Sequence record: MH159197.1
Strand: one strand, 5' to 3'
DNA: 64,000 bases
From: Staphylococcus phage VB_SavM_JYL01
Positions within the stretch are counted from its first letter, which is position 1, and the number at the start of each line of letters is the position of its first letter. Of this stretch, positions 1-64,000 are shown piece after piece. The translations under genes and the position numbers were made by a program. The notes below the pieces were generated by a model, which worked only from the letters and a program-made list of their open reading frames with translations, did no database searches and was not told the DNA's origin.

Positions 1-42
1 TGTTATTGCCATTTAAAATCACTCCTTATTTGTTATGTACTA

Positions 43-71
43 ATCATATCATAGTAAGTCATATTTGTCAA
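43..71 (-). promoter_or_regulatory. sigma-A-type promoter (TTGACA-17-TATGAT) for a leftward gene whose ATG lies at 10-12 and whose body is beyond the left edge
   Basis: Minus strand reads TTGACA (66-71), a 17-nt spacer, then TATGAT (43-48). An AAGGAGTG Shine-Dalgarno (SD) and ATG (cat at 10-12; M-A-I-T visible) follow. Confidence 0.55.
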
Positions 72-104
72 CAAAAAAAAAGAAGAACTTTTTAAAGTTC
101 TTCT
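72..104 (-). terminator. intrinsic terminator of gene 92..355
   Basis: Hairpin agaagaac/gttcttct (81-88 and 97-104) followed on the minus strand by a 9-nt U-run (forward A-run 72-80). Confidence 0.6.
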
Positions 105-355
105 AAATGAGTTTCGTATATAACCTTTTGAATTTTATTTAGTGGTTCTAAATCTAAATTCCTAATAAGTTTTTCGTATTTTCTTGAATTCTTGAAGTTA
201 ATAGTATTAGGCATAGCAAGAGCTTCATCAACGTCTTTAGTATAGCTTACAACATCTGAATAGATATCTACTTCTTTTACATATAGACCCTGAGTTAAAC
301 TTCTAAATACTACCTCATTATGTGCTATAACTTCTTCTTTCTTTTCTATGCTCAT
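92..355 (-). CDS. hypothetical protein (87 aa)
   Basis: ORF track; clean ORF framed by promoter/terminator elements. Confidence 0.55.
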   Translation of the reverse strand: MSIEKKEEVIAHNEVVFRSLTQGLYVKEVDIYSDVVSYTKDVDEALAMPNTINFKNSRKYEKLIRNLDLEPLNKIQKVIYETHLEEL

Positions 356-371
356 TTGTAAACCTCCTGGT

Positions 372-545
372 TTATTCTACCCAAACAAGTACGTACTCTA
401 AGCTAGTTAATGATACTGATTTAATATTATTTAATTCTTGCAATTTCTTAATATCTACATCATAGTTTTTACTTATAGTCCATAATGTCTCTCCTGCTCT
501 TACTTTATGGTAATACTTATTCCCCTCTTTAATAAGGTCATCCAA
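372..545 (-). CDS. small LysM-domain protein (~57 aa, TTG start); missing from the ORF track because it is shorter than 60 aa
   Basis: Translation LDDLIKEGNKYYHKVRAGETLWTISKNYDVDIKKLQELNNIKSVSLTSLEYVLVWVE matches the LysM consensus (Y-x-V-k-x-G-D/E-T-L-w-x-I-a-x-x-Y-x-v-x-x-x-x-L-x-x-x-N). An AGGAGGT SD lies 9 nt upstream of the TTG. Confidence 0.5.
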   Translation of the reverse strand: MDDLIKEGNKYYHKVRAGETLWTISKNYDVDIKKLQELNNIKSVSLTSLEYVLVWVE

Positions 546-551
546 TATTAC

Positions 552-1130
552 CTACCTCCTTGAGTAATAATTAGCCTGTAGATAACATATAAGTATAAGA
601 ACAAAGTTTACAAATTCAGTAGCTATAATATGAACATAGGTATGTGATAAAACCATACTTACTATCAACGAAGCTAATCCTAATCCAATAATAAGGAATA
701 GAAATCTGTTTGTCCCTTCTGAACTTTTAGTTTTATAAAATGTTGTTATCTGAGTTACATACGCAAGGATAATAGTAATAGTTGCTACAGTTTGTGTTAA
801 GGCTGTAAAGTCACTTAATAAAAATAGTAACAATGAGAACACAATAATAAAAGGTATAGAGAAATAATCCTTTTTTCTATATGAAGCTACTAATAAGCAA
901 ACAATACCTAGAGTTAAATTAAGACCAACTGATACTACTTGAAACATTGTAGCATCAGTTAATAGTAAATTGTAAAAACTAATACCTACTGTAGCTACAA
1001 TTAAATACCAAAAATAACTACTAACTCCTTTAACACTATCCGATTTAACTAAAGCTATTAGACCTGGTATATAACCTACTGTAACTAATATAGCATATAA
1101 TATACTCAAGTAATGTGATAAATTATCCAT
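552..1130 (-). CDS. polytopic membrane protein, PnuC-like (nicotinamide riboside / nucleoside transporter family candidate)
   Basis: 192 aa with ~6 predicted TM helices. Family assignment rests on hydropathy pattern and context only. Confidence 0.45.
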   Translation of the reverse strand: MDNLSHYLSILYAILVTVGYIPGLIALVKSDSVKGVSSYFWYLIVATVGISFYNLLLTDATMFQVVSVGLNLTLGIVCLLVASYRKKDYFSIPFIIVFSLLLFLLSDFTALTQTVATITIILAYVTQITTFYKTKSSEGTNRFLFLIIGLGLASLIVSMVLSHTYVHIIATEFVNFVLILICYLQANYYSRR

Positions 1131-1749
1131 CTTGTTCTCCTAATTTCTCTAATATTTCTAAAACTTCTTCCCAAGAGATAAATCCTTCTCCGTCTGTTAA
1201 TTCCAAAACCATACCATAAACAAATTGATTTGTACTAAATTCAGCTCTGTCCGGGTCGTCATAACCTTTTCCATGTCCTTGACGAATATCCGAGCAATAA
1301 ATTAAAACAGGTTTATTTACAATATTTTCAAGTTTTTCTACGATTAATTCCTCTTCTTCACTTAACCAAGTTTCAAATCTATCTGATATATAATTAAAGT
1401 GTTCTTCTCCATTATCATATATATGGTTAATAGTTTCTTGTGCTTGATGCTTCATACCTAGTAAAATACCAAGTTCTGCAATCGTTCCTAGCCCCTCATT
1501 AAGAATATCAAACACAAATATATCTGAGTCTTGCATAGCTTTAAAGTCATTGTTTAAAATGCGCTCTGCTAAACCAGTTTGTTCTGCATTAGCCTTATCA
1601 TTAATTGATTTATCTTTATGAGGGCTGTAAGGAGTGACTCCTACAATACCTTCTACTTGCTTATGCTGTTTGTCTCTATAATCTACCATAGCTTGGTTAA
1701 GTAGATGACCTCCCATATAAATTACTTTGTCTTTAATATAATTAACCAT
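1123..1749 (-). CDS. nucleoside 2-deoxyribosyltransferase-like protein (Ndt/Rcl fold)
   Basis: N-terminal IYMGG..., then DSDIFVFD and EGLGTIAELGILLG blocks resembling the Ndt family (IYFGAGWF / DVGLGMELGY). Confidence 0.55.
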   Translation of the reverse strand: MVNYIKDKVIYMGGHLLNQAMVDYRDKQHKQVEGIVGVTPYSPHKDKSINDKANAEQTGLAERILNNDFKAMQDSDIFVFDILNEGLGTIAELGILLGMKHQAQETINHIYDNGEEHFNYISDRFETWLSEEEELIVEKLENIVNKPVLIYCSDIRQGHGKGYDDPDRAEFSTNQFVYGMVLELTDGEGFISWEEVLEILEKLGEQDG

Positions 1750-2635
1750 TTATAGTATCTCCTTTTTCTTCTAGAATACCTCTTAAAATGTGTGGCATCT
1801 TTTTCTTAATTTGTTTTTCTATAATTTTCATCATATTTTCTTTTTCTTCTTCCATAATATCATCAACAAAATTTTGACCTACTTGTTTCATAATTAAACC
1901 AAAATTTTCTAATTCTAAATCATCTTCAGACAATCTGTTTTCTTCTATAGCTCTAAAAATCATTTTTTCCATTCTTGATTTTGTGATAGCATAATCTGCC
2001 ACAGAATCATTACTTCTAACTTCTGATTTCATTTTCTTACGACTAAACTCTTTAAATTCCTTAGATACTAATTTAAAGTAATCATCATGTTCTGATTTAC
2101 CATCTAAATATTTAATAACAATACCTTCTCCTGTATTAGGTTTAACAGTCATATCTGATTGTCCTACTAAATCTTGAATTTCTTGAGGATTTAATTCATT
2201 AAGATAAAAAGATGGTTCTACAATCATTAAAGTTTTTACAGTTTTCAAACCTAATGTTTCTGATAAAGAAATGACTTCTGAATGAGGTAAATAGGTTTCA
2301 CTATCCTTATCGTATACATCGAATACATAAAAATCATTATAACAATCTTCTTTATAATTTACCTTATGTTTAACTAACCATTCTCCAAATATAATAATAC
2401 CTTCTAATATAGATAAATCTAATTTATCTGTCATGTTTTCATGTACCCAATTATAAAAACCGTTTAATGTTTCGTTTTCATTTAATTTTTTTCTACGAGA
2501 GAAACAGACTAACTCACCATTCTCGGTAGTAAAACTTGCGTTGCTTCCATCTAATTTTTCTTGAATTACAAAACCTCTATCTTTAAATTTGTCTAAAGAT
2601 AATCCTTTATTTTTTACTTTAGTATAAGATTTCAT
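1742..2635 (-). CDS. ATP-dependent RNA/DNA ligase (covalent nucleotidyltransferase superfamily)
   Basis: Motif I EKLDGSN (KxDG), motif III FGEWL, motif IV DGEGIVIK, motif V KLVSKEFK. Confidence 0.7.
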   Translation of the reverse strand: MKSYTKVKNKGLSLDKFKDRGFVIQEKLDGSNASFTTENGELVCFSRRKKLNENETLNGFYNWVHENMTDKLDLSILEGIIIFGEWLVKHKVNYKEDCYNDFYVFDVYDKDSETYLPHSEVISLSETLGLKTVKTLMIVEPSFYLNELNPQEIQDLVGQSDMTVKPNTGEGIVIKYLDGKSEHDDYFKLVSKEFKEFSRKKMKSEVRSNDSVADYAITKSRMEKMIFRAIEENRLSEDDLELENFGLIMKQVGQNFVDDIMEEEKENMMKIIEKQIKKKMPHILRGILEEKGDTING

Positions 2636-2638
2636 TAA

Positions 2639-2863
2639 TTAGTTATCCTCCTTTGAATTATGTACTATTGAAAATAAAATAAGACTTACACTTGCTAAAA
2701 ATGCTAATACCACTAAACCAGGTAAATTTAGAACTGTTGATAAGAATAATGATATTGCACTTATAATATAAACTAAACCGCTTAGAAATAAAGTTAATAA
2801 TACAATTGTTATAAGTTTTACCAACCAACTGTTATTAATAAATACCTTAGCTAAATAATTCAT
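2639..2863 (-). CDS. small membrane protein (74 aa, 2 TM)
   Basis: ORF track; hydrophobic. Confidence 0.5.
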   Translation of the reverse strand: MNYLAKVFINNSWLVKLITIVLLTLFLSGLVYIISAISLFLSTVLNLPGLVVLAFLASVSLILFSIVHNSKEDN

Positions 2864-2892
2864 AAAAAATCCTCCTTAGTTATTATAAAGTA

Positions 2893-2921
2893 AGTATATC
2901 ATAACTAAAGAGGTTTGTCAA
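2893..2921 (-). promoter_or_regulatory. sigma-A consensus promoter (TTGACA-17-TATACT) for 2639..2863 and downstream genes
   Basis: Minus strand: TTGACA (2916-2921), 17-nt spacer, TATACT (2893-2898). Confidence 0.6.
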
Positions 2922-2930
2922 CATATTATT

Positions 2931-3671
2931 TTACCATTTAAAATTGTCTGCGTACTGAGCTAACTTAGAACGGAAATTAACTGTAAAATTATGGAATACC
3001 GCACCATCATAATTTTTAAAATATTCCATATAATCTCCAAAACCTGATTTACTTTCATTTTTTAAATCTATTTGCTTGAAATTTCCTTCAACTATTACTG
3101 TAGAATTTTTTGTATGAATCCTTGTAAGTACTTTCTTAAGTTCACTTCGTTTAAAGTTTTGTGCTTCATTTATAATTATAGTAGCATCCCTTAAATTACC
3201 GCCTCTTAAAAATAAATGTGATATTTGGGATACCCAACATTCACCTAATTTATCTTCTTTGACATTATCTTCCATCATTAACATTTCGGTTATTTGTTGT
3301 TCAGGACTCATATTAAGTTCAATAAGGGCATCATGTAATCCCATGAAATAAGCCATTTCTTTTTCTGTTTGGTTACCAGGTCTACTACCTAAATCTTCTG
3401 ATACAGGTGAAATTACAAATACTAATTTTCTGTTCTTATTTAGATAATCAGCATAAGCACAAGCTACTGAACACATTGTTTTACCCGTACCGGCTTGACT
3501 TTCATTCCAAAGTATTTCAACATTATCATTAAAGAAATCCTCACAGAAATCTAATTGCTCAGTTGTAGCTTTTTCAAGGAATTCATTGAATACTAGATGT
3601 TCTCCCATGTTATATCTTACATTAGGATAATCCTTTAACTTAAAGTCTAACTCTTTTAGTTGTATTGCCAT
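2931..3671 (-). CDS. phoH: PhoH-like ATPase
   Basis: Walker A SQAGTGKT plus PhoH-family overall pattern, 246 aa. Confidence 0.8.
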   Translation of the reverse strand: MAIQLKELDFKLKDYPNVRYNMGEHLVFNEFLEKATTEQLDFCEDFFNDNVEILWNESQAGTGKTMCSVACAYADYLNKNRKLVFVISPVSEDLGSRPGNQTEKEMAYFMGLHDALIELNMSPEQQITEMLMMEDNVKEDKLGECWVSQISHLFLRGGNLRDATIIINEAQNFKRSELKKVLTRIHTKNSTVIVEGNFKQIDLKNESKSGFGDYMEYFKNYDGAVFHNFTVNFRSKLAQYADNFKW

Positions 3672-3722
3672 ATTTTAAAGTTCCCCTATCTATAAATAGT
3701 TTTACTCTCTTTTAATATAGTA

Positions 3723-4337
3723 CTAATTACCTATATATTCACCTGTTGAAGAACAATAGTTACTGCAGTTACATTCAGGATAATTTTCACAAACTTCTTC
3801 ATCTTCATCATCAAATAAGTCTTCATGATAAATACTAGAATCAAAATCTACAATACAATTTTCCCCTTTACCTTTAGATATGCCTGTGTAAATAACTTCA
3901 TCAACCATATCCCAATCATTACTTACTAAGTAATTTACAGTATTTGATACTGAATCATTATCAGGTAAGTAGATATCACCATCTGTAAACTTAATTAAAA
4001 TATCTCCTTGAGGGAGTACATCATTAATTAAATCAATTTCTGTTTCTTCTTCAATTGTAAATACAGTTCCTTCTAGCTTTTCAGGAGTAGTATGTGTTAA
4101 ATGTTTAACATCTTCTCCTGATTCTTCATAAAATCCTACTGCATTCATTTCCTTGTTATACTTTGCAATAAATTTACCATTATCACTGACTAAATATTGA
4201 CTGTTTGCATTATAATCTTCTGCATCTTCTAAAGTCATAGATGGGTTATGGTCTTTAACATAATAACTAATTTTTCTAACATCTGTTGTTTGAATTTTCT
4301 TTCCTTCACCTTTAATTACTGAATTAATTTTTTTCAT
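3723..4337 (-). CDS. hypothetical acidic protein with Cys-rich C-terminus (CENYPECNCSNYC)
   Basis: ORF track. Confidence 0.5.
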   Translation of the reverse strand: MKKINSVIKGEGKKIQTTDVRKISYYVKDHNPSMTLEDAEDYNANSQYLVSDNGKFIAKYNKEMNAVGFYEESGEDVKHLTHTTPEKLEGTVFTIEEETEIDLINDVLPQGDILIKFTDGDIYLPDNDSVSNTVNYLVSNDWDMVDEVIYTGISKGKGENCIVDFDSSIYHEDLFDDEDEEVCENYPECNCSNYCSSTGEYIGN

Positions 4338-4352
4338 AATATTTTCTCCTTT

Positions 4353-4778
4353 TTATATATCAATTGATTTTTTTGCAAGATTATCAGCGTAGTCATTCCA
4401 TTTATCATTTGAGTGGCTTTTTACTTTTACAAAGTTTATATCTATTACTTTTTGGTATTCTCGTATCATATTAATATATGTTTTACTTAGAATATTTCTT
4501 GCAGACCAAGTACCTTCATACCAATGTATTAAACCAATATAATCTATATAAACTATTGCCTGATTGTATCCTAATTTTATAGCCTCTTCGATACCATAAC
4601 AACAAGCTAATATTTCACCTGCAACATTATTATACTTTATCAATCCTGGTTTGTCAACACTTTTACTAATTTCCGCTATTATATTTCCTTCTTTACTTAC
4701 TAAGACAGCACCTGAGCCTACTTTACCTTTATTATAAGATGAGCTACCGTCTGTGTATATATTTACACTATCCTGCAT
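4353..4778 (-). CDS. rnhA: ribonuclease H (RNase HI type)
   Basis: IYTDGS...NNVAGE...HSNDKWNDYAD catalytic pattern (DEDD). Start reassigned to the internal Met (cat 4776-4778), which has a GGAGG SD 10 nt upstream. The track ORF ran to 4907 without an RBS. Confidence 0.8.
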   Translation of the reverse strand: MQDSVNIYTDGSSSYNKGKVGSGAVLVSKEGNIIAEISKSVDKPGLIKYNNVAGEILACCYGIEEAIKLGYNQAIVYIDYIGLIHWYEGTWSARNILSKTYINMIREYQKVIDINFVKVKSHSNDKWNDYADNLAKKSIDI

Positions 4779-4959
4779 ATTTATAATCCTCCATAAATTG
4801 AGGGAATTCACAATCTGAATATACTTCTCTGCAGAAAGATACTGAAATATAATTAAAATCAAAACATTTGAAACAGTGTTCTTGAACTTCTTTTTTGTCT
4901 TTAGCAATCACATTAAATTTAAAACCATCAGCTATTACTGTAAATACTCCTTTTTTCAT
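4768..4959 (-). CDS. small Cys-containing protein (63 aa; HCFKCF...C...C possible Zn ribbon)
   Basis: GGAGGT SD 10 nt upstream of the ATG at 4959. Overlaps the rnh start by 11 nt. Confidence 0.5.
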   Translation of the reverse strand: MKKGVFTVIADGFKFNVIAKDKKEVQEHCFKCFDFNYISVSFCREVYSDCEFPQFMEDYKYAG

Positions 4960-4981
4960 AAAACAAATACCTCCACTAATT

Positions 4982-5623
4982 TTATTTTAAATTAATAACT
5001 AACTCAATAAACGATTTAATAGTTTTATTTTTACCTTCATCAATATCTGAAAAGAAATTAATTAAACTATCATCTTCATCAAATAAATCTTCAACATCAT
5101 CAAATTTATTTAATATATCTGTAACACTATAACCTTCTTCTGATATATACTCATGCAAGTCTTCTCCATCCTCTGACAGAGTTGCTTCTATCTTACCATT
5201 CTTACTTTCAATTAAATACAAAGTATTTAATACTTTAATAGAATCTACTACTACACTGTAATTACTAATAGTAGGATACTCTGTATAAAGTATTTCCACA
5301 TTAGTATTCATATAACTATCAATTACAGAATTAACTGTGTCCCTTTTTAATTCAGATACATTATGTTTTCGTATAGTAGGGAATTCTTCGTCATATTCTA
5401 CTAATTCTTTTCTATCTGTATTCAATAATTTGTCTAAAGAAGATAATAATACTATTTTATATTGATTGTCCGGTAGACTATCTGTAATTTCCATAATGGT
5501 TAAAAAAGTATCTTCACCTAAAACTTTATTTATATCTTGTAATTCAAATGAATCTACCATTTCAATAGTATCATCTATATCATCTGTAGTCATTAAAAAA
5601 TTAACTAAATTATTATTCTCCAT
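4982..5623 (-). CDS. hypothetical acidic protein (213 aa)
   Basis: ORF track. Confidence 0.55.
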   Translation of the reverse strand: MENNNLVNFLMTTDDIDDTIEMVDSFELQDINKVLGEDTFLTIMEITDSLPDNQYKIVLLSSLDKLLNTDRKELVEYDEEFPTIRKHNVSELKRDTVNSVIDSYMNTNVEILYTEYPTISNYSVVVDSIKVLNTLYLIESKNGKIEATLSEDGEDLHEYISEEGYSVTDILNKFDDVEDLFDEDDSLINFFSDIDEGKNKTIKSFIELVINLK

Positions 5624-5843
5624 CGTCTTCCTCCAATTCTTTAAATAGCTCTTTACCTGGAGTATTTAACGCCTTCTCTAACCTCATTAAATTAGCACTT
5701 CTTGGTTTCTTTTTACCATACTCCCAATAAGATATAAGAGAATAATGGACTCCTATCTCAGAAGCTAGGCTTCTTAATGTATGTCCTTTTTCTACTCTAA
5801 TTTTTTGAAGATTTAGAGGTTTACTTTCCTTTTTTTCATCCAT
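5613..5843 (-). CDS. XRE-family helix-turn-helix transcriptional regulator
   Basis: LRSLASEIGVHYSLISYWEYGKKKPRSANLMRLEKAL is a canonical HTH_3 pattern. Confidence 0.75.
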   Translation of the reverse strand: MDEKKESKPLNLQKIRVEKGHTLRSLASEIGVHYSLISYWEYGKKKPRSANLMRLEKALNTPGKELFKELEEDDGE

Positions 5844-5845
5844 AA

Positions 5846-6073
5846 CTATTTCTCCTCTACTTTTAAAAATTTAAAATCCTCAGATGCTTTTGCATTTTTT
5901 AGTATATACTCTTGTGATTTATTTCTTGCCTCTGCTTTACTTTTAGCATATAACTCTATATGAAATACATGAGGTTTTTTTAAAGATGGTGATTCATATC
6001 TCCAATAAACTTTAAAAAGTAGTGTTTCTTTTTTTAGAACATTAATTCTAAACCATCTTTTAAATTTATTCAT
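5846..6073 (-). CDS. small basic protein (75 aa)
   Basis: ORF track; lies directly downstream of the consensus promoter at 6106-6134. Confidence 0.5.
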   Translation of the reverse strand: MNKFKRWFRINVLKKETLLFKVYWRYESPSLKKPHVFHIELYAKSKAEARNKSQEYILKNAKASEDFKFLKVEEK

Positions 6074-6105
6074 TCATTATCCTCCTTTATTTATTTGTTA
6101 AACTA

Positions 6106-6134
6106 ATTATAGCATAGTTAACTTATGAAGTCAA
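6106..6134 (-). promoter_or_regulatory. sigma-A consensus promoter (TTGACT-17-TATAAT)
   Basis: Minus strand: TTGACT (6129-6134), 17-nt spacer, TATAAT (6106-6111). Confidence 0.6.
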
Positions 6135-6144
6135 CTATAATATA

Positions 6145-6174
6145 CAAAAAAGACTAAGAAATTAATCTTAGTCT
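6145..6174 (-). terminator. intrinsic terminator of 6182..6874
   Basis: Hairpin agactaaga/tcttagtct followed by a U6 run on the minus strand. Confidence 0.6.
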
Positions 6175-6181
6175 TAATATA

Positions 6182-6874
6182 TTAATAACTATTATGTGCG
6201 TTGTGGTATGCAAGAGCTCCTGATGTTGAACCGTAACGGTCAATCATATATTGTTTTGCACCTTTAGTTTGTTCTGCTATAGAACCCCCACTCCATGATT
6301 TACCTAATCCTTGGAATAGTCCTTGAGCTCCTGATGATGCATTAACGGCATTAGGATTCAGTGTAGATTCACGCATAGCAATTTCAATCATTGCCTCGTC
6401 TCCACCTGCTTGTCTAATTTGTTCTGCTACAGAACCTCCTGTAGAACTAGTTGATTGTGTAGGTTGTTTAGTTTCTTTTTGAACTGGTGCTGATGTTGGT
6501 TGTACTTCTTTTTTAGTATCTTGTTTATTTTGAGTATCAAATTGCGCTTGTTGTTGGTCTACTTTTTGTTCAGGTGTTTGTTCTTCTCCTGCTAATCTAG
6601 ATACTGTATTATCTACTTGAGTTGAACCTGAGTGATATTCGTATCCAAAATTACCATTATAATTATAGAAATGATAAGTAAATTCTCCGTCACTGAATGA
6701 GAAATCATAGTTACCTTCTTGAATTGGTTTTGTATTTACTTCTACTGAATTTGATTTAGCTTGTTCTGCTAACTTATTATAATCAATTTCGTCTGCACTA
6801 GCTTCGTTTGTAGCAATACCTCCAAAAGTAATAGCCGTACCTAATGCTAATGTTGCAAAAATTGTTTTCTTCAT
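6182..6874 (-). CDS. secreted IsaA/SceD-like lytic transglycosylase (Sec signal peptide, then a lysozyme-like domain)
   Basis: N-terminus MKKTIFATLALGTAITFGGIATNEASA is a typical signal peptide. The C-terminus AMRESTLNPNAVNASSGAQGLFQ aligns with the IsaA transglycosylase core (ARESNG..N.SGA.GLFQ). Confidence 0.7.
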   Translation of the reverse strand: MKKTIFATLALGTAITFGGIATNEASADEIDYNKLAEQAKSNSVEVNTKPIQEGNYDFSFSDGEFTYHFYNYNGNFGYEYHSGSTQVDNTVSRLAGEEQTPEQKVDQQQAQFDTQNKQDTKKEVQPTSAPVQKETKQPTQSTSSTGGSVAEQIRQAGGDEAMIEIAMRESTLNPNAVNASSGAQGLFQGLGKSWSGGSIAEQTKGAKQYMIDRYGSTSGALAYHNAHNSY

Positions 6875-7038
6875 AAATTTAAAACTCCTTAAATAATTTT
6901 TTAGAATTGTTTATTTGTAAATCGACATAAGTAATCATAACATATATCTTTAAATAACGCAAGTATAATATAGCACTAATTAGTGTAATATTATTAAAGT
7001 TTTATTACAAACATTACAGTTATCAGATAATTAAAGAC

Positions 7039-7062
7039 AAAAAAAGAGAGGTATTAACCTCC
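7039..7062 (-). terminator. weak intrinsic terminator of 7071..7865
   Basis: Short gaggt/acctc stem with a U-run on the minus strand. Confidence 0.35.
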
Positions 7063-7070
7063 CTAATTTA

Positions 7071-7865
7071 TTATTTCCCTGTTACGTCTACGATAGTTCC
7101 GTCTCCGCCAATTTGAATAGGTTGTTTACCATCCCATTTTTCAATTAACTGTTGACGTAATATCTTATCAGATAAAGAAGATTCTCTAATCTCATTGGCT
7201 TTTTTATCACCATTAGCTTCTACTTCTTTTTTCTTAGCATTTTGTTCAGCAATTTGTTTATCAACTTTAGTACGTTCTAACTCTTGGTTAGCTTTAACAC
7301 GGCTGTCAATTGCTTTTTGAGTGTTCTTATCTGCTTTAGGGCTAGATAATGCAATATCCTCAATTACAAATCCTTGTTTTTCTAAGTTATCATTTAAGCT
7401 ATCTAAAGTATCTTTTTTAATTTCTCCTGTCTTAACACCAAATGCATCAATTACAGAATATTTAGATACTGCCTGACGAACATTATCTTGCACACGTGAA
7501 CGCAAGTATCCTTTTTCTAGTTCTTCAATATCTGCACTACCAAAACGATTAAATAAATCTACAGCTTTAGTTGCATCTACTTTATAAGATACATCAATAT
7601 CCATTTGTAAATTTTTGCCGTCTGAAGTTGCTACATTTAAATCTTTATATTTATGTGTTTGTGTTTTAGTTGGATATTTATTTACCTTATCAAAAGGTGC
7701 TGTTAAGTGCCAACCAGGTGATTTAGTATCTTCCTTAACACCATTTACTGAGTATACAACTCCAACATGACCTTGTGGAATCTTTGTAATACACATTAAT
7801 AAAATAATAAATCCTATAATTGCTAAAAACCCTAATACTCCTGAAATAACTACTGACTTTCTCAT
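7071..7865 (-). CDS. SPFH/band-7 (stomatin/flotillin-like) membrane protein
   Basis: N-terminal TM, then GHVGVVYSVNGVKEDTKSPGWHLTAPFDKV (SPFH beta-sheet signature), then a long coiled-coil tail. Confidence 0.65.
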   Translation of the reverse strand: MRKSVVISGVLGFLAIIGFIILLMCITKIPQGHVGVVYSVNGVKEDTKSPGWHLTAPFDKVNKYPTKTQTHKYKDLNVATSDGKNLQMDIDVSYKVDATKAVDLFNRFGSADIEELEKGYLRSRVQDNVRQAVSKYSVIDAFGVKTGEIKKDTLDSLNDNLEKQGFVIEDIALSSPKADKNTQKAIDSRVKANQELERTKVDKQIAEQNAKKKEVEANGDKKANEIRESSLSDKILRQQLIEKWDGKQPIQIGGDGTIVDVTGK

Positions 7866-8173
7866 TACATTTCTCCTTTTTCTATTTCTTTTATTAAGCT
7901 ATTTAAAGCTTTTTCCTCTTGGTCTATTTCTTGCTTATCGGCTCTAGTTACAATTGATTGTCTGCGGTCGTTTAAGAATTGTTTTTTATACTTTACATAT
8001 TGTTCTAAACCGTATTCATCTAATGTACCTTGCCTAACTAATTCCCTGTATTGTTTTCTTATGTTACTTTTCTTTTCTTTCATTGAAAGAAAATCGAATA
8101 CATAACTTATACCAAAACCTACAAGGACTAGAAAAACAATAAAAATAGCAAAGTATGTTAAAAATAATGCCAT
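7865..8173 (-). CDS. small membrane protein translationally coupled to the SPFH gene (NfeD-like partner candidate)
   Basis: 102 aa with an N-terminal TM. Its stop overlaps the SPFH start (ATGA). Confidence 0.5.
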   Translation of the reverse strand: MALFLTYFAIFIVFLVLVGFGISYVFDFLSMKEKKSNIRKQYRELVRQGTLDEYGLEQYVKYKKQFLNDRRQSIVTRADKQEIDQEEKALNSLIKEIEKGEM

Positions 8174-8204
8174 GTAATTCCTCCTTTATTTGATTACATA
8201 TATA

Positions 8205-8233
8205 ACTATACACTATGTATTTAATTTTGTCAA
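8205..8233 (-). promoter_or_regulatory. sigma-A consensus promoter (TTGACA-17-TATAGT)
   Basis: Minus strand: TTGACA (8228-8233), 17-nt spacer, TATAGT (8205-8210). AAAGGAGG SD precedes the ATG at 8173. Confidence 0.6.
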
Positions 8234-8244
8234 CACTTTTTTGC

Positions 8245-8275
8245 AAAAAAAATAGACGGATTTTAAATCCGTCTA
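8245..8275 (-). terminator. intrinsic terminator of the endolysin gene
   Basis: Hairpin tagacgga/tccgtcta followed by a U8 run on the minus strand. Confidence 0.65.
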
Positions 8276-8285
8276 AATTTCTATT

Positions 8286-9773
8286 CTATTTGAATACTCC
8301 CCAAGCAACCCCAGGTATATGATTAGGTGGAACTCCTTGACAAGTTCTAACAGGGCAATATACTCTGTTACCATTGTAAGCATTGTAACCTATCCAAATG
8401 TGACCTGCTTGGATACAAACTTCGTCATATACAATTGTAGCTCCTGCCGGTAAGTTACCTCCTACTGGAGCATTTAAGAATGGAGAACCTATTCTAGTTA
8501 CTATAGGTTGGTTACCATTAACAAATGTTGCATTTTCCGGTTTGTACCAAGTTCCGTACTGGTTCTTTTTCCAAGAGCCTGTTACTGGTCTAGTTGCCGG
8601 TGTACTTGCGCTACTTGTTTTACCGTCTTTAACTACTGTAGAACTTGAAGTTCCTTTATCCATGTAGTTTTTAATTTGTTTAATGAAATAATCTTTTAGT
8701 TTATTCATTATTGCTTGAGATGGTCTTCCTTGTGTTACTGGATTAAATCCTGTATGAAGAACCATAGAACGATGAGGACAAGCTGTTGGAACAAATTCCA
8801 TATGCAATCTTACAGTTTTACGATTAGGAGTAAGACCCCATTCTTTAAATTTCTCTGCAGTAAATTGGAATACTGCTTGTTCGTTTTTAAGGAATTGAGC
8901 ATCACTAGCACTCATTGATTGACAGACTTCAATACCTGCAAATCTAAAGTTACCTGAGTTTGCTCCTGTTCCATCTCCTGTGTGCCAAGCAATTTGATTC
9001 TTAGCATCTATTGCTTCCCATACATAACCTTCAGAGCCATAGTAATGAGCAATACCATTAGCATATCTAGCATAACCTGCGTTAGCTAATGAATTCTCGT
9101 ATTGTTGCCCTGAAGAACGACCTGCATCGTTGTGTATTACCATTCCTTCAGGTTTCTTACCACGTTTATCCATTGTATAGTTAATATGGTTCTTAGAAAC
9201 TTTTAGTGTTGCTTTCTTTTTAGGTGCAGGTGTTTTACTTGCACTTTTCTTAGCTGTTTCTTTTTTAACAGTAGTTCCTGCTTTTACAGGTATCTCAATA
9301 AAATGAGTTAATCCGTAATAATTATCTACACGTTTTGTAGGTTTTTTATTAGCGTAACCGTTCCAGTTTTGCTCTAAAATAGTAAATGTAGAAGTATTAC
9401 CTCCATCATATACAATACCTATGTGACCCCATTGCTGATAACTACCGGATGTAAATACAGCAATCCATCCTTTTTTAGGTACTGTAGAAGGTTTATTTTC
9501 ATGTATTTTAAATCCAGTACCATAACTTTGTTTGATTTGGTCTTTAGCATTACCCCAAGTTCTAACTTTATTATCTGTTAACCATAATACATAATCAGTA
9601 ATTAAGTCTTGGCACTGTGCATGATAGTAACCATCTGCGTCAATTGCTCCTGCTTCCATTACACCAAACGATGGGTCATAGCTTGTAGCTTTTTTAATTC
9701 TATAAGGACTGTCTACTGTACCTTTTGCATAAGCGTCTAAACGTTTATTTATTTCTGCTTGAGTCTTAGCCAT
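8286..9773 (-). CDS. lysK: endolysin with CHAP, amidase_2 and SH3b domains (LysK-like), uninterrupted
   Basis: 495 aa. The N-terminus [24 protein letters not shown]... and the CHAP Cys/His region match what I recall of phage K endolysin, and there is a C-terminal SH3b domain. Confidence 0.9.
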
Positions 9774-10276
9774 TACTTAACTTCCTCCTCTGCAAATACT
9801 TTACCGTGTTCCTCGGTATCTTCTTCATCTTGAGAAGGTGCTGAACCGCCATCAATTTCATCTTCAATAGCAGGTACTTCATCACTATCATCTGTATCAG
9901 GTTCTGCATTGTTTTCATAGTTGTCTAATTCGAAAGTGCTAGCTGTGTTTGCATTTGCTTGCCATTGAACAAATTCATTAGGGTCTTTACTATCACGAGG
10001 TTTTATATAATCTGTTTGAACAATATCACTATCTTTAAGACCTTTAGTATTATTATCAACAATAATACCTAAACCTGCTAATAATGTTAGTATAGAACCT
10101 ATGATATTTACACCTTGCTCAATTTGAGCTGAGTAGTCTAAACCAAAAGCACCTGTAATTTGATTAGCAAATACTGCTACTGCTGATATAATTGCTACCC
10201 AAAATGTTTTACTCTTAGTTCTTGTGCTAAAGTTTATTCCTCCAACAACTTTAGGTTGTTTAGTTTCATTAGCCAT
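9773..10276 (-). CDS. holin
   Basis: 167 aa with 2 TM segments and a charged C-terminal tail. Sits immediately upstream of, and overlaps, the endolysin. Confidence 0.8.
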
Positions 10277-10277
10277 T

Positions 10278-10334
10278 AAAAAACCGACCTTTCTATTATA
10301 TTTATTTCTAACAATAATATAACAGTAGGTCGGT
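10278..10334 (-). terminator. large-loop hairpin plus U-run ending the 10361..10546 transcript
   Basis: accgacct (10283-10290) pairs with aggtcggt (10327-10334) and is followed by a U-run. The 36-nt loop carries the late motif. Confidence 0.4.
10315..10324 (-). promoter_or_regulatory. late-promoter motif TGTTATATTA upstream of holin-endolysin
   Basis: Exact 10-mer on the minus strand, ~40 nt upstream of the holin ATG. The same 10-mer recurs before the capsid, tape-measure and fiber operons. Confidence 0.55.
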
Positions 10335-10360
10335 CATGTTTATCTATATTAATTTAACAC

Positions 10361-10546
10361 TTACTCATTAATTTGATTTAGTTTTTTGATAACTTCAGAC
10401 ATTTGTTTGTTATCTAAATCTTCTAATTTAGTTTCAGGTAATAACTCTAATTTATCCCAAACTTCTTCTTTATTAGATACTTTATTATTAATAATTGCCT
10501 TACCAACTAAACTTTCCGTATAATATAATTGCTTTGCTGATGCCAT
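10361..10546 (-). CDS. hypothetical protein (61 aa)
   Basis: ORF track. Confidence 0.45.
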   Translation of the reverse strand: MASAKQLYYTESLVGKAIINNKVSNKEEVWDKLELLPETKLEDLDNKQMSEVIKKLNQINE

Positions 10547-10705
10547 TTGTATCTCTCCTTTTAAATATGTAAAGTATATAGCTAGTATCGTATCCTAGGA
10601 ACAAACACTTGCGCTATATACTCAATGAAACTCTACCCTCATTCGAGGACACAGCAAACCGATTCGTCAACCGCACATGTGAATTCTCAAGTTTCATTTA
10701 TGTAA

Positions 10706-10777
10706 CACACCCTCTTTGATTTGCACAAAGACTAAGGGTTTTGGAGACCCTTGTACTACTAATTATACTAAGGGTGT
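10706..10777 (-). tRNA. tRNA-Trp (anticodon CCA)
   Basis: Hand-folded cloverleaf. Acceptor ACACCCT/AGGGTGT, anticodon stem AGGGT/ACCCT, loop CTCCAAA. D- and T-loops are slightly non-canonical. Confidence 0.6.
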
Positions 10778-10783
10778 TTATTA

Positions 10784-10856
10784 TGGTTTCTATTGGATTT
10801 GAACCAATGACACCTAGAGCTTCAATCTAGTGCTCTACCATCTGAGCTAAGAAACC
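10784..10856 (-). tRNA. tRNA-Phe (anticodon GAA)
   Basis: Acceptor GGTTTCT/AGAAACC, D-stem GCTC/GAGC, anticodon stem CTAGA/TCTAG, loop TTGAAGC, T-arm ATTGG-TTCAAAT-CCAAT. Confidence 0.8.
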
Positions 10857-10862
10857 TTGTAA

Positions 10863-10936
10863 CGACTCATACGAGACTCGAACTCGTACTCTCTGCCGTG
10901 ACAGGGCAGTGTGTTAACCAGTTACACCAATGAGCC
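10863..10936 (-). tRNA. tRNA-Asp (anticodon GTC)
   Basis: Acceptor GGCTCAT/ATGAGTC, anticodon stem CTGCC/GGCAG, loop CTGTCAC, T-arm ACGAG-TTCGAGT-CTCGT. Confidence 0.8.
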
Positions 10937-11067
10937 AAAATAAATGCTATACCCTAACCTTACCTTAATGTATAGCAGGTTTTCATATAAGCTCGAAGCA
11001 ACGATTATTACCACTCATAACAACTATATATTAAGTGAAAGGAGGTGAAATGAACAAAACGTGGTAA

Positions 11068-11096
11068 TTGGTACTTATATAGGAAGTATGTATAAT
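11068..11096 (+). promoter_or_regulatory. plus-strand promoter-like element (TTGGTA-17-TATAAT) at the 5' edge of a long hairpin
   Basis: TTGGTA, then cttatataggaagtatg (17 nt), then TATAAT (11090-11095). Confidence 0.4.
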
Positions 11097-11184
11097 CTAC
11101 AAGGAGTAAGTTATTGGTTCATAAAGGAGTGTGAACAATAAATACATGAAAGAGTGAAAGTCTACTCCTTGTAGATTCTTTTTT
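11094..11184 (+). ncRNA. candidate small structured RNA / large-loop terminator
   Basis: Perfect 15-bp inverted repeat: aatctacaaggagta (11094-11108) pairs with tactccttgtagatt (11163-11177). The 54-nt loop has its own gttca/tgaac stem, and a T6 run follows (11179-11184). Confidence 0.4.
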
Positions 11185-11189
11185 AATTA

Positions 11190-11850
11190 TCAATCAAAGG
11201 AGGAAACTGATAATTGTTAATAATAAACTATAAAGAGGAAAATATTTATAGTCACATTCTGATATAATGCAACTAAATATCCAAGCATAACCCGTCTCAC
11301 GAGGAACCTACCTATAAGACCTGTTATTAAGTGAATCACTACGATTGACTCTATTAAGGAGCTACCTTAAGTCCATCTCACGCAATTTAAAAGGGACTTA
11401 CAAACCGTATAACGATAGTAAGTTTATTAAATAATGTGATATTAACATATTAGTTAATAACTTTCACATGGTCGAAGAAAAGTAAATTTATTTGATTTCC
11501 AAATTATTTTTATCAAATATAGCTTCTTTTGAACCTGTAGATTTATGCTACTCATACTAATAACCTCTATTATCTAACACATTTCTGTGCTCCAACTACA
11601 GTTAGTCGTTACAGCGTATCTTTCTAGGATTCCGCTAAGACCCTAGAAAGAAATTAAACCCTAGCCGTTATCATACTCTACAGACCTTATAAGTAAGTAC
11701 CAAGTATACCAATCGTATTTAACAATACTAATGACGACCCATCCTACCGATATATTTCCGATAGGTTTTGATTCGTTTGATTATCTTGTACCTTATGACT
11801 ACCAAATCATTATTCAGTCACTATGCTCAGATATTTAGTTGTATTATTAT
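11190..11850 (-). ncRNA. ORF-free ~0.66-kb transcribed leader downstream of two consensus promoters; candidate structured ncRNA or pseudo-tRNA region
   Basis: No ORF longer than ~20 codons on either strand despite non-extreme composition. It has many local hairpins, for example tctttctagg/cctagaaaga at ~11621-11655. It is continuous with the tRNA cluster on the same strand. Confidence 0.35.
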
Positions 11851-11856
11851 ATATTA

Positions 11857-11885
11857 ATTATAACATAATTTTTAGTACTTGTCAA
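11857..11885 (-). promoter_or_regulatory. perfect sigma-A consensus promoter (TTGACA-17-TATAAT), leftward
   Basis: Minus strand: TTGACA (11880-11885), 17-nt spacer, TATAAT (11857-11862). Confidence 0.65.
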
Positions 11886-12033
11886 GTTAATTTTAAAAAA
11901 AATTATAGAAGTAAGATAAAATTCTTACTTCCAATTAAAATTATAAGGATGATACACATTGTTATTGTTTAAACTGGAAAACAATGTAAGAAAAAACAGT
12001 GATGTGTAAGGTATTTGTTTTATTGTTAATTAC

Positions 12034-12062
12034 ATTATAGCATATACTGATACCTTTGTCAA
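12034..12062 (-). promoter_or_regulatory. perfect sigma-A consensus promoter (TTGACA-17-TATAAT), leftward
   Basis: Minus strand: TTGACA (12057-12062), 17-nt spacer, TATAAT (12034-12039). Shares the ttgtcaagttaattt context with the 11857 promoter. Confidence 0.65.
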
Positions 12063-12088
12063 GTTAATTTAATACTTTTTTTAAAATA

Positions 12089-12307
12089 TTAGTTATCTTT
12101 TGTTAGTTCTTCCTGAATAGCATCCCATCTTCTTTCTGCTTCACTACGATTATCTTCTATATGTTTTGTAGTTTTACAACATTTGATACAGTATATATCT
12201 TTGATATGACCTTCTTCTCTTTTATTTGCTCTTTTTCTTGGTACTTTGAATACATTACCACATTCTTTACATATTAAACTTGAGTAAAACATTTTTTGTC
12301 TTTTCAT
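12089..12307 (-). CDS. small zinc-ribbon protein (CxxC...CxxCC), 72 aa
   Basis: LICKECGNVFKV ... YCIKCCKTTKH. Confidence 0.55.
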   Translation of the reverse strand: MKRQKMFYSSLICKECGNVFKVPRKRANKREEGHIKDIYCIKCCKTTKHIEDNRSEAERRWDAIQEELTKDN

Positions 12308-12410
12308 AATTAATCAATTCCTTTTCTTGTTTTATTTGATAATTTAACTATATACTATATTGATAAATAAGTCAACAGTTTTCTAAAAATAATTTAAATT
12401 ATTTTGAAGA

Positions 12411-12541
12411 ATCCTTTAATACCAAGGGTTACAAGAGAAAAAGTACGTATTTAGAAAATAAGGAGTACTCCTATTATATATAATTATATTCTGATATAAG
12501 TAATTAATAATATTAAATATATAATTATAATTAATAAGGTT
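12411..12541. repeat. direct repeat unit 1 (~131 bp)
   Basis: Three conserved blocks: atcctttaRTAYCA; then aaaagtacgtatttagaaaataaggaNNNctcctattata; then aaatatataattataattaataaggtt. Contains the perfect palindrome GGAGTACTCC (12462-12471). Confidence 0.7.
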
Positions 12542-12600
12542 GGGAAAATTGAATTAAATATAATCTGATACTTGGTAAAACTACTCAATATAGAAGTAAA

Positions 12601-12732
12601 ATCCTTTAGTATCAGTACTTACAGACAAAAAAGTACGTATTTAGAAAATAAGGAACTCTCCTATTATAGTTATATATACTTATTAATTATTATTAATTAC
12701 TATCTAAATATATAATTATAATTAATAAGGTT
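12601..12732. repeat. direct repeat unit 2 (~132 bp), ~85% identical to unit 1
   Basis: Same three conserved blocks with a divergent AT-rich middle. Unit-to-unit spacing ~190 bp. Confidence 0.7.
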
Positions 12733-12787
12733 AGAGAGTCAACAAAAAGACAAATAAAAAAGTGACTACTTAAAGTCACTTGTTAAT

Positions 12788-12997
12788 TTAAAAAACTATT
12801 TTAAATGATTCAATCATTCTTGGGTTAATATAAATTAAACTAGAACTAGCATCTTCAGTTGTATTAACTTTTATTGATGCTGAATCAGAACCACTAATCA
12901 TATAGTCTATATCTTTTCTAGTGTAACCCTTTTCGTCAGATGATACTAAAAAATATTTAGCACCACTTAACATTGTTATTTCAATATGTTTTGACAT
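12788..12997 (-). CDS. hypothetical protein (69 aa)
   Basis: ORF track. Confidence 0.5.
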   Translation of the reverse strand: MSKHIEITMLSGAKYFLVSSDEKGYTRKDIDYMISGSDSASIKVNTTEDASSSLIYINPRMIESFKIVF

Positions 12998-13009
12998 CTA
13001 CAATCTCTC

Positions 13010-13342
13010 CTATGCAAATTTGTTAAAGACAAAGGATAGTATAGCACCTAGAACGAGTAAAAGAACCTTCTCAGTAGTATCCTTCTTCCTAGTATCTTTA
13101 GTTTTTGTACTTTCAGCAAGTTCTGAAATCTTTTCATCAAGTCTTTCTAATTGGACGTAAATTGCTGATTGTTTTTCACTATTGACAGCTACATCTTTAT
13201 CTATACTAACTATCATTTTTCTTAGTTCAGCTACCTCAACTTCTAAATCTTTGAAAGTTCCTCTATCTATATAATTACCTTCTTGTATCTTAGACTTAAT
13301 AGTTTCTACTTGAGAAACAAGGTTGTTTATCTCCTTATCCAA
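13010..13342 (-). CDS. coiled-coil protein with C-terminal TM anchor (tail-anchored membrane protein)
   Basis: Heptad-rich body, then a KKDTTEK stretch, then a hydrophobic C-terminus VLLLVLGAILSFVF. Confidence 0.55.
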   Translation of the reverse strand: MDKEINNLVSQVETIKSKIQEGNYIDRGTFKDLEVEVAELRKMIVSIDKDVAVNSEKQSAIYVQLERLDEKISELAESTKTKDTRKKDTTEKVLLLVLGAILSFVFNKFA

Positions 13343-13354
13343 CTAGAATCACCT

Positions 13355-13681
13355 CTAAGGTCTAACCGTTTCAGATTCAGAATGGATATCATAATTTTCT
13401 AAGAAATCATTGATAATCTCCATATAATTATCCGTAACGACTTTTCCGTAAGATGTTTTTGTATCAATTTCAAACCTAAGCTTACCAAAACTTTGGAGGT
13501 CTAATTCTTTTATTACAATATTAGGGTCATCAGAAGGAAGGTAATAATAGTCGAAGTATATAATTGAGCCATTTATTAATACTCTGTCTATTCTATAGAC
13601 GTGGAAATAGCGTCTGTCTCTTTTAAAATGGGCTAGTGCATCTTTAAACTCTAACTTAAGGATATCCTTATATTTAGTCAA
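13355..13681 (-). CDS. hypothetical protein (108 aa)
   Basis: ORF track. Confidence 0.5.
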   Translation of the reverse strand: MTKYKDILKLEFKDALAHFKRDRRYFHVYRIDRVLINGSIIYFDYYYLPSDDPNIVIKELDLQSFGKLRFEIDTKTSYGKVVTDNYMEIINDFLENYDIHSESETVRP

Positions 13682-13713
13682 AGTGGTAACCTCCTTACTA
13701 TTAATTTTTAAAT

Positions 13714-13980
13714 TTACTTATTTTGTGGTATAATAGTTATGATAAAGGCAGTTATTATAATTATATTAAGAATAATGATAATAATTATTTTTTCTGAGAA
13801 AATAAGCCAAATACTAAAAACAGATAAAGCATAGATAGCTGATAGATATACTATATTAAGAGTTACCTTACTTTTATCTTCTTTATAGATAGAATAACCT
13901 AAAGACGTTGTAACACCACTAAGTATAAAATAATAGAAACAAAAAAGAGGTATAGACAGAAAAAAAGATACGATAATCAT
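13714..13980 (-). CDS. small very hydrophobic membrane protein (88 aa, ~3 TM)
   Basis: ORF track; Ile/Leu-rich. Confidence 0.5.
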   Translation of the reverse strand: MIIVSFFLSIPLFCFYYFILSGVTTSLGYSIYKEDKSKVTLNIVYLSAIYALSVFSIWLIFSEKIIIIIILNIIIITAFIITIIPQNK

Positions 13981-14037
13981 TGTTAAACACCTATTTCTTT
14001 TTGACCTATTATTTATAGAACTTTTAGATTACACCAC

Positions 14038-14047
14038 TAATATAACA
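14038..14047 (-). promoter_or_regulatory. late-promoter motif TGTTATATTA (leftward)
   Basis: Exact 10-mer on the minus strand, ~58 nt upstream of the 13980 start. Confidence 0.5.
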
Positions 14048-14072
14048 TTAAAAGCCAGTCATAAAAGTCAAT

Positions 14073-14082
14073 TGTTAGATTA
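14073..14082 (+). promoter_or_regulatory. late-motif variant TGTTAGATTA (rightward), 1 mismatch
   Basis: Located ~40 nt upstream of the 14121 start, in the divergent region. Confidence 0.3.
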
Positions 14083-14120
14083 ATAATATAATAAAAAAAG
14101 ACAATAGGAGGTTAAAGTGG

Positions 14121-14507
14121 TTGAATAATAACATAGCTATATTCATATTCAAAACACTGGTTATCATTATATTCTTACTACTAATTTTGTCTGTTATTAA
14201 TTCCTTGTCCCTTATTTATTCAATAAGACCGAGTGTAGTTATGACATACTTTATATTTGGTGGTATTGTTTCTAATGTCGCACTTACTATAACAGATAAG
14301 TTCTTACTGAAGAAAGAAGACCCCCTACCTGAATATGTTCTTAAAAAAGTAGAGATAAATGATAAAGAAATAAGAATAATCAAGAAAATCATAGAAAGTA
14401 ACTACGGTATAACAGCAGAAGAGATAAAAGTTAGGGCTAAAGCACAAAGAAGAATAGAGGAAGATAGTAAAAAGGAAGATTACGATGAAAACAAAGAAAG
14501 AAATTAA
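14121..14507 (+). CDS. membrane protein with charged C-terminal domain (128 aa, TTG start)
   Basis: ORF track; GGAGG SD upstream. Confidence 0.5.
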   Translation: MNNNIAIFIFKTLVIIIFLLLILSVINSLSLIYSIRPSVVMTYFIFGGIVSNVALTITDKFLLKKEDPLPEYVLKKVEINDKEIRIIKKIIESNYGITAEEIKVRAKAQRRIEEDSKKEDYDENKERN

Positions 14508-14763
14508 AGAACAAAGGAAAGAGCTTAAGGATGGTGCTACATCTGTTTCTTTAGTAAAAAAAGGAGATAAGAGAATAGCTAGCCCTAGTAGAATTTGTAG
14601 CCTATGCGGTCAGCAGTTATCAGGTATGAATTACACTAAAGGAAAAGCATTATCAAAAGTTAATCATTTTCATTTACAGTATTCTAAGTATATTTATTTT
14701 GATATTTGCGCAGATATCAACAATTGTTATAAGAATTTAAGAAAAAGAGGTGAAATGGATTGA
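14485..14763 (+). CDS. small Cys/His-containing protein (CSLCG...NHFH...CADINNC), possible Zn-binding
   Basis: ORF track; overlaps neighbouring genes at both ends. Confidence 0.45.
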   Translation: MKTKKEIKEQRKELKDGATSVSLVKKGDKRIASPSRICSLCGQQLSGMNYTKGKALSKVNHFHLQYSKYIYFDICADINNCYKNLRKRGEMD

Positions 14764-15170
14764 GTGCAGAAAATATTAGAGATATAATTAACAAGAAAAA
14801 GTTAGAAGAAGAGGATACAAGAAAATATATAGCTGATGGATTTATGAATGGTATAGGTAAATTAATGTATGAATTCAATAAAAAAGTAGATAATAAAGAA
14901 ATAGAAGTTAAAGACCCTAATGATTTATATAAACTATTCGTGATATTCTCTCAAATGCAAAATATGGTTAATGAAACTTCTGAAGGTGGAGCAATACCTC
15001 AGCTATCTAGACCTCAGCAAGAATTATTTGACGAGATTACAACAGAAGATAGTAATGGAGAATCTACAGTTGATTTACAGAAGATACAAGAAATGACAGC
15101 AGAAGATATTACAGCAATGATTTCTGAAAAAGAAAAAGTAATGAATGAGGAAAATTCAGAAACATTCTAA
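14760..15170 (+). CDS. acidic protein immediately upstream of terminase large subunit (small-terminase candidate by position only)
   Basis: Gene order only; no motif seen. Confidence 0.4.
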   Translation: MSAENIRDIINKKKLEEEDTRKYIADGFMNGIGKLMYEFNKKVDNKEIEVKDPNDLYKLFVIFSQMQNMVNETSEGGAIPQLSRPQQELFDEITTEDSNGESTVDLQKIQEMTAEDITAMISEKEKVMNEENSETF

Positions 15171-15184
15171 GGAGAAAGATATAA

Positions 15185-17002
15185 ATGGATGGAAAAGAAC
15201 TAATTAAGATAGCACAAGAAACATTTCAAACTGAAAAAATAACAAGAGAACAGATAGACCATATAATCAATATGTTAAACCCTTCTACCTATATGCTTAA
15301 GTATCACACACTAAGAGGACACCCTATAACTTTCAGCATTCCTAATAGAGATAGAAGTAAAGCACAGGCTCATAGACCATGGCAAACTAGGATTGTAAAC
15401 GATACTCATCCTAATAAGGCTGTAATAAAATCACGTCAGTTAGGTCTTAGTGAGATGGGTGTAATGGAAATGGTTCATTTTGCAGATATGCATAGTTATG
15501 CCAATGCAAAGTGTTTATACACATTCCCTACAAATGAACAAATGAAAAAATTTGTTCAGTCTCGTTTGAACCCTGTATTAGAAAAAGAATATTTTAGAGA
15601 TATTGTTGATTGGGATAAAGACTCTTTAGGTTTTAAAAAGATAAGAAACTCTAGTTTATTCTTTAGAACAAGTTCTAAAGCAAGTACTGTAGAGGGTGTG
15701 GATATTGACTACTTATCCTTAGATGAGTATGATAGGGTAAACTTATTAGCAGAGTCATCTGCATTAGAGTCAATGTCTTCATCACCTTTTAAGATTGTGA
15801 GAAGATGGAGCACACCATCTGTACCCGGTATGGGTATACACAAATTATATCAACAATCTGACCAATGGTATTATGGTCATAGATGTCAACATTGTGATTA
15901 TTTAAATGAAATGAGTTATAATGATTACAACCCTGATAATCTTGAAGAAAGTGGGAATATGTTATGTGTTAACCCTGAAGGTGTAGATGAACAGGCTAAA
16001 ACAGTACAGAATGGTAGTTACCAATTTGTTTGTCAAAAATGCGGTAAACCACTAGATAGATGGTATAATGGTGAGTGGCATTGTAAGTATCCTGAGCGTA
16101 CAAAAGGTAATAAAGGGGTACGAGGATACCTAATAACACAAATGAACGCTGTATGGATTTCTGCTGATGAATTAAAAGAAAAAGAAATGAATACAGAATC
16201 TAAGCAAGCGTTTTACAATTATATTTTGGGTTATCCATTTGAAGATGTTAAACTGAGAGTTAATGAAGAAGACGTTTATGGTAACAAATCACCTATTGCA
16301 GAAACACAATTAATGAAACGAGATAGATATTCTCATATAGCTATTGGTATAGATTGGGGAAATACTCATTGGATAACTGTTCATGGTATGTTACCTAATG
16401 GTAAGGTAGACTTAATACGATTATTCTCTGTTAAAAAGATGACAAGACCTGATTTAGTTGAAGCAGATTTAGAAAAAATCATTTGGGAAATATCTAAGTA
16501 CGACCCTGATATTATAATTGCAGATAACGGAGATTCAGGAAACAATGTTCTAAAACTCATTAATCATTTTGGAAAAGATAAAGTATTTGGATGTACGTAT
16601 AAATCTTCTCCTAAGTCTACAGGACAGTTGAGACCTGAATTTAATGAGAACAATAATAGGGTTACAGTAGATAAATTAATGCAGAATAAAAGATATATAC
16701 AAGCACTTAAGACAAAGGATATAAGTGTTTATAGTACAGTAGATGATGATTTAAAAACTTTCTTAAAACATTGGCAAAATGTTGTTATTATGGATGAAGA
16801 AGATGAAAAAACTGGAGAAATGTATCAAGTTATTAAACGTAAAGGTGACGACCATTATGCACAAGCAAGTGTTTATGCCTATATAGGATTAACAAGAATA
16901 AAAGAACTTCTTAAAGAAGGAAATGGTACAAGCTTTGGTTCTACATTTGTTTCTACTGATTACAACCAAGAAGGAAATAAACAATTCTACTTTGATGAAT
17001 AG
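15185..17002 (+). CDS. terL: terminase large subunit, uninterrupted
   Basis: 605 aa. T4 gp17-like Walker A variant SRQLGLSE, Walker B DIDYLSLDEYDR, inserted Cys-rich region, nuclease domain. Confidence 0.85.
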   Translation: MDGKELIKIAQETFQTEKITREQIDHIINMLNPSTYMLKYHTLRGHPITFSIPNRDRSKAQAHRPWQTRIVNDTHPNKAVIKSRQLGLSEMGVMEMVHFADMHSYANAKCLYTFPTNEQMKKFVQSRLNPVLEKEYFRDIVDWDKDSLGFKKIRNSSLFFRTSSKASTVEGVDIDYLSLDEYDRVNLLAESSALESMSSSPFKIVRRWSTPSVPGMGIHKLYQQSDQWYYGHRCQHCDYLNEMSYNDYNPDNLEESGNMLCVNPEGVDEQAKTVQNGSYQFVCQKCGKPLDRWYNGEWHCKYPERTKGNKGVRGYLITQMNAVWISADELKEKEMNTESKQAFYNYILGYPFEDVKLRVNEEDVYGNKSPIAETQLMKRDRYSHIAIGIDWGNTHWITVHGMLPNGKVDLIRLFSVKKMTRPDLVEADLEKIIWEISKYDPDIIIADNGDSGNNVLKLINHFGKDKVFGCTYKSSPKSTGQLRPEFNENNNRVTVDKLMQNKRYIQALKTKDISVYSTVDDDLKTFLKHWQNVVIMDEEDEKTGEMYQVIKRKGDDHYAQASVYAYIGLTRIKELLKEGNGTSFGSTFVSTDYNQEGNKQFYFDE

Positions 17003-17816
17003 AGGTGAAATAGACTTGACAGATAAATTATTTTATGGTACAATTAGTAATGAAGAAATTAATAAAAGTGTATTGAATTTGTTATTAGGTGAGGAATTAT
17101 CTTTAGATTATGTTTCTAAAAATAGTGATACCTTAGATGTTAAATATGAACATGTTTATAAATCTCTAGGATTCGATAATTTCTTTGATTGTTTTTTATA
17201 TGCTAATAGAGAACCTGAAATAGTCCATAAAGGTGGAGATAAAAATCTTGGTGGGCTAAATAAGGTTAAACGTACTGTTATTCGTAATGGTAAAGAAATG
17301 GAAATGACAGTTTACGAAGACGGTAATAAAGAAAATGATAGTAAAGAAAAACAAGAAGGCAAAGAAGAAGTTAGTAGAAGTGCAGTAGGAGCAAGAGCTA
17401 TTTCTAATGGTGAAGAAGGAAAGGTAAACCCTAAAAAGGTAGCAAATTCATTATCTAGTTTAAGTAAAAAAGGTGTCGATGTATCACATGTTAGTACAAA
17501 CTCATCATTGTACAAAGAGTTTGTTGATGATAATGGGGATACATTAGGAATTACATCTTTTAAAAGAACTGAAAATGATATAATATTAGAATCTTATGCA
17601 AGTTCACCCGATTCAGATGGTGTAGGGGCTAGAGCTATTATGGAACTATTACGTTTAAGTATTAAGGAAAATAAAAATGCAGTTGTGTATGACATAGAAT
17701 TGCCTGAAGCTATAGAGTATTTAAAAACTTTAGGATTTAAACCTAATAAAGATGGATACATCTTAAGAAAAAAAGATGTAAAACAATTCTTAGGTGATTA
17801 TAGTGATTTTATTTAG
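16996..17816 (+). CDS. hypothetical protein with GNAT-like C-terminal motifs
   Basis: Start moved to ATGAATAG (MNRGEIDL...), overlapping the terL stop. The two GVGARAI-type stretches and the C-terminal LGFKPNKDGYILRKK resemble GNAT motifs A/B. Confidence 0.45.
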
Positions 17817-17976
17817 CACTGTAGTCATCTATTCTATTGTATTTATTCTCTATATTATATTAAAAACAATTTATGTAAAGTCTAATATGAATAGAATAGA
17901 TAACACAACTGAATTATTAAAAATATTACAGGAAGATATTGAAGGAAAGATAAAAAAGGAAGGAAGAAATAAATGA
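17794..17976 (+). CDS. small single-TM protein (60 aa)
   Basis: ORF track. Confidence 0.4.
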   Translation: MIIVILFSTVVIYSIVFILYIILKTIYVKSNMNRIDNTTELLKILQEDIEGKIKKEGRNK

Positions 17977-18452
17977 CTTTAGAAGAAAATAAATTAACAT
18001 TAGAAGAATCAATAACTCCACTTAGTAAAGAGGAGAAAGAGGATAGTATTAAAGAATTTAGTAGTTTATTATGTGAAATGGTAAATAGATTATACAAGTC
18101 TTACAATGTATTTAGACAAGACCCTATGGATGAAACGCAACGTTTAGATGGTTCTCTAATGGTCTTTCAAAGTAGACTAAATGACCCTTTAACAGGAGAT
18201 TTACATGACAAGATGTATAAACTTGCTTTTTCAAAACGCATTGATATTTTTGAAGCTAACAAGCAATTCAGAAAAGATGTAGAATCAGGTAAGGCAATTG
18301 AACTAGGTGATGTAGCTATTATAGATACAGCATTAAGTAATATTCTTTCAGGTAACGAGTTCCAAGGAAGTATTTCGTTTATGCTTAGAAAAGACTTTGA
18401 AGAAAAAGAAAGAATTAGAAAAGAAGAAGAAGAGAAACTTAATAACTTATAA
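17973..18452 (+). CDS. hypothetical protein (159 aa)
   Basis: ORF track. Confidence 0.5.
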   Translation: MTLEENKLTLEESITPLSKEEKEDSIKEFSSLLCEMVNRLYKSYNVFRQDPMDETQRLDGSLMVFQSRLNDPLTGDLHDKMYKLAFSKRIDIFEANKQFRKDVESGKAIELGDVAIIDTALSNILSGNEFQGSISFMLRKDFEEKERIRKEEEEKLNNL

Positions 18453-18493
18453 AAGGGAAGAATTATGAGACTATATAAAATGAGGTATCATAA

Positions 18494-19723
18494 TTGAAAA
18501 AGAAACCACAAGGCAATGAGATAATCATAACCATAATAACGGTTATGATAGCAATATTTGTAGTCATTATGACCATATTTTTTAATAAATACCAAGATGC
18601 TAAAGAAGATAAAGATAGATATCAGAGATTAGTTGAGATTTATAAAAAAGCAGATGATAATGATGGAGAGACTAAAAAGAAATACGTAAAAAGATTAAAT
18701 AAAGCTGAAGAAGAACTTAAAAAAGTAAAGAAAGAAACAAATTATAAAGACTATAATAAGAAGTCAAATAAAGAAAGACAAAAGGAAGATAAAGAAACTA
18801 GAGAGAAAATATATGATGTAACTGGTGATGATGACTTAATATTAGTAAAAAATAATATTGAGTTTAGTGATAAGGTAGATAAACCTGAAATACTTATTAG
18901 TGAAGATGGAATTGGTACGATAACTGTCCCTACAAACAGTGGTTATGAAAAACAAACAGTAGGTTCTATTATTACTAGTGTATTAGGTTCCCCGTTCTTA
19001 TCAACTGATTCACCCGGTATAGATAGTTTAGGTATCATTAATAGTAATGTTTATCCAAATACAGTAGATAGTATAGTAGAAGATACAAATACTTCTACTG
19101 ATAATGTACTAAAGGATAATCCTATTATAACAAATCCAGTTGAACCAACCACACCTTCAGATATATTACCTCCTATTGATAATCCGTCAGTTCCTATATT
19201 ACCTGAAAATCCTGTAGACAATAATTCAGGAAATATAGATAATACGGATAATCCAAACCCTCCACCTCCAGGATATACAGATGAAGATGGAGGTAGAGGC
19301 TCAGGTGGTGGAGGTAATGTTGAACCCCCACCAACGGAAGAACCTTCAGATAACGGTAATACAGGAGGAGGAGATTGGGAAGAAAAACCTGACCCAGGAG
19401 AAGAGCCATCAGATAATGGTAATACAGGAGACAATGAAGGAGAGGTAACTCCTGAACCTGACCCTACACCTTCTGAGCCTGAACAACCTAATGAAAAACC
19501 TAATGAGGGTAATGGTAATGAAGAAAAACCATCCGAACCATCAGATAATCCTGATGAAAATGGAGGATGGGAAACTGAGCCTTCCGAACCTGAAACACCT
19601 TCTGAGCCGGACGATAAGGTGGACGAAGAGGATAAAAACGAAGATACAACAGAGGATAAACAACCTACAGAACAACCGGACGATAATAATACAGATAATG
19701 AGGATAAAACTGAAGAGGAGTAA
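18494..19723 (+). CDS. membrane-anchored protein with long acidic Pro/Gly-rich repetitive C-terminus
   Basis: N-terminal TM IIITIITVMIAIFVVIMTIFF. Repeated EEPSDNGNTG units. Confidence 0.6.
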   Translation: MKKKPQGNEIIITIITVMIAIFVVIMTIFFNKYQDAKEDKDRYQRLVEIYKKADDNDGETKKKYVKRLNKAEEELKKVKKETNYKDYNKKSNKERQKEDKETREKIYDVTGDDDLILVKNNIEFSDKVDKPEILISEDGIGTITVPTNSGYEKQTVGSIITSVLGSPFLSTDSPGIDSLGIINSNVYPNTVDSIVEDTNTSTDNVLKDNPIITNPVEPTTPSDILPPIDNPSVPILPENPVDNNSGNIDNTDNPNPPPPGYTDEDGGRGSGGGGNVEPPPTEEPSDNGNTGGGDWEEKPDPGEEPSDNGNTGDNEGEVTPEPDPTPSEPEQPNEKPNEGNGNEEKPSEPSDNPDENGGWETEPSEPETPSEPDDKVDEEDKNEDTTEDKQPTEQPDDNNTDNEDKTEEE

Positions 19724-19738
19724 TTACTCCTCTTTTTT
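19715..19738 (+). terminator. intrinsic terminator
   Basis: Palindrome gaggagtaa/ttactcctc overlapping the stop codon, then a T6 run. Confidence 0.6.
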
Positions 19739-19774
19739 GTTTGCTATATTAAATAAGAGATAAATATAAAAAAA

Positions 19775-20149
19775 TTGAACATTACGGTGGTGAAAACTTT
19801 GATAGGAATGAATGTTATAACGTCACTATCAGTAGTATTTACCTGTTTAAGTCTTTTAACTTTAATGATTTTTGTTCACAGTAAGTTCTCCAGTAAAAAC
19901 GTTTTTGTTTTGTATGTAATTTATGCTATAATAGGAATAGGTACATACATAGTTTTAACTATGTTTCAAACAACATCTGTACTTATTAAGAATGATGTAA
20001 TAGATTCCATAGAAAATACTGAACATTATATTGGATTCAATGACCCTATAATTATATTTACTATAAGTTTTATAGGGGCAATACTTGGAGGAATTTGGTA
20101 CAAGATGATGAAAATTATTAAAAAGAGTAACTTTAAAGATAAAAAATAA
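19775..20149 (+). CDS. membrane protein (~3 TM)
   Basis: ORF track. The true start may be the internal ATG at ~19808. Confidence 0.5.
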   Translation: MNITVVKTLIGMNVITSLSVVFTCLSLLTLMIFVHSKFSSKNVFVLYVIYAIIGIGTYIVLTMFQTTSVLIKNDVIDSIENTEHYIGFNDPIIIFTISFIGAILGGIWYKMMKIIKKSNFKDKK

Positions 20150-20157
20150 AAAAGACG

Positions 20158-20538
20158 GTGAATAGGTTGATATTCTCTAAAGATAAGAAATGGGATGAAG
20201 CAAAAGATTTCATCAAAGGTCAAGGGATGCAAGATAATTGGATAGAGATTGTAGATTATTATAGACAGATAGGTGGAAAACACGTAGCTGTTTTTATTGC
20301 TTTAAACAAAGTAAAATACATGATTCTAGAAGCAACAAAAGACAATAAAGTAATATTAGTAGATAAAGATAATAATATACTATTAGAAGATTATGATATT
20401 GTTATGGAAAGTAAAAAAATGTTTTATTACATTGAAGAACCGTTCGAGGTTAAAATAAATATCCCTCGACATATTAGAGATGTAACTTATAATAATACTG
20501 TTGTATTAACTACAGTAAGAGGGAGTAGAGGTGACTAG
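20158..20538 (+). CDS. hypothetical protein (126 aa, GTG start)
   Basis: ORF track. Confidence 0.5.
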   Translation: MNRLIFSKDKKWDEAKDFIKGQGMQDNWIEIVDYYRQIGGKHVAVFIALNKVKYMILEATKDNKVILVDKDNNILLEDYDIVMESKKMFYYIEEPFEVKINIPRHIRDVTYNNTVVLTTVRGSRGD

Positions 20539-20541
20539 TAA

Positions 20542-22233
20542 TTGGCAGATTTATTTAAGCAATTCAGATTAGGTAAGGACTATGGTAATAATAGTACCAT
20601 TGCTCAAGTTCCTATTGATGAAGGATTACAAGCTAACATTAAAAAAATAGAACAAGACAATAAAGAGTACCAAGACTTAACTAAGTCTTTATACGGACAA
20701 CAACAGGCTTATGCAGAGCCATTTATAGAAATGATGGATACTAATCCTGAATTTAGAGATAAGAGAAGTTACATGAAGAATGAACATAATTTACACGATG
20801 TTTTGAAAAAGTTTGGTAATAATCCTATTCTTAATGCTATCATACTTACACGTTCAAATCAAGTAGCTATGTATTGTCAACCTGCAAGATACTCAGAGAA
20901 AGGTTTAGGTTTTGAGGTAAGATTAAGAGACCTAGATGCAGAACCAGGTAGAAAAGAAAAAGAAGAAATGAAACGTATAGAAGATTTTATTGTTAATACA
21001 GGTAAAGATAAAGATGTAGATAGAGATTCGTTTCAAACTTTCTGTAAGAAAATTGTTAGAGATACTTATATATATGACCAAGTTAACTTTGAAAAAGTAT
21101 TTAATAAGAACAATAAAACTAGATTAGAAAAATTCATAGCAGTAGACCCTTCTACTATTTTTTATGCAACAGATAAAAAAGGTAAAATTATTAAGGGTGG
21201 TAAGAGGTTTGTTCAAGTAGTAGATAAAAGAGTAGTAGCTAGTTTTACTTCTAGAGAATTAGCTATGGGTATAAGAAATCCTAGAACTGAATTATCTTCT
21301 TCAGGGTACGGATTATCAGAAGTAGAGATAGCTATGAAAGAATTTATTGCTTATAATAATACTGAATCATTTAACGATAGATTTTTCTCACATGGTGGTA
21401 CTACAAGAGGTATTTTACAAATACGTTCAGACCAACAACAATCACAACATGCATTAGAGAACTTCAAGCGTGAATGGAAATCAAGTTTATCGGGTATCAA
21501 TGGTTCATGGCAAATTCCAGTGGTAATGGCAGACGATATTAAATTTGTTAATATGACACCGACTGCTAATGATATGCAATTTGAGAAATGGTTAAATTAT
21601 CTTATTAATATTATATCTGCTTTGTATGGTATTGACCCTGCAGAAATTGGTTTCCCTAATAGAGGAGGAGCTACAGGTTCTAAAGGTGGTTCTACTTTAA
21701 ATGAGGCTGACCCAGGTAAAAAACAACAACAATCTCAAAATAAAGGTTTACAACCTTTACTTAGATTTATTGAAGATTTAGTTAATAGACATATTATATC
21801 AGAATATGGAGATAAATATACATTCCAATTCGTAGGTGGAGATACTAAGAGTGCTACGGACAAACTTAATATTCTTAAACTAGAAACTCAAATATTTAAA
21901 ACAGTCAATGAGGCTAGAGAAGAACAAGGTAAGAAACCTATTGAAGGTGGAGACATTATCTTAGATGCTTCATTCTTACAAGGAACAGCACAATTACAAC
22001 AAGATAAACAATATAATGATGGTAAACAGAAAGAACGTTTACAAATGATGATGAGTTTACTAGAAGGAGATAATGACGATTCAGAAGAAAGTCAATCAAC
22101 AGATTCTAGTAATGCTGATAAAGAAATAGGAACAGATGCGCAAATAAAAGGTGACGATAATGTTTACCGAACTCAAACATCTAATAAAGGTCAAGGGAGA
22201 AAAGGAGAAAAATCTTCTGACTTTAAACATTAA
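20542..22233 (+). CDS. portal protein
   Basis: 563 aa. Lies between terminase and prohead protease. Consistent with the Kayvirus portal as I recall it. Confidence 0.8.
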   Translation: MADLFKQFRLGKDYGNNSTIAQVPIDEGLQANIKKIEQDNKEYQDLTKSLYGQQQAYAEPFIEMMDTNPEFRDKRSYMKNEHNLHDVLKKFGNNPILNAIILTRSNQVAMYCQPARYSEKGLGFEVRLRDLDAEPGRKEKEEMKRIEDFIVNTGKDKDVDRDSFQTFCKKIVRDTYIYDQVNFEKVFNKNNKTRLEKFIAVDPSTIFYATDKKGKIIKGGKRFVQVVDKRVVASFTSRELAMGIRNPRTELSSSGYGLSEVEIAMKEFIAYNNTESFNDRFFSHGGTTRGILQIRSDQQQSQHALENFKREWKSSLSGINGSWQIPVVMADDIKFVNMTPTANDMQFEKWLNYLINIISALYGIDPAEIGFPNRGGATGSKGGSTLNEADPGKKQQQSQNKGLQPLLRFIEDLVNRHIISEYGDKYTFQFVGGDTKSATDKLNILKLETQIFKTVNEAREEQGKKPIEGGDIILDASFLQGTAQLQQDKQYNDGKQKERLQMMMSLLEGDNDDSEESQSTDSSNADKEIGTDAQIKGDDNVYRTQTSNKGQGRKGEKSSDFKH

Positions 22234-22238
22234 TTAAT

Positions 22239-22278
22239 AAGCCTAGAATAAATCTAGGCTTTGTTTATTTTTTTGTAA
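22239..22278 (+). terminator. intrinsic terminator after portal
   Basis: Hairpin aagcctaga/tctaggctt followed by a T-rich run. Confidence 0.6.
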
Positions 22279-22370
22279 TTTAATTTTGATAAAGGTAATA
22301 ACTATGATATACTATATGTAATTGATATTAATACATAAAAAATATTAATATTTCACTTACAAGTTATTAT

Positions 22371-22380
22371 TGTTATATTA
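22371..22380 (+). promoter_or_regulatory. late-promoter motif TGTTATATTA upstream of protease/capsid genes
   Basis: Exact 10-mer ~45 nt upstream of the 22426 ATG. Confidence 0.55.
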
Positions 22381-22425
22381 TTAACGTAAAAGTAAATAAA
22401 ATAACAAGTGGAGGTGTAGACACCT

Positions 22426-23199
22426 TTGGAAGAAATAAAATTTAATGCTTTTGTACCTATGGATTTGAAGAAATCTGTATCAACAGCTTCTGATACTAAT
22501 GAGTATTCTATAGTTTCAGGATGGGCTAGTACTCCAAGTATGGATTTACAGAATGATATAGTTAATCCTAAAGGAATAGATATAGAGTATTTTAAGTCAC
22601 AAGGGTACATTAATTATGAGCATCAAAGTGATAAAGTTGTAGGTATACCTACAGAGAATTGCTATGTGGATATAGAAAAAGGTTTATTTATTGAAGCAAA
22701 GCTATGGAAGAATGATGAAAATGTTGTTAAGATGCTTGATTTAGCTGAGAAATTAGAAAAATCAGGTAGTGGAAGACGTTTAGGTTTTTCTATTGAAGGT
22801 GCAGTTAAAAAACGTAACATAAATGACAATAGAGTTATTGATGAAGTTATGATAACAGGAGTTGCATTAGTTAAAAATCCTGCTAATCCTGAAGCAACAT
22901 GGGAAAGCTTTATGAAATCATTTTTAACTGGTCACGGTACATCACCTGACACTCAAGTTGATGCAGGAGCTTTAAGGAAAGAAGAAATAGCATCTAGCAT
23001 TACAAATTTAGCTTACGTCACTAAGATTAAAGATTTAAAAGAGTTTAATGATGTATGGAATGGCGTTGTTGAAGATTTGAGTAAATCTAATAGTATGGGA
23101 TATGAGGAATCAGTCCTTACGTTACAACTAGCTAAAGGTTTATCTCGTAAAGATGCAGAACTAGCAGTAATGGATATAAACAAACAAAAACTAGAATAG
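22426..23199 (+). CDS. prohead protease (HK97 family)
   Basis: 257 aa. Assigned by position between portal and capsid and by sequence pattern. Confidence 0.75.
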   Translation: MEEIKFNAFVPMDLKKSVSTASDTNEYSIVSGWASTPSMDLQNDIVNPKGIDIEYFKSQGYINYEHQSDKVVGIPTENCYVDIEKGLFIEAKLWKNDENVVKMLDLAEKLEKSGSGRRLGFSIEGAVKKRNINDNRVIDEVMITGVALVKNPANPEATWESFMKSFLTGHGTSPDTQVDAGALRKEEIASSITNLAYVTKIKDLKEFNDVWNGVVEDLSKSNSMGYEESVLTLQLAKGLSRKDAELAVMDINKQKLE

Positions 23200-23217
23200 G
23201 TAAGGAGAATACATTCT

Positions 23218-24177
23218 ATGAGTAAAGAAATGCAAAATATTTTAGAAGAGTATGATAAGTTAAATGCTCAAGAGGCAGTTTCGAAATCTGTAGAAGATGA
23301 TGAAAAGAATACAGTAGAATCTACCGAAGAACAAGTAGCAGAAACAACTGAAGAACCGGCTAAAGAACCTGAAAAGGTTACTGAGGAAGATGCTAAAGAA
23401 GCACAAGAGCAAGGTGAAAAAGTTGAATCTGAAGAGGTAACAGAGGACACTGAAGATGAGGAAGTTGAAAAATCAGCTAAAGAATCAAAAGACCCTGTAG
23501 ACCAAAAAGATACTAAAACAGAAAATAAAGACAACGAGAAACGTAAAAATAAAAAAGATAAAAAAGAAGATTCTGAATCTGATGATGAAGACAAAGATAC
23601 TGACGATGATAAAGATAAGAAAGAAGATAAGAAGGAAAAAACTTCTAAATCAATTTCTGATGAGGATATCACAACAGTATTTAAATCTATCCTAACATCT
23701 TTTGAAAACTTAAATAAGGAGAAAGAAAACTTTGCTACTAAAGACGATTTAAGTGAAGTTAGTAAATCTATTAATGAGTTATCAGCAAAAATTTCTGAAA
23801 TCCAATCTGAAGATGTTTCTAAATCAGTAGACACTGATGAAGAAGAAGCTGTAGAAAAATCAGTAACATCTACAAATGGGGAGCAAGAAAAAGTAGAAGG
23901 TTATGTTTCTAAATCAGTAGACACTGAAGAGCAAGCTGAAACTGGTGAAGCAAAATCAGAAGATGCTGAAGAAGTACAAGAGGATAACACATTTAAAGGA
24001 TTAAGTCAAGAAGAAAGAACTAAGTTCATGGATTCTTATAAAGCACAAGCTAAAGACCCTAGAGCTTCTAAACATGACTTACAATCAGCTTATCAATCTT
24101 ACTTGAACATTAACACTGACCCTACTAATGCATCAGAGAAAGATATTAAAACTGTAAAAGACTTTGCACAAATTTAA
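23218..24177 (+). CDS. highly acidic E/D/K-rich protein; scaffolding protein candidate
   Basis: Position between protease and major capsid. Low-complexity charged sequence. Confidence 0.5.
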   Translation: MSKEMQNILEEYDKLNAQEAVSKSVEDDEKNTVESTEEQVAETTEEPAKEPEKVTEEDAKEAQEQGEKVESEEVTEDTEDEEVEKSAKESKDPVDQKDTKTENKDNEKRKNKKDKKEDSESDDEDKDTDDDKDKKEDKKEKTSKSISDEDITTVFKSILTSFENLNKEKENFATKDDLSEVSKSINELSAKISEIQSEDVSKSVDTDEEEAVEKSVTSTNGEQEKVEGYVSKSVDTEEQAETGEAKSEDAEEVQEDNTFKGLSQEERTKFMDSYKAQAKDPRASKHDLQSAYQSYLNINTDPTNASEKDIKTVKDFAQI

Positions 24178-24193
24178 TTAATGCACAAAGTTG

Positions 24194-24203
24194 TGTTATA
24201 TTA
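24194..24203 (+). promoter_or_regulatory. late-promoter motif TGTTATATTA upstream of the major capsid gene
   Basis: Exact 10-mer, followed by an 8-bp stem hairpin (24229-24250) in the leader. Confidence 0.55.
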
Positions 24204-24292
24204 TACGGTGTAACTAAAGAATATAAATAGGGTACATTTTACTGTACCCTACATAAAATAAAAAGAACACAAATGAAAGGTGATAAATTTAT

Positions 24293-25684
24293 ATGACTAT
24301 CGAAAAGAACCTGTCAGACGTTCAACAAAAGTACGCTGACCAATTCCAAGAAGACGTAGTAAAGTCATTCCAAACTGGTTATGGAATCACTCCTGATACA
24401 CAAATTGACGCAGGAGCTTTACGTAGAGAAATTTTAGATGACCAAATCACAATGTTAACATGGACTAATGAAGATTTAATCTTCTATCGTGATATCTCAC
24501 GCCGTCCTGCTCAATCTACAGTAGTAAAATACGACCAATATTTACGTCACGGTAACGTAGGTCACTCTCGTTTCGTTAAAGAAATCGGAGTAGCACCAGT
24601 ATCTGACCCAAATATCCGTCAAAAAACCGTATCAATGAAATACGTTTCTGATACTAAAAACATGTCAATTGCATCAGGTTTAGTAAATAACATTGCTGAC
24701 CCATCACAAATCCTTACAGAAGATGCTATCGCAGTTGTTGCAAAAACAATTGAGTGGGCTTCATTCTACGGTGATGCTTCATTAACTTCTGAAGTTGAAG
24801 GTGAAGGTTTAGAATTTGATGGTTTAGCTAAATTGATTGACAAAAATAACGTAATTAACGCTAAAGGTAACCAATTAACTGAGAAACACTTAAACGAGGC
24901 GGCTGTACGTATCGGTAAAGGTTTCGGTACAGCTACAGATGCTTACATGCCTATTGGTGTACACGCAGACTTCGTTAACTCAATCTTAGGTCGTCAAATG
25001 CAATTAATGCAAGACAACAGCGGTAACGTTAACACTGGTTACAGTGTAAATGGTTTCTACTCATCTCGTGGATTCATTAAATTACATGGTTCTACAGTAA
25101 TGGAAAATGAATTAATCTTAGATGAATCATTACAACCATTACCAAACGCTCCTCAACCTGCTAAAGTTACAGCTACAGTTGAAACTAAGCAAAAAGGTGC
25201 TTTTGAAGATGAAGAAGACCGTGCAGGATTATCATATAAAGTAGTAGTTAACTCAGATGACGCTCAATCAGCTCCTTCTGAAGAAGTAACAGCTACAGTA
25301 TCTAACGTTGACGATGGTGTTAAACTTTCAATCAGTGTTAACGCTATGTACCAACAACAACCACAATTTGTTTCTATCTACCGTCAAGGTAAAGAAACAG
25401 GTATGTACTTCCTAATCAAACGTGTACCAGTTAAAGATGCACAAGAAGATGGAACAATCGTATTCGTAGATAAGAACGAAACATTGCCTGAAACAGCAGA
25501 CGTATTCGTTGGTGAAATGTCACCACAAGTAGTTCACTTATTCGAATTACTTCCAATGATGAAATTACCATTAGCTCAAATTAATGCTTCTATTACATTT
25601 GCAGTATTATGGTATGGTGCATTAGCATTACGTGCTCCTAAAAAATGGGCTCGTATTAAAAACGTTCGTTATATCGCAGTTTAA
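24293..25684 (+). CDS. major capsid protein
   Basis: 463 aa, HK97-fold-type composition. Highest codon quality in the window. Position. Confidence 0.85.
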   Translation: MTIEKNLSDVQQKYADQFQEDVVKSFQTGYGITPDTQIDAGALRREILDDQITMLTWTNEDLIFYRDISRRPAQSTVVKYDQYLRHGNVGHSRFVKEIGVAPVSDPNIRQKTVSMKYVSDTKNMSIASGLVNNIADPSQILTEDAIAVVAKTIEWASFYGDASLTSEVEGEGLEFDGLAKLIDKNNVINAKGNQLTEKHLNEAAVRIGKGFGTATDAYMPIGVHADFVNSILGRQMQLMQDNSGNVNTGYSVNGFYSSRGFIKLHGSTVMENELILDESLQPLPNAPQPAKVTATVETKQKGAFEDEEDRAGLSYKVVVNSDDAQSAPSEEVTATVSNVDDGVKLSISVNAMYQQQPQFVSIYRQGKETGMYFLIKRVPVKDAQEDGTIVFVDKNETLPETADVFVGEMSPQVVHLFELLPMMKLPLAQINASITFAVLWYGALALRAPKKWARIKNVRYIAV

Positions 25685-25714
25685 TAGAATAAGAAAAACT
25701 GAATACAAGAGAAT

Positions 25715-25747
25715 AGGGATAAACTTAGGGTTTATCCCTTTTTTATT
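25715..25747 (+). terminator. intrinsic terminator after the capsid gene
   Basis: Hairpin agggataaa/tttatccct followed by a T7 run. Confidence 0.65.
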
Positions 25748-25756
25748 AAAATAAAC

Positions 25757-25785
25757 TTGAAGGGACTCAATAAATATGTTATACT
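25757..25785 (+). promoter_or_regulatory. promoter-like TTGAAG-17-TATACT; its -10 region overlaps a TGTTATACTA late-motif variant
   Basis: Seen in sequence. The first ATG of the track ORF lies inside this element. Confidence 0.4.
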
Positions 25786-25808
25786 ATAAGAAATTACTAA
25801 ATACAAAA

Positions 25809-26072
25809 ATGGCTACCATTTATGGTACAGTAGATATTGACAAAGATGGAGTAGTTAAAGGATTAACTAAGGAACAAGAAAAAGAGTTTGCAAATGTTCC
25901 AGGTTTTGAATTTGAAGAAGAAAAGAAAACTACTAGAAAACAATCAGCTTCTACTAGTAAAGAAGAAGAACCTAAAGAAGAGGAAAAGAAAGCCTCTACT
26001 AGAAAAACTACAAGTACTACTAGAAAATCTACAGCACGTAAAACAACAGCCAAAAAAGATGAAAATAAGTAA
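25809..26072 (+). CDS. small basic Lys/Thr-rich protein (start moved to the internal Met, MATIYG...)
   Basis: The track start at 25776 lies inside the promoter element, so the start was reassigned to 25809. Confidence 0.5.
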   Translation: MATIYGTVDIDKDGVVKGLTKEQEKEFANVPGFEFEEEKKTTRKQSASTSKEEEPKEEEKKASTRKTTSTTRKSTARKTTAKKDENK

Positions 26073-26084
26073 AGGGTGAATTAA

Positions 26085-26993
26085 ATGGTTAACTCAATGT
26101 TTGGAGGGGACTTAGACCCTTATGAAAAATCATTAAACTATGAATATCCTTATCATCCTAGTGGTAATCCTAAACATATAGACGTAAGTGAGATAGATAA
26201 CTTAACATTAGCTGATTATGGATGGTCACCTGATGCAGTTAAAGCTTATATGTTTGGTATTGTAGTACAAAACCCTGATACAGGACAGCCCATGGGTGAT
26301 GAGTTTTATAACCATATATTAGAAAGAGCAGTAGGTAAAGCTGAGAGAGCGCTAGATATTTCTATACTACCTGATACTCAACATGAGATGAGAGATTATC
26401 ATGAGACAGAGTTTAATAGTTATATGTTTGTACATGCTTACAGAAAACCTATATTACAGGTAGAGAACTTACAGCTACAATTTAATGGTAGACCTATATA
26501 TAAATACCCTGCTAACTGGTGGAAAGTAGAGCATTTAGCAGGTCATGTTCAATTGTTCCCTACAGCACTTATGCAAACAGGACAATCAATGTCATATGAT
26601 GCTGTATTCAATGGATACCCTCAATTAGCAGGTGTATACCCACCATCAGGAGCAACCTTTGCACCTCAAATGATACGACTAGAATACGTATCAGGTATGC
26701 TTCCACGTAAAAAAGCAGGTAGAAATAAACCTTGGGAGATGCCTCCTGAGTTAGAACAGCTAGTTATAAAATATGCATTGAAAGAAATATACCAAGTATG
26801 GGGTAACTTAATCATTGGTGCCGGTATTGCTAATAAAACATTAGAAGTAGACGGTATCACAGAAACAATAGGAACTACTCAATCAGCTATGTATGGTGGA
26901 GCTAGTGCTCAGATACTTCAAATAAATGAAGATATAAAAGAACTATTGGATGGTTTAAGAGCTTACTTTGGATATAATATGATAGGATTATAA
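26085..26993 (+). CDS. virion structural protein (head-tail joining region), function unassigned
   Basis: Position in the morphogenesis block. Confidence 0.55.
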   Translation: MVNSMFGGDLDPYEKSLNYEYPYHPSGNPKHIDVSEIDNLTLADYGWSPDAVKAYMFGIVVQNPDTGQPMGDEFYNHILERAVGKAERALDISILPDTQHEMRDYHETEFNSYMFVHAYRKPILQVENLQLQFNGRPIYKYPANWWKVEHLAGHVQLFPTALMQTGQSMSYDAVFNGYPQLAGVYPPSGATFAPQMIRLEYVSGMLPRKKAGRNKPWEMPPELEQLVIKYALKEIYQVWGNLIIGAGIANKTLEVDGITETIGTTQSAMYGGASAQILQINEDIKELLDGLRAYFGYNMIGL

Positions 26994-27006
26994 GGAGGGT
27001 TAGAAA

Positions 27007-27885
27007 ATGGAAAAACCGTATATGATAGGAGCCAACTCTAACCCTAATATTATTAATAAGTCAACAACATACACTACTACAACACAAGCAGATGAACAGG
27101 ATAAACCTAAGTATACTACTAGGCTAGAGTTTGATACTATTGATATGATTAGGTTTATTAATGATAGGGGTATAAAAGTACTATGGGAAGAAGCATATTT
27201 TTGTCCGTGTCTTAATCCTGACACAGGTCATCCTAGAGTAGATTGTCCTAGATGTCATGGTAAAGGTATTGCTTATTTACCTCCTAAAGAGACTATAATG
27301 GCAATACAGTCCCAAGAGAAAGGAACTAACCAATTAGATATAGGGATATTAGATACAGGTACTGCAATAGGTACAACTCAATTAGAAAAGAGAATATCCT
27401 ATAGAGATAGGTTTACTGTTCCTGAAGTATTAATGCCTCAACAAATGATTTATTTTGTAAATAAAGATAGAATTAAAAAAGGTATACCATTATACTACGA
27501 TGTAAAAGAAGTAACTTATATAGCCACTCAAGATGGTACAGTCTATGAAGAAGATTATGAAATTAAGAATAATAGATTGTATTTAAATGAAAAATATGAG
27601 AACCATACAGTAACTTTAAAGATACTTATGACTTTAAGATATGTAGTATCAGATATACTAAAGGAAAGTCGTTATCAATATACTAAATTTAATCAACCTA
27701 AATCAAAATTTGAAAACTTACCTCAAAAATTACTTCTTAAAAGGGAAGATGTTATTGTACTACAAGACCCTTATAAAGTTAATGATGGTATAGAAGAAGA
27801 CCTAGAAATTCAAGTAGATGACCCTAAAGCTTCCGCATCTAATCCTAGTAATTTAGGTGGATTCTTCGGAGGTGCATTTAAATAA
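27007..27885 (+). CDS. virion structural protein with CxC...CxxC metal-binding cluster
   Basis: CPCLNPDTGHPRVDCPRCHGKG. Confidence 0.55.
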   Translation: MEKPYMIGANSNPNIINKSTTYTTTTQADEQDKPKYTTRLEFDTIDMIRFINDRGIKVLWEEAYFCPCLNPDTGHPRVDCPRCHGKGIAYLPPKETIMAIQSQEKGTNQLDIGILDTGTAIGTTQLEKRISYRDRFTVPEVLMPQQMIYFVNKDRIKKGIPLYYDVKEVTYIATQDGTVYEEDYEIKNNRLYLNEKYENHTVTLKILMTLRYVVSDILKESRYQYTKFNQPKSKFENLPQKLLLKREDVIVLQDPYKVNDGIEEDLEIQVDDPKASASNPSNLGGFFGGAFK

Positions 27886-28505
27886 TGCCAGTTCACGGAA
27901 AGAGACCTAATTTATTTAAAAATAAAAACTATAAGCAGGTAGGTAAGAGAACCATTGATGGCATGCGTTCAGAAGTTCTTGACAAGCTACAAGCAACAGC
28001 ACAGCAAGTAGAGAATACTAGTATTAAACGTATGCCTACTTATCTACAAGTAACAGAGAAAAAGCTTGAAAAAGAAGGAGTAGTAGACCTTAAAAAAGCA
28101 TTTGCTCACTCATCTAAAAAGAAAACTAGTAAAGACGGAGGATGGTATTTAACTGTACCAATCCGCATTAAAACTAGTAGAATGAACAACAGTACTTATC
28201 AAGATATGAGGACTTTAAAAGTAGATAAAGGCACAGGTTCAGTTTCTAAGATAACTGATTATCTAGAAGGACGTAGAAAGAATGTAAGTCACCCGTCAAT
28301 GAAACCGGAACCTATGACTCATAACATGACTAAAGTTAAAAGAGGAAAGCAATCTTCTTACTTTATATTTAGAACTGTTTCTAGTAAATCACCTGCTAGT
28401 TCCTGGATACTTAATAGAGATAAAGTTAATGAGAATAATTTCTCTAAAACAACTCTAAAAACTGTTAAGCAACTAATGAACTGGAAGATGAAAAATTTAA
28501 ATTAA
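27885..28505 (+). CDS. virion structural protein (206 aa)
   Basis: Position; translational coupling (ATGA overlap). Confidence 0.5.
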   Translation: MPVHGKRPNLFKNKNYKQVGKRTIDGMRSEVLDKLQATAQQVENTSIKRMPTYLQVTEKKLEKEGVVDLKKAFAHSSKKKTSKDGGWYLTVPIRIKTSRMNNSTYQDMRTLKVDKGTGSVSKITDYLEGRRKNVSHPSMKPEPMTHNMTKVKRGKQSSYFIFRTVSSKSPASSWILNRDKVNENNFSKTTLKTVKQLMNWKMKNLN

Positions 28506-28523
28506 GAGGAGGGTTAGTATTAA

Positions 28524-29360
28524 ATGGCAATAACATCAGTTGATTCATATTTATTATCAGAAATAAAGCCTAGACTTAACACTGTGCTAGAGAATTGTTA
28601 TATTATAGATGAAGTTTTAAAAGACTTTGATTATCAAACTAGAGAGAGCTTTAAAGAAGCTTTCTGCGGTAAGAATGCACAACATGAAGTAACGGTAGGA
28701 TTTAACTTCCCAAAATTTAAAAATAACTATGAAGCTCATTACTTGATACAATTAGGTCAAGGACAAGAGACAAAAAACTCTTTAGGGAGTATTCAGTCAT
28801 CTTACTTTGAGGCAACAGGAGATACCTTAGTCGAATCTTCTACAGCAATAAGAGAAGATGATAAGTTAGTTTTTACTGTTTCTAAACCTATAGGAGAATT
28901 AATAAAAGTAGAAGATATAGAGTTTGCTAAATACGATAATCTTCAAGTTGAAGGTAATAAGGTATCATTTAAGTACCAAACAAATGAAGATTATGAGAAT
29001 TATAATGCTAATATTATCTTTACTGAAAAGAAAAACGACTCTAAAGGTTTAGTAAAAGGATTCACAGTTGAAGAACAAGTAACAGTTGTAGGTCTATCAT
29101 TTAATGTAGATGTTGCACGATGTTTAGATGCTGTATTAAAAATGATTTTAATATCTATGAGAGATAGTATAGAAGAGCAACAAACATTCCAATTACAGAA
29201 TTTGTCCTTTGGTGATATTGCACCAATAATAGAAGACGGTGACTCAATAATTTTTGGTAGACCGACAATTATTAAGTACACAAGTTCTCTAGACTTGGAT
29301 TATACTATTACACAAGATATTAATAAACTAACTTTTAAAGAAAGAAAGGATTGGAAGTAG
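28524..29360 (+). CDS. virion structural protein (278 aa)
   Basis: Position. Confidence 0.5.
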   Translation: MAITSVDSYLLSEIKPRLNTVLENCYIIDEVLKDFDYQTRESFKEAFCGKNAQHEVTVGFNFPKFKNNYEAHYLIQLGQGQETKNSLGSIQSSYFEATGDTLVESSTAIREDDKLVFTVSKPIGELIKVEDIEFAKYDNLQVEGNKVSFKYQTNEDYENYNANIIFTEKKNDSKGLVKGFTVEEQVTVVGLSFNVDVARCLDAVLKMILISMRDSIEEQQTFQLQNLSFGDIAPIIEDGDSIIFGRPTIIKYTSSLDLDYTITQDINKLTFKERKDWK

Positions 29361-29361
29361 G

Positions 29362-29577
29362 ATGGCTAGAAAAAAGACACCTGAAAATAACACTCCTAAA
29401 TTTAATGGTTATGTTCATATAGATACATTCCTTGATACTGCAAAAACCCTTTTTAACATGAGGGATTCACAAGTAGCAGGATTTAAAGCTTATATGGAAG
29501 GTAGTCATTATTTGTTTAGTGAGCAAGAATTCTTACCATCATTAGAGAAGTATTTAGGTAGGAAATTAGATATATAA
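29362..29577 (+). CDS. small protein (71 aa) upstream of tail sheath
   Basis: ORF track. Confidence 0.45.
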   Translation: MARKKTPENNTPKFNGYVHIDTFLDTAKTLFNMRDSQVAGFKAYMEGSHYLFSEQEFLPSLEKYLGRKLDI

Positions 29578-29603
29578 TAACATTCAGATAAGGAGAATTA
29601 AAT

Positions 29604-31367
29604 ATGGCAGTAGAACCATTCCCAAGAAGACCTATTACCCGTCCTCATGCATCTATTGAAGTAGATACTTCAGGTATCGGTGGCTCAGCAGGTTCAAGTG
29701 AAAAAGTATTTTGCTTAATCGGTCAGGCTGAAGGCGGAGAACCAAATACAGTTTATGAATTACGTAACTATGCACAAGCTAAACGTTTATTCCGTTCAGG
29801 AGAATTACTTGATGCAATTGAATTAGCATGGGGTTCTAACCCTAACTATACAGCAGGACGTATTTTAGCTATGCGTATAGAAGATGCTAAACCTGCAACA
29901 GCAGAAGTTGGCGGACTAAAAATTACATCTAAAATCTTCGGTAATGTTGCTAACAACATTCAAGTAGGATTGGAAAAGAACACATTAAGTGATTCATTAC
30001 GTTTAAGAGTAATATTCCAAGATGACCGTTTCAATGAGGTTTATGATAATATCGGTAATATCTTCACAATCAAGTATAAAGGAGAAGAAGCTAACGCAAC
30101 TTTTTCTGTAGAACATGATGAAGAAACTCAAAAAGCAAGTCGTTTAGTATTAAAAGTTGGAGACCAAGAAGTTAAGTCATATGATTTAACTGGCGGAGCT
30201 TATGACTATACTAATGCTATTATTACAGACATTAATCAATTACCTGATTTCGAAGCTAAATTATCACCTTTCGGAGATAAGAACTTAGAATCTAGTAAAT
30301 TAGATAAAATTGAAAATGCAGATATTAAAGACAAAGCTGTATATGTTAAAGCAGTTTTCGGTGACTTAGAAAAACAAACAGCATATAACGGTATTGTATC
30401 TTTCGAGCAACTTAATGCAGAAGGAGAAGTACCAAGTAATGTAGAGGTTGAAGCAGGAGAAGAATCAGCTACAGTAACTGCTACTTCACCTATTAAAACT
30501 ATTGAGCCGTTCGAATTAACTAAGTTAAAAGGCGGTACTAACGGTGAACCACCTGCTACATGGGCAGATAAATTAGATAAATTTGCACATGAAGGTGGAT
30601 ACTACATTGTTCCATTATCATCTAAACAATCAGTTCATGCAGAGGTAGCTTCTTTCGTTAAAGAACGTTCTGACGCAGGAGAACCAATGAGAGCTATTGT
30701 TGGTGGAGGATTCAATGAATCTAAAGAACAATTGTTCGGTAGACAAGCATCATTATCTAATCCACGTGTATCATTAGTAGCTAACTCAGGTACTTTTGTT
30801 ATGGATGATGGACGTAAAAACCATGTACCTGCTTATATGGTAGCTGTAGCTTTAGGTGGTCTTGCAAGTGGTTTAGAAATCGGTGAATCAATCACATTCA
30901 AACCATTACGTGTAAGTTCATTAGACCAAATCTATGAATCAATAGACTTAGATGAATTAAATGAAAATGGTATTATTAGTATAGAGTTTGTTCGTAACCG
31001 TACTAATACATTCTTCAGAATCGTTGATGACGTAACTACATTCAATGATAAATCAGACCCAGTTAAGGCTGAAATGGCTGTTGGGGAAGCTAATGACTTC
31101 TTAGTAAGTGAGCTTAAAGTTCAACTTGAAGACCAATTTATTGGTACTCGTACTATCAATACAAGTGCTTCAATTATTAAAGACTTTATCCAATCTTACT
31201 TGGGTCGTAAGAAACGTGATAATGAAATTCAAGACTTCCCTGCTGAAGACGTACAAGTTATTGTTGAAGGTAACGAAGCAAGAATTTCAATGACAGTTTA
31301 CCCAATCAGAAGCTTCAAGAAAATCTCTGTTAGCTTGGTTTACAAGCAACAGACATTACAAGCCTAA
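29604..31367 (+). CDS. tail sheath protein
   Basis: 587 aa, directly upstream of the tube gene. Contractile-tail sheath size and composition. Confidence 0.8.
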   Translation: MAVEPFPRRPITRPHASIEVDTSGIGGSAGSSEKVFCLIGQAEGGEPNTVYELRNYAQAKRLFRSGELLDAIELAWGSNPNYTAGRILAMRIEDAKPATAEVGGLKITSKIFGNVANNIQVGLEKNTLSDSLRLRVIFQDDRFNEVYDNIGNIFTIKYKGEEANATFSVEHDEETQKASRLVLKVGDQEVKSYDLTGGAYDYTNAIITDINQLPDFEAKLSPFGDKNLESSKLDKIENADIKDKAVYVKAVFGDLEKQTAYNGIVSFEQLNAEGEVPSNVEVEAGEESATVTATSPIKTIEPFELTKLKGGTNGEPPATWADKLDKFAHEGGYYIVPLSSKQSVHAEVASFVKERSDAGEPMRAIVGGGFNESKEQLFGRQASLSNPRVSLVANSGTFVMDDGRKNHVPAYMVAVALGGLASGLEIGESITFKPLRVSSLDQIYESIDLDELNENGIISIEFVRNRTNTFFRIVDDVTTFNDKSDPVKAEMAVGEANDFLVSELKVQLEDQFIGTRTINTSASIIKDFIQSYLGRKKRDNEIQDFPAEDVQVIVEGNEARISMTVYPIRSFKKISVSLVYKQQTLQA

Positions 31368-31439
31368 TCTAGGTGATGGAGTACCTGGATTAGGTACTCC
31401 TATTAATATAATTTGAATACTTTAGGAGAGTGAATACAG

Positions 31440-31868
31440 ATGGCATCAGAAGCTAAACAAACCGTCCATACTGGTAATACCGTCCTACTTATGATTAAAG
31501 GTAAACCGGTAGGAAGAGCACAATCAGCATCAGGTCAACGTGAATACGGTACAACTGGTGTATACGAAATCGGTTCTATCATGCCTCAAGAACACGTATA
31601 CTTACGTTATGAAGGTACAATTACAGTAGAACGTTTACGTATGAAAAAAGAAAACTTTGCAGATTTAGGATATGCTTCACTTGGTGAAGAAATTCTTAAG
31701 AAAGATATCATTGATATTTTAGTTGTAGATAACTTAACGAAACAAGTTATTATCTCATATCATGGTTGCTCTGCAAATAACTACAATGAAACTTGGCAGA
31801 CAAATGAAATTGTAACAGAAGAAATCGAGTTTAGTTACTTAACAGCAAGTGACAAAGCACGTACTTAA
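31440..31868 (+). CDS. tail tube protein
   Basis: 142 aa, immediately after the sheath. Confidence 0.75.
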   Translation: MASEAKQTVHTGNTVLLMIKGKPVGRAQSASGQREYGTTGVYEIGSIMPQEHVYLRYEGTITVERLRMKKENFADLGYASLGEEILKKDIIDILVVDNLTKQVIISYHGCSANNYNETWQTNEIVTEEIEFSYLTASDKART

Positions 31869-31874
31869 TATACT

Positions 31875-31903
31875 AGACCAACTAAAAAGTTGGTCTTTTT
31901 TTA
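31875..31903 (+). terminator. intrinsic terminator after the tube gene
   Basis: Hairpin agaccaac/gttggtct followed by a T7 run. Confidence 0.7.
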
Positions 31904-31932
31904 TTGACATTATAAAATTTATATGATATTAT
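31904..31932 (+). promoter_or_regulatory. sigma-A-type promoter TTGACA-17-TATTAT
   Basis: Seen in sequence, directly abutting the terminator. Confidence 0.5.
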
Positions 31933-31957
31933 AATAAACAGGTTAGGAGTAATGAGT

Positions 31958-32116
31958 ATGAATAATAGACAAGCTAAAATAAAAGGTTATAATCAATTTC
32001 ATTATTATGATTTTCCAACAACTAAAGGTAAGTTTAAAGATATAATGAAAAGAAAGTCTAGAACAGAACTTAAAAAAGATTTACAAAAAGAGAGGAAAGA
32101 TTATCTTGACAAATAA
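31958..32116 (+). CDS. basic mini-protein A (52 aa, MNNRQAKIKGYNQFHYYDF...KDYLDK)
   Basis: AGGAG SD 8 nt upstream. Not in the ORF track (<60 aa). Confidence 0.4.
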   Translation: MNNRQAKIKGYNQFHYYDFPTTKGKFKDIMKRKSRTELKKDLQKERKDYLDK

Positions 32117-32135
32117 GAGAAAAACAATAGGAAAA

Positions 32136-32246
32136 ATGAGTAATACGAGAGCAACATGGAATATCAACCCTGTAACTAAGGTTAAAAAAGATAAAACAAA
32201 ATATTCTAGAAAAAATAAGCATAAAGGTCTTGACAACTATAATTAA
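32136..32246 (+). CDS. basic mini-protein B (36 aa, MSNTRATWNINPVTKVKKDKTKYSRKNKHKGLDNYN)
   Basis: Weak RBS. Lys-rich like mini-protein A. Its 3' end carries the next TTGACA box. Confidence 0.3.
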   Translation: MSNTRATWNINPVTKVKKDKTKYSRKNKHKGLDNYN

Positions 32247-32258
32247 CTAAGGTATATT
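32230..32258 (+). promoter_or_regulatory. sigma-A-type promoter TTGACA-17-TATATT
   Basis: Seen in sequence. Confidence 0.45.
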
Positions 32259-32288
32259 ATTAGTATAACAAAAAAGGAGATGAATTAC

Positions 32289-32741
32289 ATGAGTACATTT
32301 TGGTCAAAAAGAAGAACAACAGGTAAGGACAGACAAGTAAAGAAACATTATACTCAAATGTCTTTACAAGAAAAGAAGAAGTGTGTTAATCTATTACAAG
32401 ATACAATTAATACGCATAAGTATTTAGAACTATCAAGTCATTGTAAAACTAAACTTAAAAATAAAATTAATTTTAGTAATCTAGTAAGATTTATTTTTAA
32501 GGATAGAAATGCACCATTTAATATTATTGAGTATAATATTACAGATTTTCATGGTAAAGAACAAAGAAGAATAATTTTTAAAAGCCCTACTATTGTAACT
32601 ATAGAAGGAGTAAGTAGTTATCAGTACTTAGTTATTAACTTAGAAGATGGTACAATAATAACTACATACTATAATGGTATTACAGATACACATAAAACAT
32701 TAGATTTAAAATATTATAATAAAAACTTGACAATTAAATAA
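32289..32741 (+). CDS. hypothetical basic protein (150 aa; start at the second ATG)
   Basis: AAGGAG SD is 9 nt before the ATG at 32289. The track ATG at 32280 has no usable spacing. Confidence 0.55.
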   Translation: MSTFWSKRRTTGKDRQVKKHYTQMSLQEKKKCVNLLQDTINTHKYLELSSHCKTKLKNKINFSNLVRFIFKDRNAPFNIIEYNITDFHGKEQRRIIFKSPTIVTIEGVSSYQYLVINLEDGTIITTYYNGITDTHKTLDLKYYNKNLTIK

Positions 32742-32753
32742 GGAGGAATTATA

Positions 32754-32948
32754 ATGGGATTAATATTTGTAAATAGTTATTTTATAATATCAAACATATT
32801 AATTATTGTGTTTAGTAAATTAAATAGTAAAAAAAAGGTAACAGAAAAAACTCTAGCTACAAGTAATCTTTTATTAACAATATCATATATTCAACTATTA
32901 GCATTTTTAATCATTAATGGTATTTACTACTCATTAAAATATATGTAA
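32754..32948 (+). CDS. two-TM hydrophobic peptide (64 aa) with Lys-rich loop (holin-like or type-I-toxin-like architecture)
   Basis: Strong AAGGAGG SD. TM1 spans res 3-21, then KLNSKKKVTEK, then TM2 spans res 36-56. Confidence 0.55.
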   Translation: MGLIFVNSYFIISNILIIVFSKLNSKKKVTEKTLATSNLLLTISYIQLLAFLIINGIYYSLKYM

Positions 32949-32956
32949 AAAAAGTA

Positions 32957-32985
32957 TTGACAGAATAAAAATAATAAACTATAAT
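32957..32985 (+). promoter_or_regulatory. perfect sigma-A consensus promoter TTGACA-17-TATAAT
   Basis: Seen in sequence. Confidence 0.6.
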
Positions 32986-33018
32986 ACAGATATAACAAAT
33001 TAAAGGAGAAGATATAAA

Positions 33019-33330
33019 ATGTCACAAGATAAATTAAGAGCAATTTACACAGAAATGAAAGTAGAATTACACAAATTTCCTAAAGAGGTAGATGTAACAA
33101 GTAAATCAACTGCAATTGCAATCAATCAGATTCTAGATAAATTTAAAACATTAACTGAACAAGCAGGGAAAATTACGAGAAAATATCTAGAAGGTCAAGA
33201 AATATTAACTATTGATTATGAGTATTATGATTCATTACAAGAATACTATATCTACCTACTTAGAAACAGTGAAAAGATTGAACAAAGTTTACAAGAAATC
33301 ACTAAGCGTACAGGTGAATATGTAAAGTAA
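33019..33330 (+). CDS. hypothetical helical protein (103 aa)
   Basis: AAAGGAGAAG SD. Confidence 0.55.
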   Translation: MSQDKLRAIYTEMKVELHKFPKEVDVTSKSTAIAINQILDKFKTLTEQAGKITRKYLEGQEILTIDYEYYDSLQEYYIYLLRNSEKIEQSLQEITKRTGEYVK

Positions 33331-33391
33331 TTTTGATTTAAAAACAAAATATGATATACTATGTTTAAAGTAGTAAGCCTACACTAGTCCG

Positions 33392-33401
33392 TGTTATATT
33401 A
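33392..33401 (+). promoter_or_regulatory. late-promoter motif TGTTATATTA for the tail-chaperone/tape-measure operon, inside the loop of an 8-bp inverted repeat (33375-33427)
   Basis: Exact 10-mer. Flanking repeat arms are aagcctac and gtaggctt. Confidence 0.55.
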
Positions 33402-33461
33402 ATATTGAATCGGATAAGCGTAGGCTTTATTAATATTTAAAAAAGGAAGGTATATCATATT

Positions 33462-33920
33462 ATGGCAGAAGAAATTAAAAAGGAACAAGATGTACAAGAA
33501 ACAACTAAAGAAGATAAAAAAGATGTTAGTAAAATGACACCGGAAGAAATAGATAAATTAAAATATCAAGATAAGCAAGAAAAAGAACAAGTAATTAACA
33601 AAGTTATTAAAGGTGTTAATGATACTTGGGAAAAAGAATATAACTTTGAAGAATTAGATTTAAGATTTAAAGTTAAAATTAAATTACCTAATGCACGAGA
33701 ACAAGGTAACATATTTGCGTTACGTTCTGCTTACTTAGGTGGTATGGATATGTATCAAACAGACCAAGTAATTAGAGCATACCAAATGTTAGCTACATTA
33801 CAAGAAGTAGGTATTGAAGTTCCTAAGGAATTCCAAGACCCTGATGATATCTATAACTTATATCCTTTAACTGTTATGTATGAAGATTGGTTAGGATTCT
33901 TAAACTCCTTTCGTTACTAA
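33462..33920 (+). CDS. tail assembly chaperone candidate (152 aa)
   Basis: First of two ORFs directly upstream of the tape-measure gene. Confidence 0.5.
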   Translation: MAEEIKKEQDVQETTKEDKKDVSKMTPEEIDKLKYQDKQEKEQVINKVIKGVNDTWEKEYNFEELDLRFKVKIKLPNAREQGNIFALRSAYLGGMDMYQTDQVIRAYQMLATLQEVGIEVPKEFQDPDDIYNLYPLTVMYEDWLGFLNSFRY

Positions 33921-33954
33921 TAGTATAGAAACATTAGATAAAGATATAGAACGA

Positions 33955-34500
33955 TTGGGTGGTATGGAATCAATTGTTAAACAACCTTTATCTAGAAATC
34001 TATGGGCTATTATGAAAGAGTTTAATGTTTTGCCTACTGAGCAAAGATTTAAGGATTTAGACGATTATCAAATAGAGTTTATTATTGGTAATATGAATAG
34101 AGATGTTTATGAACATAATAAACAACTTAAACAAGCTCAAAAAGGTGGAAAATTCGATAGTCAATTTGAAGATGACGATAGTAGTTGGTGGAATGAATCT
34201 CATGAAGACTTTGACCCGGTACCTGATTTCTTAGATGCCGATGACTTAGCACAACAGATGGAAGCTAAATTATCTGATAGAGATAAGGAAGAAAGAGCTA
34301 AGAGAAATGATGCAGAGTTAAATGATGAAACAGAAGGACTCACTACACAACATCTTGCTATGATGGAATACATTAGAAGAAAACAAGAAGAATTAGATGA
34401 TGAAGTAGGAAATGGTAAAACTAGTGAAGATGATGCTACTATAACACAAGAGAGCGTTAATAAAGCACTAGAAGACCTAGATGATGACTGGTATATGTAA
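33955..34500 (+). CDS. tail assembly chaperone candidate (181 aa, acidic C-terminus)
   Basis: Second of two ORFs directly upstream of the tape-measure gene. Confidence 0.5.
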   Translation: MGGMESIVKQPLSRNLWAIMKEFNVLPTEQRFKDLDDYQIEFIIGNMNRDVYEHNKQLKQAQKGGKFDSQFEDDDSSWWNESHEDFDPVPDFLDADDLAQQMEAKLSDRDKEERAKRNDAELNDETEGLTTQHLAMMEYIRRKQEELDDEVGNGKTSEDDATITQESVNKALEDLDDDWYM

Positions 34501-34501
34501 A

Positions 34502-34537
34502 GGGTGGTAGGTGATACTACCATCCTTATTTTTTTAA
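34502..34537 (+). terminator. hairpin plus T-run between the chaperone and tape-measure genes
   Basis: ggtggtag/ctaccatcc stem with one G-U pair, then ttatttttttaaaa. Confidence 0.5.
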
Positions 34538-34552
34538 AATGGATGGTGAATA

Positions 34553-37500
34553 ATGATGGCAATGAATGACGATTATAGATTGGTCTTATCCGGTGATAGT
34601 TCGGATTTAGAGAATAGTCTGAAGGCAATAGAACTTTATATGGATTCCCTAGAATCTAAAAATATTGATGCCCCTTTAGACAATTTCTTAAAGAAATTAA
34701 AAGTAATTGCTAAAGAAGTTAAAAATGTACAGAACTCAATGGATAAACAAGAAGGTAAATCTGTCATATCTTCTAAAGATATGGATGAATCTATTAAATC
34801 CACTCAATCTGCTACAAAGAATATAAATGAATTAAAGAAAGCCTTAGATGACCTTCAAAAAGAAAATATATCTAAAGGTATTGCACCTGACCCTGAAGTT
34901 GAAAAAGCATATGCTAAGATGGGTAAAGTTGTAGATGAAACTCAAGAAAAACTTGAGAAAATGTCTTCACAAAAAATAGGCTCAGACGCTAGTATACAAA
35001 ATAGAATTAAGGAAATGAAAACCTTAAATCAAGTAACAGAAGAATATAATAAGATAAGTAAAGATTCTAGTGCTACTAAAGACTATACTAAACGTTTAAG
35101 AGCTAATCGTAATATGACTAGAGGGTATATGGAGCGTTCAGAAGGAACAGGACGTTTAACATATGACCAAGGGGCACGAGTTAGAAGTGAACTAGGTAAG
35201 ATAGGTTCTTATGAAAGTCAAAGAAAACAAAATCAACGCAACTTAGGTCAAGCAAGAGAACAATATAGTAATTATAGAAACCAACAACAAGACCTGACTA
35301 AACGTAGAGCTAGTGGTCAAATAAATAAAGCTCAGTATGAACAAGAATTAGCTTCTATTAAGCAGGAAATGAAAGCTAGAGAAGAACTTATATCTAACTA
35401 TGAGAAATTAGGAGCAGAGCTTGATAAAACTGTTCAATACTATAAAGGTTCAGTTCAGAAAGATTTCCAATCTAGAGATGTAGACCAACAACGAGGAACA
35501 TTTGGTAGAATGGTTCAAGAGCGTTTACCATCTATCGGTTCTCATGCTATGATGGGAACTACAGCTATGGCTACGGGTTTATACATGAAAGGTGCTTCAT
35601 TAAGTGAAACTAATAGACCAATGGTTACATCACTAGGTCAAAACTCAGATAATATGGATATAGATTCTGTAAGAAATGCATATGGAGACTTGTCAATTGA
35701 TAACAAATTAGGTTATAATAGTACTGACATGTTGAAAATGGCTACTTCATATGAAGCATCTGTAGGACATAAAAGTGATGAGGATACAATGGCAGGAACT
35801 AAACAACTTGCTATTGGAGGACGTTCTTTAGGTATTAAAGACCAAGAAGCTTATCAAGAGTCTATGGGTCAGATAATGCATACTGGTGGAGTAAATTCCG
35901 ATAACATGAAGGAGATGCAAGATGCATTCCTAGGCGGGATTAAACAATCAGGTATGGTTGGTCGTCAAGATGAACAACTTAAAGCATTAGGTTCTATAGC
36001 TGAACAATCAGGAGAAGGAAGAACTTTAACTAAAGACCAAATGAGTAATCTTACTGCTATGCAATCTACTTTTGCAGAGTCAGGAAGTAAAGGATTACAA
36101 GGTGAACAAGGTGCCAATGCTATTAATAGTATAGACCAAGGACTTAAAAATGGTATGAATAGTTCTTATGCTCGTATAGCAATGGGATGGGGAACACAGT
36201 ACCAAGGTCTTGAAGGTGGATATGATTTACAAAAACGTATGGATGAAGGTATATCTAACCCTGAAAACTTGACAGACATGGCTGATATGGCTACTCAAAT
36301 GGGTGGTAGTGAAAAAGAACAAAAATACCTATTCAATAGAAGTATGAAAGAAATAGGTGCTAACTTAACTATGGAGCAATCTGATGAGATATTTAAAGAT
36401 GCTCAATCCGGAAAATTATCTAAAGAAGAGTTAGCTAAAAAAGCTAAGAAAATGGAAAAAGAAGGTAAAAAAGAAGGAGAAGATAACGCCACTGATTATA
36501 AAGAATCTAAATCAGGAAAAAATGACCAAAATAAATCTAAGACTGATGATAAGGCAGAAGATACTTATGATATGGCTCAACCATTAAGAGATGCTCATAG
36601 TGCTTTAGCAGGGCTACCTGCTCCTATATATTTAGCAATAGGAGCTATTGGAGCATTTACAGCATCACTAATTGCATCTGCAAGTCAATTTGGGGCAGGT
36701 CATTTAATAGGTAAAGGAGCTAAAGGACTTAGAAATAAATTTGGCAGAAATAAGGGTGGTAGCTCCGGAGGTAACCCTATGGCAGGAGGAATGCCTACTG
36801 GAGGAGGTTCACCTAAAGGCGGAGGCTCTCCTAAAGGTGGCGGTACTCGTTCTACTGGAGGTAAAATACTTGATAGTGCTAAAGGATTAGGAGGATTCCT
36901 AGTCGGTGGAGCAGGATGGAAAGGTATGTTTGGTGGAGAATCTAAAGGTAAAGGATTTAAACAAACATCTAAAGAAGCCTGGTCAGGTACTAGAAAAGTA
37001 TTTAACAGAGACAATGGTAGAAAAGCCATGGATAAATCTAAAGATATAGCTAAAGGTACTGGTAGCGGTCTTAAAGATATTTATAATGATAGTATATTTG
37101 GAAAAGAAAGAAGACAAAATCTAGGAGATAAAGCTAAAGGTTTTGGTGGAAAAGCTAAAGGTCTCTATGGTAAATTTGCTGATAAGTTTGGTGATGGTGG
37201 TAAAAATGGTATCCTTTCACAATCACCAAAAGCAGGCGGTAGCGGGCTAGGAAAACTAGGAAAACTTGCAGGTGGACTTGGAAAAGGAGCCGGAGTTTTA
37301 GGTGTTGCTACATCTGCCTTATCATTGATACCTGCTTTAGCTTCCGGTGATAGTAAAGCTATCGGCGGAGGTATAGGCTCTATGGGCGGAGGAATGGCAG
37401 GTGCATCAGCAGGAGCTTCTATTGGAGCTTTATTTGGTGGTGTAGGTGCAATACCTGGAGCTTTAATAGGCGGAGCTATAGGTTCTTTTGGTGGAGGAGC

Positions 37501-38611
37501 TGTTGGTGAAAAAGTCGGAGACATGGCTAAGAAGGCTAACACTAAAGAAGGATGGAACCTAGGATGGACTAATGGAGATAAAGACGGTAAGAATAAATTC
37601 CAAGATTCTTTATTAGGAAAACCTATATCTAAAGCATGGAGCGGTATAACAGGTCTCTTTGATAATGACGCTGAAGCATCTGAAGAAGATAGCAAAGATA
37701 AGAAAAAAGGCGTTAAAGGTGTTAAAGGAGATACTAAGAAGAAAGAAAAAATGACAGCAGAACAACTTAGAGAAAAGAATAACCAATCTGAAACTAAGAA
37801 TCTTAAAATCTATAGTGATTTACTTGATAGGGCTCAGAAAATTATTGAGAGTGCTAAAGGTATTAATATAGATGGAGGAACTTCTGATAGTGGTTCTGAT
37901 AGCGGAGGCTCTGCATCTGATGTAGGTGGAGAAGGCGCAGAGAAAATGTATAAGTTCCTTAAAGGAAAAGGACTATCTGACAATCAGGTAGGAGCTGTTA
38001 TGGGGAACTTACAACAAGAATCTAATCTTGACCCTAATGCTAAGAATGCCTCTAGTGGTGCATTTGGTATTGCTCAGTGGTTAGGGGCTAGAAAAACAGG
38101 ATTAGAAAACTTTGCTAAATCTAAAGGTAAAAAATCTAGTGACATGGATGTTCAATTAGATTACCTATGGAAAGAGATGCAGTCTGATTATGAAAGTAAT
38201 AATCTTAAAAATGCCGGATGGAGTAAAGGCGGAAGCTTAGAACAGAATACAAAAGCATTTGCTACCGGATTTGAACGTATGGGAGCAAACGAGGCTATGA
38301 TGGGTACTCGTGTTAACAATGCTAAAGAATTCAAGAAGAAATACGGAGGCTCCGGTGGCGGAGGAGGTGGAGGAGCTCTATCCTCTACTTACCAAGAAGC
38401 TATGAGTAACCCTGTATTAACTACTGGTTCTAACTATAAAGGCTCTAATGATGCTTCTAATGCTTCTACAACTAATAGAATAACAGTTAATGTTAACGTT
38501 CAAGGTGGAAATAATCCTGAAGAAACTGGAGACATTATCGGAGGAAGAATTAGAGAAGTTCTAGACAGCAACATGGATATTTTTGCAAATGAACATAAGA
38601 GAAGTTACTAG
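34553..38611 (+). CDS. tail tape-measure protein with Gly-rich linker and C-terminal lysozyme-like (lytic transglycosylase) domain
   Basis: 1352 aa. Gly-rich blocks GGSPKGGGSPKGGG and GGGGGGG. C-terminal LQQESNLDPNAKNASSGAFGIAQW resembles phage tail lysozyme / SLT motifs. Confidence 0.85.
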   Translation: MMAMNDDYRLVLSGDSSDLENSLKAIELYMDSLESKNIDAPLDNFLKKLKVIAKEVKNVQNSMDKQEGKSVISSKDMDESIKSTQSATKNINELKKALDDLQKENISKGIAPDPEVEKAYAKMGKVVDETQEKLEKMSSQKIGSDASIQNRIKEMKTLNQVTEEYNKISKDSSATKDYTKRLRANRNMTRGYMERSEGTGRLTYDQGARVRSELGKIGSYESQRKQNQRNLGQAREQYSNYRNQQQDLTKRRASGQINKAQYEQELASIKQEMKAREELISNYEKLGAELDKTVQYYKGSVQKDFQSRDVDQQRGTFGRMVQERLPSIGSHAMMGTTAMATGLYMKGASLSETNRPMVTSLGQNSDNMDIDSVRNAYGDLSIDNKLGYNSTDMLKMATSYEASVGHKSDEDTMAGTKQLAIGGRSLGIKDQEAYQESMGQIMHTGGVNSDNMKEMQDAFLGGIKQSGMVGRQDEQLKALGSIAEQSGEGRTLTKDQMSNLTAMQSTFAESGSKGLQGEQGANAINSIDQGLKNGMNSSYARIAMGWGTQYQGLEGGYDLQKRMDEGISNPENLTDMADMATQMGGSEKEQKYLFNRSMKEIGANLTMEQSDEIFKDAQSGKLSKEELAKKAKKMEKEGKKEGEDNATDYKESKSGKNDQNKSKTDDKAEDTYDMAQPLRDAHSALAGLPAPIYLAIGAIGAFTASLIASASQFGAGHLIGKGAKGLRNKFGRNKGGSSGGNPMAGGMPTGGGSPKGGGSPKGGGTRSTGGKILDSAKGLGGFLVGGAGWKGMFGGESKGKGFKQTSKEAWSGTRKVFNRDNGRKAMDKSKDIAKGTGSGLKDIYNDSIFGKERRQNLGDKAKGFGGKAKGLYGKFADKFGDGGKNGILSQSPKAGGSGLGKLGKLAGGLGKGAGVLGVATSALSLIPALASGDSKAIGGGIGSMGGGMAGASAGASIGALFGGVGAIPGALIGGAIGSFGGGAVGEKVGDMAKKANTKEGWNLGWTNGDKDGKNKFQDSLLGKPISKAWSGITGLFDNDAEASEEDSKDKKKGVKGVKGDTKKKEKMTAEQLREKNNQSETKNLKIYSDLLDRAQKIIESAKGINIDGGTSDSGSDSGGSASDVGGEGAEKMYKFLKGKGLSDNQVGAVMGNLQQESNLDPNAKNASSGAFGIAQWLGARKTGLENFAKSKGKKSSDMDVQLDYLWKEMQSDYESNNLKNAGWSKGGSLEQNTKAFATGFERMGANEAMMGTRVNNAKEFKKKYGGSGGGGGGGALSSTYQEAMSNPVLTTGSNYKGSNDASNASTTNRITVNVNVQGGNNPEETGDIIGGRIREVLDSNMDIFANEHKRSY

Positions 38612-38621
38612 TAATTTTGTA

Positions 38622-38650
38622 TTGACACAAGAGTAGTATCATAGTATACT
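38622..38650 (+). promoter_or_regulatory. promoter TTGACA-17-TATACT overlapped by a 10-bp inverted repeat (38630-38655)
   Basis: Arms agagtagtat and atactactct, 6-nt loop, spanning the spacer and -10 box. Confidence 0.5.
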
Positions 38651-38682
38651 ACTCTTATACATATAAAAATAAAAGGAAGTAT

Positions 38683-41115
38683 GTGTATATGAAAAGATTA
38701 AGAAGACCTAAGGTAAGAATAGAGATAGTTACAGATGATAATACATTTACATTAAGATTTGAAGATACACGTGACTACAATGGTGATGAGTTCGGAGCTA
38801 AACTTTTAGGTTTCCAAACTAAAAACTCTATGGAAGATGATAGTTCTGTATTCCAAATCAATATGGCAGGAGATACTTACTGGGATAAGTTAGTTATGGC
38901 TAACGATATAATCAGAATATTTATTACACCTAATGATGACCCTAATGATAAAGAAGGTCGTCAAGAACGTTTAATCCAAGTAGGTATGGTATCACAAGTA
39001 TCAAAAGTAGGTAGTTATGGTAATGACCAAACTCAATTTAGGATAACAGGTCAATCTTTTGTAAAACCTTTTATGAAATTTGGATTAGGAGTTATTCAGG
39101 AAGTTCAAGCTGTATTACCTGAAGTAGGTTGGCTTATTGATGGTGACGGAGATAATGAAGTAAAATTTACTGGTAGCTCAGCCCATGAAGTAATGACAGG
39201 AATTATACGTAGATTCATACCATATATGAAGTATAACTATACTGAAAAAACATATAATACAATTGATAACTATCTTGATTATGATGATTTAAGTAGTTGG
39301 GATGAATTTGAAAATTTGACAGAAGTATCTGCTTTTACTAATTTTGATGGCTCATTAAAACAGTTGATGGATATGGTAACAGCTAGACCCTTTAATGAAT
39401 TGTTCTTCAAAAACTCTGAAAAAACACCTGGTAAAGCACAACTTGTATTAAGAAAAACCCCTTTTAATCCTACTGAGTGGAGAGCTTTAGATATGATTAA
39501 AGTACCTACTGAAGACTTTATTGAAGAAGATGTAGGTAAAAGTGACGTAGAGACATATTCTATATTTACAGCTACACCTGCAGGTATGTTAAAAGAACTT
39601 AATGGTGATGTATTTTCTAAACCACAATTTCACCCTGAATTGACTGATAGATATGGGTATACTAAATTTGAAGTAGAAAATATCTATCTTAGTACTAAAT
39701 CAGGTTCAGCTACTGAAGACTCAGATTCTTCGGGTGATGACAATGGTACTGAAAGAGGAACTTACTCTAAAATTATGAAAGATTTAAGTAACTATGGAAG
39801 AGATAATATATCTAAAGGTATAGATAAGTATACAAGTAAATTATCTTCAAAATATAAAAACTTAAAAAAAGCTCAAGCTAAAAAAATTATAGAGAAATTT
39901 GTCAAAGAAGGAAAAGTAACAGAAAAAGAATACGAGAAGATAACAGGTAATAAAGTAGATGATGAATTAACATCAGATAACAGACCGAAGTTGACAAAGG
40001 ATAAATTAAAGAGTATACTAAAAGAGAAGTTTAAAACACAAGATGATTTTAATAACTCTAAGAAAAAGAAAAAAGCTAAGACAGATGCACTTAAAGAATT
40101 GACAACTAAATATCGTTTCGGTAACAAAACACACGCTACAACTTTGTTAGATGAATATATTAAATACAAAGGAGAACCACCGAATGATGAAGCTTTTGAT
40201 AAATATCTTAAAGCTATTGAAGGTGTTAGTAACGTAGCTACAGACACAGGTTCAGATGCAAGTGATAGTCCTTTAGTTATGTTCTCTAGAATGCTATTTA
40301 ATTGGTATCATGGGAACCCTAACTTCTACGCAGGAGATATTATTGTTTTAGGAGACCCTAAGTATGACCTAGGTAAAAGGTTATTTATTGAGGATAAACA
40401 ACGGGGAGATACTTGGGAATTCTATATTGAGTCTGTAGAACATAAATTTGATTATAAACAAGGTTATTATACAACTGTAGGAGTAACTAGAGGTTTAAAA
40501 GATGCTATCCTAGAAGATGGTAAGGGTAGTCCTCATAGGTTTGCAGGTTTATGGAATCAATCATCAGACTTCATGGGAGGTCTTATGGGTGAAGATACTT
40601 CTAAAGAACTCAAAGAAAAAGGTGTAGCAGAGAAGAAAAGTAGTGGAGATAAAGACGGTGGCTCTGATAGTGGTGGAGCACAAGATGGAGGTTCTCTAGA
40701 TTCACTTAAAAAATATAATGGTAAACTTCCTAAACATGACCCAAGTTTCGTTCAGCCCGGTAACCGACATTACAAGTATCAATGTACTTGGTATGCTTAT
40801 AATAGAAGAGGTCAATTAGGCATTCCTGTGCCTTTATGGGGGGATGCCGCCGACTGGATTGGTGGTGCTAAAAGTGCAGGATATGGAGTAGGTAAGACAC
40901 CAAAACAAGGTGCCTGTGTTATTTGGCAACGAGGAGACAAAGGTGGTTCTAATGCTTATGGTCACGTTGCCTTTGTGGAAAAAGTTTTAGATGGTGGGAA
41001 GAAAATATTCATTTCTGAACATAACTGGGCTACGCCTAATGGTTATGGTACTAGAACAATAGACATGAGCTCTCAAATAGGTAAAGAAGCTCAATTCATT
41101 TACGATAAGAAATAA
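38683..41115 (+). CDS. tail-associated peptidoglycan hydrolase with C-terminal CHAP domain
   Basis: 810 aa. The C-terminal QCTWYAYNRRGQLG...GHVAFVEKV is a CHAP Cys/His signature. Confidence 0.8.
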   Translation: MYMKRLRRPKVRIEIVTDDNTFTLRFEDTRDYNGDEFGAKLLGFQTKNSMEDDSSVFQINMAGDTYWDKLVMANDIIRIFITPNDDPNDKEGRQERLIQVGMVSQVSKVGSYGNDQTQFRITGQSFVKPFMKFGLGVIQEVQAVLPEVGWLIDGDGDNEVKFTGSSAHEVMTGIIRRFIPYMKYNYTEKTYNTIDNYLDYDDLSSWDEFENLTEVSAFTNFDGSLKQLMDMVTARPFNELFFKNSEKTPGKAQLVLRKTPFNPTEWRALDMIKVPTEDFIEEDVGKSDVETYSIFTATPAGMLKELNGDVFSKPQFHPELTDRYGYTKFEVENIYLSTKSGSATEDSDSSGDDNGTERGTYSKIMKDLSNYGRDNISKGIDKYTSKLSSKYKNLKKAQAKKIIEKFVKEGKVTEKEYEKITGNKVDDELTSDNRPKLTKDKLKSILKEKFKTQDDFNNSKKKKKAKTDALKELTTKYRFGNKTHATTLLDEYIKYKGEPPNDEAFDKYLKAIEGVSNVATDTGSDASDSPLVMFSRMLFNWYHGNPNFYAGDIIVLGDPKYDLGKRLFIEDKQRGDTWEFYIESVEHKFDYKQGYYTTVGVTRGLKDAILEDGKGSPHRFAGLWNQSSDFMGGLMGEDTSKELKEKGVAEKKSSGDKDGGSDSGGAQDGGSLDSLKKYNGKLPKHDPSFVQPGNRHYKYQCTWYAYNRRGQLGIPVPLWGDAADWIGGAKSAGYGVGKTPKQGACVIWQRGDKGGSNAYGHVAFVEKVLDGGKKIFISEHNWATPNGYGTRTIDMSSQIGKEAQFIYDKK

Positions 41116-41128
41116 AGGAGGATAGTCT

Positions 41129-42016
41129 ATGGCAACAGATAAAGAAGCTAAAGATGTTATTGATAAATTTATAGATAATGTGTTTAATTTTGATGTATTA
41201 ACTACGGAAAGAGTTAAAGAAAAAGATGAAGAAATCAAAAAAATAACTACAGATGATATGTATGAAAAAGTTGTGTATATACGACCTTATGTTGGAGTAA
41301 TACAAAGTCTTAACCCTCAACATGTACAATATGAATCATTTTCTAATAATGGTTACGATATAGAAGCAGAATTAAGTTTTAGGAAAGTAAGTTATTTAGT
41401 TGATAAAGGGTCTATACCTACAGATTCTTTATCCACTTTAACAGTTCACTTAGTAGAAAGAAATCAGGAGTTATTAATAGATTACTTTGATGAGATACAA
41501 GATGTGTTGTATGGGGAGTATATGGAAGAAGAATATGTATTTGATGAAGATGTACCATTAAGTACTATACTAGCATTAGACTTAAATGATAATCTTAAAT
41601 CCTTATCAAATATAAAGTATATGTTCAAAGGAGCCCCTAAAGATAATCCTTTTGGAACAGATAAAGATGTTTATATAGATACTTATAATTTATTATATTG
41701 GTTGTATTTAGGTGAAGATGAAGAATTAGCATATCCTATGAATATTAACTATTTCTTTACAGAAGGTAGATTTTTTACTGTTTTTGGTAAAGGTCATAAG
41801 TATAAAGTAGATGTTAGTAAATTTATAGTTGGAGATATATTATTCTTTGGTAGAAGTGATACTAATATAGGTATTTATGTAGGTGATGGAGAGTTTATAT
41901 CTATGATAGGTAAATTTCCAAAAGATGAGACACCTATAGGAAAATACAAACTTGATGATTACTGGAATGAATTTAACGGAAGAGTTATGAGATTCGATGA
42001 AGAGGTGTATATTTAA
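41129..42016 (+). CDS. tail/baseplate protein with NlpC/P60-like C-terminal motif
   Basis: GDILFFGRSDTNIGIYVGDGEFISM resembles the NlpC/P60 GDLxFF...HVGIYxGNG block. The catalytic Cys could not be placed. Confidence 0.5.
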   Translation: MATDKEAKDVIDKFIDNVFNFDVLTTERVKEKDEEIKKITTDDMYEKVVYIRPYVGVIQSLNPQHVQYESFSNNGYDIEAELSFRKVSYLVDKGSIPTDSLSTLTVHLVERNQELLIDYFDEIQDVLYGEYMEEEYVFDEDVPLSTILALDLNDNLKSLSNIKYMFKGAPKDNPFGTDKDVYIDTYNLLYWLYLGEDEELAYPMNINYFFTEGRFFTVFGKGHKYKVDVSKFIVGDILFFGRSDTNIGIYVGDGEFISMIGKFPKDETPIGKYKLDDYWNEFNGRVMRFDEEVYI

Positions 42017-44562
42017 TGGTAGTAAGATTCCAATCTTCCATGGGGAGAAGTCTAAAAAGAGTAGATTCAGATGACTTAAATGTAAAAGGGTTAGTTTTAG
42101 CTACAGTTAGTAAAATTAATTATAAGTATCAATCAGTAGAAGTTAAAGTTAATAACTTGACTTTAGGAAGCCGTATAGGTGATGATGGTAGCTTAGCTGT
42201 ACCTTATCCTAAATCTTTCATAGGTAGAACACCTGAGGGAAGCGTATTCGGTACAAAACCACTTATTACTGAAGGTTCTGTAGTATTAATAGGGTTCCTA
42301 AATGATGATATAAATAGTCCTATAATCTTGAGTGTTTATGGTGATAATGAACAAAATAAAATGATTAATACTAACCCCTTAGATGGAGGTAAGTTTGATA
42401 CAGAAAGTGTTTACAAATACAGTAGTTCACTATATGAAATTTTACCATCTTTAAATTATAAATATGATGATGGAGAAGGGACAAGTATTAGAACTTATAA
42501 TGGTAAATCATTCTTCTCTATGACATCAGGTGAAGAAGAGAAACCGCAGGCAACAGATTTTTATACTGGAACTGAGTATCAAGATTTATTTACTTCCTAT
42601 TATGGTAATAAAACATTGATTGAACCTAGAATACAAAAGGCTCCTAATATGTTATTCAAACATCAAGGAGTTTTTTATGATGATGGCACGCCGGATAATC
42701 ACATAACTACTTTATTTATATCTGAAAGAGGAGATATCAGAGCTTCAGTTTTAAATACAGAAACACAGAAAAGAACTACACAAGAAATGTCAAGTGATGG
42801 TTCTTATAGGGTTATTAAACAGGATGACGATTTAATGTTGGATGAGGCTCAAGTTTGGATTGAATATGGTATTAGTGAAGATAATAAATTTTATATTAAA
42901 AATGATAAGCATAAATTTGAATTTACTGATGAAGGAATTTATATAGACGATAAGCCTATGCTAGAAAATTTAGATGAGAGTATAGCAGAGGCTATGAAGA
43001 ATTTAAATGAAATACAAAAAGAACTAGATGATATAAACTATCTTCTTGAGGGTGTAGGTAAGGATAATTTAGAAGAACTAATAGAATCCACAAAAGAGTC
43101 TATAGAAGCGTCTAAAAAAGCAACTTCAGATGTTAATAGACTTACAACTCAGATATCAGAGGTTAGTGGTAGAACTGAGGGTATTATAACTCAATTCCAA
43201 AAATTTAGAGATGAGACTTTTAAAGACTTTTATGAAGATGCTTCTACTGTTATTAATGAAGTAAATCAGAATTTCCCTAGTATGAAAACAGATGTTAATA
43301 ATCTAAAAACTAAAGTTAATAACTTAGAGAAAACTGAGATACCAAATATCAAAAATAGGTTAACAGAACTAGAGAATAATAATAACAATGCAGATAAAAT
43401 AATTTCAGATAGAGGAGAGCATATAGGTGCTATGATACAGTTAGAGGAAAATGTTACTGTACCAATGAGAAAATATATGCCAATACCTTGGAGTAAAGTT
43501 ACTTATAATAATGCTGAGTTTTGGGATTCTAATAACCCTACTAGATTAGTAGTACCTAAGGGAATAACAAAAGTAAGAGTTGCAGGTAATGTCCTATGGG
43601 ATTCTAACGCTACAGGACAACGTATGTTGAGAATATTGAAAAATGGTACTTATAGTTTAGGGTTACCTTATACAAGGGATGTAGCTATATCTACCGCACC
43701 TCAGAATGGTACTAGTGGAGTTATTCCTGTTAAAGAAGGAGACTACTTTGAGTTTGAGGCTTTTCAAGATTCAGAAGGTGACAGACAATTCAGAGCAGAC
43801 CCTTATACATGGTTTAGTATTGAAGCTATAGAATTAGAAACTGAAACCATGGAGAAAGACTTTATGCTTATAGGTCATAGGGGAGCAACTGGATATACAG
43901 ATGAACATACAATAAAAGGGTATCAAATGGCTTTAGATAAAGGTGCAGATTATATAGAATTGGATTTACAATTAACAAAAGATAATAAGTTATTGTGTAT
44001 GCATGATTCTACTATAGATAGAACAACAACAGGAACAGGTAAGGTAGGGGATATGACTTTATCTTATATACAAACTAACTTTACATCTCTTAATGGTGAG
44101 CCTATACCATCTCTTGATGATGTATTAAATCATTTTGGAACAAAAGTTAAATACTATATAGAAACTAAACGTCCTTTTGATGCTAATATGGATAAAGAAT
44201 TATTAACTCAGTTAAAATCAAAAGGATTAATAGGAATTGGTTCAGAAAGATTCCAAGTAATTATTCAATCATTTGCTAGGGAATCATTAATTAATATTCA
44301 TAACCAATTTTCTAATATACCTTTAGCTTATTTAACAAGTACATTCTCTGAAAGTGAAATGGATGATTGTTTAAGTTATGGTTCTTATGCTATTGCTCCT
44401 AAATATACAACGATAACTAAAGAGTTAGTAGATTTAGCGCATAGCAAAGGGCTTAAAGTACATGCATGGACGGTAAATACAAAAGAAGAAATGCAAAGTT
44501 TAATACAAATGGGTGTAGATGGATTCTTTACAAATTACCTAGATGAATATAAAAAGATTTAA
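42016..44562 (+). CDS. tail/baseplate protein with C-terminal glycerophosphodiester phosphodiesterase (GDPD) domain
   Basis: 848 aa. FMLIGHRGATGYTDEHTIKGYQMALDKGADYIELDLQLTKDNKLLCMHDSTIDRTT carries the GDPD HR(G)...E.D..H.D motif. Confidence 0.85.
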   Translation: MVVRFQSSMGRSLKRVDSDDLNVKGLVLATVSKINYKYQSVEVKVNNLTLGSRIGDDGSLAVPYPKSFIGRTPEGSVFGTKPLITEGSVVLIGFLNDDINSPIILSVYGDNEQNKMINTNPLDGGKFDTESVYKYSSSLYEILPSLNYKYDDGEGTSIRTYNGKSFFSMTSGEEEKPQATDFYTGTEYQDLFTSYYGNKTLIEPRIQKAPNMLFKHQGVFYDDGTPDNHITTLFISERGDIRASVLNTETQKRTTQEMSSDGSYRVIKQDDDLMLDEAQVWIEYGISEDNKFYIKNDKHKFEFTDEGIYIDDKPMLENLDESIAEAMKNLNEIQKELDDINYLLEGVGKDNLEELIESTKESIEASKKATSDVNRLTTQISEVSGRTEGIITQFQKFRDETFKDFYEDASTVINEVNQNFPSMKTDVNNLKTKVNNLEKTEIPNIKNRLTELENNNNNADKIISDRGEHIGAMIQLEENVTVPMRKYMPIPWSKVTYNNAEFWDSNNPTRLVVPKGITKVRVAGNVLWDSNATGQRMLRILKNGTYSLGLPYTRDVAISTAPQNGTSGVIPVKEGDYFEFEAFQDSEGDRQFRADPYTWFSIEAIELETETMEKDFMLIGHRGATGYTDEHTIKGYQMALDKGADYIELDLQLTKDNKLLCMHDSTIDRTTTGTGKVGDMTLSYIQTNFTSLNGEPIPSLDDVLNHFGTKVKYYIETKRPFDANMDKELLTQLKSKGLIGIGSERFQVIIQSFARESLINIHNQFSNIPLAYLTSTFSESEMDDCLSYGSYAIAPKYTTITKELVDLAHSKGLKVHAWTVNTKEEMQSLIQMGVDGFFTNYLDEYKKI

Positions 44563-44567
44563 TATTA

Positions 44568-44597
44568 AAGACCTATTAATTTAGGTCTTTTTTTAGT
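44568..44597 (+). terminator. intrinsic terminator after the GDPD gene
   Basis: Hairpin aaagaccta/taggtcttt followed by a T-run. Confidence 0.65.
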
Positions 44598-44668
44598 TGT
44601 AATTTAAACTAGTTCGTGATATATTAGTAGTATGAGATTTATATACATACTGAAAAGGAGAGGATAAA

Positions 44669-45460
44669 ATGCCACAATCAGATGGAATAAGTAATCTTCA
44701 TAGAATAGCTTTACGCTTCCCTAAAGAAGGCGGTGGTTATGATATGTATAGGTTTAAAGTTAATCCTGAGAATTACACAATAGATTCACCACAACGTACG
44801 ACAGCAATTAAAACAAAATCAGATATTGTAATAGAAGATTATGGTAAAGACATAGAAGTTATTAACTTCACAGGTACAACTGGTTTTAGACCTGTTAGAG
44901 AAGCAGATGGATTAAAAACAGGTAAGCAGAAGATGGAAGAGTTACAGAGTAGAGTTAGTGAATATGCTATGCAAGGTGGTAGTGGTAACGTAAGTGGCTC
45001 TTATTTACAATTTTTTAACTTTACAGATGATAGCTACTATAAAGTTCATTTAGCCCCTCAAGGGTTAAAGGTAACTAGGTCTAAGGATGAACCGTTACTT
45101 TTTAGATATGAAATAACATTAGTAGTCATCGGTTCATTAACAGAAGCAGATAGAAGTGCTGTAACAACAGAAGAGTTTGGTAATGTTAAACCTAACGCTT
45201 CTCAAAGAGTAGATGAAGGCATAAAAGAACTAGATAAAAATGCTCGTAAAACGAGAGATAGAAATAACCAAGAAATATCTAGAAGAGAAAATACAATACC
45301 TAAATCTACAGGAGATAATACAAACGAGGGTAATAGGTTAAAGCAAAGTTTCCCTAGTAGTTCTATATATAATCCTAGACAATCTACTAATGGATTAAAA
45401 GGTAATATTGACAATATGGCTTTAATAATCGGTTATGGTGATGGAGGTGTATCTAGCTAA
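44669..45460 (+). CDS. baseplate protein (263 aa)
   Basis: Position. A late-motif variant TGATATATTA lies at 44617-44626 upstream. Confidence 0.5.
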   Translation: MPQSDGISNLHRIALRFPKEGGGYDMYRFKVNPENYTIDSPQRTTAIKTKSDIVIEDYGKDIEVINFTGTTGFRPVREADGLKTGKQKMEELQSRVSEYAMQGGSGNVSGSYLQFFNFTDDSYYKVHLAPQGLKVTRSKDEPLLFRYEITLVVIGSLTEADRSAVTTEEFGNVKPNASQRVDEGIKELDKNARKTRDRNNQEISRRENTIPKSTGDNTNEGNRLKQSFPSSSIYNPRQSTNGLKGNIDNMALIIGYGDGGVSS

Positions 45461-45984
45461 TGAATAATTTTATACCACAACCTCAAGGGTTACTTAGGTT
45501 TTTAAACGCCCTAGATACAGATTTAACTTCTTCTCATATGAATTTACTTGATGAAGAGGTATCATTTGTATCTAAATTTTATACACCGCAATTACAATTA
45601 AGTGAATTAGCAAAAAAAGTATTGACAAATATAAAGACAGATGATATACCTGTATTAGAAAGAGAATTTAATGACAATACAATTATTCATAAAGCTAACG
45701 ATACATTACTAAAAGTACAAGCCCCTAGAATGTATATGATTCTACAATCTATTGTACTTGAAGCGTATGCTATTGTTAATTGCTTTGTAGAAAATCCAAG
45801 TTCTTTAAAATATCTAACTGAAGAAGATGTTAGAATAACACGAGAAAATTTAAATTATGTAGCAGACTATTTAGGTAACTATGATGATTACAATAGTGTT
45901 GTCTTAGATTTACGAGACCTAGATTTATGTTTTAGTGCTATAGAGTTACAATTACCTCTAATTAAAAAGGAGGCTAACGTATAA
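45460..45984 (+). CDS. baseplate protein (174 aa)
   Basis: Translational coupling within the baseplate block. Confidence 0.5.
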   Translation: MNNFIPQPQGLLRFLNALDTDLTSSHMNLLDEEVSFVSKFYTPQLQLSELAKKVLTNIKTDDIPVLEREFNDNTIIHKANDTLLKVQAPRMYMILQSIVLEAYAIVNCFVENPSSLKYLTEEDVRITRENLNYVADYLGNYDDYNSVVLDLRDLDLCFSAIELQLPLIKKEANV

Positions 45985-46688
45985 TGAGATTTAAGAAGCA
46001 TGTTGTTCAACATGAAGAAACTATGCAAGCAATAGCACAGAGATACTATGGTGATGTTAGTTATTGGATAGACCTAGTAGAACATAATAACTTAAAGTAT
46101 CCTTACCTAGTAGAAACTGATGAAGAAAAAATGAAAGACCCTGAAAGGCTAGCTTCTACAGGTGATACATTGATTATACCTATTGAATCAGACTTAACAG
46201 ATGTATCAGCAAAGGAAATTAATTCTAGAGATAAAGATGTATTAGTTGAGTTAGCTTTAGGAAGAGATTTAAATATTACTGCAGATGAAAAGTATTTTAA
46301 TGAACACGGTACTAGTGATAACATACTGGCATTTAGTACAAATGGTAATGGGGATTTAGATACTGTAAAAGGCATAGATAATATGAAACAGCAGTTACAA
46401 GCACGTTTATTAACTCCTAGAGGTTCTTTAATGTTACACCCTAACTATGGCTCAGATTTGCATAATTTATTTGGTCTTAATATACCTGAACAAGCTACAT
46501 TAATAGAAATGGAAGTATTGAGAACATTAACATCAGATAATAGAGTAAAATCTGCTAATCTAATTGATTGGAAAATACAAGGTAATGTTTATTCAGGTCA
46601 ATTTTCAGTGGAAATAAAATCTGTTGAAGAATCAATAAATTTTGTTTTAGGACAAGATGAGGAAGGAATTTTTGCTTTATTTGAATAG
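45984..46688 (+). CDS. baseplate wedge protein with LysM-like N-terminal segment
   Basis: HVVQHEETMQAIAQRYYGDVSYWIDLVEHNNL resembles a LysM core. Confidence 0.5.
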   Translation: MRFKKHVVQHEETMQAIAQRYYGDVSYWIDLVEHNNLKYPYLVETDEEKMKDPERLASTGDTLIIPIESDLTDVSAKEINSRDKDVLVELALGRDLNITADEKYFNEHGTSDNILAFSTNGNGDLDTVKGIDNMKQQLQARLLTPRGSLMLHPNYGSDLHNLFGLNIPEQATLIEMEVLRTLTSDNRVKSANLIDWKIQGNVYSGQFSVEIKSVEESINFVLGQDEEGIFALFE

Positions 46689-46702
46689 GAAAGGATTAAA
46701 TT

Positions 46703-47749
46703 ATGAAAACTAGAAAATTAACTAACATATTATCAAAATTAATAGATAAGACAATGGCAGGTACAAGTAAGATAACAGATTTTACCCCTGGTTCAGCCTC
46801 TAGGTCATTATTAGAAGCTGTATCATTAGAGATAGAGCAATTTTATATCTTGACAAAAGAAAATATTGATTGGGGTATACAAGAAGGTATTATTGAAGCT
46901 TTTGATTTCCAAAAGAGACAATCTAAAAGAGCTTATGGTGATGTTATCATTCAATTTTATCAACCTTTAGATATGAGAATGTATATACCTGCAGGAACAA
47001 CTTTTACTTCAACACGACAAGAATACCCTCAGCAATTTGAAACATTAGTTGATTATTATGCAGAGCCTGACTCTACTGAGATTGTTGTTGAGGTTTATTG
47101 TAAAGAAACAGGAGTTGCAGGTAATGTTCCTGAAGGAACAATTAATACTATAGCATCAGGTTCTAGTTTGATTAGAAGTGTTAATAATGAGTATTCTTTT
47201 AATACAGGAACTAAAGAAGAAAGCCAAGAAGACTTTAAACGTAGATTTCACTCTTTTGTAGAATCTAGAGGTAGAGCAACTAATAAATCGGTAAGATATG
47301 GAGCATTGCAGATACCTGATGTAGAAGGTGTTTATGTTTATGAAGAAACAGGACATATTACAGTATTTGCACATGATAGAAATGGTAATTTATCAGATAC
47401 TTTAAAAGAAGATATAATTGATGCTTTACAAGACTATAGACCGAGTGGTATAATGTTAGATGTTACAGGTGTAGAAAAAGAAGAAGTTAATGTTTCTGCT
47501 ACAGTAACTATATCTAATAAATCTAGAATTGGTGATACATTGCAAAAACATATTGAAGGTGTTATTAGAAGCTACTTAAATAATTTAAAAACTTCTGATG
47601 ACCTGATAATTACAGACCTTATTCAAGCTATAATGAATATTGATGATGTATTAATATATGATGTATCGTTTGAGAACTTAGATGAGAACATTATAGTACC
47701 ACCACAAGGAATTATTAGAGCAGGAGAAATAAAAGTAGAATTAAAGTAA
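46703..47749 (+). CDS. baseplate J-like protein
   Basis: 348 aa, typical size and position for baseplate J. Confidence 0.55.
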   Translation: MKTRKLTNILSKLIDKTMAGTSKITDFTPGSASRSLLEAVSLEIEQFYILTKENIDWGIQEGIIEAFDFQKRQSKRAYGDVIIQFYQPLDMRMYIPAGTTFTSTRQEYPQQFETLVDYYAEPDSTEIVVEVYCKETGVAGNVPEGTINTIASGSSLIRSVNNEYSFNTGTKEESQEDFKRRFHSFVESRGRATNKSVRYGALQIPDVEGVYVYEETGHITVFAHDRNGNLSDTLKEDIIDALQDYRPSGIMLDVTGVEKEEVNVSATVTISNKSRIGDTLQKHIEGVIRSYLNNLKTSDDLIITDLIQAIMNIDDVLIYDVSFENLDENIIVPPQGIIRAGEIKVELK

Positions 47750-47769
47750 AGAGAGGTGAAACTTAAGTC

Positions 47770-50700
47770 GTGGCTAATTTTTTAAAGAATCTTCATCCAT
47801 TATTAAGAAGAGATAGAAATAAAAAAGATAATCAAGACCCTAACTTTGCTCTGATAGATGCACTCAATGAAGAGATGAATCAAGTAGAGAAAGATGCTAT
47901 AGAAAGCAAGTTACAATCTTCTCTAAAGACAGCAACGAGTGAATATTTAGACAAATTTGGAGATTGGTTTGGGGTTTATAGAAAGACCGATGAAAAAGAT
48001 GATGTTTATAGAGCAAGAATTATAAAATACTTACTCTTGAAAAGAGGAACTAACAATGCTATAATAGATGCTATAAGAGATTATTTAGGTAAGGATGATA
48101 TTGATGTAAGCGTGTATGAACCCTTTACCAATATTTTCTATACTAACAAATCATACTTAAATGGTGAAGACCATTTAATGGGATACTATTATAGATTTGC
48201 TGTTATAAATGTTTCTATAGGTGACTATTTCCCTATAGAGATTATAGATGTAATTAACGAATTTAAACCTGCAGGTGTAACATTATATGTTACTTATGAT
48301 GGAGCTTCTACTATCAGAGGTGGAGCAATTATTAAGTGGTTAGATGGACTACCTAAAATTGAAACATATCAAGAGTTTGATAGGTTTACAGGTTATGATG
48401 ATACATTTTATGGTCATATTAATATGAATCAAAGTAAAGATACTGATAATAGTTCATCAGACATTTTTAAAACAAATCATAGTTTAATTAATAGTTTAGA
48501 TGTTTTAACAGGTTCCTCTAGTGTAGGTAGACAATATGTTAACTATGGATATGTAACATCATATGTTTATAATCCAGGTATGACATCTTCTGTAAACCAA
48601 ATAAGTGCTAGTACAGAAGGTAGAGGTCAGGAAGTACCTACTGATTATTATATGTATACTAGTACCAAGAATAATAATACAGTAGAACTTAATATGCAAA
48701 CTACTTCCGGTGTATCTTATCTCTATAATAACTTTAATTTTAGAGATTATATGAGTAAGTATAGACCTCAAGTAGATTTACAATCTGATGAGGCTAGAAG
48801 AATTGTATCTGATTATATAAAAGAATTAAGTATTGATTATTATCTCAGTGCTGTTATACCTCCTGACGAAAGTATAGAAATTAAATTACAAGTTTATGAC
48901 TTTTCTATTAATAGATGGCTTACAGTATCAATTAGTAACTTATCTTTCTATGAAAAAAATATTGGTAGCAATATAGGTTATATAAAAGATTATTTAAATA
49001 GTGAATTAAATATGTTTACTAGATTAGAGATAAATGCAGGTAAAAGAGACTCAGTAGATATTAAAGTTAACTATCTAGATTTAATGTTTTATTACTATGA
49101 ACGAGGAATTTACACAATAAAACCTTATAAAGCATTAGTAGAAAATTACTTAGATATATCTAGAGAGACTTATGTAGAGGCGTTTAAAATAGCATCATTA
49201 TTGAATGGAGACATTATAACTAAAACAGGTTTCCAACCTATAGGATACTTAAAATTAGTTGGTAGTTATGAGAATACAAGACCTAGCGCAGTAAACATAG
49301 TAGCTAAAGATACAGATAATAATCCTATAGAATCTACTGAGTTAGATGTGTATAGTACAATAGAAAACAGGAATCTATTACAGTCTTATAAAGGTGTAAA
49401 TAATATAGCTAGAGAAATAACATCTACGGAAGAGTTTACCGTATCAGGATGGGCTAAAGAGATATATTCAACTAATTATTTGTCTAAAGTACTAAAACCA
49501 GGTAAAGTATACACTTTATCTTTCGATATGGAAATAACAAATAATGACCTGACTCTTAAATCTTATTCTGATAATCATGGTATATATTTATACAGTAATA
49601 CCAAAGGAATTGTTGTTAATGGTGTTAAATCTATGGAGCGCACCGTAGGTAACAAAGTATCTATAACTCAGACTTTTACAGCACCTACTATTACCGACCA
49701 CAGGTTATTAATTTATACTGGAAGATATACATCTGATGGGAAAGCATCAACCCCTCCAGTGTTCTTTAATACAGTTAAAATTACTGAACTAAAATTATCT
49801 GAAGGTGACTCTAAATTAGCTTACTCACCTGCCCCTGAAGATAAACCTAATGTAATAGAAAAAGGAATTCAATTTAATAATATCAAAACTAATATACAGA
49901 CTTTAAATATCAATTCAGATATTAATCTAAAGAATGTAACTTTATACTATTCTTACTATGGTGATAGTTGGGTAGAATTAAAAACTATAGGTAATATTAG
50001 TACAGGAGAAACAACAGAAACTAATAATTTAATAGATTTATATGGATTACAGACAGTAGATTACTCTAACATAAATCCAATGTCAAAAGTATCATTACGT
50101 TCTATTTGGAATGTTAAATTAGGTGAACTTAATAATCAAGAAGGTTCTTTATCTAATATGCCTAATGATTATTTTAATGCTGTATGGCAAGACATAGATA
50201 AACTATCAGATATTGATTTAGGTTCTATGAGAATGGTCAAAGACACTGAAGGTGGAGTATTTGATGGAGCTACAGGTGAAATTATTAAGGCTACTTTATT
50301 TAACGTTGGTGTTTATACTGATTTAGATATGTTAGCTTATACTTTGACTAATTACACTGAACCATTAACTTTAGGTTCTAGTAGATTGATAAGTGAGCTA
50401 AAAGAAGAATTACTAACATCAGAATCATTTAATGTTGATAATAGAATTAAAGTAATTGACTCAATCTCTGAGCAATTACCTAATAATAATATATTGAGTA
50501 ACTCTTATCAAACACAAACGATTACACAGAATGGATTTGCTAAATATAATTTGAAAGAACCTATAGAACAAAGAAAACAATACAACCTAAGAATACATGG
50601 AGATTTTAAAGAAGGACTAGAAAGATTAGCTATAGGTAATTCTAATGGGTCATTTAATGAAGTATTTGTTTATCCTGAAAATATTAAAGATGGTATAGTA

Positions 50701-50835
50701 GATATTACTTATACTTCTAGAGATGATAATTATGCAGAAGGAAAACAAAGACTTAATAATGATTATAGAGTTTATGCTCAACCATATGATAGTGGTGTAG
50801 TTACAATTTACAGTCTAGAGTTAATAAAAGTTTAA
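47770..50835 (+). CDS. large baseplate/tail-fiber structural protein (1021 aa, GTG start)
   Basis: Position and size. Confidence 0.6.
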   Translation: MANFLKNLHPLLRRDRNKKDNQDPNFALIDALNEEMNQVEKDAIESKLQSSLKTATSEYLDKFGDWFGVYRKTDEKDDVYRARIIKYLLLKRGTNNAIIDAIRDYLGKDDIDVSVYEPFTNIFYTNKSYLNGEDHLMGYYYRFAVINVSIGDYFPIEIIDVINEFKPAGVTLYVTYDGASTIRGGAIIKWLDGLPKIETYQEFDRFTGYDDTFYGHINMNQSKDTDNSSSDIFKTNHSLINSLDVLTGSSSVGRQYVNYGYVTSYVYNPGMTSSVNQISASTEGRGQEVPTDYYMYTSTKNNNTVELNMQTTSGVSYLYNNFNFRDYMSKYRPQVDLQSDEARRIVSDYIKELSIDYYLSAVIPPDESIEIKLQVYDFSINRWLTVSISNLSFYEKNIGSNIGYIKDYLNSELNMFTRLEINAGKRDSVDIKVNYLDLMFYYYERGIYTIKPYKALVENYLDISRETYVEAFKIASLLNGDIITKTGFQPIGYLKLVGSYENTRPSAVNIVAKDTDNNPIESTELDVYSTIENRNLLQSYKGVNNIAREITSTEEFTVSGWAKEIYSTNYLSKVLKPGKVYTLSFDMEITNNDLTLKSYSDNHGIYLYSNTKGIVVNGVKSMERTVGNKVSITQTFTAPTITDHRLLIYTGRYTSDGKASTPPVFFNTVKITELKLSEGDSKLAYSPAPEDKPNVIEKGIQFNNIKTNIQTLNINSDINLKNVTLYYSYYGDSWVELKTIGNISTGETTETNNLIDLYGLQTVDYSNINPMSKVSLRSIWNVKLGELNNQEGSLSNMPNDYFNAVWQDIDKLSDIDLGSMRMVKDTEGGVFDGATGEIIKATLFNVGVYTDLDMLAYTLTNYTEPLTLGSSRLISELKEELLTSESFNVDNRIKVIDSISEQLPNNNILSNSYQTQTITQNGFAKYNLKEPIEQRKQYNLRIHGDFKEGLERLAIGNSNGSFNEVFVYPENIKDGIVDITYTSRDDNYAEGKQRLNNDYRVYAQPYDSGVVTIYSLELIKV

Positions 50836-50843
50836 TAAATAAG

Positions 50844-50872
50844 TTGACAGAAAGTTAATAATATGGTATACT
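50844..50872 (+). promoter_or_regulatory. sigma-A-type promoter TTGACA-17-TATACT
   Basis: Seen in sequence. Confidence 0.5.
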
Positions 50873-50900
50873 TATAAAGTAATATTTAGTGGGTATACCA

Positions 50901-50910
50901 TGTTATATTA
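50901..50910 (+). promoter_or_regulatory. late-promoter motif TGTTATATTA, directly abutting the inverted repeat atggtatac/gtataccat (50864-50901)
   Basis: Exact 10-mer ~35 nt upstream of the 50946 ATG. Confidence 0.55.
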
Positions 50911-50930
50911 ATAAAGAAAACAACAGATGA

Positions 50931-51467
<537 letters not shown>

Positions 51468-51487
51468 AGAAAGGGAGATAATTCTAA

Positions 51488-54400
51488 ATGGCAATTAATT
51501 TTAAAGGTTCACCTTATTTAGATAGATTTGACCCGTCTAAAGATAGAACAAAAGTATTATTTAATCCTGATAGACCTCTACAACAGGCAGAATTAAATGA
51601 AATGCAGTCTATAGACCAATATTATTTAAAAAATCTAGGAGACGCTATTTTTAAAGACGGAGATAAGCAATCAGGACTTGGATTCACATTGTCTGAAGAT
51701 AATGTATTGACAGTAAACCCTGGTTATGTATATATCAACGGTAAAATAAGATATTACGATAATGATGATTCAGTTAAAATAACTGGTGTAGGTAAAGAAA
51801 CTATCGGTATTAAGTTAACAGAACGTATTGTTACACCTGATGAAGATGCTAGCCTATTAGACCAAACTAGTGGGGTACCAAGTTACTTCTCCAAAGGTGC
51901 AGATAGATTAGAAGAAAAGATGTCATTAACAGTTAATGACCCTACTTCAGCAACTATTTATACTTTCATGGATGGAGATTTATATATCCAATCAACTAAT
52001 GCTGAAATGGATAAAATCAATAAAGTATTAGCTGAACGTACTTACGATGAGTCAGGTTCATATAAAGTAAATGGTTTTGAGTTATTCTCAGAAGGTAACG
52101 CTGAGGATGATGACCACGTTTCTGTAGTTGTAGATGCAGGTAAAGCATACGTAAAAGGTTTTAAAGTAGATAAACCAGTATCAACAAGAATTAGTGTACC
52201 TAAATCTTATGACCTAGGAACAGCAGAAAACGAAAGTACTATATTTAATAAGTCTAATAATTCTATTAGTTTAGCTAATAGCCCTGTAAAAGAAATTAGA
52301 CGTGTTACAGGTCAAGTACTTATTGAAAAAGAACGAGTTACAAGAGGAGCTCAAGGTGATGGTCAAGACTTTCTTTCAAATAACACAGCATTTGAAATTG
52401 TAAAAGTTTGGACTGAAACAAGTCCTGGAGTTACTACAAAAGAGTATAAACAAGGAGAAGACTTCAGATTAACAGATGGTCAAACTATTGACTGGTCACC
52501 TCAAGGTCAAGAACCTTCAGGCGGTACCTCATACTATGTTTCTTATAAATATAATAAACGTATGGAAGCCGGTAAAGATTATGAAGTAACAACACAGGGT
52601 GAAGGGTTAAGTAAGAAATGGTACATTAACTTTACACCTTCAAATGGAGCTAAACCTATTGACCAAACAGTAGTATTAGTAGACTATACTTACTACCTGG
52701 CTCGTAAAGATTCAGTGTTTATTAATAAGTATGGTGATATTGCAATACTACCTGGTGAACCTAATATTATGAGATTAGTGACACCACCGTTAAATACAGA
52801 CCCTGAGAATTTACAATTAGGTACGGTTACAGTATTACCTGATTCAGATGAAGCAGTATGTATTTCGTTTGCAATCACTAGATTGTCTATGGAAGACTTA
52901 CAGAAAGTTAAAACAAGAGTAGATAACTTAGAGTATAACCAAGCAGTAAATGCTCTAGATGATGGTGCTATGGAAGGACAGAACCCTTTAACGCTACGTT
53001 CAGTATTTAGTGAAGGTTTCATTAGTCTTGACAAAGCAGATATTACACATCCTGACTTCGGAATTGTATTTAGTTTTGAAGACGCAGAAGCTACTCTAGC
53101 GTATACAGAAGCAGTTAACCAACCTAAGATTATTACTGGAGATACAACAGCTCATATTTGGGGTAGATTAATTTCAGCACCATTTACTGAGGAACGTACA
53201 ATCTATCAAGGTCAAGCATCAGAAACATTAAATGTTAACCCTTATAATATCCCTAATAAACAAGGTGTACTTAAGTTAACACCTAGTGAGGATAACTGGA
53301 TTGATACTGAAAATGTTACAATAACTGAACAAAAAACTAAGAAAGTAACTATGAAACGATTTTGGAGACACAACGAAAGTTACTATGGTGAGACTGAACA
53401 TTACTTGTATTCTAATTTACAATTAGATGCAGGACAAAAGTGGAAAGGTGAAACTTACGCTTACGATAGAGAGCATGGACGTACTGGTACTTTATTAGAA
53501 TCAGGAGGACAGCGTACTCTAGAAGAAATGATTGAATTCATTAGAATTAGAGATGTATCCTTCGAGGTTAAAGGTCTAAACCCTAATGATAATAACTTAT
53601 ATTTATTATTTGATGGTGTAAGATGCCCTATTACCCCTGCAACTGGTTACAGAAAAGGTTCTGAAGATGGAACTATTATGACAGATGCAAAAGGAACAGC
53701 TAAAGGTAAATTTACTATTCCTGCAGGTATTCGTTGTGGTAACCGAGAAGTTACACTCAAGAATGCTAACTCTACAAGTGCTACAACTTACACAGCTCAA
53801 GGACGTAAAAAAATCGTTCAAGATATTATTATTAGAACTCGTGTAACAGTAAACTTAGTAGACCCATTAGCACAATCATTCCAGTATGATGAGAACAGAA
53901 CTATATCATCACTAGGGTTATACTTTGCTTCTAAAGGTGATAAACAATCTAACGTTGTTATCCAAATTAGAGGTATGGGTGACCAAGGTTATCCTAATAA
54001 AACAATCTATGCAGAGACAGTTATGAATGCAGATGACATTAAAGTATCTAATAATGCTAGTGCTGAAACTAGAGTATACTTTGATGACCCTATGATGGCT
54101 GAAGGCGGTAAAGAATACGCTATTGTTATTATTACTGAGAACAGTGATTATACAATGTGGGTAGGTACTAGAACTAAGCCTAAGATTGATAAACCTAATG
54201 AGGTTATCTCAGGTAACCCATATCTTCAAGGTGTGTTATTCAGTTCATCAAACGCATCAACATGGACTCCTCATCAAAACTCTGACCTTAAATTTGGTAT
54301 CTATACTTCTAAATTTAATGAAACAGCAACAATTGAATTCGAACCAATTAAAGATGTATCTGCAGATAGAATCGTTCTTATGTCTACGTACTTAACTCCT

Positions 54401-54946
54401 GAGAGAACAGGATGTACATGGGAAATGAAATTAATTCTAGATGATATGGCATCTTCTACAACATTCGACCAGTTGAAATGGGAGCCTATCGGTAACTATC
54501 AAGACTTAGATGTTTTAGGTCTAGCAAGACAAGTTAAACTAAGAGCAACTTTTGAATCAAATAGATATATCTCACCATTAATGAGTTCTAGTGATTTAAC
54601 ATTCACTACATTCTTAACAGAATTAACAGGTTCATATGTTGGTAGAGCTATTGATATGACAGAGGCTCCTTACAATACAATAAGATTTAGTTATGAAGCT
54701 TTCTTACCTAAAGGTACTAAAGTTGTTCCTAAGTATTCTGCAGACGATGGAAAAACTTGGAAAACATTTACTAAATCCCCTACAACTACTAGAGCCAATA
54801 ATGAGTTTACACGCTATGTCATTGACGAGAAAGTAAAATCATCAGGAACAAATACTAAACTACAAGTTAGATTAGATTTATCAACTGAAAATAGCTTTTT
54901 ACGTCCTCGTGTTCGTAGACTTATGGTTACTACTAGGGATGAATAA
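51488..54946 (+). CDS. large tail fiber / adsorption-associated protein (1152 aa)
   Basis: Size and position. The N-terminal MAINFKG... is related to the N-termini of the two downstream fiber proteins. Confidence 0.65.
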   Translation: MAINFKGSPYLDRFDPSKDRTKVLFNPDRPLQQAELNEMQSIDQYYLKNLGDAIFKDGDKQSGLGFTLSEDNVLTVNPGYVYINGKIRYYDNDDSVKITGVGKETIGIKLTERIVTPDEDASLLDQTSGVPSYFSKGADRLEEKMSLTVNDPTSATIYTFMDGDLYIQSTNAEMDKINKVLAERTYDESGSYKVNGFELFSEGNAEDDDHVSVVVDAGKAYVKGFKVDKPVSTRISVPKSYDLGTAENESTIFNKSNNSISLANSPVKEIRRVTGQVLIEKERVTRGAQGDGQDFLSNNTAFEIVKVWTETSPGVTTKEYKQGEDFRLTDGQTIDWSPQGQEPSGGTSYYVSYKYNKRMEAGKDYEVTTQGEGLSKKWYINFTPSNGAKPIDQTVVLVDYTYYLARKDSVFINKYGDIAILPGEPNIMRLVTPPLNTDPENLQLGTVTVLPDSDEAVCISFAITRLSMEDLQKVKTRVDNLEYNQAVNALDDGAMEGQNPLTLRSVFSEGFISLDKADITHPDFGIVFSFEDAEATLAYTEAVNQPKIITGDTTAHIWGRLISAPFTEERTIYQGQASETLNVNPYNIPNKQGVLKLTPSEDNWIDTENVTITEQKTKKVTMKRFWRHNESYYGETEHYLYSNLQLDAGQKWKGETYAYDREHGRTGTLLESGGQRTLEEMIEFIRIRDVSFEVKGLNPNDNNLYLLFDGVRCPITPATGYRKGSEDGTIMTDAKGTAKGKFTIPAGIRCGNREVTLKNANSTSATTYTAQGRKKIVQDIIIRTRVTVNLVDPLAQSFQYDENRTISSLGLYFASKGDKQSNVVIQIRGMGDQGYPNKTIYAETVMNADDIKVSNNASAETRVYFDDPMMAEGGKEYAIVIITENSDYTMWVGTRTKPKIDKPNEVISGNPYLQGVLFSSSNASTWTPHQNSDLKFGIYTSKFNETATIEFEPIKDVSADRIVLMSTYLTPERTGCTWEMKLILDDMASSTTFDQLKWEPIGNYQDLDVLGLARQVKLRATFESNRYISPLMSSSDLTFTTFLTELTGSYVGRAIDMTEAPYNTIRFSYEAFLPKGTKVVPKYSADDGKTWKTFTKSPTTTRANNEFTRYVIDEKVKSSGTNTKLQVRLDLSTENSFLRPRVRRLMVTTRDE

Positions 54947-54949
54947 ACT

Positions 54950-54977
54950 AGAGGGGTTGATTGACCCCTCTTTATTT
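54950..54977 (+). terminator. intrinsic terminator
   Basis: Hairpin gaggggt-tgattg-acccctc followed by tttattt. Confidence 0.65.
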
Positions 54978-54994
54978 AATAAGGAGAGATTTAT

Positions 54995-55153
54995 ATGCCT
55001 AGAGAAGTTAGAGACCCTTATTCTCAAGCTAAGCTATTTATACCTACAGTTGAAGAAAAATCAATTAAGGAATTAGAAAGAACATATAAGGAAAAAATTA
55101 ATGAAGTTGATAGACTTCTTAATGAATTAAAGAAAGAGAGAGGAGAAAAATAG
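54995..55153 (+). CDS. small coiled-coil protein (52 aa) whose stop abuts the next start
   Basis: AAGGAGAG SD. The TAG stop is immediately followed by the ATG of the next gene. Confidence 0.45.
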   Translation: MPREVRDPYSQAKLFIPTVEEKSIKELERTYKEKINEVDRLLNELKKERGEK

Positions 55154-57076
55154 ATGGCATTTAATTACACGCCTCTTACTGAAACACAAAAGTTAAAAGA
55201 TATGTACCCGAAGGTAAATGATATTGGTAACTTTTTAAAAACAGAGGTTAACCTTAGTGATGTAAAACAGATATCACAGCCTGATTTTAATAATATTTTA
55301 TCATCTATACCTGATAGCGGTAACTATTATGTAACTAATTCAAGAAATGCTCCTGCAGGAGAAGCAACAGCAGGATTTGTAAGATTAGATAAAAGAAATG
55401 TAAATTATTACAAAATATATTATTCACCTTATAGCAGTAATAAAATGTATATTAAGACTTATGCTAATGGAACAGTATATGATTGGATTAGTTTTAAATT
55501 AGATGAAGGTAGTTTATATAATGAGGGTAATACTATTAACGTCAAAGAACTTACTGAATCTACAACACAATATGCAACACTAGTTAATCCTCCTAAAGAG
55601 AACTTAAACACTGGATGGGTTAATTATAAAGAAAGTAAGAATGGTGTTTCTTCTTTAGTAGAATTTAATCCAGTTAACTCTACTTCAACTTTTAAAATGA
55701 TAAGAAAACTACCAGTACAAGAGCAAAAACCTAACTTACTTAGAGATAGTTTATTTGTTTATCCTGAAACAAGCTCTTCTAACATTAAAACGGATAATTG
55801 GGCTACACCTCCATTTTGGGGATATACAGCTAATAGTGGTCGTTCAGGAGTTAGATTTAGAGGAGAAAACACTATACAGATTGATGATGGTAATAGCACA
55901 TACCCTACAGCAATGACTAATAGATTTAAAATGGGTAATGAGCTTTCTGTAGGGGATACTATAACTGTATCAGTATATGCTAAAATTAATGACCCTGCTT
56001 TACTTAAAGATAACTTAGTTTATTTTGAACTGGCAGGATATGATACTGTAGATAGAACAGATAATCCTTATACAGGTGGTCGAAGAGAAATAACAGCAAG
56101 TGAAATAACTACTGAGTGGAAAAAGTATTCATTTACATTTACAATACCTGAAAATACGATTGGTGCGTCAGGTGTTAAAGTTAATTATGTGTCACTACTT
56201 TTACGAATGAATTGTTCTTCTAGTAAAGGAAATGGTGCAGTAGTATATTATGCTTTACCTAAATTAGAGAAATCATCTAAAGTAACTCCGTTTATTACAC
56301 ATGTAAACGATGTTCGTAAATATGATGAGATTTGGTCTAATTGGCAGGAAGTTATTAGTAAAGATGAATTAAAGGGTCATTCCCCTGTAGACATTGAGTA
56401 TAATGATTACTTCAAGTACCAATGGTGGAAGTCAGAAGTTAATGAGAAAAACTTAAAAGATTTAGCTATGACTGTACCTCAAGGCTATCATACTTTCTAT
56501 TGTCAAGGTTCTATTGAAGGGACACCTAAAGGACGCTCTATTAGAGGAACTATACAAGTGGATTATGATAAAGGTGACCCTTATAGAGCTAATAAGTTTG
56601 TTAAGTTATTATTTACAGATACAGAAGGTATACCATATACATTATATTATGGTGGTTACAACCAAGGTTGGAAGCCTTTAAAACAGCAAAGAACATCTAC
56701 AATACTTTGGGAAGGCACTTTGGATTACGGTTCAAAAGATACTATTCCTTTAAATGATTCATGGACTAACTATGACTTATTAGAAGTTGTATATCTGACT
56801 CAATCAGCGGGACATTATAAAACAATGTTTTTAGATTTAAGAATACCTACGACTCCGTATTTATATATAAGAGATTTTAATTTATCTAACAACTCTACAG
56901 GTTCAGGAGTAGACTTCTTTGAAGGATATTTAACTTTCCCTACAAATACTTCAGCAACACCAACTATGGTTAAAAAGGTTACTTTAAATGGGTCTACTAA
57001 TACAACATCTGTAACAGATTTTAATGCACAAGGAATAATAACTATATATAGAATAGCAGGAATTAACACACTTTAG
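55154..57076 (+). CDS. receptor-binding protein candidate 1 (640 aa)
   Basis: N-terminal MAFNYTPLTETQK...VNDIGNFL anchor, then a large variable C-terminal domain. Its position resembles what I recall of the Kayvirus receptor-binding-protein pair. Confidence 0.6.
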   Translation: MAFNYTPLTETQKLKDMYPKVNDIGNFLKTEVNLSDVKQISQPDFNNILSSIPDSGNYYVTNSRNAPAGEATAGFVRLDKRNVNYYKIYYSPYSSNKMYIKTYANGTVYDWISFKLDEGSLYNEGNTINVKELTESTTQYATLVNPPKENLNTGWVNYKESKNGVSSLVEFNPVNSTSTFKMIRKLPVQEQKPNLLRDSLFVYPETSSSNIKTDNWATPPFWGYTANSGRSGVRFRGENTIQIDDGNSTYPTAMTNRFKMGNELSVGDTITVSVYAKINDPALLKDNLVYFELAGYDTVDRTDNPYTGGRREITASEITTEWKKYSFTFTIPENTIGASGVKVNYVSLLLRMNCSSSKGNGAVVYYALPKLEKSSKVTPFITHVNDVRKYDEIWSNWQEVISKDELKGHSPVDIEYNDYFKYQWWKSEVNEKNLKDLAMTVPQGYHTFYCQGSIEGTPKGRSIRGTIQVDYDKGDPYRANKFVKLLFTDTEGIPYTLYYGGYNQGWKPLKQQRTSTILWEGTLDYGSKDTIPLNDSWTNYDLLEVVYLTQSAGHYKTMFLDLRIPTTPYLYIRDFNLSNNSTGSGVDFFEGYLTFPTNTSATPTMVKKVTLNGSTNTTSVTDFNAQGIITIYRIAGINTL

Positions 57077-57089
57077 GAGGTTAGATAAA

Positions 57090-57464
57090 ATGGCTAGACA
57101 ATTTGATATTGGTAGAGACGAAATAGTATTACACCTTAGAGATGGTAAATATATTACAGGATTTACAACGGCAGGAGCTTATGATGAAGACTTTGGTCAG
57201 GTTAAGGTTAATAGAGAAATTTTACCTGCTTACTTCTTTGATAACTTTGCTCTTGATAGATATCTATACTATAAAAAACCGGAAGAGGTTATAGAGAATA
57301 AAAACTATGTACCTCCTCAAATTAATAATAGTGATGAGGAATCTCAACAAAATACTGTACCTAAAGAACAATATGATAGTTTAAAAGAAGAGCTAGAACT
57401 TATGAGACAGCAACAAGAAGCTATGATGAAAATGCTTCAACAACTCTTAGGTCAAAAGGGGTAA
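57090..57464 (+). CDS. small protein between the two fiber genes (fiber assembly/chaperone candidate)
   Basis: Position only. Confidence 0.4.
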   Translation: MARQFDIGRDEIVLHLRDGKYITGFTTAGAYDEDFGQVKVNREILPAYFFDNFALDRYLYYKKPEEVIENKNYVPPQINNSDEESQQNTVPKEQYDSLKEELELMRQQQEAMMKMLQQLLGQKG

Positions 57465-57470
57465 TAATAA

Positions 57471-58847
57471 ATGGCATTAAATTTTACTACAATAACGGAA
57501 AACAATGTTATTAGAGACCTGACTATTCAGGTCAATAACATTGGAGAAGAATTAACAAAAGAAAGAAATATATTTGACATTACGGATGATTTAGTTTATA
57601 ATTTTAATAAATCACAAAAAGTTAAATTAACAGATGATAAGGGTTTATCTAAATCTTATGGGAATATAACTGTAATTAGGGATATAAAAGAACCAGGTTA
57701 TTATTATATAAATGCAAGAACATTAGCTACATTATTAGATAAACCTGATATGGAATCAATAGATGTTTTACTTCATGTACTACCTTTAGATTCATCTACT
57801 AGAGTAGTACAGCATATATATACATTGTCTACTAATAACAATCAAATTAAGACATTATATAGGTTTGTTTCGGGAAACTCTAGTTCAGAATGGCAGTTTA
57901 TAACTGGATTACCTAGTAATAAAAATGCTGTTATTTCAGGAACTAATATCCTGGATATATCTTCACCAGGTATTTACTTTGTTATGGGAATGACAGGAGG
58001 AATGCCAAAAGGTGTAAGTTCGGGATTTTTAGATTTGAATATAGATGCTAATGATAATAGATTAGCTAAGTTAACTGATTCTGAAACAGGTAAAGAATAC
58101 ACTAGTATTAAAAAACCTACAGGTGTATACACAGAGTGGAAAAAAGAATTAGAACCTCAAGATATGCAAAAATATTTATTAAGTAGTATCAGGGATGATG
58201 GTAGTGCATCTTTCCCATTACTTGTGTACACTAGTGATAATAAGACTTTTCAACAGGCTGTTATAGACCATATAGATAGAACAGGGCAAACAACCTTTAC
58301 CTTTTATGTTCAAGGTGGTGTGACAGGTTCTCCTATGTCTAATAGCTGTAGAGGATTATTCATGTCAGATACACCTAATACATCTAGTTTACATGGTGTT
58401 TATAATGCAGTAGGTACTGATGGTAGAAATGTAACAGGCTCAGTAGTAGGTAGTAGTTGGACTTTTCCTAAAACATCACCGTCACATAAAGAATTATGGA
58501 CGGGAGCACAATCATTCTTATCCACAGGTACTACTAAGAATTTAGCAGATGATATTAGTAATTATTCTTATGTAGAAGTTTATACTAAACATAAGACATC
58601 AGAGAAAACTAAAGGTAATGATGATACAGGTACAATTTGTCATAAATTTTATCTAGACGGTAGTGGTACCTACGTTTGCTCAGGTACATTTGTATCAGGA
58701 GATAGAACCGATACAAAACCACCAATTACAGAATTTTATAGAGTAGGTGTATCCTTTAAAGGTTCAACATGGACTCTTGTAGATAGCGCAGTGCAAAATA
58801 GTAAAACTCAATATGTTACAAGAATTATAGGTATTAATATGCCATAG
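57471..58847 (+). CDS. receptor-binding protein candidate 2 (458 aa)
   Basis: N-terminal MALNFTTITENNV...VNNIGEEL is paralogous to the N-terminus of the 55154 gene. Confidence 0.6.
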   Translation: MALNFTTITENNVIRDLTIQVNNIGEELTKERNIFDITDDLVYNFNKSQKVKLTDDKGLSKSYGNITVIRDIKEPGYYYINARTLATLLDKPDMESIDVLLHVLPLDSSTRVVQHIYTLSTNNNQIKTLYRFVSGNSSSEWQFITGLPSNKNAVISGTNILDISSPGIYFVMGMTGGMPKGVSSGFLDLNIDANDNRLAKLTDSETGKEYTSIKKPTGVYTEWKKELEPQDMQKYLLSSIRDDGSASFPLLVYTSDNKTFQQAVIDHIDRTGQTTFTFYVQGGVTGSPMSNSCRGLFMSDTPNTSSLHGVYNAVGTDGRNVTGSVVGSSWTFPKTSPSHKELWTGAQSFLSTGTTKNLADDISNYSYVEVYTKHKTSEKTKGNDDTGTICHKFYLDGSGTYVCSGTFVSGDRTDTKPPITEFYRVGVSFKGSTWTLVDSAVQNSKTQYVTRIIGINMP

Positions 58848-58876
58848 ACTAGGAAACTTATCCTAGTCTTTTTTTC
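58848..58876 (+). terminator. intrinsic terminator ending the structural module
   Basis: Hairpin gactagga/tcctagtc followed by a T7 run. Confidence 0.7.
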
Positions 58877-58877
58877 T

Positions 58878-58906
58878 TGACTTGAGAAGGATTATGTGAT
58901 ATACTA
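58878..58906 (+). promoter_or_regulatory. sigma-A-type promoter TTGACT-17-TATACT for the replication genes
   Basis: Seen in sequence. Confidence 0.55.
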
Positions 58907-58936
58907 TAACTCGTGTAAGGATATAAGGAGATTAAA

Positions 58937-60685
58937 ATGAGATTAAGAATTAAGAACTTATATACCTATGTAGAATTTGAGGAGGATGATAAATACTTAA
59001 AAGATATATTTTTAAAGAGAGTTCATACGACTATAGGAGCAAGGCAGGAGGGATTCCAGTATAGCCCTGCTTACAAAAGAGGTAGTTGGGATGGGTATGT
59101 AGACTTTTATGTTTATGAAGAAGATAAATTTCCCACTGGACTTTTATTTAAGATTGAGTTATTATTAGGGGAGTTACAATCAAGATATAACTTCCAGTTT
59201 GAAACAATTGATGAGCGTGATGAAAGTTTCTTAGCTGAGGAAGATATTGATGATGAAATAACATTACTTGATAATAATATTGGTCAAATTACTTTAAGAG
59301 ATTACCAATATGAAGCAGTATATAATAGCTTAACATTTTACAATGGTATTGCTCACTTAGCCACTAACGGAGGTAAAACGGAAGTTGCTAGTGGTATTAT
59401 AGACCAACTATTACCTCAGTTAGAAAAAGGAGAAAGAGTAGCATTTTTCACAGGCTCTACAGAGATATTCCATCAATCTGCAGATAGATTAAGAGAACGT
59501 TTAAATATTCCTATAGGTAAAGTTGGTGCAGGTAAGTTTGATGTTAAGCAGGTTACAGTTGTAATGATACCTACATTGAATGCAAACCTTAAAGACCCTA
59601 CACAAGGGGTTAAGGTTACACCTAAACAAAATATTAGTAAAAAAATTGCACAAGAGATATTACCTAAATTTGAAGGTGGTACAAACCAAAAGAAATTATT
59701 AAAAGTATTACTTGATAATACAACACCTAAAACAAAAGTAGAACAAAATGTATTAAATGTTTTAGAATTAATTTACCAAAATAGTAAAACTGATGCAGAG
59801 GTCTTGTTAAACTTAAAAAAACATAATGCACATTTCCAAAAAGTTGTTAGAGAAAAGAATGAAAAGAAATATGATAAATATCAAGATATGAGAGACTTTT
59901 TAGATTCAGTGACTGTTATGATAGTTGATGAAGCACATCACTCTAAATCAGATTCGTGGTATAATAATCTAATGACATGTGAAAAAGCTTTGTATAGGAT
60001 TGCATTAACGGGTTCTATAGATAAAAAAGATGAATTACTATGGATGAGATTGCAGGCTCTATTTGGTAATGTTATTGCACGAACTACTAATAAGTTTTTA
60101 ATTGATGAAGGTCATTCTGCTAGACCAACAATAAATATTATACCTGTAGCTAATCCTAATGACATAGATAGAATTGATGATTACAGGGAAGCTTATGATA
60201 AAGGTATAACAAATAATGATTTTAGAAATAAACTTATTGCAAAACTAACAGAAAAGTGGTATAATCAAGATAAAGGGACATTGATTATTGTAAACTTCAT
60301 CGAACATGGAGATACAATATCAGAAATGTTAAATGATTTAGATGTAGAGCACTACTTCTTACATGGAGAAATAGACTCTGAAACTCGTAGAGAAAAATTA
60401 AATGATATGAGAAGTGGTAAGCTTAAAGTAATGATAGCTACATCACTTATTGATGAGGGTGTAGATATATCCGGTATTAATGCGCTAATATTAGGTGCAG
60501 GAGGTAAATCGTTAAGACAAACATTACAACGTATTGGTCGTGCGTTACGTAAGAAGAAAGACGATAATACAACACAAATATTTGATTTTAATGATATGAC
60601 AAATAGATTTTTATATACTCATGCTAATGAGCGTAGGAAAATTTATGAAGAGGAAGATTTTGAAATAAAAGACTTAGGAAAATAG
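58937..60685 (+). CDS. SF2 DNA helicase (DEAH box), uninterrupted
   Basis: Walker A ATNGGKTEVA and a DEAH box in MIVDEAHHS. Confidence 0.8.
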   Translation: MRLRIKNLYTYVEFEEDDKYLKDIFLKRVHTTIGARQEGFQYSPAYKRGSWDGYVDFYVYEEDKFPTGLLFKIELLLGELQSRYNFQFETIDERDESFLAEEDIDDEITLLDNNIGQITLRDYQYEAVYNSLTFYNGIAHLATNGGKTEVASGIIDQLLPQLEKGERVAFFTGSTEIFHQSADRLRERLNIPIGKVGAGKFDVKQVTVVMIPTLNANLKDPTQGVKVTPKQNISKKIAQEILPKFEGGTNQKKLLKVLLDNTTPKTKVEQNVLNVLELIYQNSKTDAEVLLNLKKHNAHFQKVVREKNEKKYDKYQDMRDFLDSVTVMIVDEAHHSKSDSWYNNLMTCEKALYRIALTGSIDKKDELLWMRLQALFGNVIARTTNKFLIDEGHSARPTINIIPVANPNDIDRIDDYREAYDKGITNNDFRNKLIAKLTEKWYNQDKGTLIIVNFIEHGDTISEMLNDLDVEHYFLHGEIDSETRREKLNDMRSGKLKVMIATSLIDEGVDISGINALILGAGGKSLRQTLQRIGRALRKKKDDNTTQIFDFNDMTNRFLYTHANERRKIYEEEDFEIKDLGK

Positions 60686-60696
60686 GAGGGTAAGAG

Positions 60697-62310
60697 ATGG
60701 CAACAAGAACACAACGAAAGTTATACCAATATCTAGAAGAAAATGCTACAGAAAATAAATTTCATATTTCTACTAAGAAAGAGTTAGCAGATTCTCTAGG
60801 CGTTTCCATCTCTGCTTTATCCAATAACCTTAAAAAGTTAGAAGAAGAAAATAAAGTTGTTACTGTTTCTAAAAGAGGAAAAAATGGTGGAGTAATAATA
60901 ACTTTAGTTAGGGAATATGACACAGAAGAATTGAAAGAATTTAATAATTCTACAGATAATATCATTACTTCTGATTTACAGTATGCTAAAGCATTAAGAG
61001 AAAAGCACTTTCCTTCTTATAGATACGAGAGGAAAGAACAGCGTAGACGTACTAAGTTAGAAATGGCACAGTATAATGCTATTAAAGATGAAAAGAGAAG
61101 AATTATAGCAGATATGAACTTTCATTCAGAAGGTCTTCCTTATCCTTCTAAAGATATATTTAATATGTCTTATGACCCGGAAGGATTTTATAAAGCATAC
61201 ATTCTATGTAAGTTATATGACCAATATGCTATTTCTCATATGGATGCTAAACATACAAGCCATCTTAAAGCAATGAGTAAGGCAACAACTAAAGATGAAT
61301 ATGATTACCATCAACATATGTCTGAATACTATAGAAATAAAATGATTCAAAATTTACCTAGAAATAGTGTTAGTGATAATTTCTTCGGTAGTAAAATGTT
61401 TAATACTTTCTATAATTTTTATTTAAAAATAAAAGATAAAAATATTAATGTATTTAAATATATGCAAAACGTATTTAAGAATGTAACATTTTATTATGAG
61501 AATGGTATGCAACCTAATCCAATACCTTCTCCTAACTTCTTTAGTTCAGATAAGTATTTTAAAAACTATAATAATTATATTAAAGGAATAAAAAAAGGTG
61601 TTAATAGTACAAATAGACACTTAGGGGATACAGATAGTATTATTAATTCATCAGATTATGTTAAGAACCCTGCTGTATTACATTTACATCAATTATATAC
61701 TACAGGATTAAATTCTACTTTACATGATATTGATACTATGTTTGAGCAAGCCTTAGACCTTGAGAATGCTTCTTATGGACTATTTGGAGATATGAAACAT
61801 ATTATTTTACTACAATATAATTCTATGATTGAAGAAGAAATTAAGAACTTACCTACAGAAGAGAAAAGTATTATTAATAAATATGTAAAACAATGCATAA
61901 TTAATGATTACTCCCCAACAAGCATATCACCATCTGCAAGATTATCAATGTTTACTATGCAGAAAGAGCATATAGTTTATAATAAACAGTTAAACAGAGG
62001 AATCAAGAGAGAAGATTTATTACCATTAAGTCTAGGAGGTATAGTGAATAAAGATTCACTAAGTGGTATGGATATACAAAACTTAGAGCAGAATGGTAAT
62101 GAGTACCTATATATGAGACAACATACTTCAACTTATTATATACTAAGAATGTTTGGTGATTATCTAGGATATGAAGTAAACTTAAGAGAAGTAAAATATA
62201 TTGTAGAGAAATATAATTTAATTGATAAAATACCATTGACAAAAGAGGGTATGTTGGATTATAATAAACTTATACATTTAGTAGAGGAAGAGGTTAATAA
62301 CTATGAGTAA
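60697..62310 (+). CDS. Rep-like replication initiation protein with N-terminal winged HTH
   Basis: ISTKKELADSLGVSISALSNNLKKLEEENKV. Position between two helicase genes. Confidence 0.55.
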   Translation: MATRTQRKLYQYLEENATENKFHISTKKELADSLGVSISALSNNLKKLEEENKVVTVSKRGKNGGVIITLVREYDTEELKEFNNSTDNIITSDLQYAKALREKHFPSYRYERKEQRRRTKLEMAQYNAIKDEKRRIIADMNFHSEGLPYPSKDIFNMSYDPEGFYKAYILCKLYDQYAISHMDAKHTSHLKAMSKATTKDEYDYHQHMSEYYRNKMIQNLPRNSVSDNFFGSKMFNTFYNFYLKIKDKNINVFKYMQNVFKNVTFYYENGMQPNPIPSPNFFSSDKYFKNYNNYIKGIKKGVNSTNRHLGDTDSIINSSDYVKNPAVLHLHQLYTTGLNSTLHDIDTMFEQALDLENASYGLFGDMKHIILLQYNSMIEEEIKNLPTEEKSIINKYVKQCIINDYSPTSISPSARLSMFTMQKEHIVYNKQLNRGIKREDLLPLSLGGIVNKDSLSGMDIQNLEQNGNEYLYMRQHTSTYYILRMFGDYLGYEVNLREVKYIVEKYNLIDKIPLTKEGMLDYNKLIHLVEEEVNNYE

Positions 62311-63745
62311 GAAGATAAAGGAGCTTATCCTTCATAAATCAATGAAGGATATACATTTTGCAAGAGAAGTACTAGATAACTTACCTAAGAACCTATTTTC
62401 AGCAGAATCTGAAGATATGGGTTACTTATTTACAGCTATAAAAAGAACAGCACATATTTCCGATAAGATGTCTAATGAAGCATTAGCAATTAAAGTAGAA
62501 CAGCTTATGGGAAATAATAAGGAAGATGAAGAAAAAGTAACCAAGACATTGACTTACTTAGAAGATTTATATAAAGTAGATGTTAATGAAAAAGATGAAT
62601 CTGTTAATTATGAAATAGAGAAATATATTAAAACAGAAATGTCTAAGGAAGTATTAGTTAAGTTTATTGCAGAAAATAAACAAGAAGACTCAGACAATTT
62701 ACATGAACTTGTAGATAAATTAAAACAAATAGAAGTAAGTGATATTTCAGGAGGTAACGGAGAATTTATTGATTTCTTCGAAGACACTGAAAAGAAACAA
62801 GAATTATTAAGTAATTTAGCTACAAATAAATTCTCTACAGGATTTAACTCTATTGATAATCATATTGAAGGTGGTATAGCAAGAGGAGAGGTTGGATTAA
62901 TTATAGCTCCAACTGGTAGAGGTAAATCATTAATGGCTTCTAACTTAGCTAAAAATTATGTGAAGAGTGGATTAAGTGTTTTATATATTGCATTAGAGGA
63001 AAAAATGGATAGAATGGTATTACGTGCAGAGCAACAAATGGCAGGAGCAGAAAAAAGCCAAATTGTAAACCAAGACATGTCTTTAAACAGTAAAGTTTAT
63101 GATGCAATACAAAACCATTATCAGAAGAATAGAAAGTTACTAGGTGACTTTTATATTTCTAAACATATGCCAGGAGAAGTTACACCAAACCAACTAGAGC
63201 AAATTATTGTTAATACAACAATCAAGAAAGATAAGCATATTGATGTTGTTATTATTGACTACCCTCACTTGATGAGAAATCCATATGCTAAATATCACTC
63301 AGAATCAGATGCAGGAGGAAAACTGTTTGAAGATATTCGTAGATTATCACAGCAATATGGGTTTGTATGTTGGACTTTAGCTCAGACCAACCGTGGAGCT
63401 TATGGTTCAGATGTTATTACAAGTGAGCATGTAGAAGGTTCTCGTAAGATTGTCAATGCTGTTGAGGTTTCTCTAGCAGTAAACCAAAAAGATGAAGAAT
63501 TCAAGAGTGGTTTCCTAAGATTATACTTAGATAAAATTCGTAACAGTTCTAATACAGGGGAACGATTTGTTAATCTTAAGGTAGAACCAACTAAGATGAT
63601 TGTAAGAGATGAAACACCGGAAGAAAAACAAGAACATATACAGCTATTATCTGACAATGGAAAAGAAGATACAAGTAAATTCCAAAATAAAGATAATAAA
63701 ATAGAAGCTATAAATAACACATTCGGAGGATTACCGGGAGTTTAA
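62303..63745 (+). CDS. DnaB-like replicative helicase / RecA-fold ATPase
   Basis: Walker A GLIIAPTGRGKS and Walker B VVIIDYPHLM. Confidence 0.7.
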   Translation: MSKKIKELILHKSMKDIHFAREVLDNLPKNLFSAESEDMGYLFTAIKRTAHISDKMSNEALAIKVEQLMGNNKEDEEKVTKTLTYLEDLYKVDVNEKDESVNYEIEKYIKTEMSKEVLVKFIAENKQEDSDNLHELVDKLKQIEVSDISGGNGEFIDFFEDTEKKQELLSNLATNKFSTGFNSIDNHIEGGIARGEVGLIIAPTGRGKSLMASNLAKNYVKSGLSVLYIALEEKMDRMVLRAEQQMAGAEKSQIVNQDMSLNSKVYDAIQNHYQKNRKLLGDFYISKHMPGEVTPNQLEQIIVNTTIKKDKHIDVVIIDYPHLMRNPYAKYHSESDAGGKLFEDIRRLSQQYGFVCWTLAQTNRGAYGSDVITSEHVEGSRKIVNAVEVSLAVNQKDEEFKSGFLRLYLDKIRNSSNTGERFVNLKVEPTKMIVRDETPEEKQEHIQLLSDNGKEDTSKFQNKDNKIEAINNTFGGLPGV

Positions 63746-63763
63746 ATTTTTACTATATACCAC

Positions 63764-63792
63764 TTGACATTTTATATGTTAGGTGGTATAAT
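63764..63792 (+). promoter_or_regulatory. perfect sigma-A consensus promoter TTGACA-17-TATAAT
   Basis: Seen in sequence. Confidence 0.6.
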
Positions 63793-63833
63793 TATTTTAT
63801 AAAGAATAAAAGGAGAGATTAATATGAAAATTA

Positions 63834-64000
63834 AACAAATATTACCTAGTAATAATCCAAACAAATATCACCTTTTGATTGAGAGCAAGCTAATACCTAG
63901 TTACTACTCAACAAGAGATGATGTTTATAATGATTATTATGATTTAAATCTATATGGTATGTTTGATGATAGTGAAAATTTATTATGTTCATGTGCAATA
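63834..64000 (+). CDS. 5' part of a gene continuing beyond the window
   Basis: AAAGGAGAG SD. The ORF runs to the window edge. Confidence 0.5.

What the first reader, a model, noticed from the sequence alone, without database searches (positions are those of the whole stretch)
12411..12732. Two ~131-bp direct repeats with an embedded GGAGTACTCC palindrome between early genes
Units at 12411-12541 and 12601-12732 share three blocks. The first is atcctttaRTAYCA. The second is aaaagtacgtatttagaaaataagga...ctcctattata. The third is the 27-bp AT-rich aaatatataattataattaataaggtt. A divergent middle separates the blocks. Unit 1 holds a perfect 10-bp palindrome, GGAGTACTCC, and an 8-bp inverted repeat (ctgatact/agtatcag) lies between the units. 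Iterated elements of this size next to strong promoters are typical of replication origins or iterons. They could also be binding arrays for a phage regulator or paired small-RNA genes. I cannot assign a function from the sequence alone.
Basis: seen in the sequence. Interest (0 to 1): 0.6.

Follow-up and report, generated by a model that had tools for sequence, protein, structure and literature searches.

The report
Known putative Kayvirus replication origin
The two ~131-bp repeats are real, but they are the silent, extremely AT-rich gap in Staphylococcus phage K-type viruses that several papers already propose, without proof, as the phage's DNA replication origin.

Summary
In detail: units 12411-12541 and 12601-12732 align at 82% identity, far above chance. 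The window is a Staphylococcus Kayvirus, 100% identical to deposited phages. The repeats fill the gap between the homologues of phage K gp191 (early) and gp190 (late). Three RNA-seq papers, citing Lobocka 2012, already describe this gap as silent, lowest in GC, carrying two direct repeats, and the putative origin. None mapped an origin.

New here: the conserved thing is a ~70-bp module, not the 131-bp unit. It is box A, an invariant 25 bp holding an A- or T-tract, then box B, followed by a 60-75-bp AT-rich tail. It occurs only in staphylococcal Twortvirinae, at one locus per genome. There is one copy in Silviavirus, two or three direct copies in Kayvirus, Sciuriunavirus and Sepunavirus, and two inverted copies in Twort. 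The tails are the two least stable duplex stretches of the whole 64 kb.

The palindrome and the 8-bp inverted repeat are not significant or conserved. The small-RNA reading has no support. Strict iteron criteria are not met.

Best reading: a replicator made of protein-binding modules plus unwinding elements (confidence about 0.5). The main rival is an upstream regulatory or insulator element. Novelty: already known.

The parts
12308..12787 (.). Whole intergenic gap (480 bp, 19.8% GC) between iro/gp191 and dmcB/gp190. This is the published putative origin region of Kayvirus.
   Evidence: ORFs. Mapped to phage K 39052-39528. GC, which also shows the lowest-GC 450-bp stretch of the 64 kb starts at 12271 (18.9%). 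Literature.
12347..12375 (-). Early promoter of iro/gp191 (TTGACT-17-TATAGT). Its -35 box lies 38 nt downstream of box A of unit 1.
   Evidence: It is RNA-seq supported in phage K (promoter 33) and in 515A1 (p79). Spacing.
12410..12430 (+). Box A of unit 1 (AATCCTTTAATACCAAGGGTT).
   Evidence: Unique in 64 kb at up to 3 mismatches, with 0 expected. Conserved in five genera.
12431..12449 (+). Spacer of unit 1, with an A5 tract at 12438-12442. The published 28-bp repeat (12438-12465) starts here.
   Evidence: The box A to box B distance is invariant at 25 bp in 17 of 17 box-A modules, and the tract is an A-run or a T-run depending on lineage. The 28-mer is located.
12450..12462 (+). Box B of unit 1 (TTTAGAAAATAAG).
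   Evidence: The only exact matches in the window are the two units. Its core 9-mer is present in all six lineages, with a null expectation of 0.
12462..12471 (.). The 10-bp palindrome GGAGTACTCC. It sits at a variable position of the module.
   Evidence: P about 0.06-0.07, no stem of 4 bp or more in 10 of 24 modules, and sequence not conserved.
12472..12541 (.). AT-rich tail of unit 1, including block 3. The least stable 60-bp duplex of the window starts at 12473. Candidate unwinding element.
   Evidence: mean nearest-neighbour dG -0.863, against a window mean of -1.185 and sd 0.075. The tail is nearly invariant among five Kayvirus-level genomes.
12542..12599 (.). Inter-unit spacer.
12600..12620 (+). 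Box A-like element of unit 2 (AATCCTTTAGTATCAGTACTT).
   Evidence: This version is invariant among Kayvirus-level relatives.
12640..12652 (+). Box B of unit 2. It is preceded by an A6 tract at 12627-12632. The published 28-mer lies at 12628-12655 with one mismatch.
12662..12732 (.). AT-rich tail of unit 2, including block 3. The second least stable 60-bp duplex of the window starts at 12662.
   Evidence: -0.872. A tandem (TTATTAATTA)n-like run at 12680-12726 appears.
12715..12742 (-). Promoter-like site TTGACT-16-TATAAT (11 of 12 matches, no TG) pointing into the tail of unit 2. It is predicted only, with no transcript support in the published data.
   Evidence: The homologous site scored 0.977 in PhagePromoter for 515A1 but is absent from that paper's RNA-seq-supported list. 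The Sb1M record annotates it as promoter-like.
12760..12781 (-). Intrinsic terminator of the late dmcB/gp190 operon. It forms the right boundary of the element.
   Evidence: Phage K terminator 21 at 39504.
60697..62310 (+). Candidate binding protein (inferred only): a 537-aa winged-helix 'Rep-like' protein encoded between two helicase genes.
   Evidence: Pfam HTH_24 at 3.7e-5 and a sub-threshold RepL match. PHROG 1098 'HTH DNA binding protein', with helicase families matching both neighbours. No related solved structure.

Best explanation
The locus is a non-transcribed, cis-acting DNA element, most likely the phage's replication origin.

Its working unit is a ~70-bp composite protein-binding module specific to staphylococcal Twortvirinae. 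The module is box A (AAATCCTTTwATATCAAGGGTT), then 25 bp containing an A- or T-tract that probably bends the DNA, then box B (TTTRGAAAATAAG). It is always followed on the box B side by 60-75 bp of the least stable duplex in the genome. Kayviruses carry two such module-plus-tail units in tandem.

Inferred mechanism. An early or middle phage DNA-binding protein occupies box A and box B. The best candidate is the winged-helix 'Rep-like' protein encoded between the two helicase genes. The intervening tract helps wrap or bend the DNA, the adjacent AT-rich tail melts, and the phage DnaB-like helicase and primase are loaded.

What is shown: the repeat, the module geometry, its lineage specificity, its single locus per genome, and the extreme AT content and instability. 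Transcriptional silence comes from the literature. What is inferred: protein binding, melting, and initiation.
For: 1. Same locus as the published candidate. The gap corresponds to phage K 39052-39528, between gp191 and gp190. Three RNA-seq studies report it as untranscribed or minimally transcribed, about 20-21% GC, carrying two direct repeats, and propose it as the origin. The published 28-mer is at 12438-12465 and 12628-12655.

2. Physical properties. It holds the lowest-GC 450-bp stretch of the window. The two least stable 60-bp and 100-bp stretches of the 64 kb are the two unit tails, more than 4 sd from the mean. In the loci of four other genera the least stable stretch is also the module tail. 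The deepest minima track module number in four of the five genera: 2, 2, 1, and one shared central minimum in Twort. The three-module Sepunavirus-like contig shows two tail minima among its three deepest.

3. Selection on DNA. The gap is syntenic in five genera. Box A and box B are the only universally conserved k-mers apart from a ribosome-binding site. Fifteen modules align without gaps over ~70 columns at 75% column identity, while the flanking DmcB protein is only 45-52% identical between genera.

4. Rigid geometry. The 25-bp spacing holds in 17 of 17 box-A modules. The spacer tract is an A-run or a T-run depending on lineage, which fits a duplex-level rather than a strand-specific or RNA role.

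5. Orientation-independent pairing with AT-rich DNA. In Twort and a relative, two modules are inverted and face each other across one (TATTAG)n tract. This is the geometry described for SaPI origins (PMC9371898).

6. Specificity. The composite occurs only in Twortvirinae contigs, at one locus per genome, and in no Staphylococcus genome.

7. Position. The locus lies 1.3-1.7 kb from the leftward/rightward gene-orientation switch and the cumulative GC-skew minimum. Forks leaving it would run mostly co-directionally with transcription.

8. No rival locus in the window. Other AT-rich dips, including one inside the Rep-like gene, have no significant repeats.
Against: No experiment has mapped initiation here. 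Every published statement is an inference from silence, GC content and the repeats.

Only 1-3 copies of a long module exist, not an iteron array. Copy spacing (128-191 bp) is not helically phased across genera.

There are no DnaA boxes.

The presumed initiator gene is about 48 kb away, and its link to the boxes is pure inference.

The promoter-proximal box A sits a fixed 38-39 nt upstream of an early-promoter -35 box in 8 of 11 cases. That fits a transcription-regulatory site equally well.

The GC-skew minimum is confounded with gene orientation.

Large virulent phages often use several origins or recombination-dependent initiation, so one AT-rich gap need not be the origin.
Confidence: 0.5

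Rival explanations
1. The element is an upstream regulatory or insulator region, not an origin. Box A and box B would be operator or activator sites for a phage regulator that controls the adjacent early promoter. Candidates are the Cro/CI-like HTH protein noted by the reader, or another early protein. Alternatively the region buffers the early iro promoter from read-through of the late dmcB operon. The second Kayvirus unit would then be a duplicated copy of that control region.
For: The promoter-proximal box A lies 38-39 nt upstream of a TTGAC -35 box in Kayvirus, Silviavirus, Sepunavirus and Twort-type loci (8 of 11 cases). This holds whichever gene follows: iro, or an inserted anti-repressor-like gene. 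The element sits exactly between a late-operon terminator and an early promoter. Modules that lack box A carry a near-perfect operator-like palindrome, AATATTCTGAATATT, at the same position.
Against: The distal Kayvirus module and the left Twort module have no promoter within reach. No other early promoter in the 64-kb window carries box A or box B. A regulatory role does not explain why each module is tied to the least stable DNA of the genome, in either orientation. Regulation and origin function are also not mutually exclusive.
Confidence: 0.2
2. Each unit is a transcription-driven element. A promoter-like site on the minus strand fires into the AT-rich tail and makes a short RNA of about 60 nt, ending near the small hairpin plus T-run at box B. 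This RNA would act as a primer or R-loop, giving a T4 oriF/oriG-type origin, or as a small regulatory RNA. Standard RNA-seq libraries would miss it.
For: TTGACT-16-TATAAT (11 of 12 matches) sits at 12742-12715, directly after a terminator T-run, as many Kayvirus early promoters do. PhagePromoter scored the homologous 515A1 site 0.977. In 4 of 5 genera one TTGACT-type site points into a module tail. On the minus strand the variable inverted repeat is followed by TTATTTTCT. T4 oriF and oriG are defined as a promoter plus an AT-rich downstream unwinding element (PMC3016281). PMC11598898 itself cautions that RNA-seq measures steady-state transcript levels only.
Against: Three RNA-seq studies see little or no signal here. 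The site is not among the RNA-seq-supported promoters. Unit 1 has only a -10 box. Twort has no such site, and two of the three modules in the Sepunavirus-like contig lack one. Promoter-like counts in these gaps do not exceed shuffles. The hairpin is not significant or conserved. There is no fold signal and no Rfam match. The spacer tract flips strand, which argues against an RNA-level role for that part.
Confidence: 0.1
3. The repeats are a neutral by-product. Unequal crossing-over or replication slippage in a low-complexity AT-rich spacer produced tandem copies that have no function of their own.
For: Copy number varies from 1 to 3 between lineages. Within a genome the unit tails are 94-100% identical but differ between genera, as recent duplication or gene conversion would give.
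Against: Box A, box B and their 25-bp spacing are kept across five genera whose flanking proteins are about 50% identical. The two-unit state is present in all 225 records that cover at least 80% of the gap. The unit 1 tail and the unit 2 box A/spacer/box B are nearly invariant among Kayvirus-level genomes, while neighbouring spacer DNA varies.
Confidence: 0.05

Closest known systems
Published putative origin of phage K and other Kayviruses (gp190-gp191 gap). Lobocka et al. 2012, Adv Virus Res 83:143, as cited by PMC9241854, PMC8952766 and PMC11598898.
   Same: It is the identical locus. It carries the same 28-bp repeat AAAAAGTACGTATTTAGAAAATAAGGAG twice, has the same low GC, and has the same flanking genes.
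   Different: Nothing differs in substance. The window is 100% identical to deposited phages here. The held papers describe only the 28-bp repeats, the GC content and the silence. The cross-genus module anatomy reported here does not appear in them. I could not read the 2012 chapter.
SaPI replication origins (staphylococcal pathogenicity islands)
   Same: Initiator-binding repeats lie on both sides of a central AT-rich region and point in opposite directions, and a winged-helix domain recognises them (PMC9371898). The Twort arrangement matches this geometry: two inverted modules flank about 75 bp of (TATTAG)n.
   Different: SaPI iterons are 5-6 bp, number 6-12, and lie immediately downstream of rep. 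Here the sites are ~70-bp composite modules in 1-3 copies, direct in most genera, and about 48 kb from the Rep-like gene. Binding was not tested.
Lambda-type and plasmid iteron origins (PMC4980987 reviews iteron plasmids; lambda from established knowledge)
   Same: Repeated protein-binding DNA lies next to an AT-rich unwinding region.
   Different: Iteron origins have three or more short (about 17-22 bp) repeats, closely and regularly spaced, usually in or beside the initiator gene. That is not the case here.
Phage T4 oriF and oriG (promoter plus downstream unwinding element, R-loop primed; PMC3016281)
   Same: A sigma-70-type promoter-like site sits directly upstream of a very AT-rich stretch.
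   Different: Here the promoter-like site is complete in only one of the two Kayvirus units, is absent in Twort, and has no transcript support. T4 origins have no counterpart of the conserved box A/box B module.

Membership tests
Published Kayvirus putative origin (gp190-gp191 intergenic repeats) | Lies between the homologues of phage K gp191 (PhageK_075) and gp190 (PhageK_076) | tested here: met
   The window gap 12308-12787 aligns to phage K 39052-39522 at 93% identity. The flanking ORFs match.
Published Kayvirus putative origin (gp190-gp191 intergenic repeats) | Carries the direct repeat AAAAAGTACGTATTTAGAAAATAAGGAG twice, about 190 bp apart | tested here: met
   Found at 12438-12465 (exact) and 12628-12655 (one mismatch). 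The sequence is quoted in PMC11598898.
Published Kayvirus putative origin (gp190-gp191 intergenic repeats) | Lowest G+C content of the genome | tested here: met
   It is the lowest 450-bp GC of the 64-kb window, at 18.9%. The rest of the genome is outside the window. PMC9241854 states this for the whole phage K genome.
Published Kayvirus putative origin (gp190-gp191 intergenic repeats) | No or minimal transcription during infection | not testable with these tools
   Literature only. No mapped promoter lies between the iro promoter and the late promoter.
Iteron-type replication origin (lambda, theta plasmids, SaPI) | An array of three or more short (5-22 bp), closely spaced initiator-binding repeats | tested here: not met
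   There are two long units 190 bp apart. Silviavirus has one module. No shorter reiterated motif is enriched.
Iteron-type replication origin (lambda, theta plasmids, SaPI) | An adjacent AT-rich DNA unwinding element | tested here: met
   The two least stable 60-bp and 100-bp duplex stretches of the 64 kb are the unit tails. The same holds in other genera. Stability is computed only; melting was not shown.
Iteron-type replication origin (lambda, theta plasmids, SaPI) | Origin within or next to the initiator gene | tested here: not met
   The Rep-like ORF is at 60697-62310, about 48 kb away. Its own AT-rich dip has no repeats. This feature is common but not universal.
Iteron-type replication origin (lambda, theta plasmids, SaPI) | Specific initiator binding, and replication starting at the site | not testable with these tools
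   This needs EMSA or footprinting, and marker-frequency or 2D-gel mapping.
DnaA-dependent origin | DnaA boxes (TTATCCACA) clustered at the site | tested here: not met
   No match with up to 1 mismatch in 12000-13000.
Transcription-primed origin (T4 oriF/oriG type) | A functional promoter immediately upstream of the unwinding element | tested here: inconclusive
   There is an 11-of-12 site before the tail of unit 2, but only a -10 box before unit 1. One TTGACT-type site occurs per locus in 4 of 5 genera and none in Twort, and counts do not exceed shuffles. The site is not RNA-seq supported.
Transcription-primed origin (T4 oriF/oriG type) | A persistent RNA-DNA hybrid or primer transcript in the unwinding element | not testable with these tools
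   Published RNA-seq shows minimal signal, but it measures steady-state long RNA only.
Small non-coding RNA genes | A match to a described RNA family | tested here: not met
   Rfam at E up to 10 over 9000-16000 returned only the three tRNAs and chance-level hits outside the units.
Small non-coding RNA genes | A stable or conserved secondary structure with compensatory changes | tested here: not met
   Folding z-scores are -1.0, -1.5, -1.0 and -0.6 for both units on both strands. The one candidate hairpin has P of about 0.06 or worse and is absent in many modules. The spacer tract switches strand.

The most novel reading that the evidence does not exclude
The gap is a modular origin that is partly transcription-primed. 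The conserved box A/box B module recruits a phage initiator. In the one unit per genome that keeps a full early-type promoter, host RNA polymerase lays down a short, unstable transcript in the least stable DNA of the genome. That transcript primes leading-strand synthesis, as at T4 oriF. The freedom to have one, two or three direct modules, or two inverted ones, would then show how a phage origin can be rebuilt from one cassette. This would be the first experimentally definable origin architecture for Herelleviridae.
Probability: 0.1. Interest if true: 0.55.

Novelty: already known. Interest (0 to 1): 0.3.

Why it matters
Kayviruses are among the most widely used therapeutic staphylococcal phages. 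My literature searches found no origin in this phage group, or in Herelleviridae generally, that has been mapped experimentally. A defined origin would help phage engineering, for example amplifiable vectors, genome rebooting and replication-defective derivatives. It would also help interpret defence systems that target phage replication. The finding itself adds nothing to what is published. The useful increment is a sharper target for experiments: mutate box A, box B or the 25-bp spacer rather than 'the 28-bp repeats', and probe the two tails at 12473-12532 and 12662-12721. The natural one-copy (Silviavirus) and inverted (Twort) variants serve as ready-made comparisons.

Tried and rejected
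1. Hairpin with compensatory changes after box B. By eye the arms seemed to covary (GGAG/CTCC, CGG/CCG, AGAA/TTCT, AGAG/CTCT). Against shuffles only 3 of 24 modules reach P<0.05, and 10 have no stem of 4 bp or more. Rejected as evidence.

2. A short reiterated motif (TTCTGA-type or CTGATA) as the 'true iteron'. It is not enriched in the window and is not among the universally conserved k-mers.

3. DnaA boxes: none.

4. Rfam and RNA folding on both strands: nothing.

5. An origin inside the Rep-like gene, at the AT-rich dip 61290-61460. It is coding sequence with no direct repeats. The other AT-rich dips (about 32630, 22208, 13695) have no significant repeats.

6. A host or plasmid origin of the module. 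The composite pattern has 53 hits in 596 Gb of bacterial genomes, none in Staphylococcus and all scattered, so they are chance. Six of the 14 viral hits are chance as well.

7. Reading Lobocka 2012 directly: the chapter is not held.

8. A solved structure related to the Rep-like protein: none.

9. Iro as the module's binding protein. Its only outside similarity is a weak eS26-like zinc ribbon (E 0.03) and a PHROG labelled 'ribosome associated inhibitor A'. This points to RNA or the ribosome rather than to origin DNA, so I did not pursue it.

Full report
WHAT THE WINDOW IS. Over 11800-13400 the window is 100% identical to several deposited Staphylococcus Kayvirus genomes (HSA30, KMSP1, OPT-SA02). 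It is 92-93% identical to phage K, G1, A5W and their relatives. The finding lies in a 480-bp gap, 12308-12787, between two minus-strand genes. One is 12089-12307, a 72-aa zinc-ribbon protein called Iro in Lobocka's annotation and gp191/PhageK_075 in phage K. The other is 12788-12997, a 69-aa DUF7209 protein called DmcB, gp190/PhageK_076. To the left are strong early promoters, the abundant non-coding RNA region and three tRNA genes. About 1.3 kb to the right, gene orientation switches from leftward to rightward.

THE OBSERVATION. The repeat is real and far beyond chance. The ungapped copies 12410-12513 and 12600-12703 are 72% identical, and a 28-nt block is repeated exactly at 12514-12541 and 12705-12732. 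The local alignment score is 58.5, against 10.9 +/- 1.5 in dinucleotide-preserving shuffles. The palindrome GGAGTACTCC is at 12462-12471, but a G/C-containing 10-bp palindrome arises in 6.6% of shuffled gaps. It is replaced by unrelated sequence in close relatives. The 8-bp inverted repeat exists (12565 and 12608), but its second arm lies inside unit 2 and it is kept only in phage K. The gap is not 'between early genes'. It lies between the terminator of a late operon and the promoter of an early gene.

IT IS ALREADY DESCRIBED. Finstrlova et al. 2022 (PMC9241854) state that the only untranscribed locus of phage K is the 450-bp region between gp191 and gp190. They note it has the lowest GC of the genome, take this as 'strongly suggesting' the origin, and cite two direct repeats as a putative Rep binding place, referring to Lobocka et al. 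2012. A 2024 phage K study (PMC11598898) gives the repeat sequence and coordinates, marks the region 'ori', and reports minimal to no transcription. The SAM1 study (PMC8952766) makes the same inference from low read depth and 20% GC. The promoter and terminator tables for phage K and 515A1 list nothing between the iro promoter and the late promoter upstream of the dmcB operon. The published 28-mer is at 12438-12465 and 12628-12655 in the window. In the literature I could search, nobody has mapped initiation. I could not read the 2012 chapter.

WHAT IS REALLY CONSERVED. The gap is syntenic, downstream of dmcB, in Kayvirus, Sciuriunavirus, Sepunavirus, Silviavirus and Twort-type phages. I anchored all copies on the most conserved motif. 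The unit of conservation is then a ~70-bp module rather than the 131-bp repeat:
- box A: AAATCCTTTwATATCAAGGGTT
- 25 bp of spacer
- box B: TTTRGAAAATAAG
- a 60-75-bp AT-rich tail on the box B side

The spacing is invariant in all 17 modules that have box A. Fifteen modules from five genera align without gaps over ~70 columns at 75% column identity. By contrast, DmcB protein is only 45-52% identical between genera. The spacer holds a 5-7-nt homopolymer tract. It is an A-run in Kayvirus and the right-hand Twort copy, and a T-run in Sepunavirus, Silviavirus and the left-hand Twort copy. That fits a duplex property such as bending better than a strand-specific signal.

Copy number and orientation vary:
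- two direct copies in Kayvirus (176-191 bp apart), Sciuriunavirus (about 145 bp) and Sepunavirus (128-138 bp)
- three in one Sepunavirus-like contig
- one in Silviavirus
- two inverted copies in Twort and a relative, facing each other across a single (TATTAG)n tract

Some modules replace box A with a near-perfect palindrome, AATATTCTGAATATT, at the same place. Within a genome the tails of the copies are 94-100% identical but differ between genera, which indicates homogenisation or recent duplication. An unbiased k-mer scan recovers only box A, box B and the downstream ribosome-binding site as universally conserved.

SPECIFICITY AND PHYSICAL PROPERTIES. Box B occurs exactly only at the two units in 64 kb, and box A is unique. 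The composite pattern, box A then 25 nt then box B, is found in IMG/VR only in Twortvirinae contigs and at one locus per genome. It is found in no Staphylococcus genome. The gap contains the lowest-GC 450-bp stretch of the window. The two least stable 60-bp and 100-bp duplex stretches of the whole window start at 12473 and 12662, which are the two unit tails, more than 4 sd from the mean. In the loci of the other genera the least stable stretch is again the module tail. The deepest minima follow the number of modules in four of the five genera. In the three-module Sepunavirus-like contig, two of the three deepest minima are tails. There are no DnaA boxes. Other AT-rich dips in the window, including one inside the Rep-like gene, lack significant repeats.

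TESTS OF THE RNA AND PROMOTER READINGS. Rfam finds nothing in the units. Folding z-scores are -0.6 to -1.5 on both strands. The small inverted repeat after box B looked like a covarying hairpin by eye but fails against shuffles. On the minus strand, block 3 of unit 2 plus the following GTCAAC forms TTGACT-16-TATAAT, an 11-of-12 match. The homologous 515A1 site scored 0.977 in PhagePromoter but is not among the RNA-seq-supported promoters. Unit 1 has only the -10 box. One such site per locus exists in four of five genera and none in Twort, and counts do not exceed shuffles. A short primer-type RNA is therefore neither supported nor excluded.

MOST LIKELY MECHANISM. I read the locus as a cis-acting DNA element, most probably the replication origin (confidence about 0.5). 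A phage protein would bind the composite box A/box B site. The best candidate is the 537-aa winged-helix protein encoded between two helicase genes. The intervening tract would help bend the DNA, the adjacent tail would melt, and the helicase and primase would load there. Kayvirus simply carries two such cassettes. The anatomy, specificity and instability are shown here. Transcriptional silence comes from the literature. Binding, melting and initiation are inferred.

The main rival (about 0.2) is an upstream regulatory or insulator element. The promoter-proximal box A sits a fixed 38-39 nt from the -35 box of the next early promoter in 8 of 11 cases, whatever gene follows. However, the distal Kayvirus copy and the left Twort copy have no such promoter, and no other early promoter carries the boxes. 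A transcription-primed or small-RNA variant gets about 0.1, and a neutral duplication about 0.05.

COMPARISON WITH KNOWN SYSTEMS. The locus is the published Kayvirus putative origin, so membership is met on position, repeat sequence and GC. It works like initiator-site-plus-unwinding-element origins. The Twort geometry resembles SaPI origins, which have oppositely oriented sites on both sides of an AT-rich centre, read by a winged-helix domain (PMC9371898). It does not meet the definition of an iteron array: there are too few sites, they are too long and too far apart, and they are not beside the initiator gene. The T4 oriF/oriG criteria, a promoter plus a downstream unwinding element (PMC3016281), are met for the unwinding element only and are inconclusive for the promoter.

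VERDICT. Novelty is 'already known'. The cross-genus module anatomy is an incremental refinement that sharpens the experiments. Interest is 0.3.

Noticed in passing
window 11897-12062 (minus strand): A perfect-consensus promoter (TTGACA-17-TATAAT with TG, 12062-12034) runs into an 11-bp-stem terminator (11933-11906). This defines a unit of about 130 nt that folds well (z = -4.3; 1 of 200 shuffles as good). It lies inside the region published as phage K lnc002 and starts at 515A1 promoter p78. It may be a discrete small RNA rather than part of a long one. It has no Rfam match.
   Followed up: partly
window ~11300-11885 (minus strand): The promoter at 11885-11857 (12 of 12 matches) drives the stretch upstream of the tRNA-Asp/Phe/Trp cluster (10706-10937). 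This corresponds to the published 'lncRNA2', reported as one of the two most abundant phage transcripts. It matches no Rfam family at E up to 10.
   Followed up: partly
window 12089-12307 (minus strand), Iro/gp191: This 72-aa early protein next to the gap is a CxxC...CxxC zinc ribbon. Its basic segment weakly resembles the N-terminus of ribosomal protein eS26 (best E 0.03). Its PHROG is labelled 'ribosome associated inhibitor A; zinc finger'. Its function is unknown. The central motif is conserved as far as Twort.
   Followed up: partly
window ~12668 (tail of unit 2): Two deposited Kayvirus records (MN539736 vB_SauM-A and MN539737 vB_SauM-C) end exactly at the position equivalent to window 12668. 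This suggests assemblies break, or coverage drops out, in this extremely AT-rich tail. Such artefacts could also depress RNA-seq and DNA-seq signal here.
   Followed up: no
L010 551-1414; L011 615-1496; L016 and L022 downstream of the module: In Silviavirus, phage SEP1 and a Twort-like contig, a gene of about 870 nt annotated 'anti-repressor protein' is inserted between the module with its promoter and iro. The module therefore stays with the dmcB side and its promoter, not with iro.
   Followed up: no
window 32630-32770, 22208-22324, 13695-13729, 61290-61460: These are the other marked AT-rich, low-stability dips of the window. The last one lies inside the Rep-like gene. None has significant direct or inverted repeats.
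   Followed up: partly
L019 / L029 (IMGVR_UViG_3300006456_000001): This Sepunavirus-like contig is 226,865 bp, far longer than the ~140-kb genomes of the group, and carries three modules instead of two. It may be a concatemeric or chimeric assembly, so the three-copy state needs confirmation.
   Followed up: no

What the first reader, a model, noticed from the sequence alone, without database searches (positions are those of the whole stretch)
31870..33450. Island of host-promoter-driven small genes wedged between two late tail transcription units
The tail-tube gene ends in a clean hairpin plus U7 terminator (31875-31903). The chaperone/tape-measure operon begins at its own TGTTATATTA late motif (33392-33401). 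Between them lie at least five small genes with sigma-A-type promoters: 31904-31932, 32230-32258, and 32957-32985 (perfect TTGACA-17-TATAAT). So a set of apparently early or constitutively expressed accessory genes is embedded inside the late morphogenesis block, in moron fashion. None of the products matches a known fold that I can recognise. Candidate roles are host takeover, superinfection exclusion, anti-defence or a toxin-like function.
Basis: partly seen in the sequence, partly recalled or inferred. Interest (0 to 1): 0.75.

Follow-up and report, generated by a model that had tools for sequence, protein, structure and literature searches.

The report
Known early gene island in Kayvirus tail genes

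Summary
The window is a Kayvirus, 100% identical here to phages OPT-SA02 and Baghdad. The terminator, three sigma-A promoters and late TGTTATATTA box match t105, p106, p107, p109 and pL110/t109 of vB_SauM-515A1 (Kornienko 2020).

In 515A1 these genes peak at 5 min and fall 1.9-7.3x by 30 min, while the flanking tail genes rise 29-42x. Phage K data agree. The architecture is therefore already known.

New here:
- The island is syntenic in four Twortvirinae genera but absent from Listeria A511 and a Bacillus relative. It is an old, subfamily-specific insertion at an existing transcription-unit boundary, not a recent moron.
- It has the lowest GC in the window (23.7%).
- Its 150-aa gene and the mbpX membrane gene form a divergent allelic cassette (57%/55% aa identity to phage K; flanks 96-100%; dS ~0.9).

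An ArfA-like idea for the 46-aa peptide was rejected.

The parts
31440..31868 (+). Tail tube gene (tmpA). Last gene of the upstream late unit; included as context.
   Evidence: phrog_985. 99.5% nt identity to Staph1N TmpA. Late in 515A1, +42x at 30 min.
31875..31902 (+). Intrinsic terminator, equivalent to t105 of 515A1. 9-bp stem, AAAA loop, T6 tail.
   Evidence: Sequence identical to the phage K gp165 terminator and to t105. Single copy in the window.
31904..31932 (+). Early sigma-A promoter, equivalent to p106 (TTGACA-17-TATTAT, TG-extended).
   Evidence: Same hexamers and position as p106, which starts TU21, and as phage K promoter 44.
31958..32116 (+). 52-aa basic protein (54 aa if translated from 31952). 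Variable gene.
   Evidence: phrog_8192. Present in only 90 phage records; absent from K, G1 and 515A1; present in Twort and SEP1.
32106..32246 (+). 46-aa lysine-rich peptide with a TTG start.
   Evidence: phrog_2701. DUF7230 is sub-threshold: 24.9 bits vs cutoff 27, in 7 of 10 members. Residues upstream of Met11 are conserved as far as Bacillus phages, so the long form is the real one. Found in 333 records.
32230..32258 (+). Early sigma-A promoter, equivalent to p107 (TTGACA-17-TATATT). Overlaps the 3' end of the 46-aa ORF.
   Evidence: Flanks nearly identical to p107 of 515A1.
32289..32741 (+). 150-aa protein of the large phage family phrog_1905. Possibly a divergent DUF4258/RelE-ParE-like fold.
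32360..32950 (+). Divergent allelic cassette: most of the 150-aa gene plus mbpX.
   Evidence: 50-73% nt identity to Staph1N, inside flanks at 95-100%. dS 0.95/0.91 and dN/dS 0.32/0.31, against dS 0.02-0.40 and dN/dS 0.00-0.06 in the flanks.
32727..32755 (+). Perfect 12/12 sigma-70-like site overlapping the stop of the 150-aa gene and the mbpX start. Function unverified.
   Evidence: Conserved in Staph1N and 812 despite divergent surroundings. Not listed as a promoter in either RNA-seq study.
32754..32948 (+). MbpX, a 64-aa protein with two hydrophobic helices.
   Evidence: phrog_4320. Annotated MbpX, putative membrane protein. Early in 515A1 and phage K. 55% aa identity to the K type.
32957..32985 (+). 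Early sigma-A promoter, equivalent to p109 (perfect TTGACA-17-TATAAT).
   Evidence: Equivalent to p109 and to phage K promoter 45. A counterpart lies before the homologous gene in Twort, SEP1 and Romulus.
33019..33330 (+). 103-aa all-helical protein. The most abundant island transcript. Labelled 'virion component' on weak evidence.
   Evidence: phrog_2754. About 10,000-11,700 CPM at 5 min, about 5,300-6,300 at 30 min. 'Middle' class in phage K. Detected in the fRuSau02 78-protein LC-MS/MS list but not in the ISP virion MS. No PDB sequence match. Generic four-helix bundle.
33376..33426 (+). Terminator hairpin ending the early unit, equivalent to t109. Its loop holds the late promoter.
   Evidence: RNA fold -25.8 kcal/mol, z = -3.5. 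Listed as t109. About a 40-fold drop in 5-min reads between ORF109 and ORF110 in 515A1. SEP1 has the same nesting with a different stem sequence.
33392..33401 (+). Late promoter -10 box TGTTATATTA, equivalent to pL110. Start of the chaperone/tape-measure unit.
   Evidence: The 30-nt context is identical to pL110 and to phage K promoter 46. The same box precedes the chaperone gene in Twort, SEP1, Romulus and Listeria A511.
33462..33920 (+). Tail assembly chaperone. First gene of the downstream late unit; included as context.
   Evidence: phrog_1038. Late in 515A1, +29x.

Best explanation
The interval is this phage's copy of a published Kayvirus early transcription unit, TU21 of vB_SauM-515A1 (TU44 plus TU45 of phage K).

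Transcription mechanism:
1. Shown in close relatives, inferred for this phage: late transcripts of the sheath/tube unit stop at the hairpin at 31875-31902.
2. Shown in relatives: straight after infection the host sigma-A RNA polymerase starts at the consensus promoters at 31904, 32230 and 32957 and transcribes five small genes.
3. Shown in relatives: these early transcripts end at the hairpin at 33376-33426.
4. Inferred: the late -10 box (33392-33401) lies in the loop of that hairpin. Late transcripts therefore contain only its 3' half, cannot form the terminator, and read on into the chaperone/tape-measure genes.

Origin (shown by comparison): the island is an old insertion specific to Twortvirinae, placed at a pre-existing boundary between the tube terminator and the chaperone's late promoter.

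Gene functions (inferred): the products are non-structural, early-acting, host-directed factors.
- The 150-aa protein is most likely a divergent RelE/ParE-superfamily (DUF4258-like) protein that binds or cleaves a nucleic-acid target early in infection. I put the fold at about 0.5 and RNase activity at about 0.2.
- With the membrane protein MbpX it forms a cassette that is exchanged as alternative alleles between lineages.
- The roles of the 46-aa, 52-aa and 103-aa products remain open.
For: Identity of the unit:
- 100% identity to Kayvirus genomes.
- Promoter, terminator and late-box sequences match p106, p107, p109, pL110, t105 and t109.

Expression:
- RNA-seq fold changes at 30 vs 5 min are -7.3, -5.5, -4.2 and -1.9 for ORF106-109, against +42 and +29 for the flanking genes.
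- TU21 is named as one of five abundantly transcribed early units.
- Phage K classifies the genes as early or middle between late units.
- The phage K late-switch block stops at the tube gene.

Comparative evidence:
- Synteny in Twort, SEP1 and Romulus.
- Absent in Listeria A511 and Bacillus YungSlug.
- The late box lies before the chaperone gene in all of them, including A511.
- The island is the lowest-GC 1.5 kb of the window, 23.7% against a median of 31%.

150-aa protein:
- Confident model.
- DUF4258 is the most recurrent weak Pfam hit (8 of 136 members) and aligns over the full model, 1-70 of 71, in the expected register.
- DUF4258 and MqsR are both listed as RelE/ParE BECR-fold families.
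- 16 nearly invariant, mostly polar residues.
- Homologues in other phages sit among early or replication genes.

Cassette.
Against: - No expression data exist for this exact phage or for any phage carrying the 52-aa ORF.
- The published data are coverage steps, not mapped 5' ends.
- Foldseek gives no PDB match (best E 0.43).
- Profile searches of the PDB do not find RelE-like proteins.
- Cystatin-like folds score as well as most RelE hits.
- The window protein itself has no Pfam hit.
- No antitoxin-like neighbour is evident.
- The Stab21 homologue g107 scored 0.77 in an E. coli toxicity screen where <0.5 meant toxic.
- The 103-aa protein was detected in one virion preparation, so not every island product is clearly non-structural.
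Confidence: 0.87

Rival explanations
1. The island is a recently acquired, dispensable moron: horizontally gained cargo with its own promoter and terminator that gives a strain-specific advantage.
For: - It is an autonomous unit with its own promoters and terminator.
- It has the lowest GC in the window.
- It is absent from non-staphylococcal Herelleviridae.
- Its content varies: the 52-aa ORF occurs in 90 of about 330 records, a nuclease gene occupies the same slot in 812, RODI, Twort and SEP1, and there are alternative 150-aa/mbpX alleles.
Against: - The 46-aa, 150-aa and 103-aa genes are present in about 317-333 records, in the same order, in four genera.
- dN/dS is 0.02-0.32, so every gene is under purifying selection.
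- The acquisition is therefore ancient and the core behaves like a fixed part of the genome.
Confidence: 0.15
2. The 150-aa/mbpX cassette, and possibly the whole island, serves superinfection exclusion or anti-defence. The allelic divergence would then reflect an arms race with host defences or with competing phages.
For: - Early expression.
- A small two-helix membrane protein.
- Two adjacent genes diverge together inside near-identical flanks, with 5-15x higher dN/dS.
- SieB is the second most recurrent weak Pfam hit in the 150-aa family (7 of 136 members).
Against: - dN/dS of about 0.3 is below 1, and dS of about 0.9 points to allele replacement by recombination rather than rapid positive selection.
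- MbpX is not annotated in Twort or Romulus.
- No PADLOC or NCBIfam match.
- I could not inspect the SieB alignments.
- No experiment bears on this.
Confidence: 0.25
3. At least the 103-aa gene is a tail-assembly or virion factor that must be made before the late genes, so the island is partly morphogenetic.
For: - It lies directly upstream of the chaperone gene.
- It has its own perfect promoter and the highest, most persistent transcript level.
- It is 'middle' class in phage K.
- It was detected by LC-MS/MS in purified fRuSau02 particles and is annotated 'virion component'.
- It is conserved across the subfamily.
Against: - The fRuSau02 list of 78 proteins includes reductases, ligase and sigma factors, and its authors warn of carry-over.
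- It is absent from the ISP virion proteome.
- It has no sequence match to any solved structure. The phi812 virion models should be among these, although I did not confirm that they are held in this PDB copy.
- It is absent from Listeria and Bacillus relatives that build the same kind of tail.
Confidence: 0.2
4. The promoter-like sites are chance matches in AT-rich DNA, and the ORFs are late genes read through from the tube operon.
For: The region is 76% A+T. The weak-threshold scan finds many matches, 49 against 35 expected.
Against: - Three independent RNA-seq studies of near-identical phages show early or middle expression, with coverage steps at these promoters.
- The sites are conserved across genera.
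- Five sites scoring at least 11/12 within 1.1 kb, against about 0.2 expected.
Confidence: 0.03

Closest known systems
TU21 of Kayvirus vB_SauM-515A1 (Kornienko et al. 2020, PMC7698491), equal to TU44/TU45 of phage K (Finstrlova et al. 2022, PMC9241854)
   Same: Same terminator, the same three early promoters, the same late promoter nested in a terminator, and the same order of the 46-aa, ~150-aa, mbpX and 103-aa genes. The flanking genes are 96-100% identical at the protein level.
   Different: - This phage carries an extra 52-aa ORF between p106 and the 46-aa gene.
- It has a different allele of the 150-aa/mbpX pair (57%/55% aa identity).
- The papers list the unit but discuss neither its position, its conservation nor its gene functions.
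Morons of lambdoid and other phages (autonomous promoter-gene-terminator units between conserved genes). This description is from my own knowledge of Hendrix and colleagues' work.
   Same: Own promoters and terminator. Inserted between two genes that are adjacent in related phages (A511, Bacillus phages). Deviant base composition. Not needed for the flanking function.
   Different: - A lytic phage, so there is no prophage expression.
- Multi-gene.
- The core is fixed across a whole subfamily rather than sporadic.
RelE/ParE-superfamily BECR-fold toxins, in particular DUF4258 (PF14076) and MqsR (Gerdes 2025, PMC11980606)
   Different: - All scores are below family thresholds.
- There is an extra ~45-residue N-terminal segment with its own invariant Q-x-K-K-H motif.
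- No antitoxin gene.
- Encoded by lytic phages.
- A homologue was not clearly toxic in E. coli.
T4 RegB, an early phage endoribonuclease reported to have a RelE/YoeB-like fold. This is from my own knowledge and was not tested here.
   Same: In concept only: a small RelE-like protein without an antitoxin, made early by a lytic phage.

Membership tests
Kayvirus early transcription unit TU21 (515A1) / TU44-45 (phage K) | Upstream terminator t105 and early promoters p106, p107 and p109 at the same positions | tested here: met
   The hexamers, the spacer length and most of the flanking bases are the same.
Kayvirus early transcription unit TU21 (515A1) / TU44-45 (phage K) | Downstream boundary: terminator t109 with late promoter pL110 | tested here: met
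   The 30-nt pL110 context is identical, and the t109 hairpin folds with z = -3.5.
Kayvirus early transcription unit TU21 (515A1) / TU44-45 (phage K) | Orthologous gene content and order | tested here: met
   The 46-aa, 150-aa, mbpX and 103-aa genes are all present in order, and one extra ORF is added.
Kayvirus early transcription unit TU21 (515A1) / TU44-45 (phage K) | Early transcription in this particular phage | not testable with these tools
   Expression data exist only for 515A1 and phage K.
Moron | Autonomous unit with its own promoter and terminator | tested here: met
Moron | Lies between genes that are adjacent in related phages | tested here: inconclusive
   True against Listeria A511 and Bacillus YungSlug. 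Not true within Twortvirinae, where the core is always present.
Moron | Base composition different from its surroundings | tested here: met
   23.7% GC, the minimum of the window, against 35-37% for the sheath, tube and tape-measure genes.
Moron | Sporadic distribution and dispensability | tested here: not met
   The core genes occur in about 317-333 records. Dispensability was not tested.
RelE/ParE superfamily, DUF4258 (PF14076), for the 150-aa protein | Pfam model match above the gathering score | tested here: not met
   The window protein has no hit. Members reach at most 16 bits in the ten I inspected, against a cutoff of 25. The best member E-value is 6.8e-4.
RelE/ParE superfamily, DUF4258 (PF14076), for the 150-aa protein | RelE-like fold | tested here: inconclusive
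RelE/ParE superfamily, DUF4258 (PF14076), for the 150-aa protein | Adjacent cognate antitoxin gene | tested here: not met
   The neighbours are a very basic 46-aa peptide and a membrane protein. Neither co-occurs with the family outside Twortvirinae.
RelE/ParE superfamily, DUF4258 (PF14076), for the 150-aa protein | Growth inhibition on expression, or RNase activity | tested here: inconclusive
   From the literature only: Stab21 g107 scored 0.77 in E. coli, where the toxic threshold was <0.5. There are no S. aureus or biochemical data.
ArfA-type ribosome rescue factor, for the 46-aa peptide | Profile-level similarity to ArfA | tested here: not met
A family profile does not find ArfA in the PDB even at E <= 10.
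DUF7230 (PF23876), for the 46-aa peptide | Pfam match above the gathering score | tested here: not met
   24.9 bits against a cutoff of 27. Seven of 10 family members give sub-threshold hits.
Virion structural protein, for the 103-aa product | Reproducible presence in purified virions or in virion structures | tested here: inconclusive
   Present in the fRuSau02 LC-MS/MS list, which also holds non-structural proteins. Absent from the ISP list. No match to any PDB chain.
Virion structural protein, for the 103-aa product | Late expression with the other structural genes | tested here: not met
   Highest at 5 min in 515A1, and 'middle' class in phage K.

The most novel reading that the evidence does not exclude
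The 150-aa protein represents a large, undescribed branch of the RelE/ParE (DUF4258-like) superfamily, found in phages of Gram-positive bacteria and lacking an antitoxin (phrog_1905; 445 cluster representatives). It would act as an early RNA-targeting effector, conceptually like T4 RegB. In Kayviruses it would form, with the membrane protein MbpX, an exchangeable allelic cassette that sets host- or competitor-specific outcomes. Separately, nesting the late promoter inside the terminator loop would be a general device that lets one hairpin stop early transcripts while staying invisible to late ones.
Probability: 0.2. Interest if true: 0.55.

Novelty: already known. Interest (0 to 1): 0.25.

Why it matters
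Kayviruses are the main therapeutic phages against S. aureus, so their early genes of unknown function matter for both safety and engineering. This island is a compact, strongly expressed early unit, naturally insulated from its neighbours and bounded by known signals. That makes it an obvious payload or engineering site and a short list of candidate host-takeover genes. The transcription map is already published, so the value added here is limited to four points:
- The island's evolutionary status: ancient and specific to Twortvirinae.
- The variable 150-aa/mbpX cassette.
- A testable fold hypothesis for a large uncharacterised phage protein family.
- A correction of weak labels: 'virion structural protein' on the 103-aa product and 'RNA polymerase beta subunit' on TmpB.

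Tried and rejected
- ArfA-like ribosome-rescue idea for the 46-aa peptide. The pairwise match was weak and the family profile did not find ArfA, so I rejected it.
- Pfam, NCBIfam and PADLOC scans of all five products gave nothing above threshold.
- PDB sequence searches with the single proteins and with profiles A1, A2 and A3 gave nothing meaningful.
- Foldseek against the PDB for the 150-aa model gave no match. The afdb50 library was unavailable.
- Word-indexed homologue searches returned only close Kayvirus relatives.
- The long family members carry no Pfam domain in their N-terminal extensions.
- Co-occurrence of the island genes outside Twortvirinae: none found.
- Rfam found no RNA family in the island.
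- I could not inspect the SieB alignments behind the 7 weak hits.
Full report
IDENTITY AND OBSERVATION

The window is a Kayvirus (Herelleviridae, Twortvirinae). Positions 31400-33950 are 100% identical to Staphylococcus phages OPT-SA02 and Baghdad, and about 89% identical to the phage K/G1 group.

- A hairpin terminator at 31875-31896 with a T6 tail.
- Sigma-70-type promoters at 31904-31932, 32230-32258 and 32957-32985.
- The late box TGTTATATTA at 33392-33401.
- Five ORFs, each with a Shine-Dalgarno sequence.

I refined the gene starts from ribosome-binding-site spacing, homologue lengths and conservation upstream of internal methionines:
- 31958, giving a 52-aa product
- 32106, a TTG start, giving a 46-aa product
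- 32289, giving a 150-aa product

The window has 25 sites scoring at least 11/12 over both strands. Five of them lie in this 1.1-kb stretch, against about 0.2 expected (the arithmetic is mine).

IT IS A PUBLISHED TRANSCRIPTION UNIT

Kornienko et al. 2020 (PMC7698491) mapped the transcriptome of Kayvirus vB_SauM-515A1.
- Their Table S2 lists early promoters p106 (which starts TU21), p107 and p109, and late promoter pL110 (which starts TU22). The hexamers, spacers and flanks are those of the window. The 30 nt around pL110 are identical.
- Their Table S3 lists terminators t105 and t109 with the same sequences.
- Their Table S1 shows that ORFs 106-109 peak at 5 min and then fall, by -7.3x, -5.5x, -4.2x and -1.9x at 30 min. 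The tube gene rises 42x and the chaperone gene 29x.
- The text names TU21 among five abundantly transcribed early units but does not discuss it further.

Finstrlova et al. 2022 (PMC9241854) report the same for phage K. gp163 and gp162 are early, and gp164 and gp161 are middle, expressed from two sigma-70-type promoters. They sit between late TU43 (sheath and tube) and late TU46 (chaperones).

A third phage K study places the late switch on the block gp175-gp165, which stops at the tube gene.

Promoters at these positions are also annotated in the GenBank record of phage 812.

EVOLUTIONARY STATUS

- The island is syntenic in Kayvirus, Twortvirus, Sepunavirus and Silviavirus.
- In Listeria phage A511 and Bacillus phage YungSlug the tube gene is followed directly by the chaperone gene.
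- The late box lies just upstream of the chaperone gene in all of them, including A511.

So the island was inserted at an existing boundary between two transcription units in the ancestor of the staphylococcal subfamily, and it has been kept since.

By tblastn, the 46-aa, 150-aa and 103-aa genes occur in 333, 317 and 323 phage records, mbpX in 238, and the 52-aa ORF in only 90. In 812, RODI, Twort and SEP1 a nuclease gene annotated as intron-encoded sits in the slot right after the tube terminator.

The island is the lowest-GC 1.5 kb of the window: 23.7% against a median of 31%, and against 35-37% for the sheath, tube and tape-measure genes.

'Moron-like' is thus a fair description of the layout, but the core is ancient and fixed, not recent cargo.

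A DIVERGENT CASSETTE INSIDE THE ISLAND

Against Staph1N (K type), protein identities are as follows:

| Protein | aa identity |
|---|---|
| tube | 100% |
| 46-aa | 96% |
| 103-aa | 99% |
| chaperone | 99% |
| 150-aa | 57% |
| MbpX | 55% |

Nucleotide identity drops to 50-73% between about 32360 and 32950, with sharp edges.

In the two divergent genes, synonymous divergence is 0.95 and 0.91, against 0.02-0.40 in the flanks. Their dN/dS is 0.32 and 0.31, against 0.00-0.06. This fits replacement by an old alternative allele through recombination, together with faster but still constrained protein evolution.

The two genes vary together: 22-23 records are at least 99% identical to the window for both. 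JD007 combines the 52-aa ORF with the K-type allele, so the island itself is mosaic.

THE 150-AA PROTEIN

No Pfam, NCBIfam or PADLOC family matches it, and neither does any solved structure by sequence.

A deep profile search found 445 cluster representatives, 218 of them at E <= 1e-10. All 136 sampled members belong to phrog_1905, which has no assigned function.

Homologues occur in Enterococcus, Lactobacillus, Bacillus and other phages, where they lie among early or replication genes and not in tail modules.

Sixteen positions are invariant or nearly invariant across the 136 members: Q16, K18, K19, H20, Q23, E28, H51, E81, N83, R94, V115, T125, N129, D133, H135 and Y143.

The AlphaFold model is confident (pLDDT 85.7, pTM 0.82). 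Its order of elements is strand, four helices, then a four-stranded antiparallel sheet.

Evidence for a RelE/ParE-like fold:
- I had guessed DUF4258 from the sequence motifs before running any test. In a member-by-member Pfam scan it was the most recurrent weak hit (8 of 136 members, best E 6.8e-4), while almost all of the other 167 families were hit once or twice.
- In two members the match covers the whole DUF4258 model, from the S-x-H motif to the T-A-Y-x-N strand.
- Gerdes 2025 (PMC11980606) lists both DUF4258 and MqsR as BECR-fold families of the RelE/ParE superfamily, with DUF4258 function unknown.

Evidence against:
- Foldseek finds nothing.
- Profile searches of the PDB find nothing relevant.
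- No antitoxin-like partner is evident.
- In the Stab21 screen the homologue g107 scored 0.77, where <0.5 marked toxicity. I identified g107 from its cloning-junction sequences.

I rate the fold assignment at about 0.5 and an RNase function at about 0.2.

THE OTHER PRODUCTS

- 46-aa peptide. It has a conserved K-T-I-G-K...T-W-x-I-x-P-x-T-R-V-K-K-D-K-T-K-Y-x-R-K core that extends to Bacillus phages. It gives sub-threshold DUF7230 hits. A resemblance to the ArfA tail failed at the profile level.
- MbpX. It has two hydrophobic helices, visible directly in the sequence, and it is annotated as a membrane protein. Its Stab21 homologue was non-toxic, with a ratio of 4.13.
- 103-aa protein. It is predicted to be a four-helix bundle, but only one of the five models is confident and the fold matches are generic. 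Its 'virion' label traces to a 78-protein LC-MS/MS list that includes clearly non-structural proteins. It is absent from the ISP virion proteome and matches no PDB chain.
- The island genes do not travel together outside Twortvirinae.

VERDICT

The main interpretation is supported by published RNA-seq on near-identical phages, so the finding is already known. The 'moron/accessory' framing holds only in part. The gene functions remain open, with one testable hypothesis for the largest gene.

Noticed in passing
window 33376-33426 (hairpin) with 33392-33401 (late -10 box); also the minus-strand late box at window 10324; L007 (SEP1) around 4071: The late promoter -10 box sits in the loop of the terminator that ends the early unit, so late transcripts would carry only the 3' half of the hairpin. 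The same nesting occurs at a second late promoter in the window. It also occurs in Sepunavirus SEP1, with an unrelated stem sequence (AACCTATACTAT/ATAGTATAGGTT). The sequences appear in Table S3 of the 515A1 paper (t75, t109, t157), but the arrangement is not discussed there.
   Followed up: partly
window 32727-32755: A perfect TTGACA-17-TATAAT site. Its -35 is formed by the Leu-Thr codons at the end of the 150-aa gene and its -10 overlaps the mbpX ATG. It is conserved in Staph1N and 812 although the surrounding DNA is only about 65% identical. Neither RNA-seq study lists it as a promoter. A transcript starting there would lack the mbpX start codon.
   Followed up: partly
window 33462-33920 and 33955-34500: The chaperone and TmpB match the N- and C-terminal halves of one 350-aa PHROG profile, phrog_4988 (tail assembly chaperone). 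This suggests a G/GT-like chaperone pair. The label 'RNA polymerase beta subunit' carried by TmpB homologues (phrog_1316; the Baghdad, Twort, SEP1 and A511 records) looks like a propagated misannotation.
   Followed up: no
L001 (812), L006 (Twort), L007 (SEP1), L011 (RODI): the slot right after the tail-tube terminator: These relatives carry a nuclease gene of about 1-1.4 kb, annotated as intron-encoded, at the head of the island. In 812 the tail-tube gene is annotated as joined from three pieces. The window has no such gene, so this boundary seems to be a landing site for homing elements.
   Followed up: no
window 11300-12300: This is the only other stretch of the window with GC as low as the island (24-25%). 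It carries two perfect sigma-70 promoters on the minus strand (11885 and 12062) and lies next to three tRNA genes at 10706-10936.
   Followed up: no
proteins P0106, P0111, P0135, P0157, P0162, P0186 (distant members of the 150-aa family): These longer members (230-345 aa) have a low-complexity linker. Several also have an N-terminal 'Y-H-I-N...C...C...H-F' motif that resembles a small zinc-binding module. They have no Pfam match, and their composition suggests Actinobacteria or their phages.
   Followed up: partly
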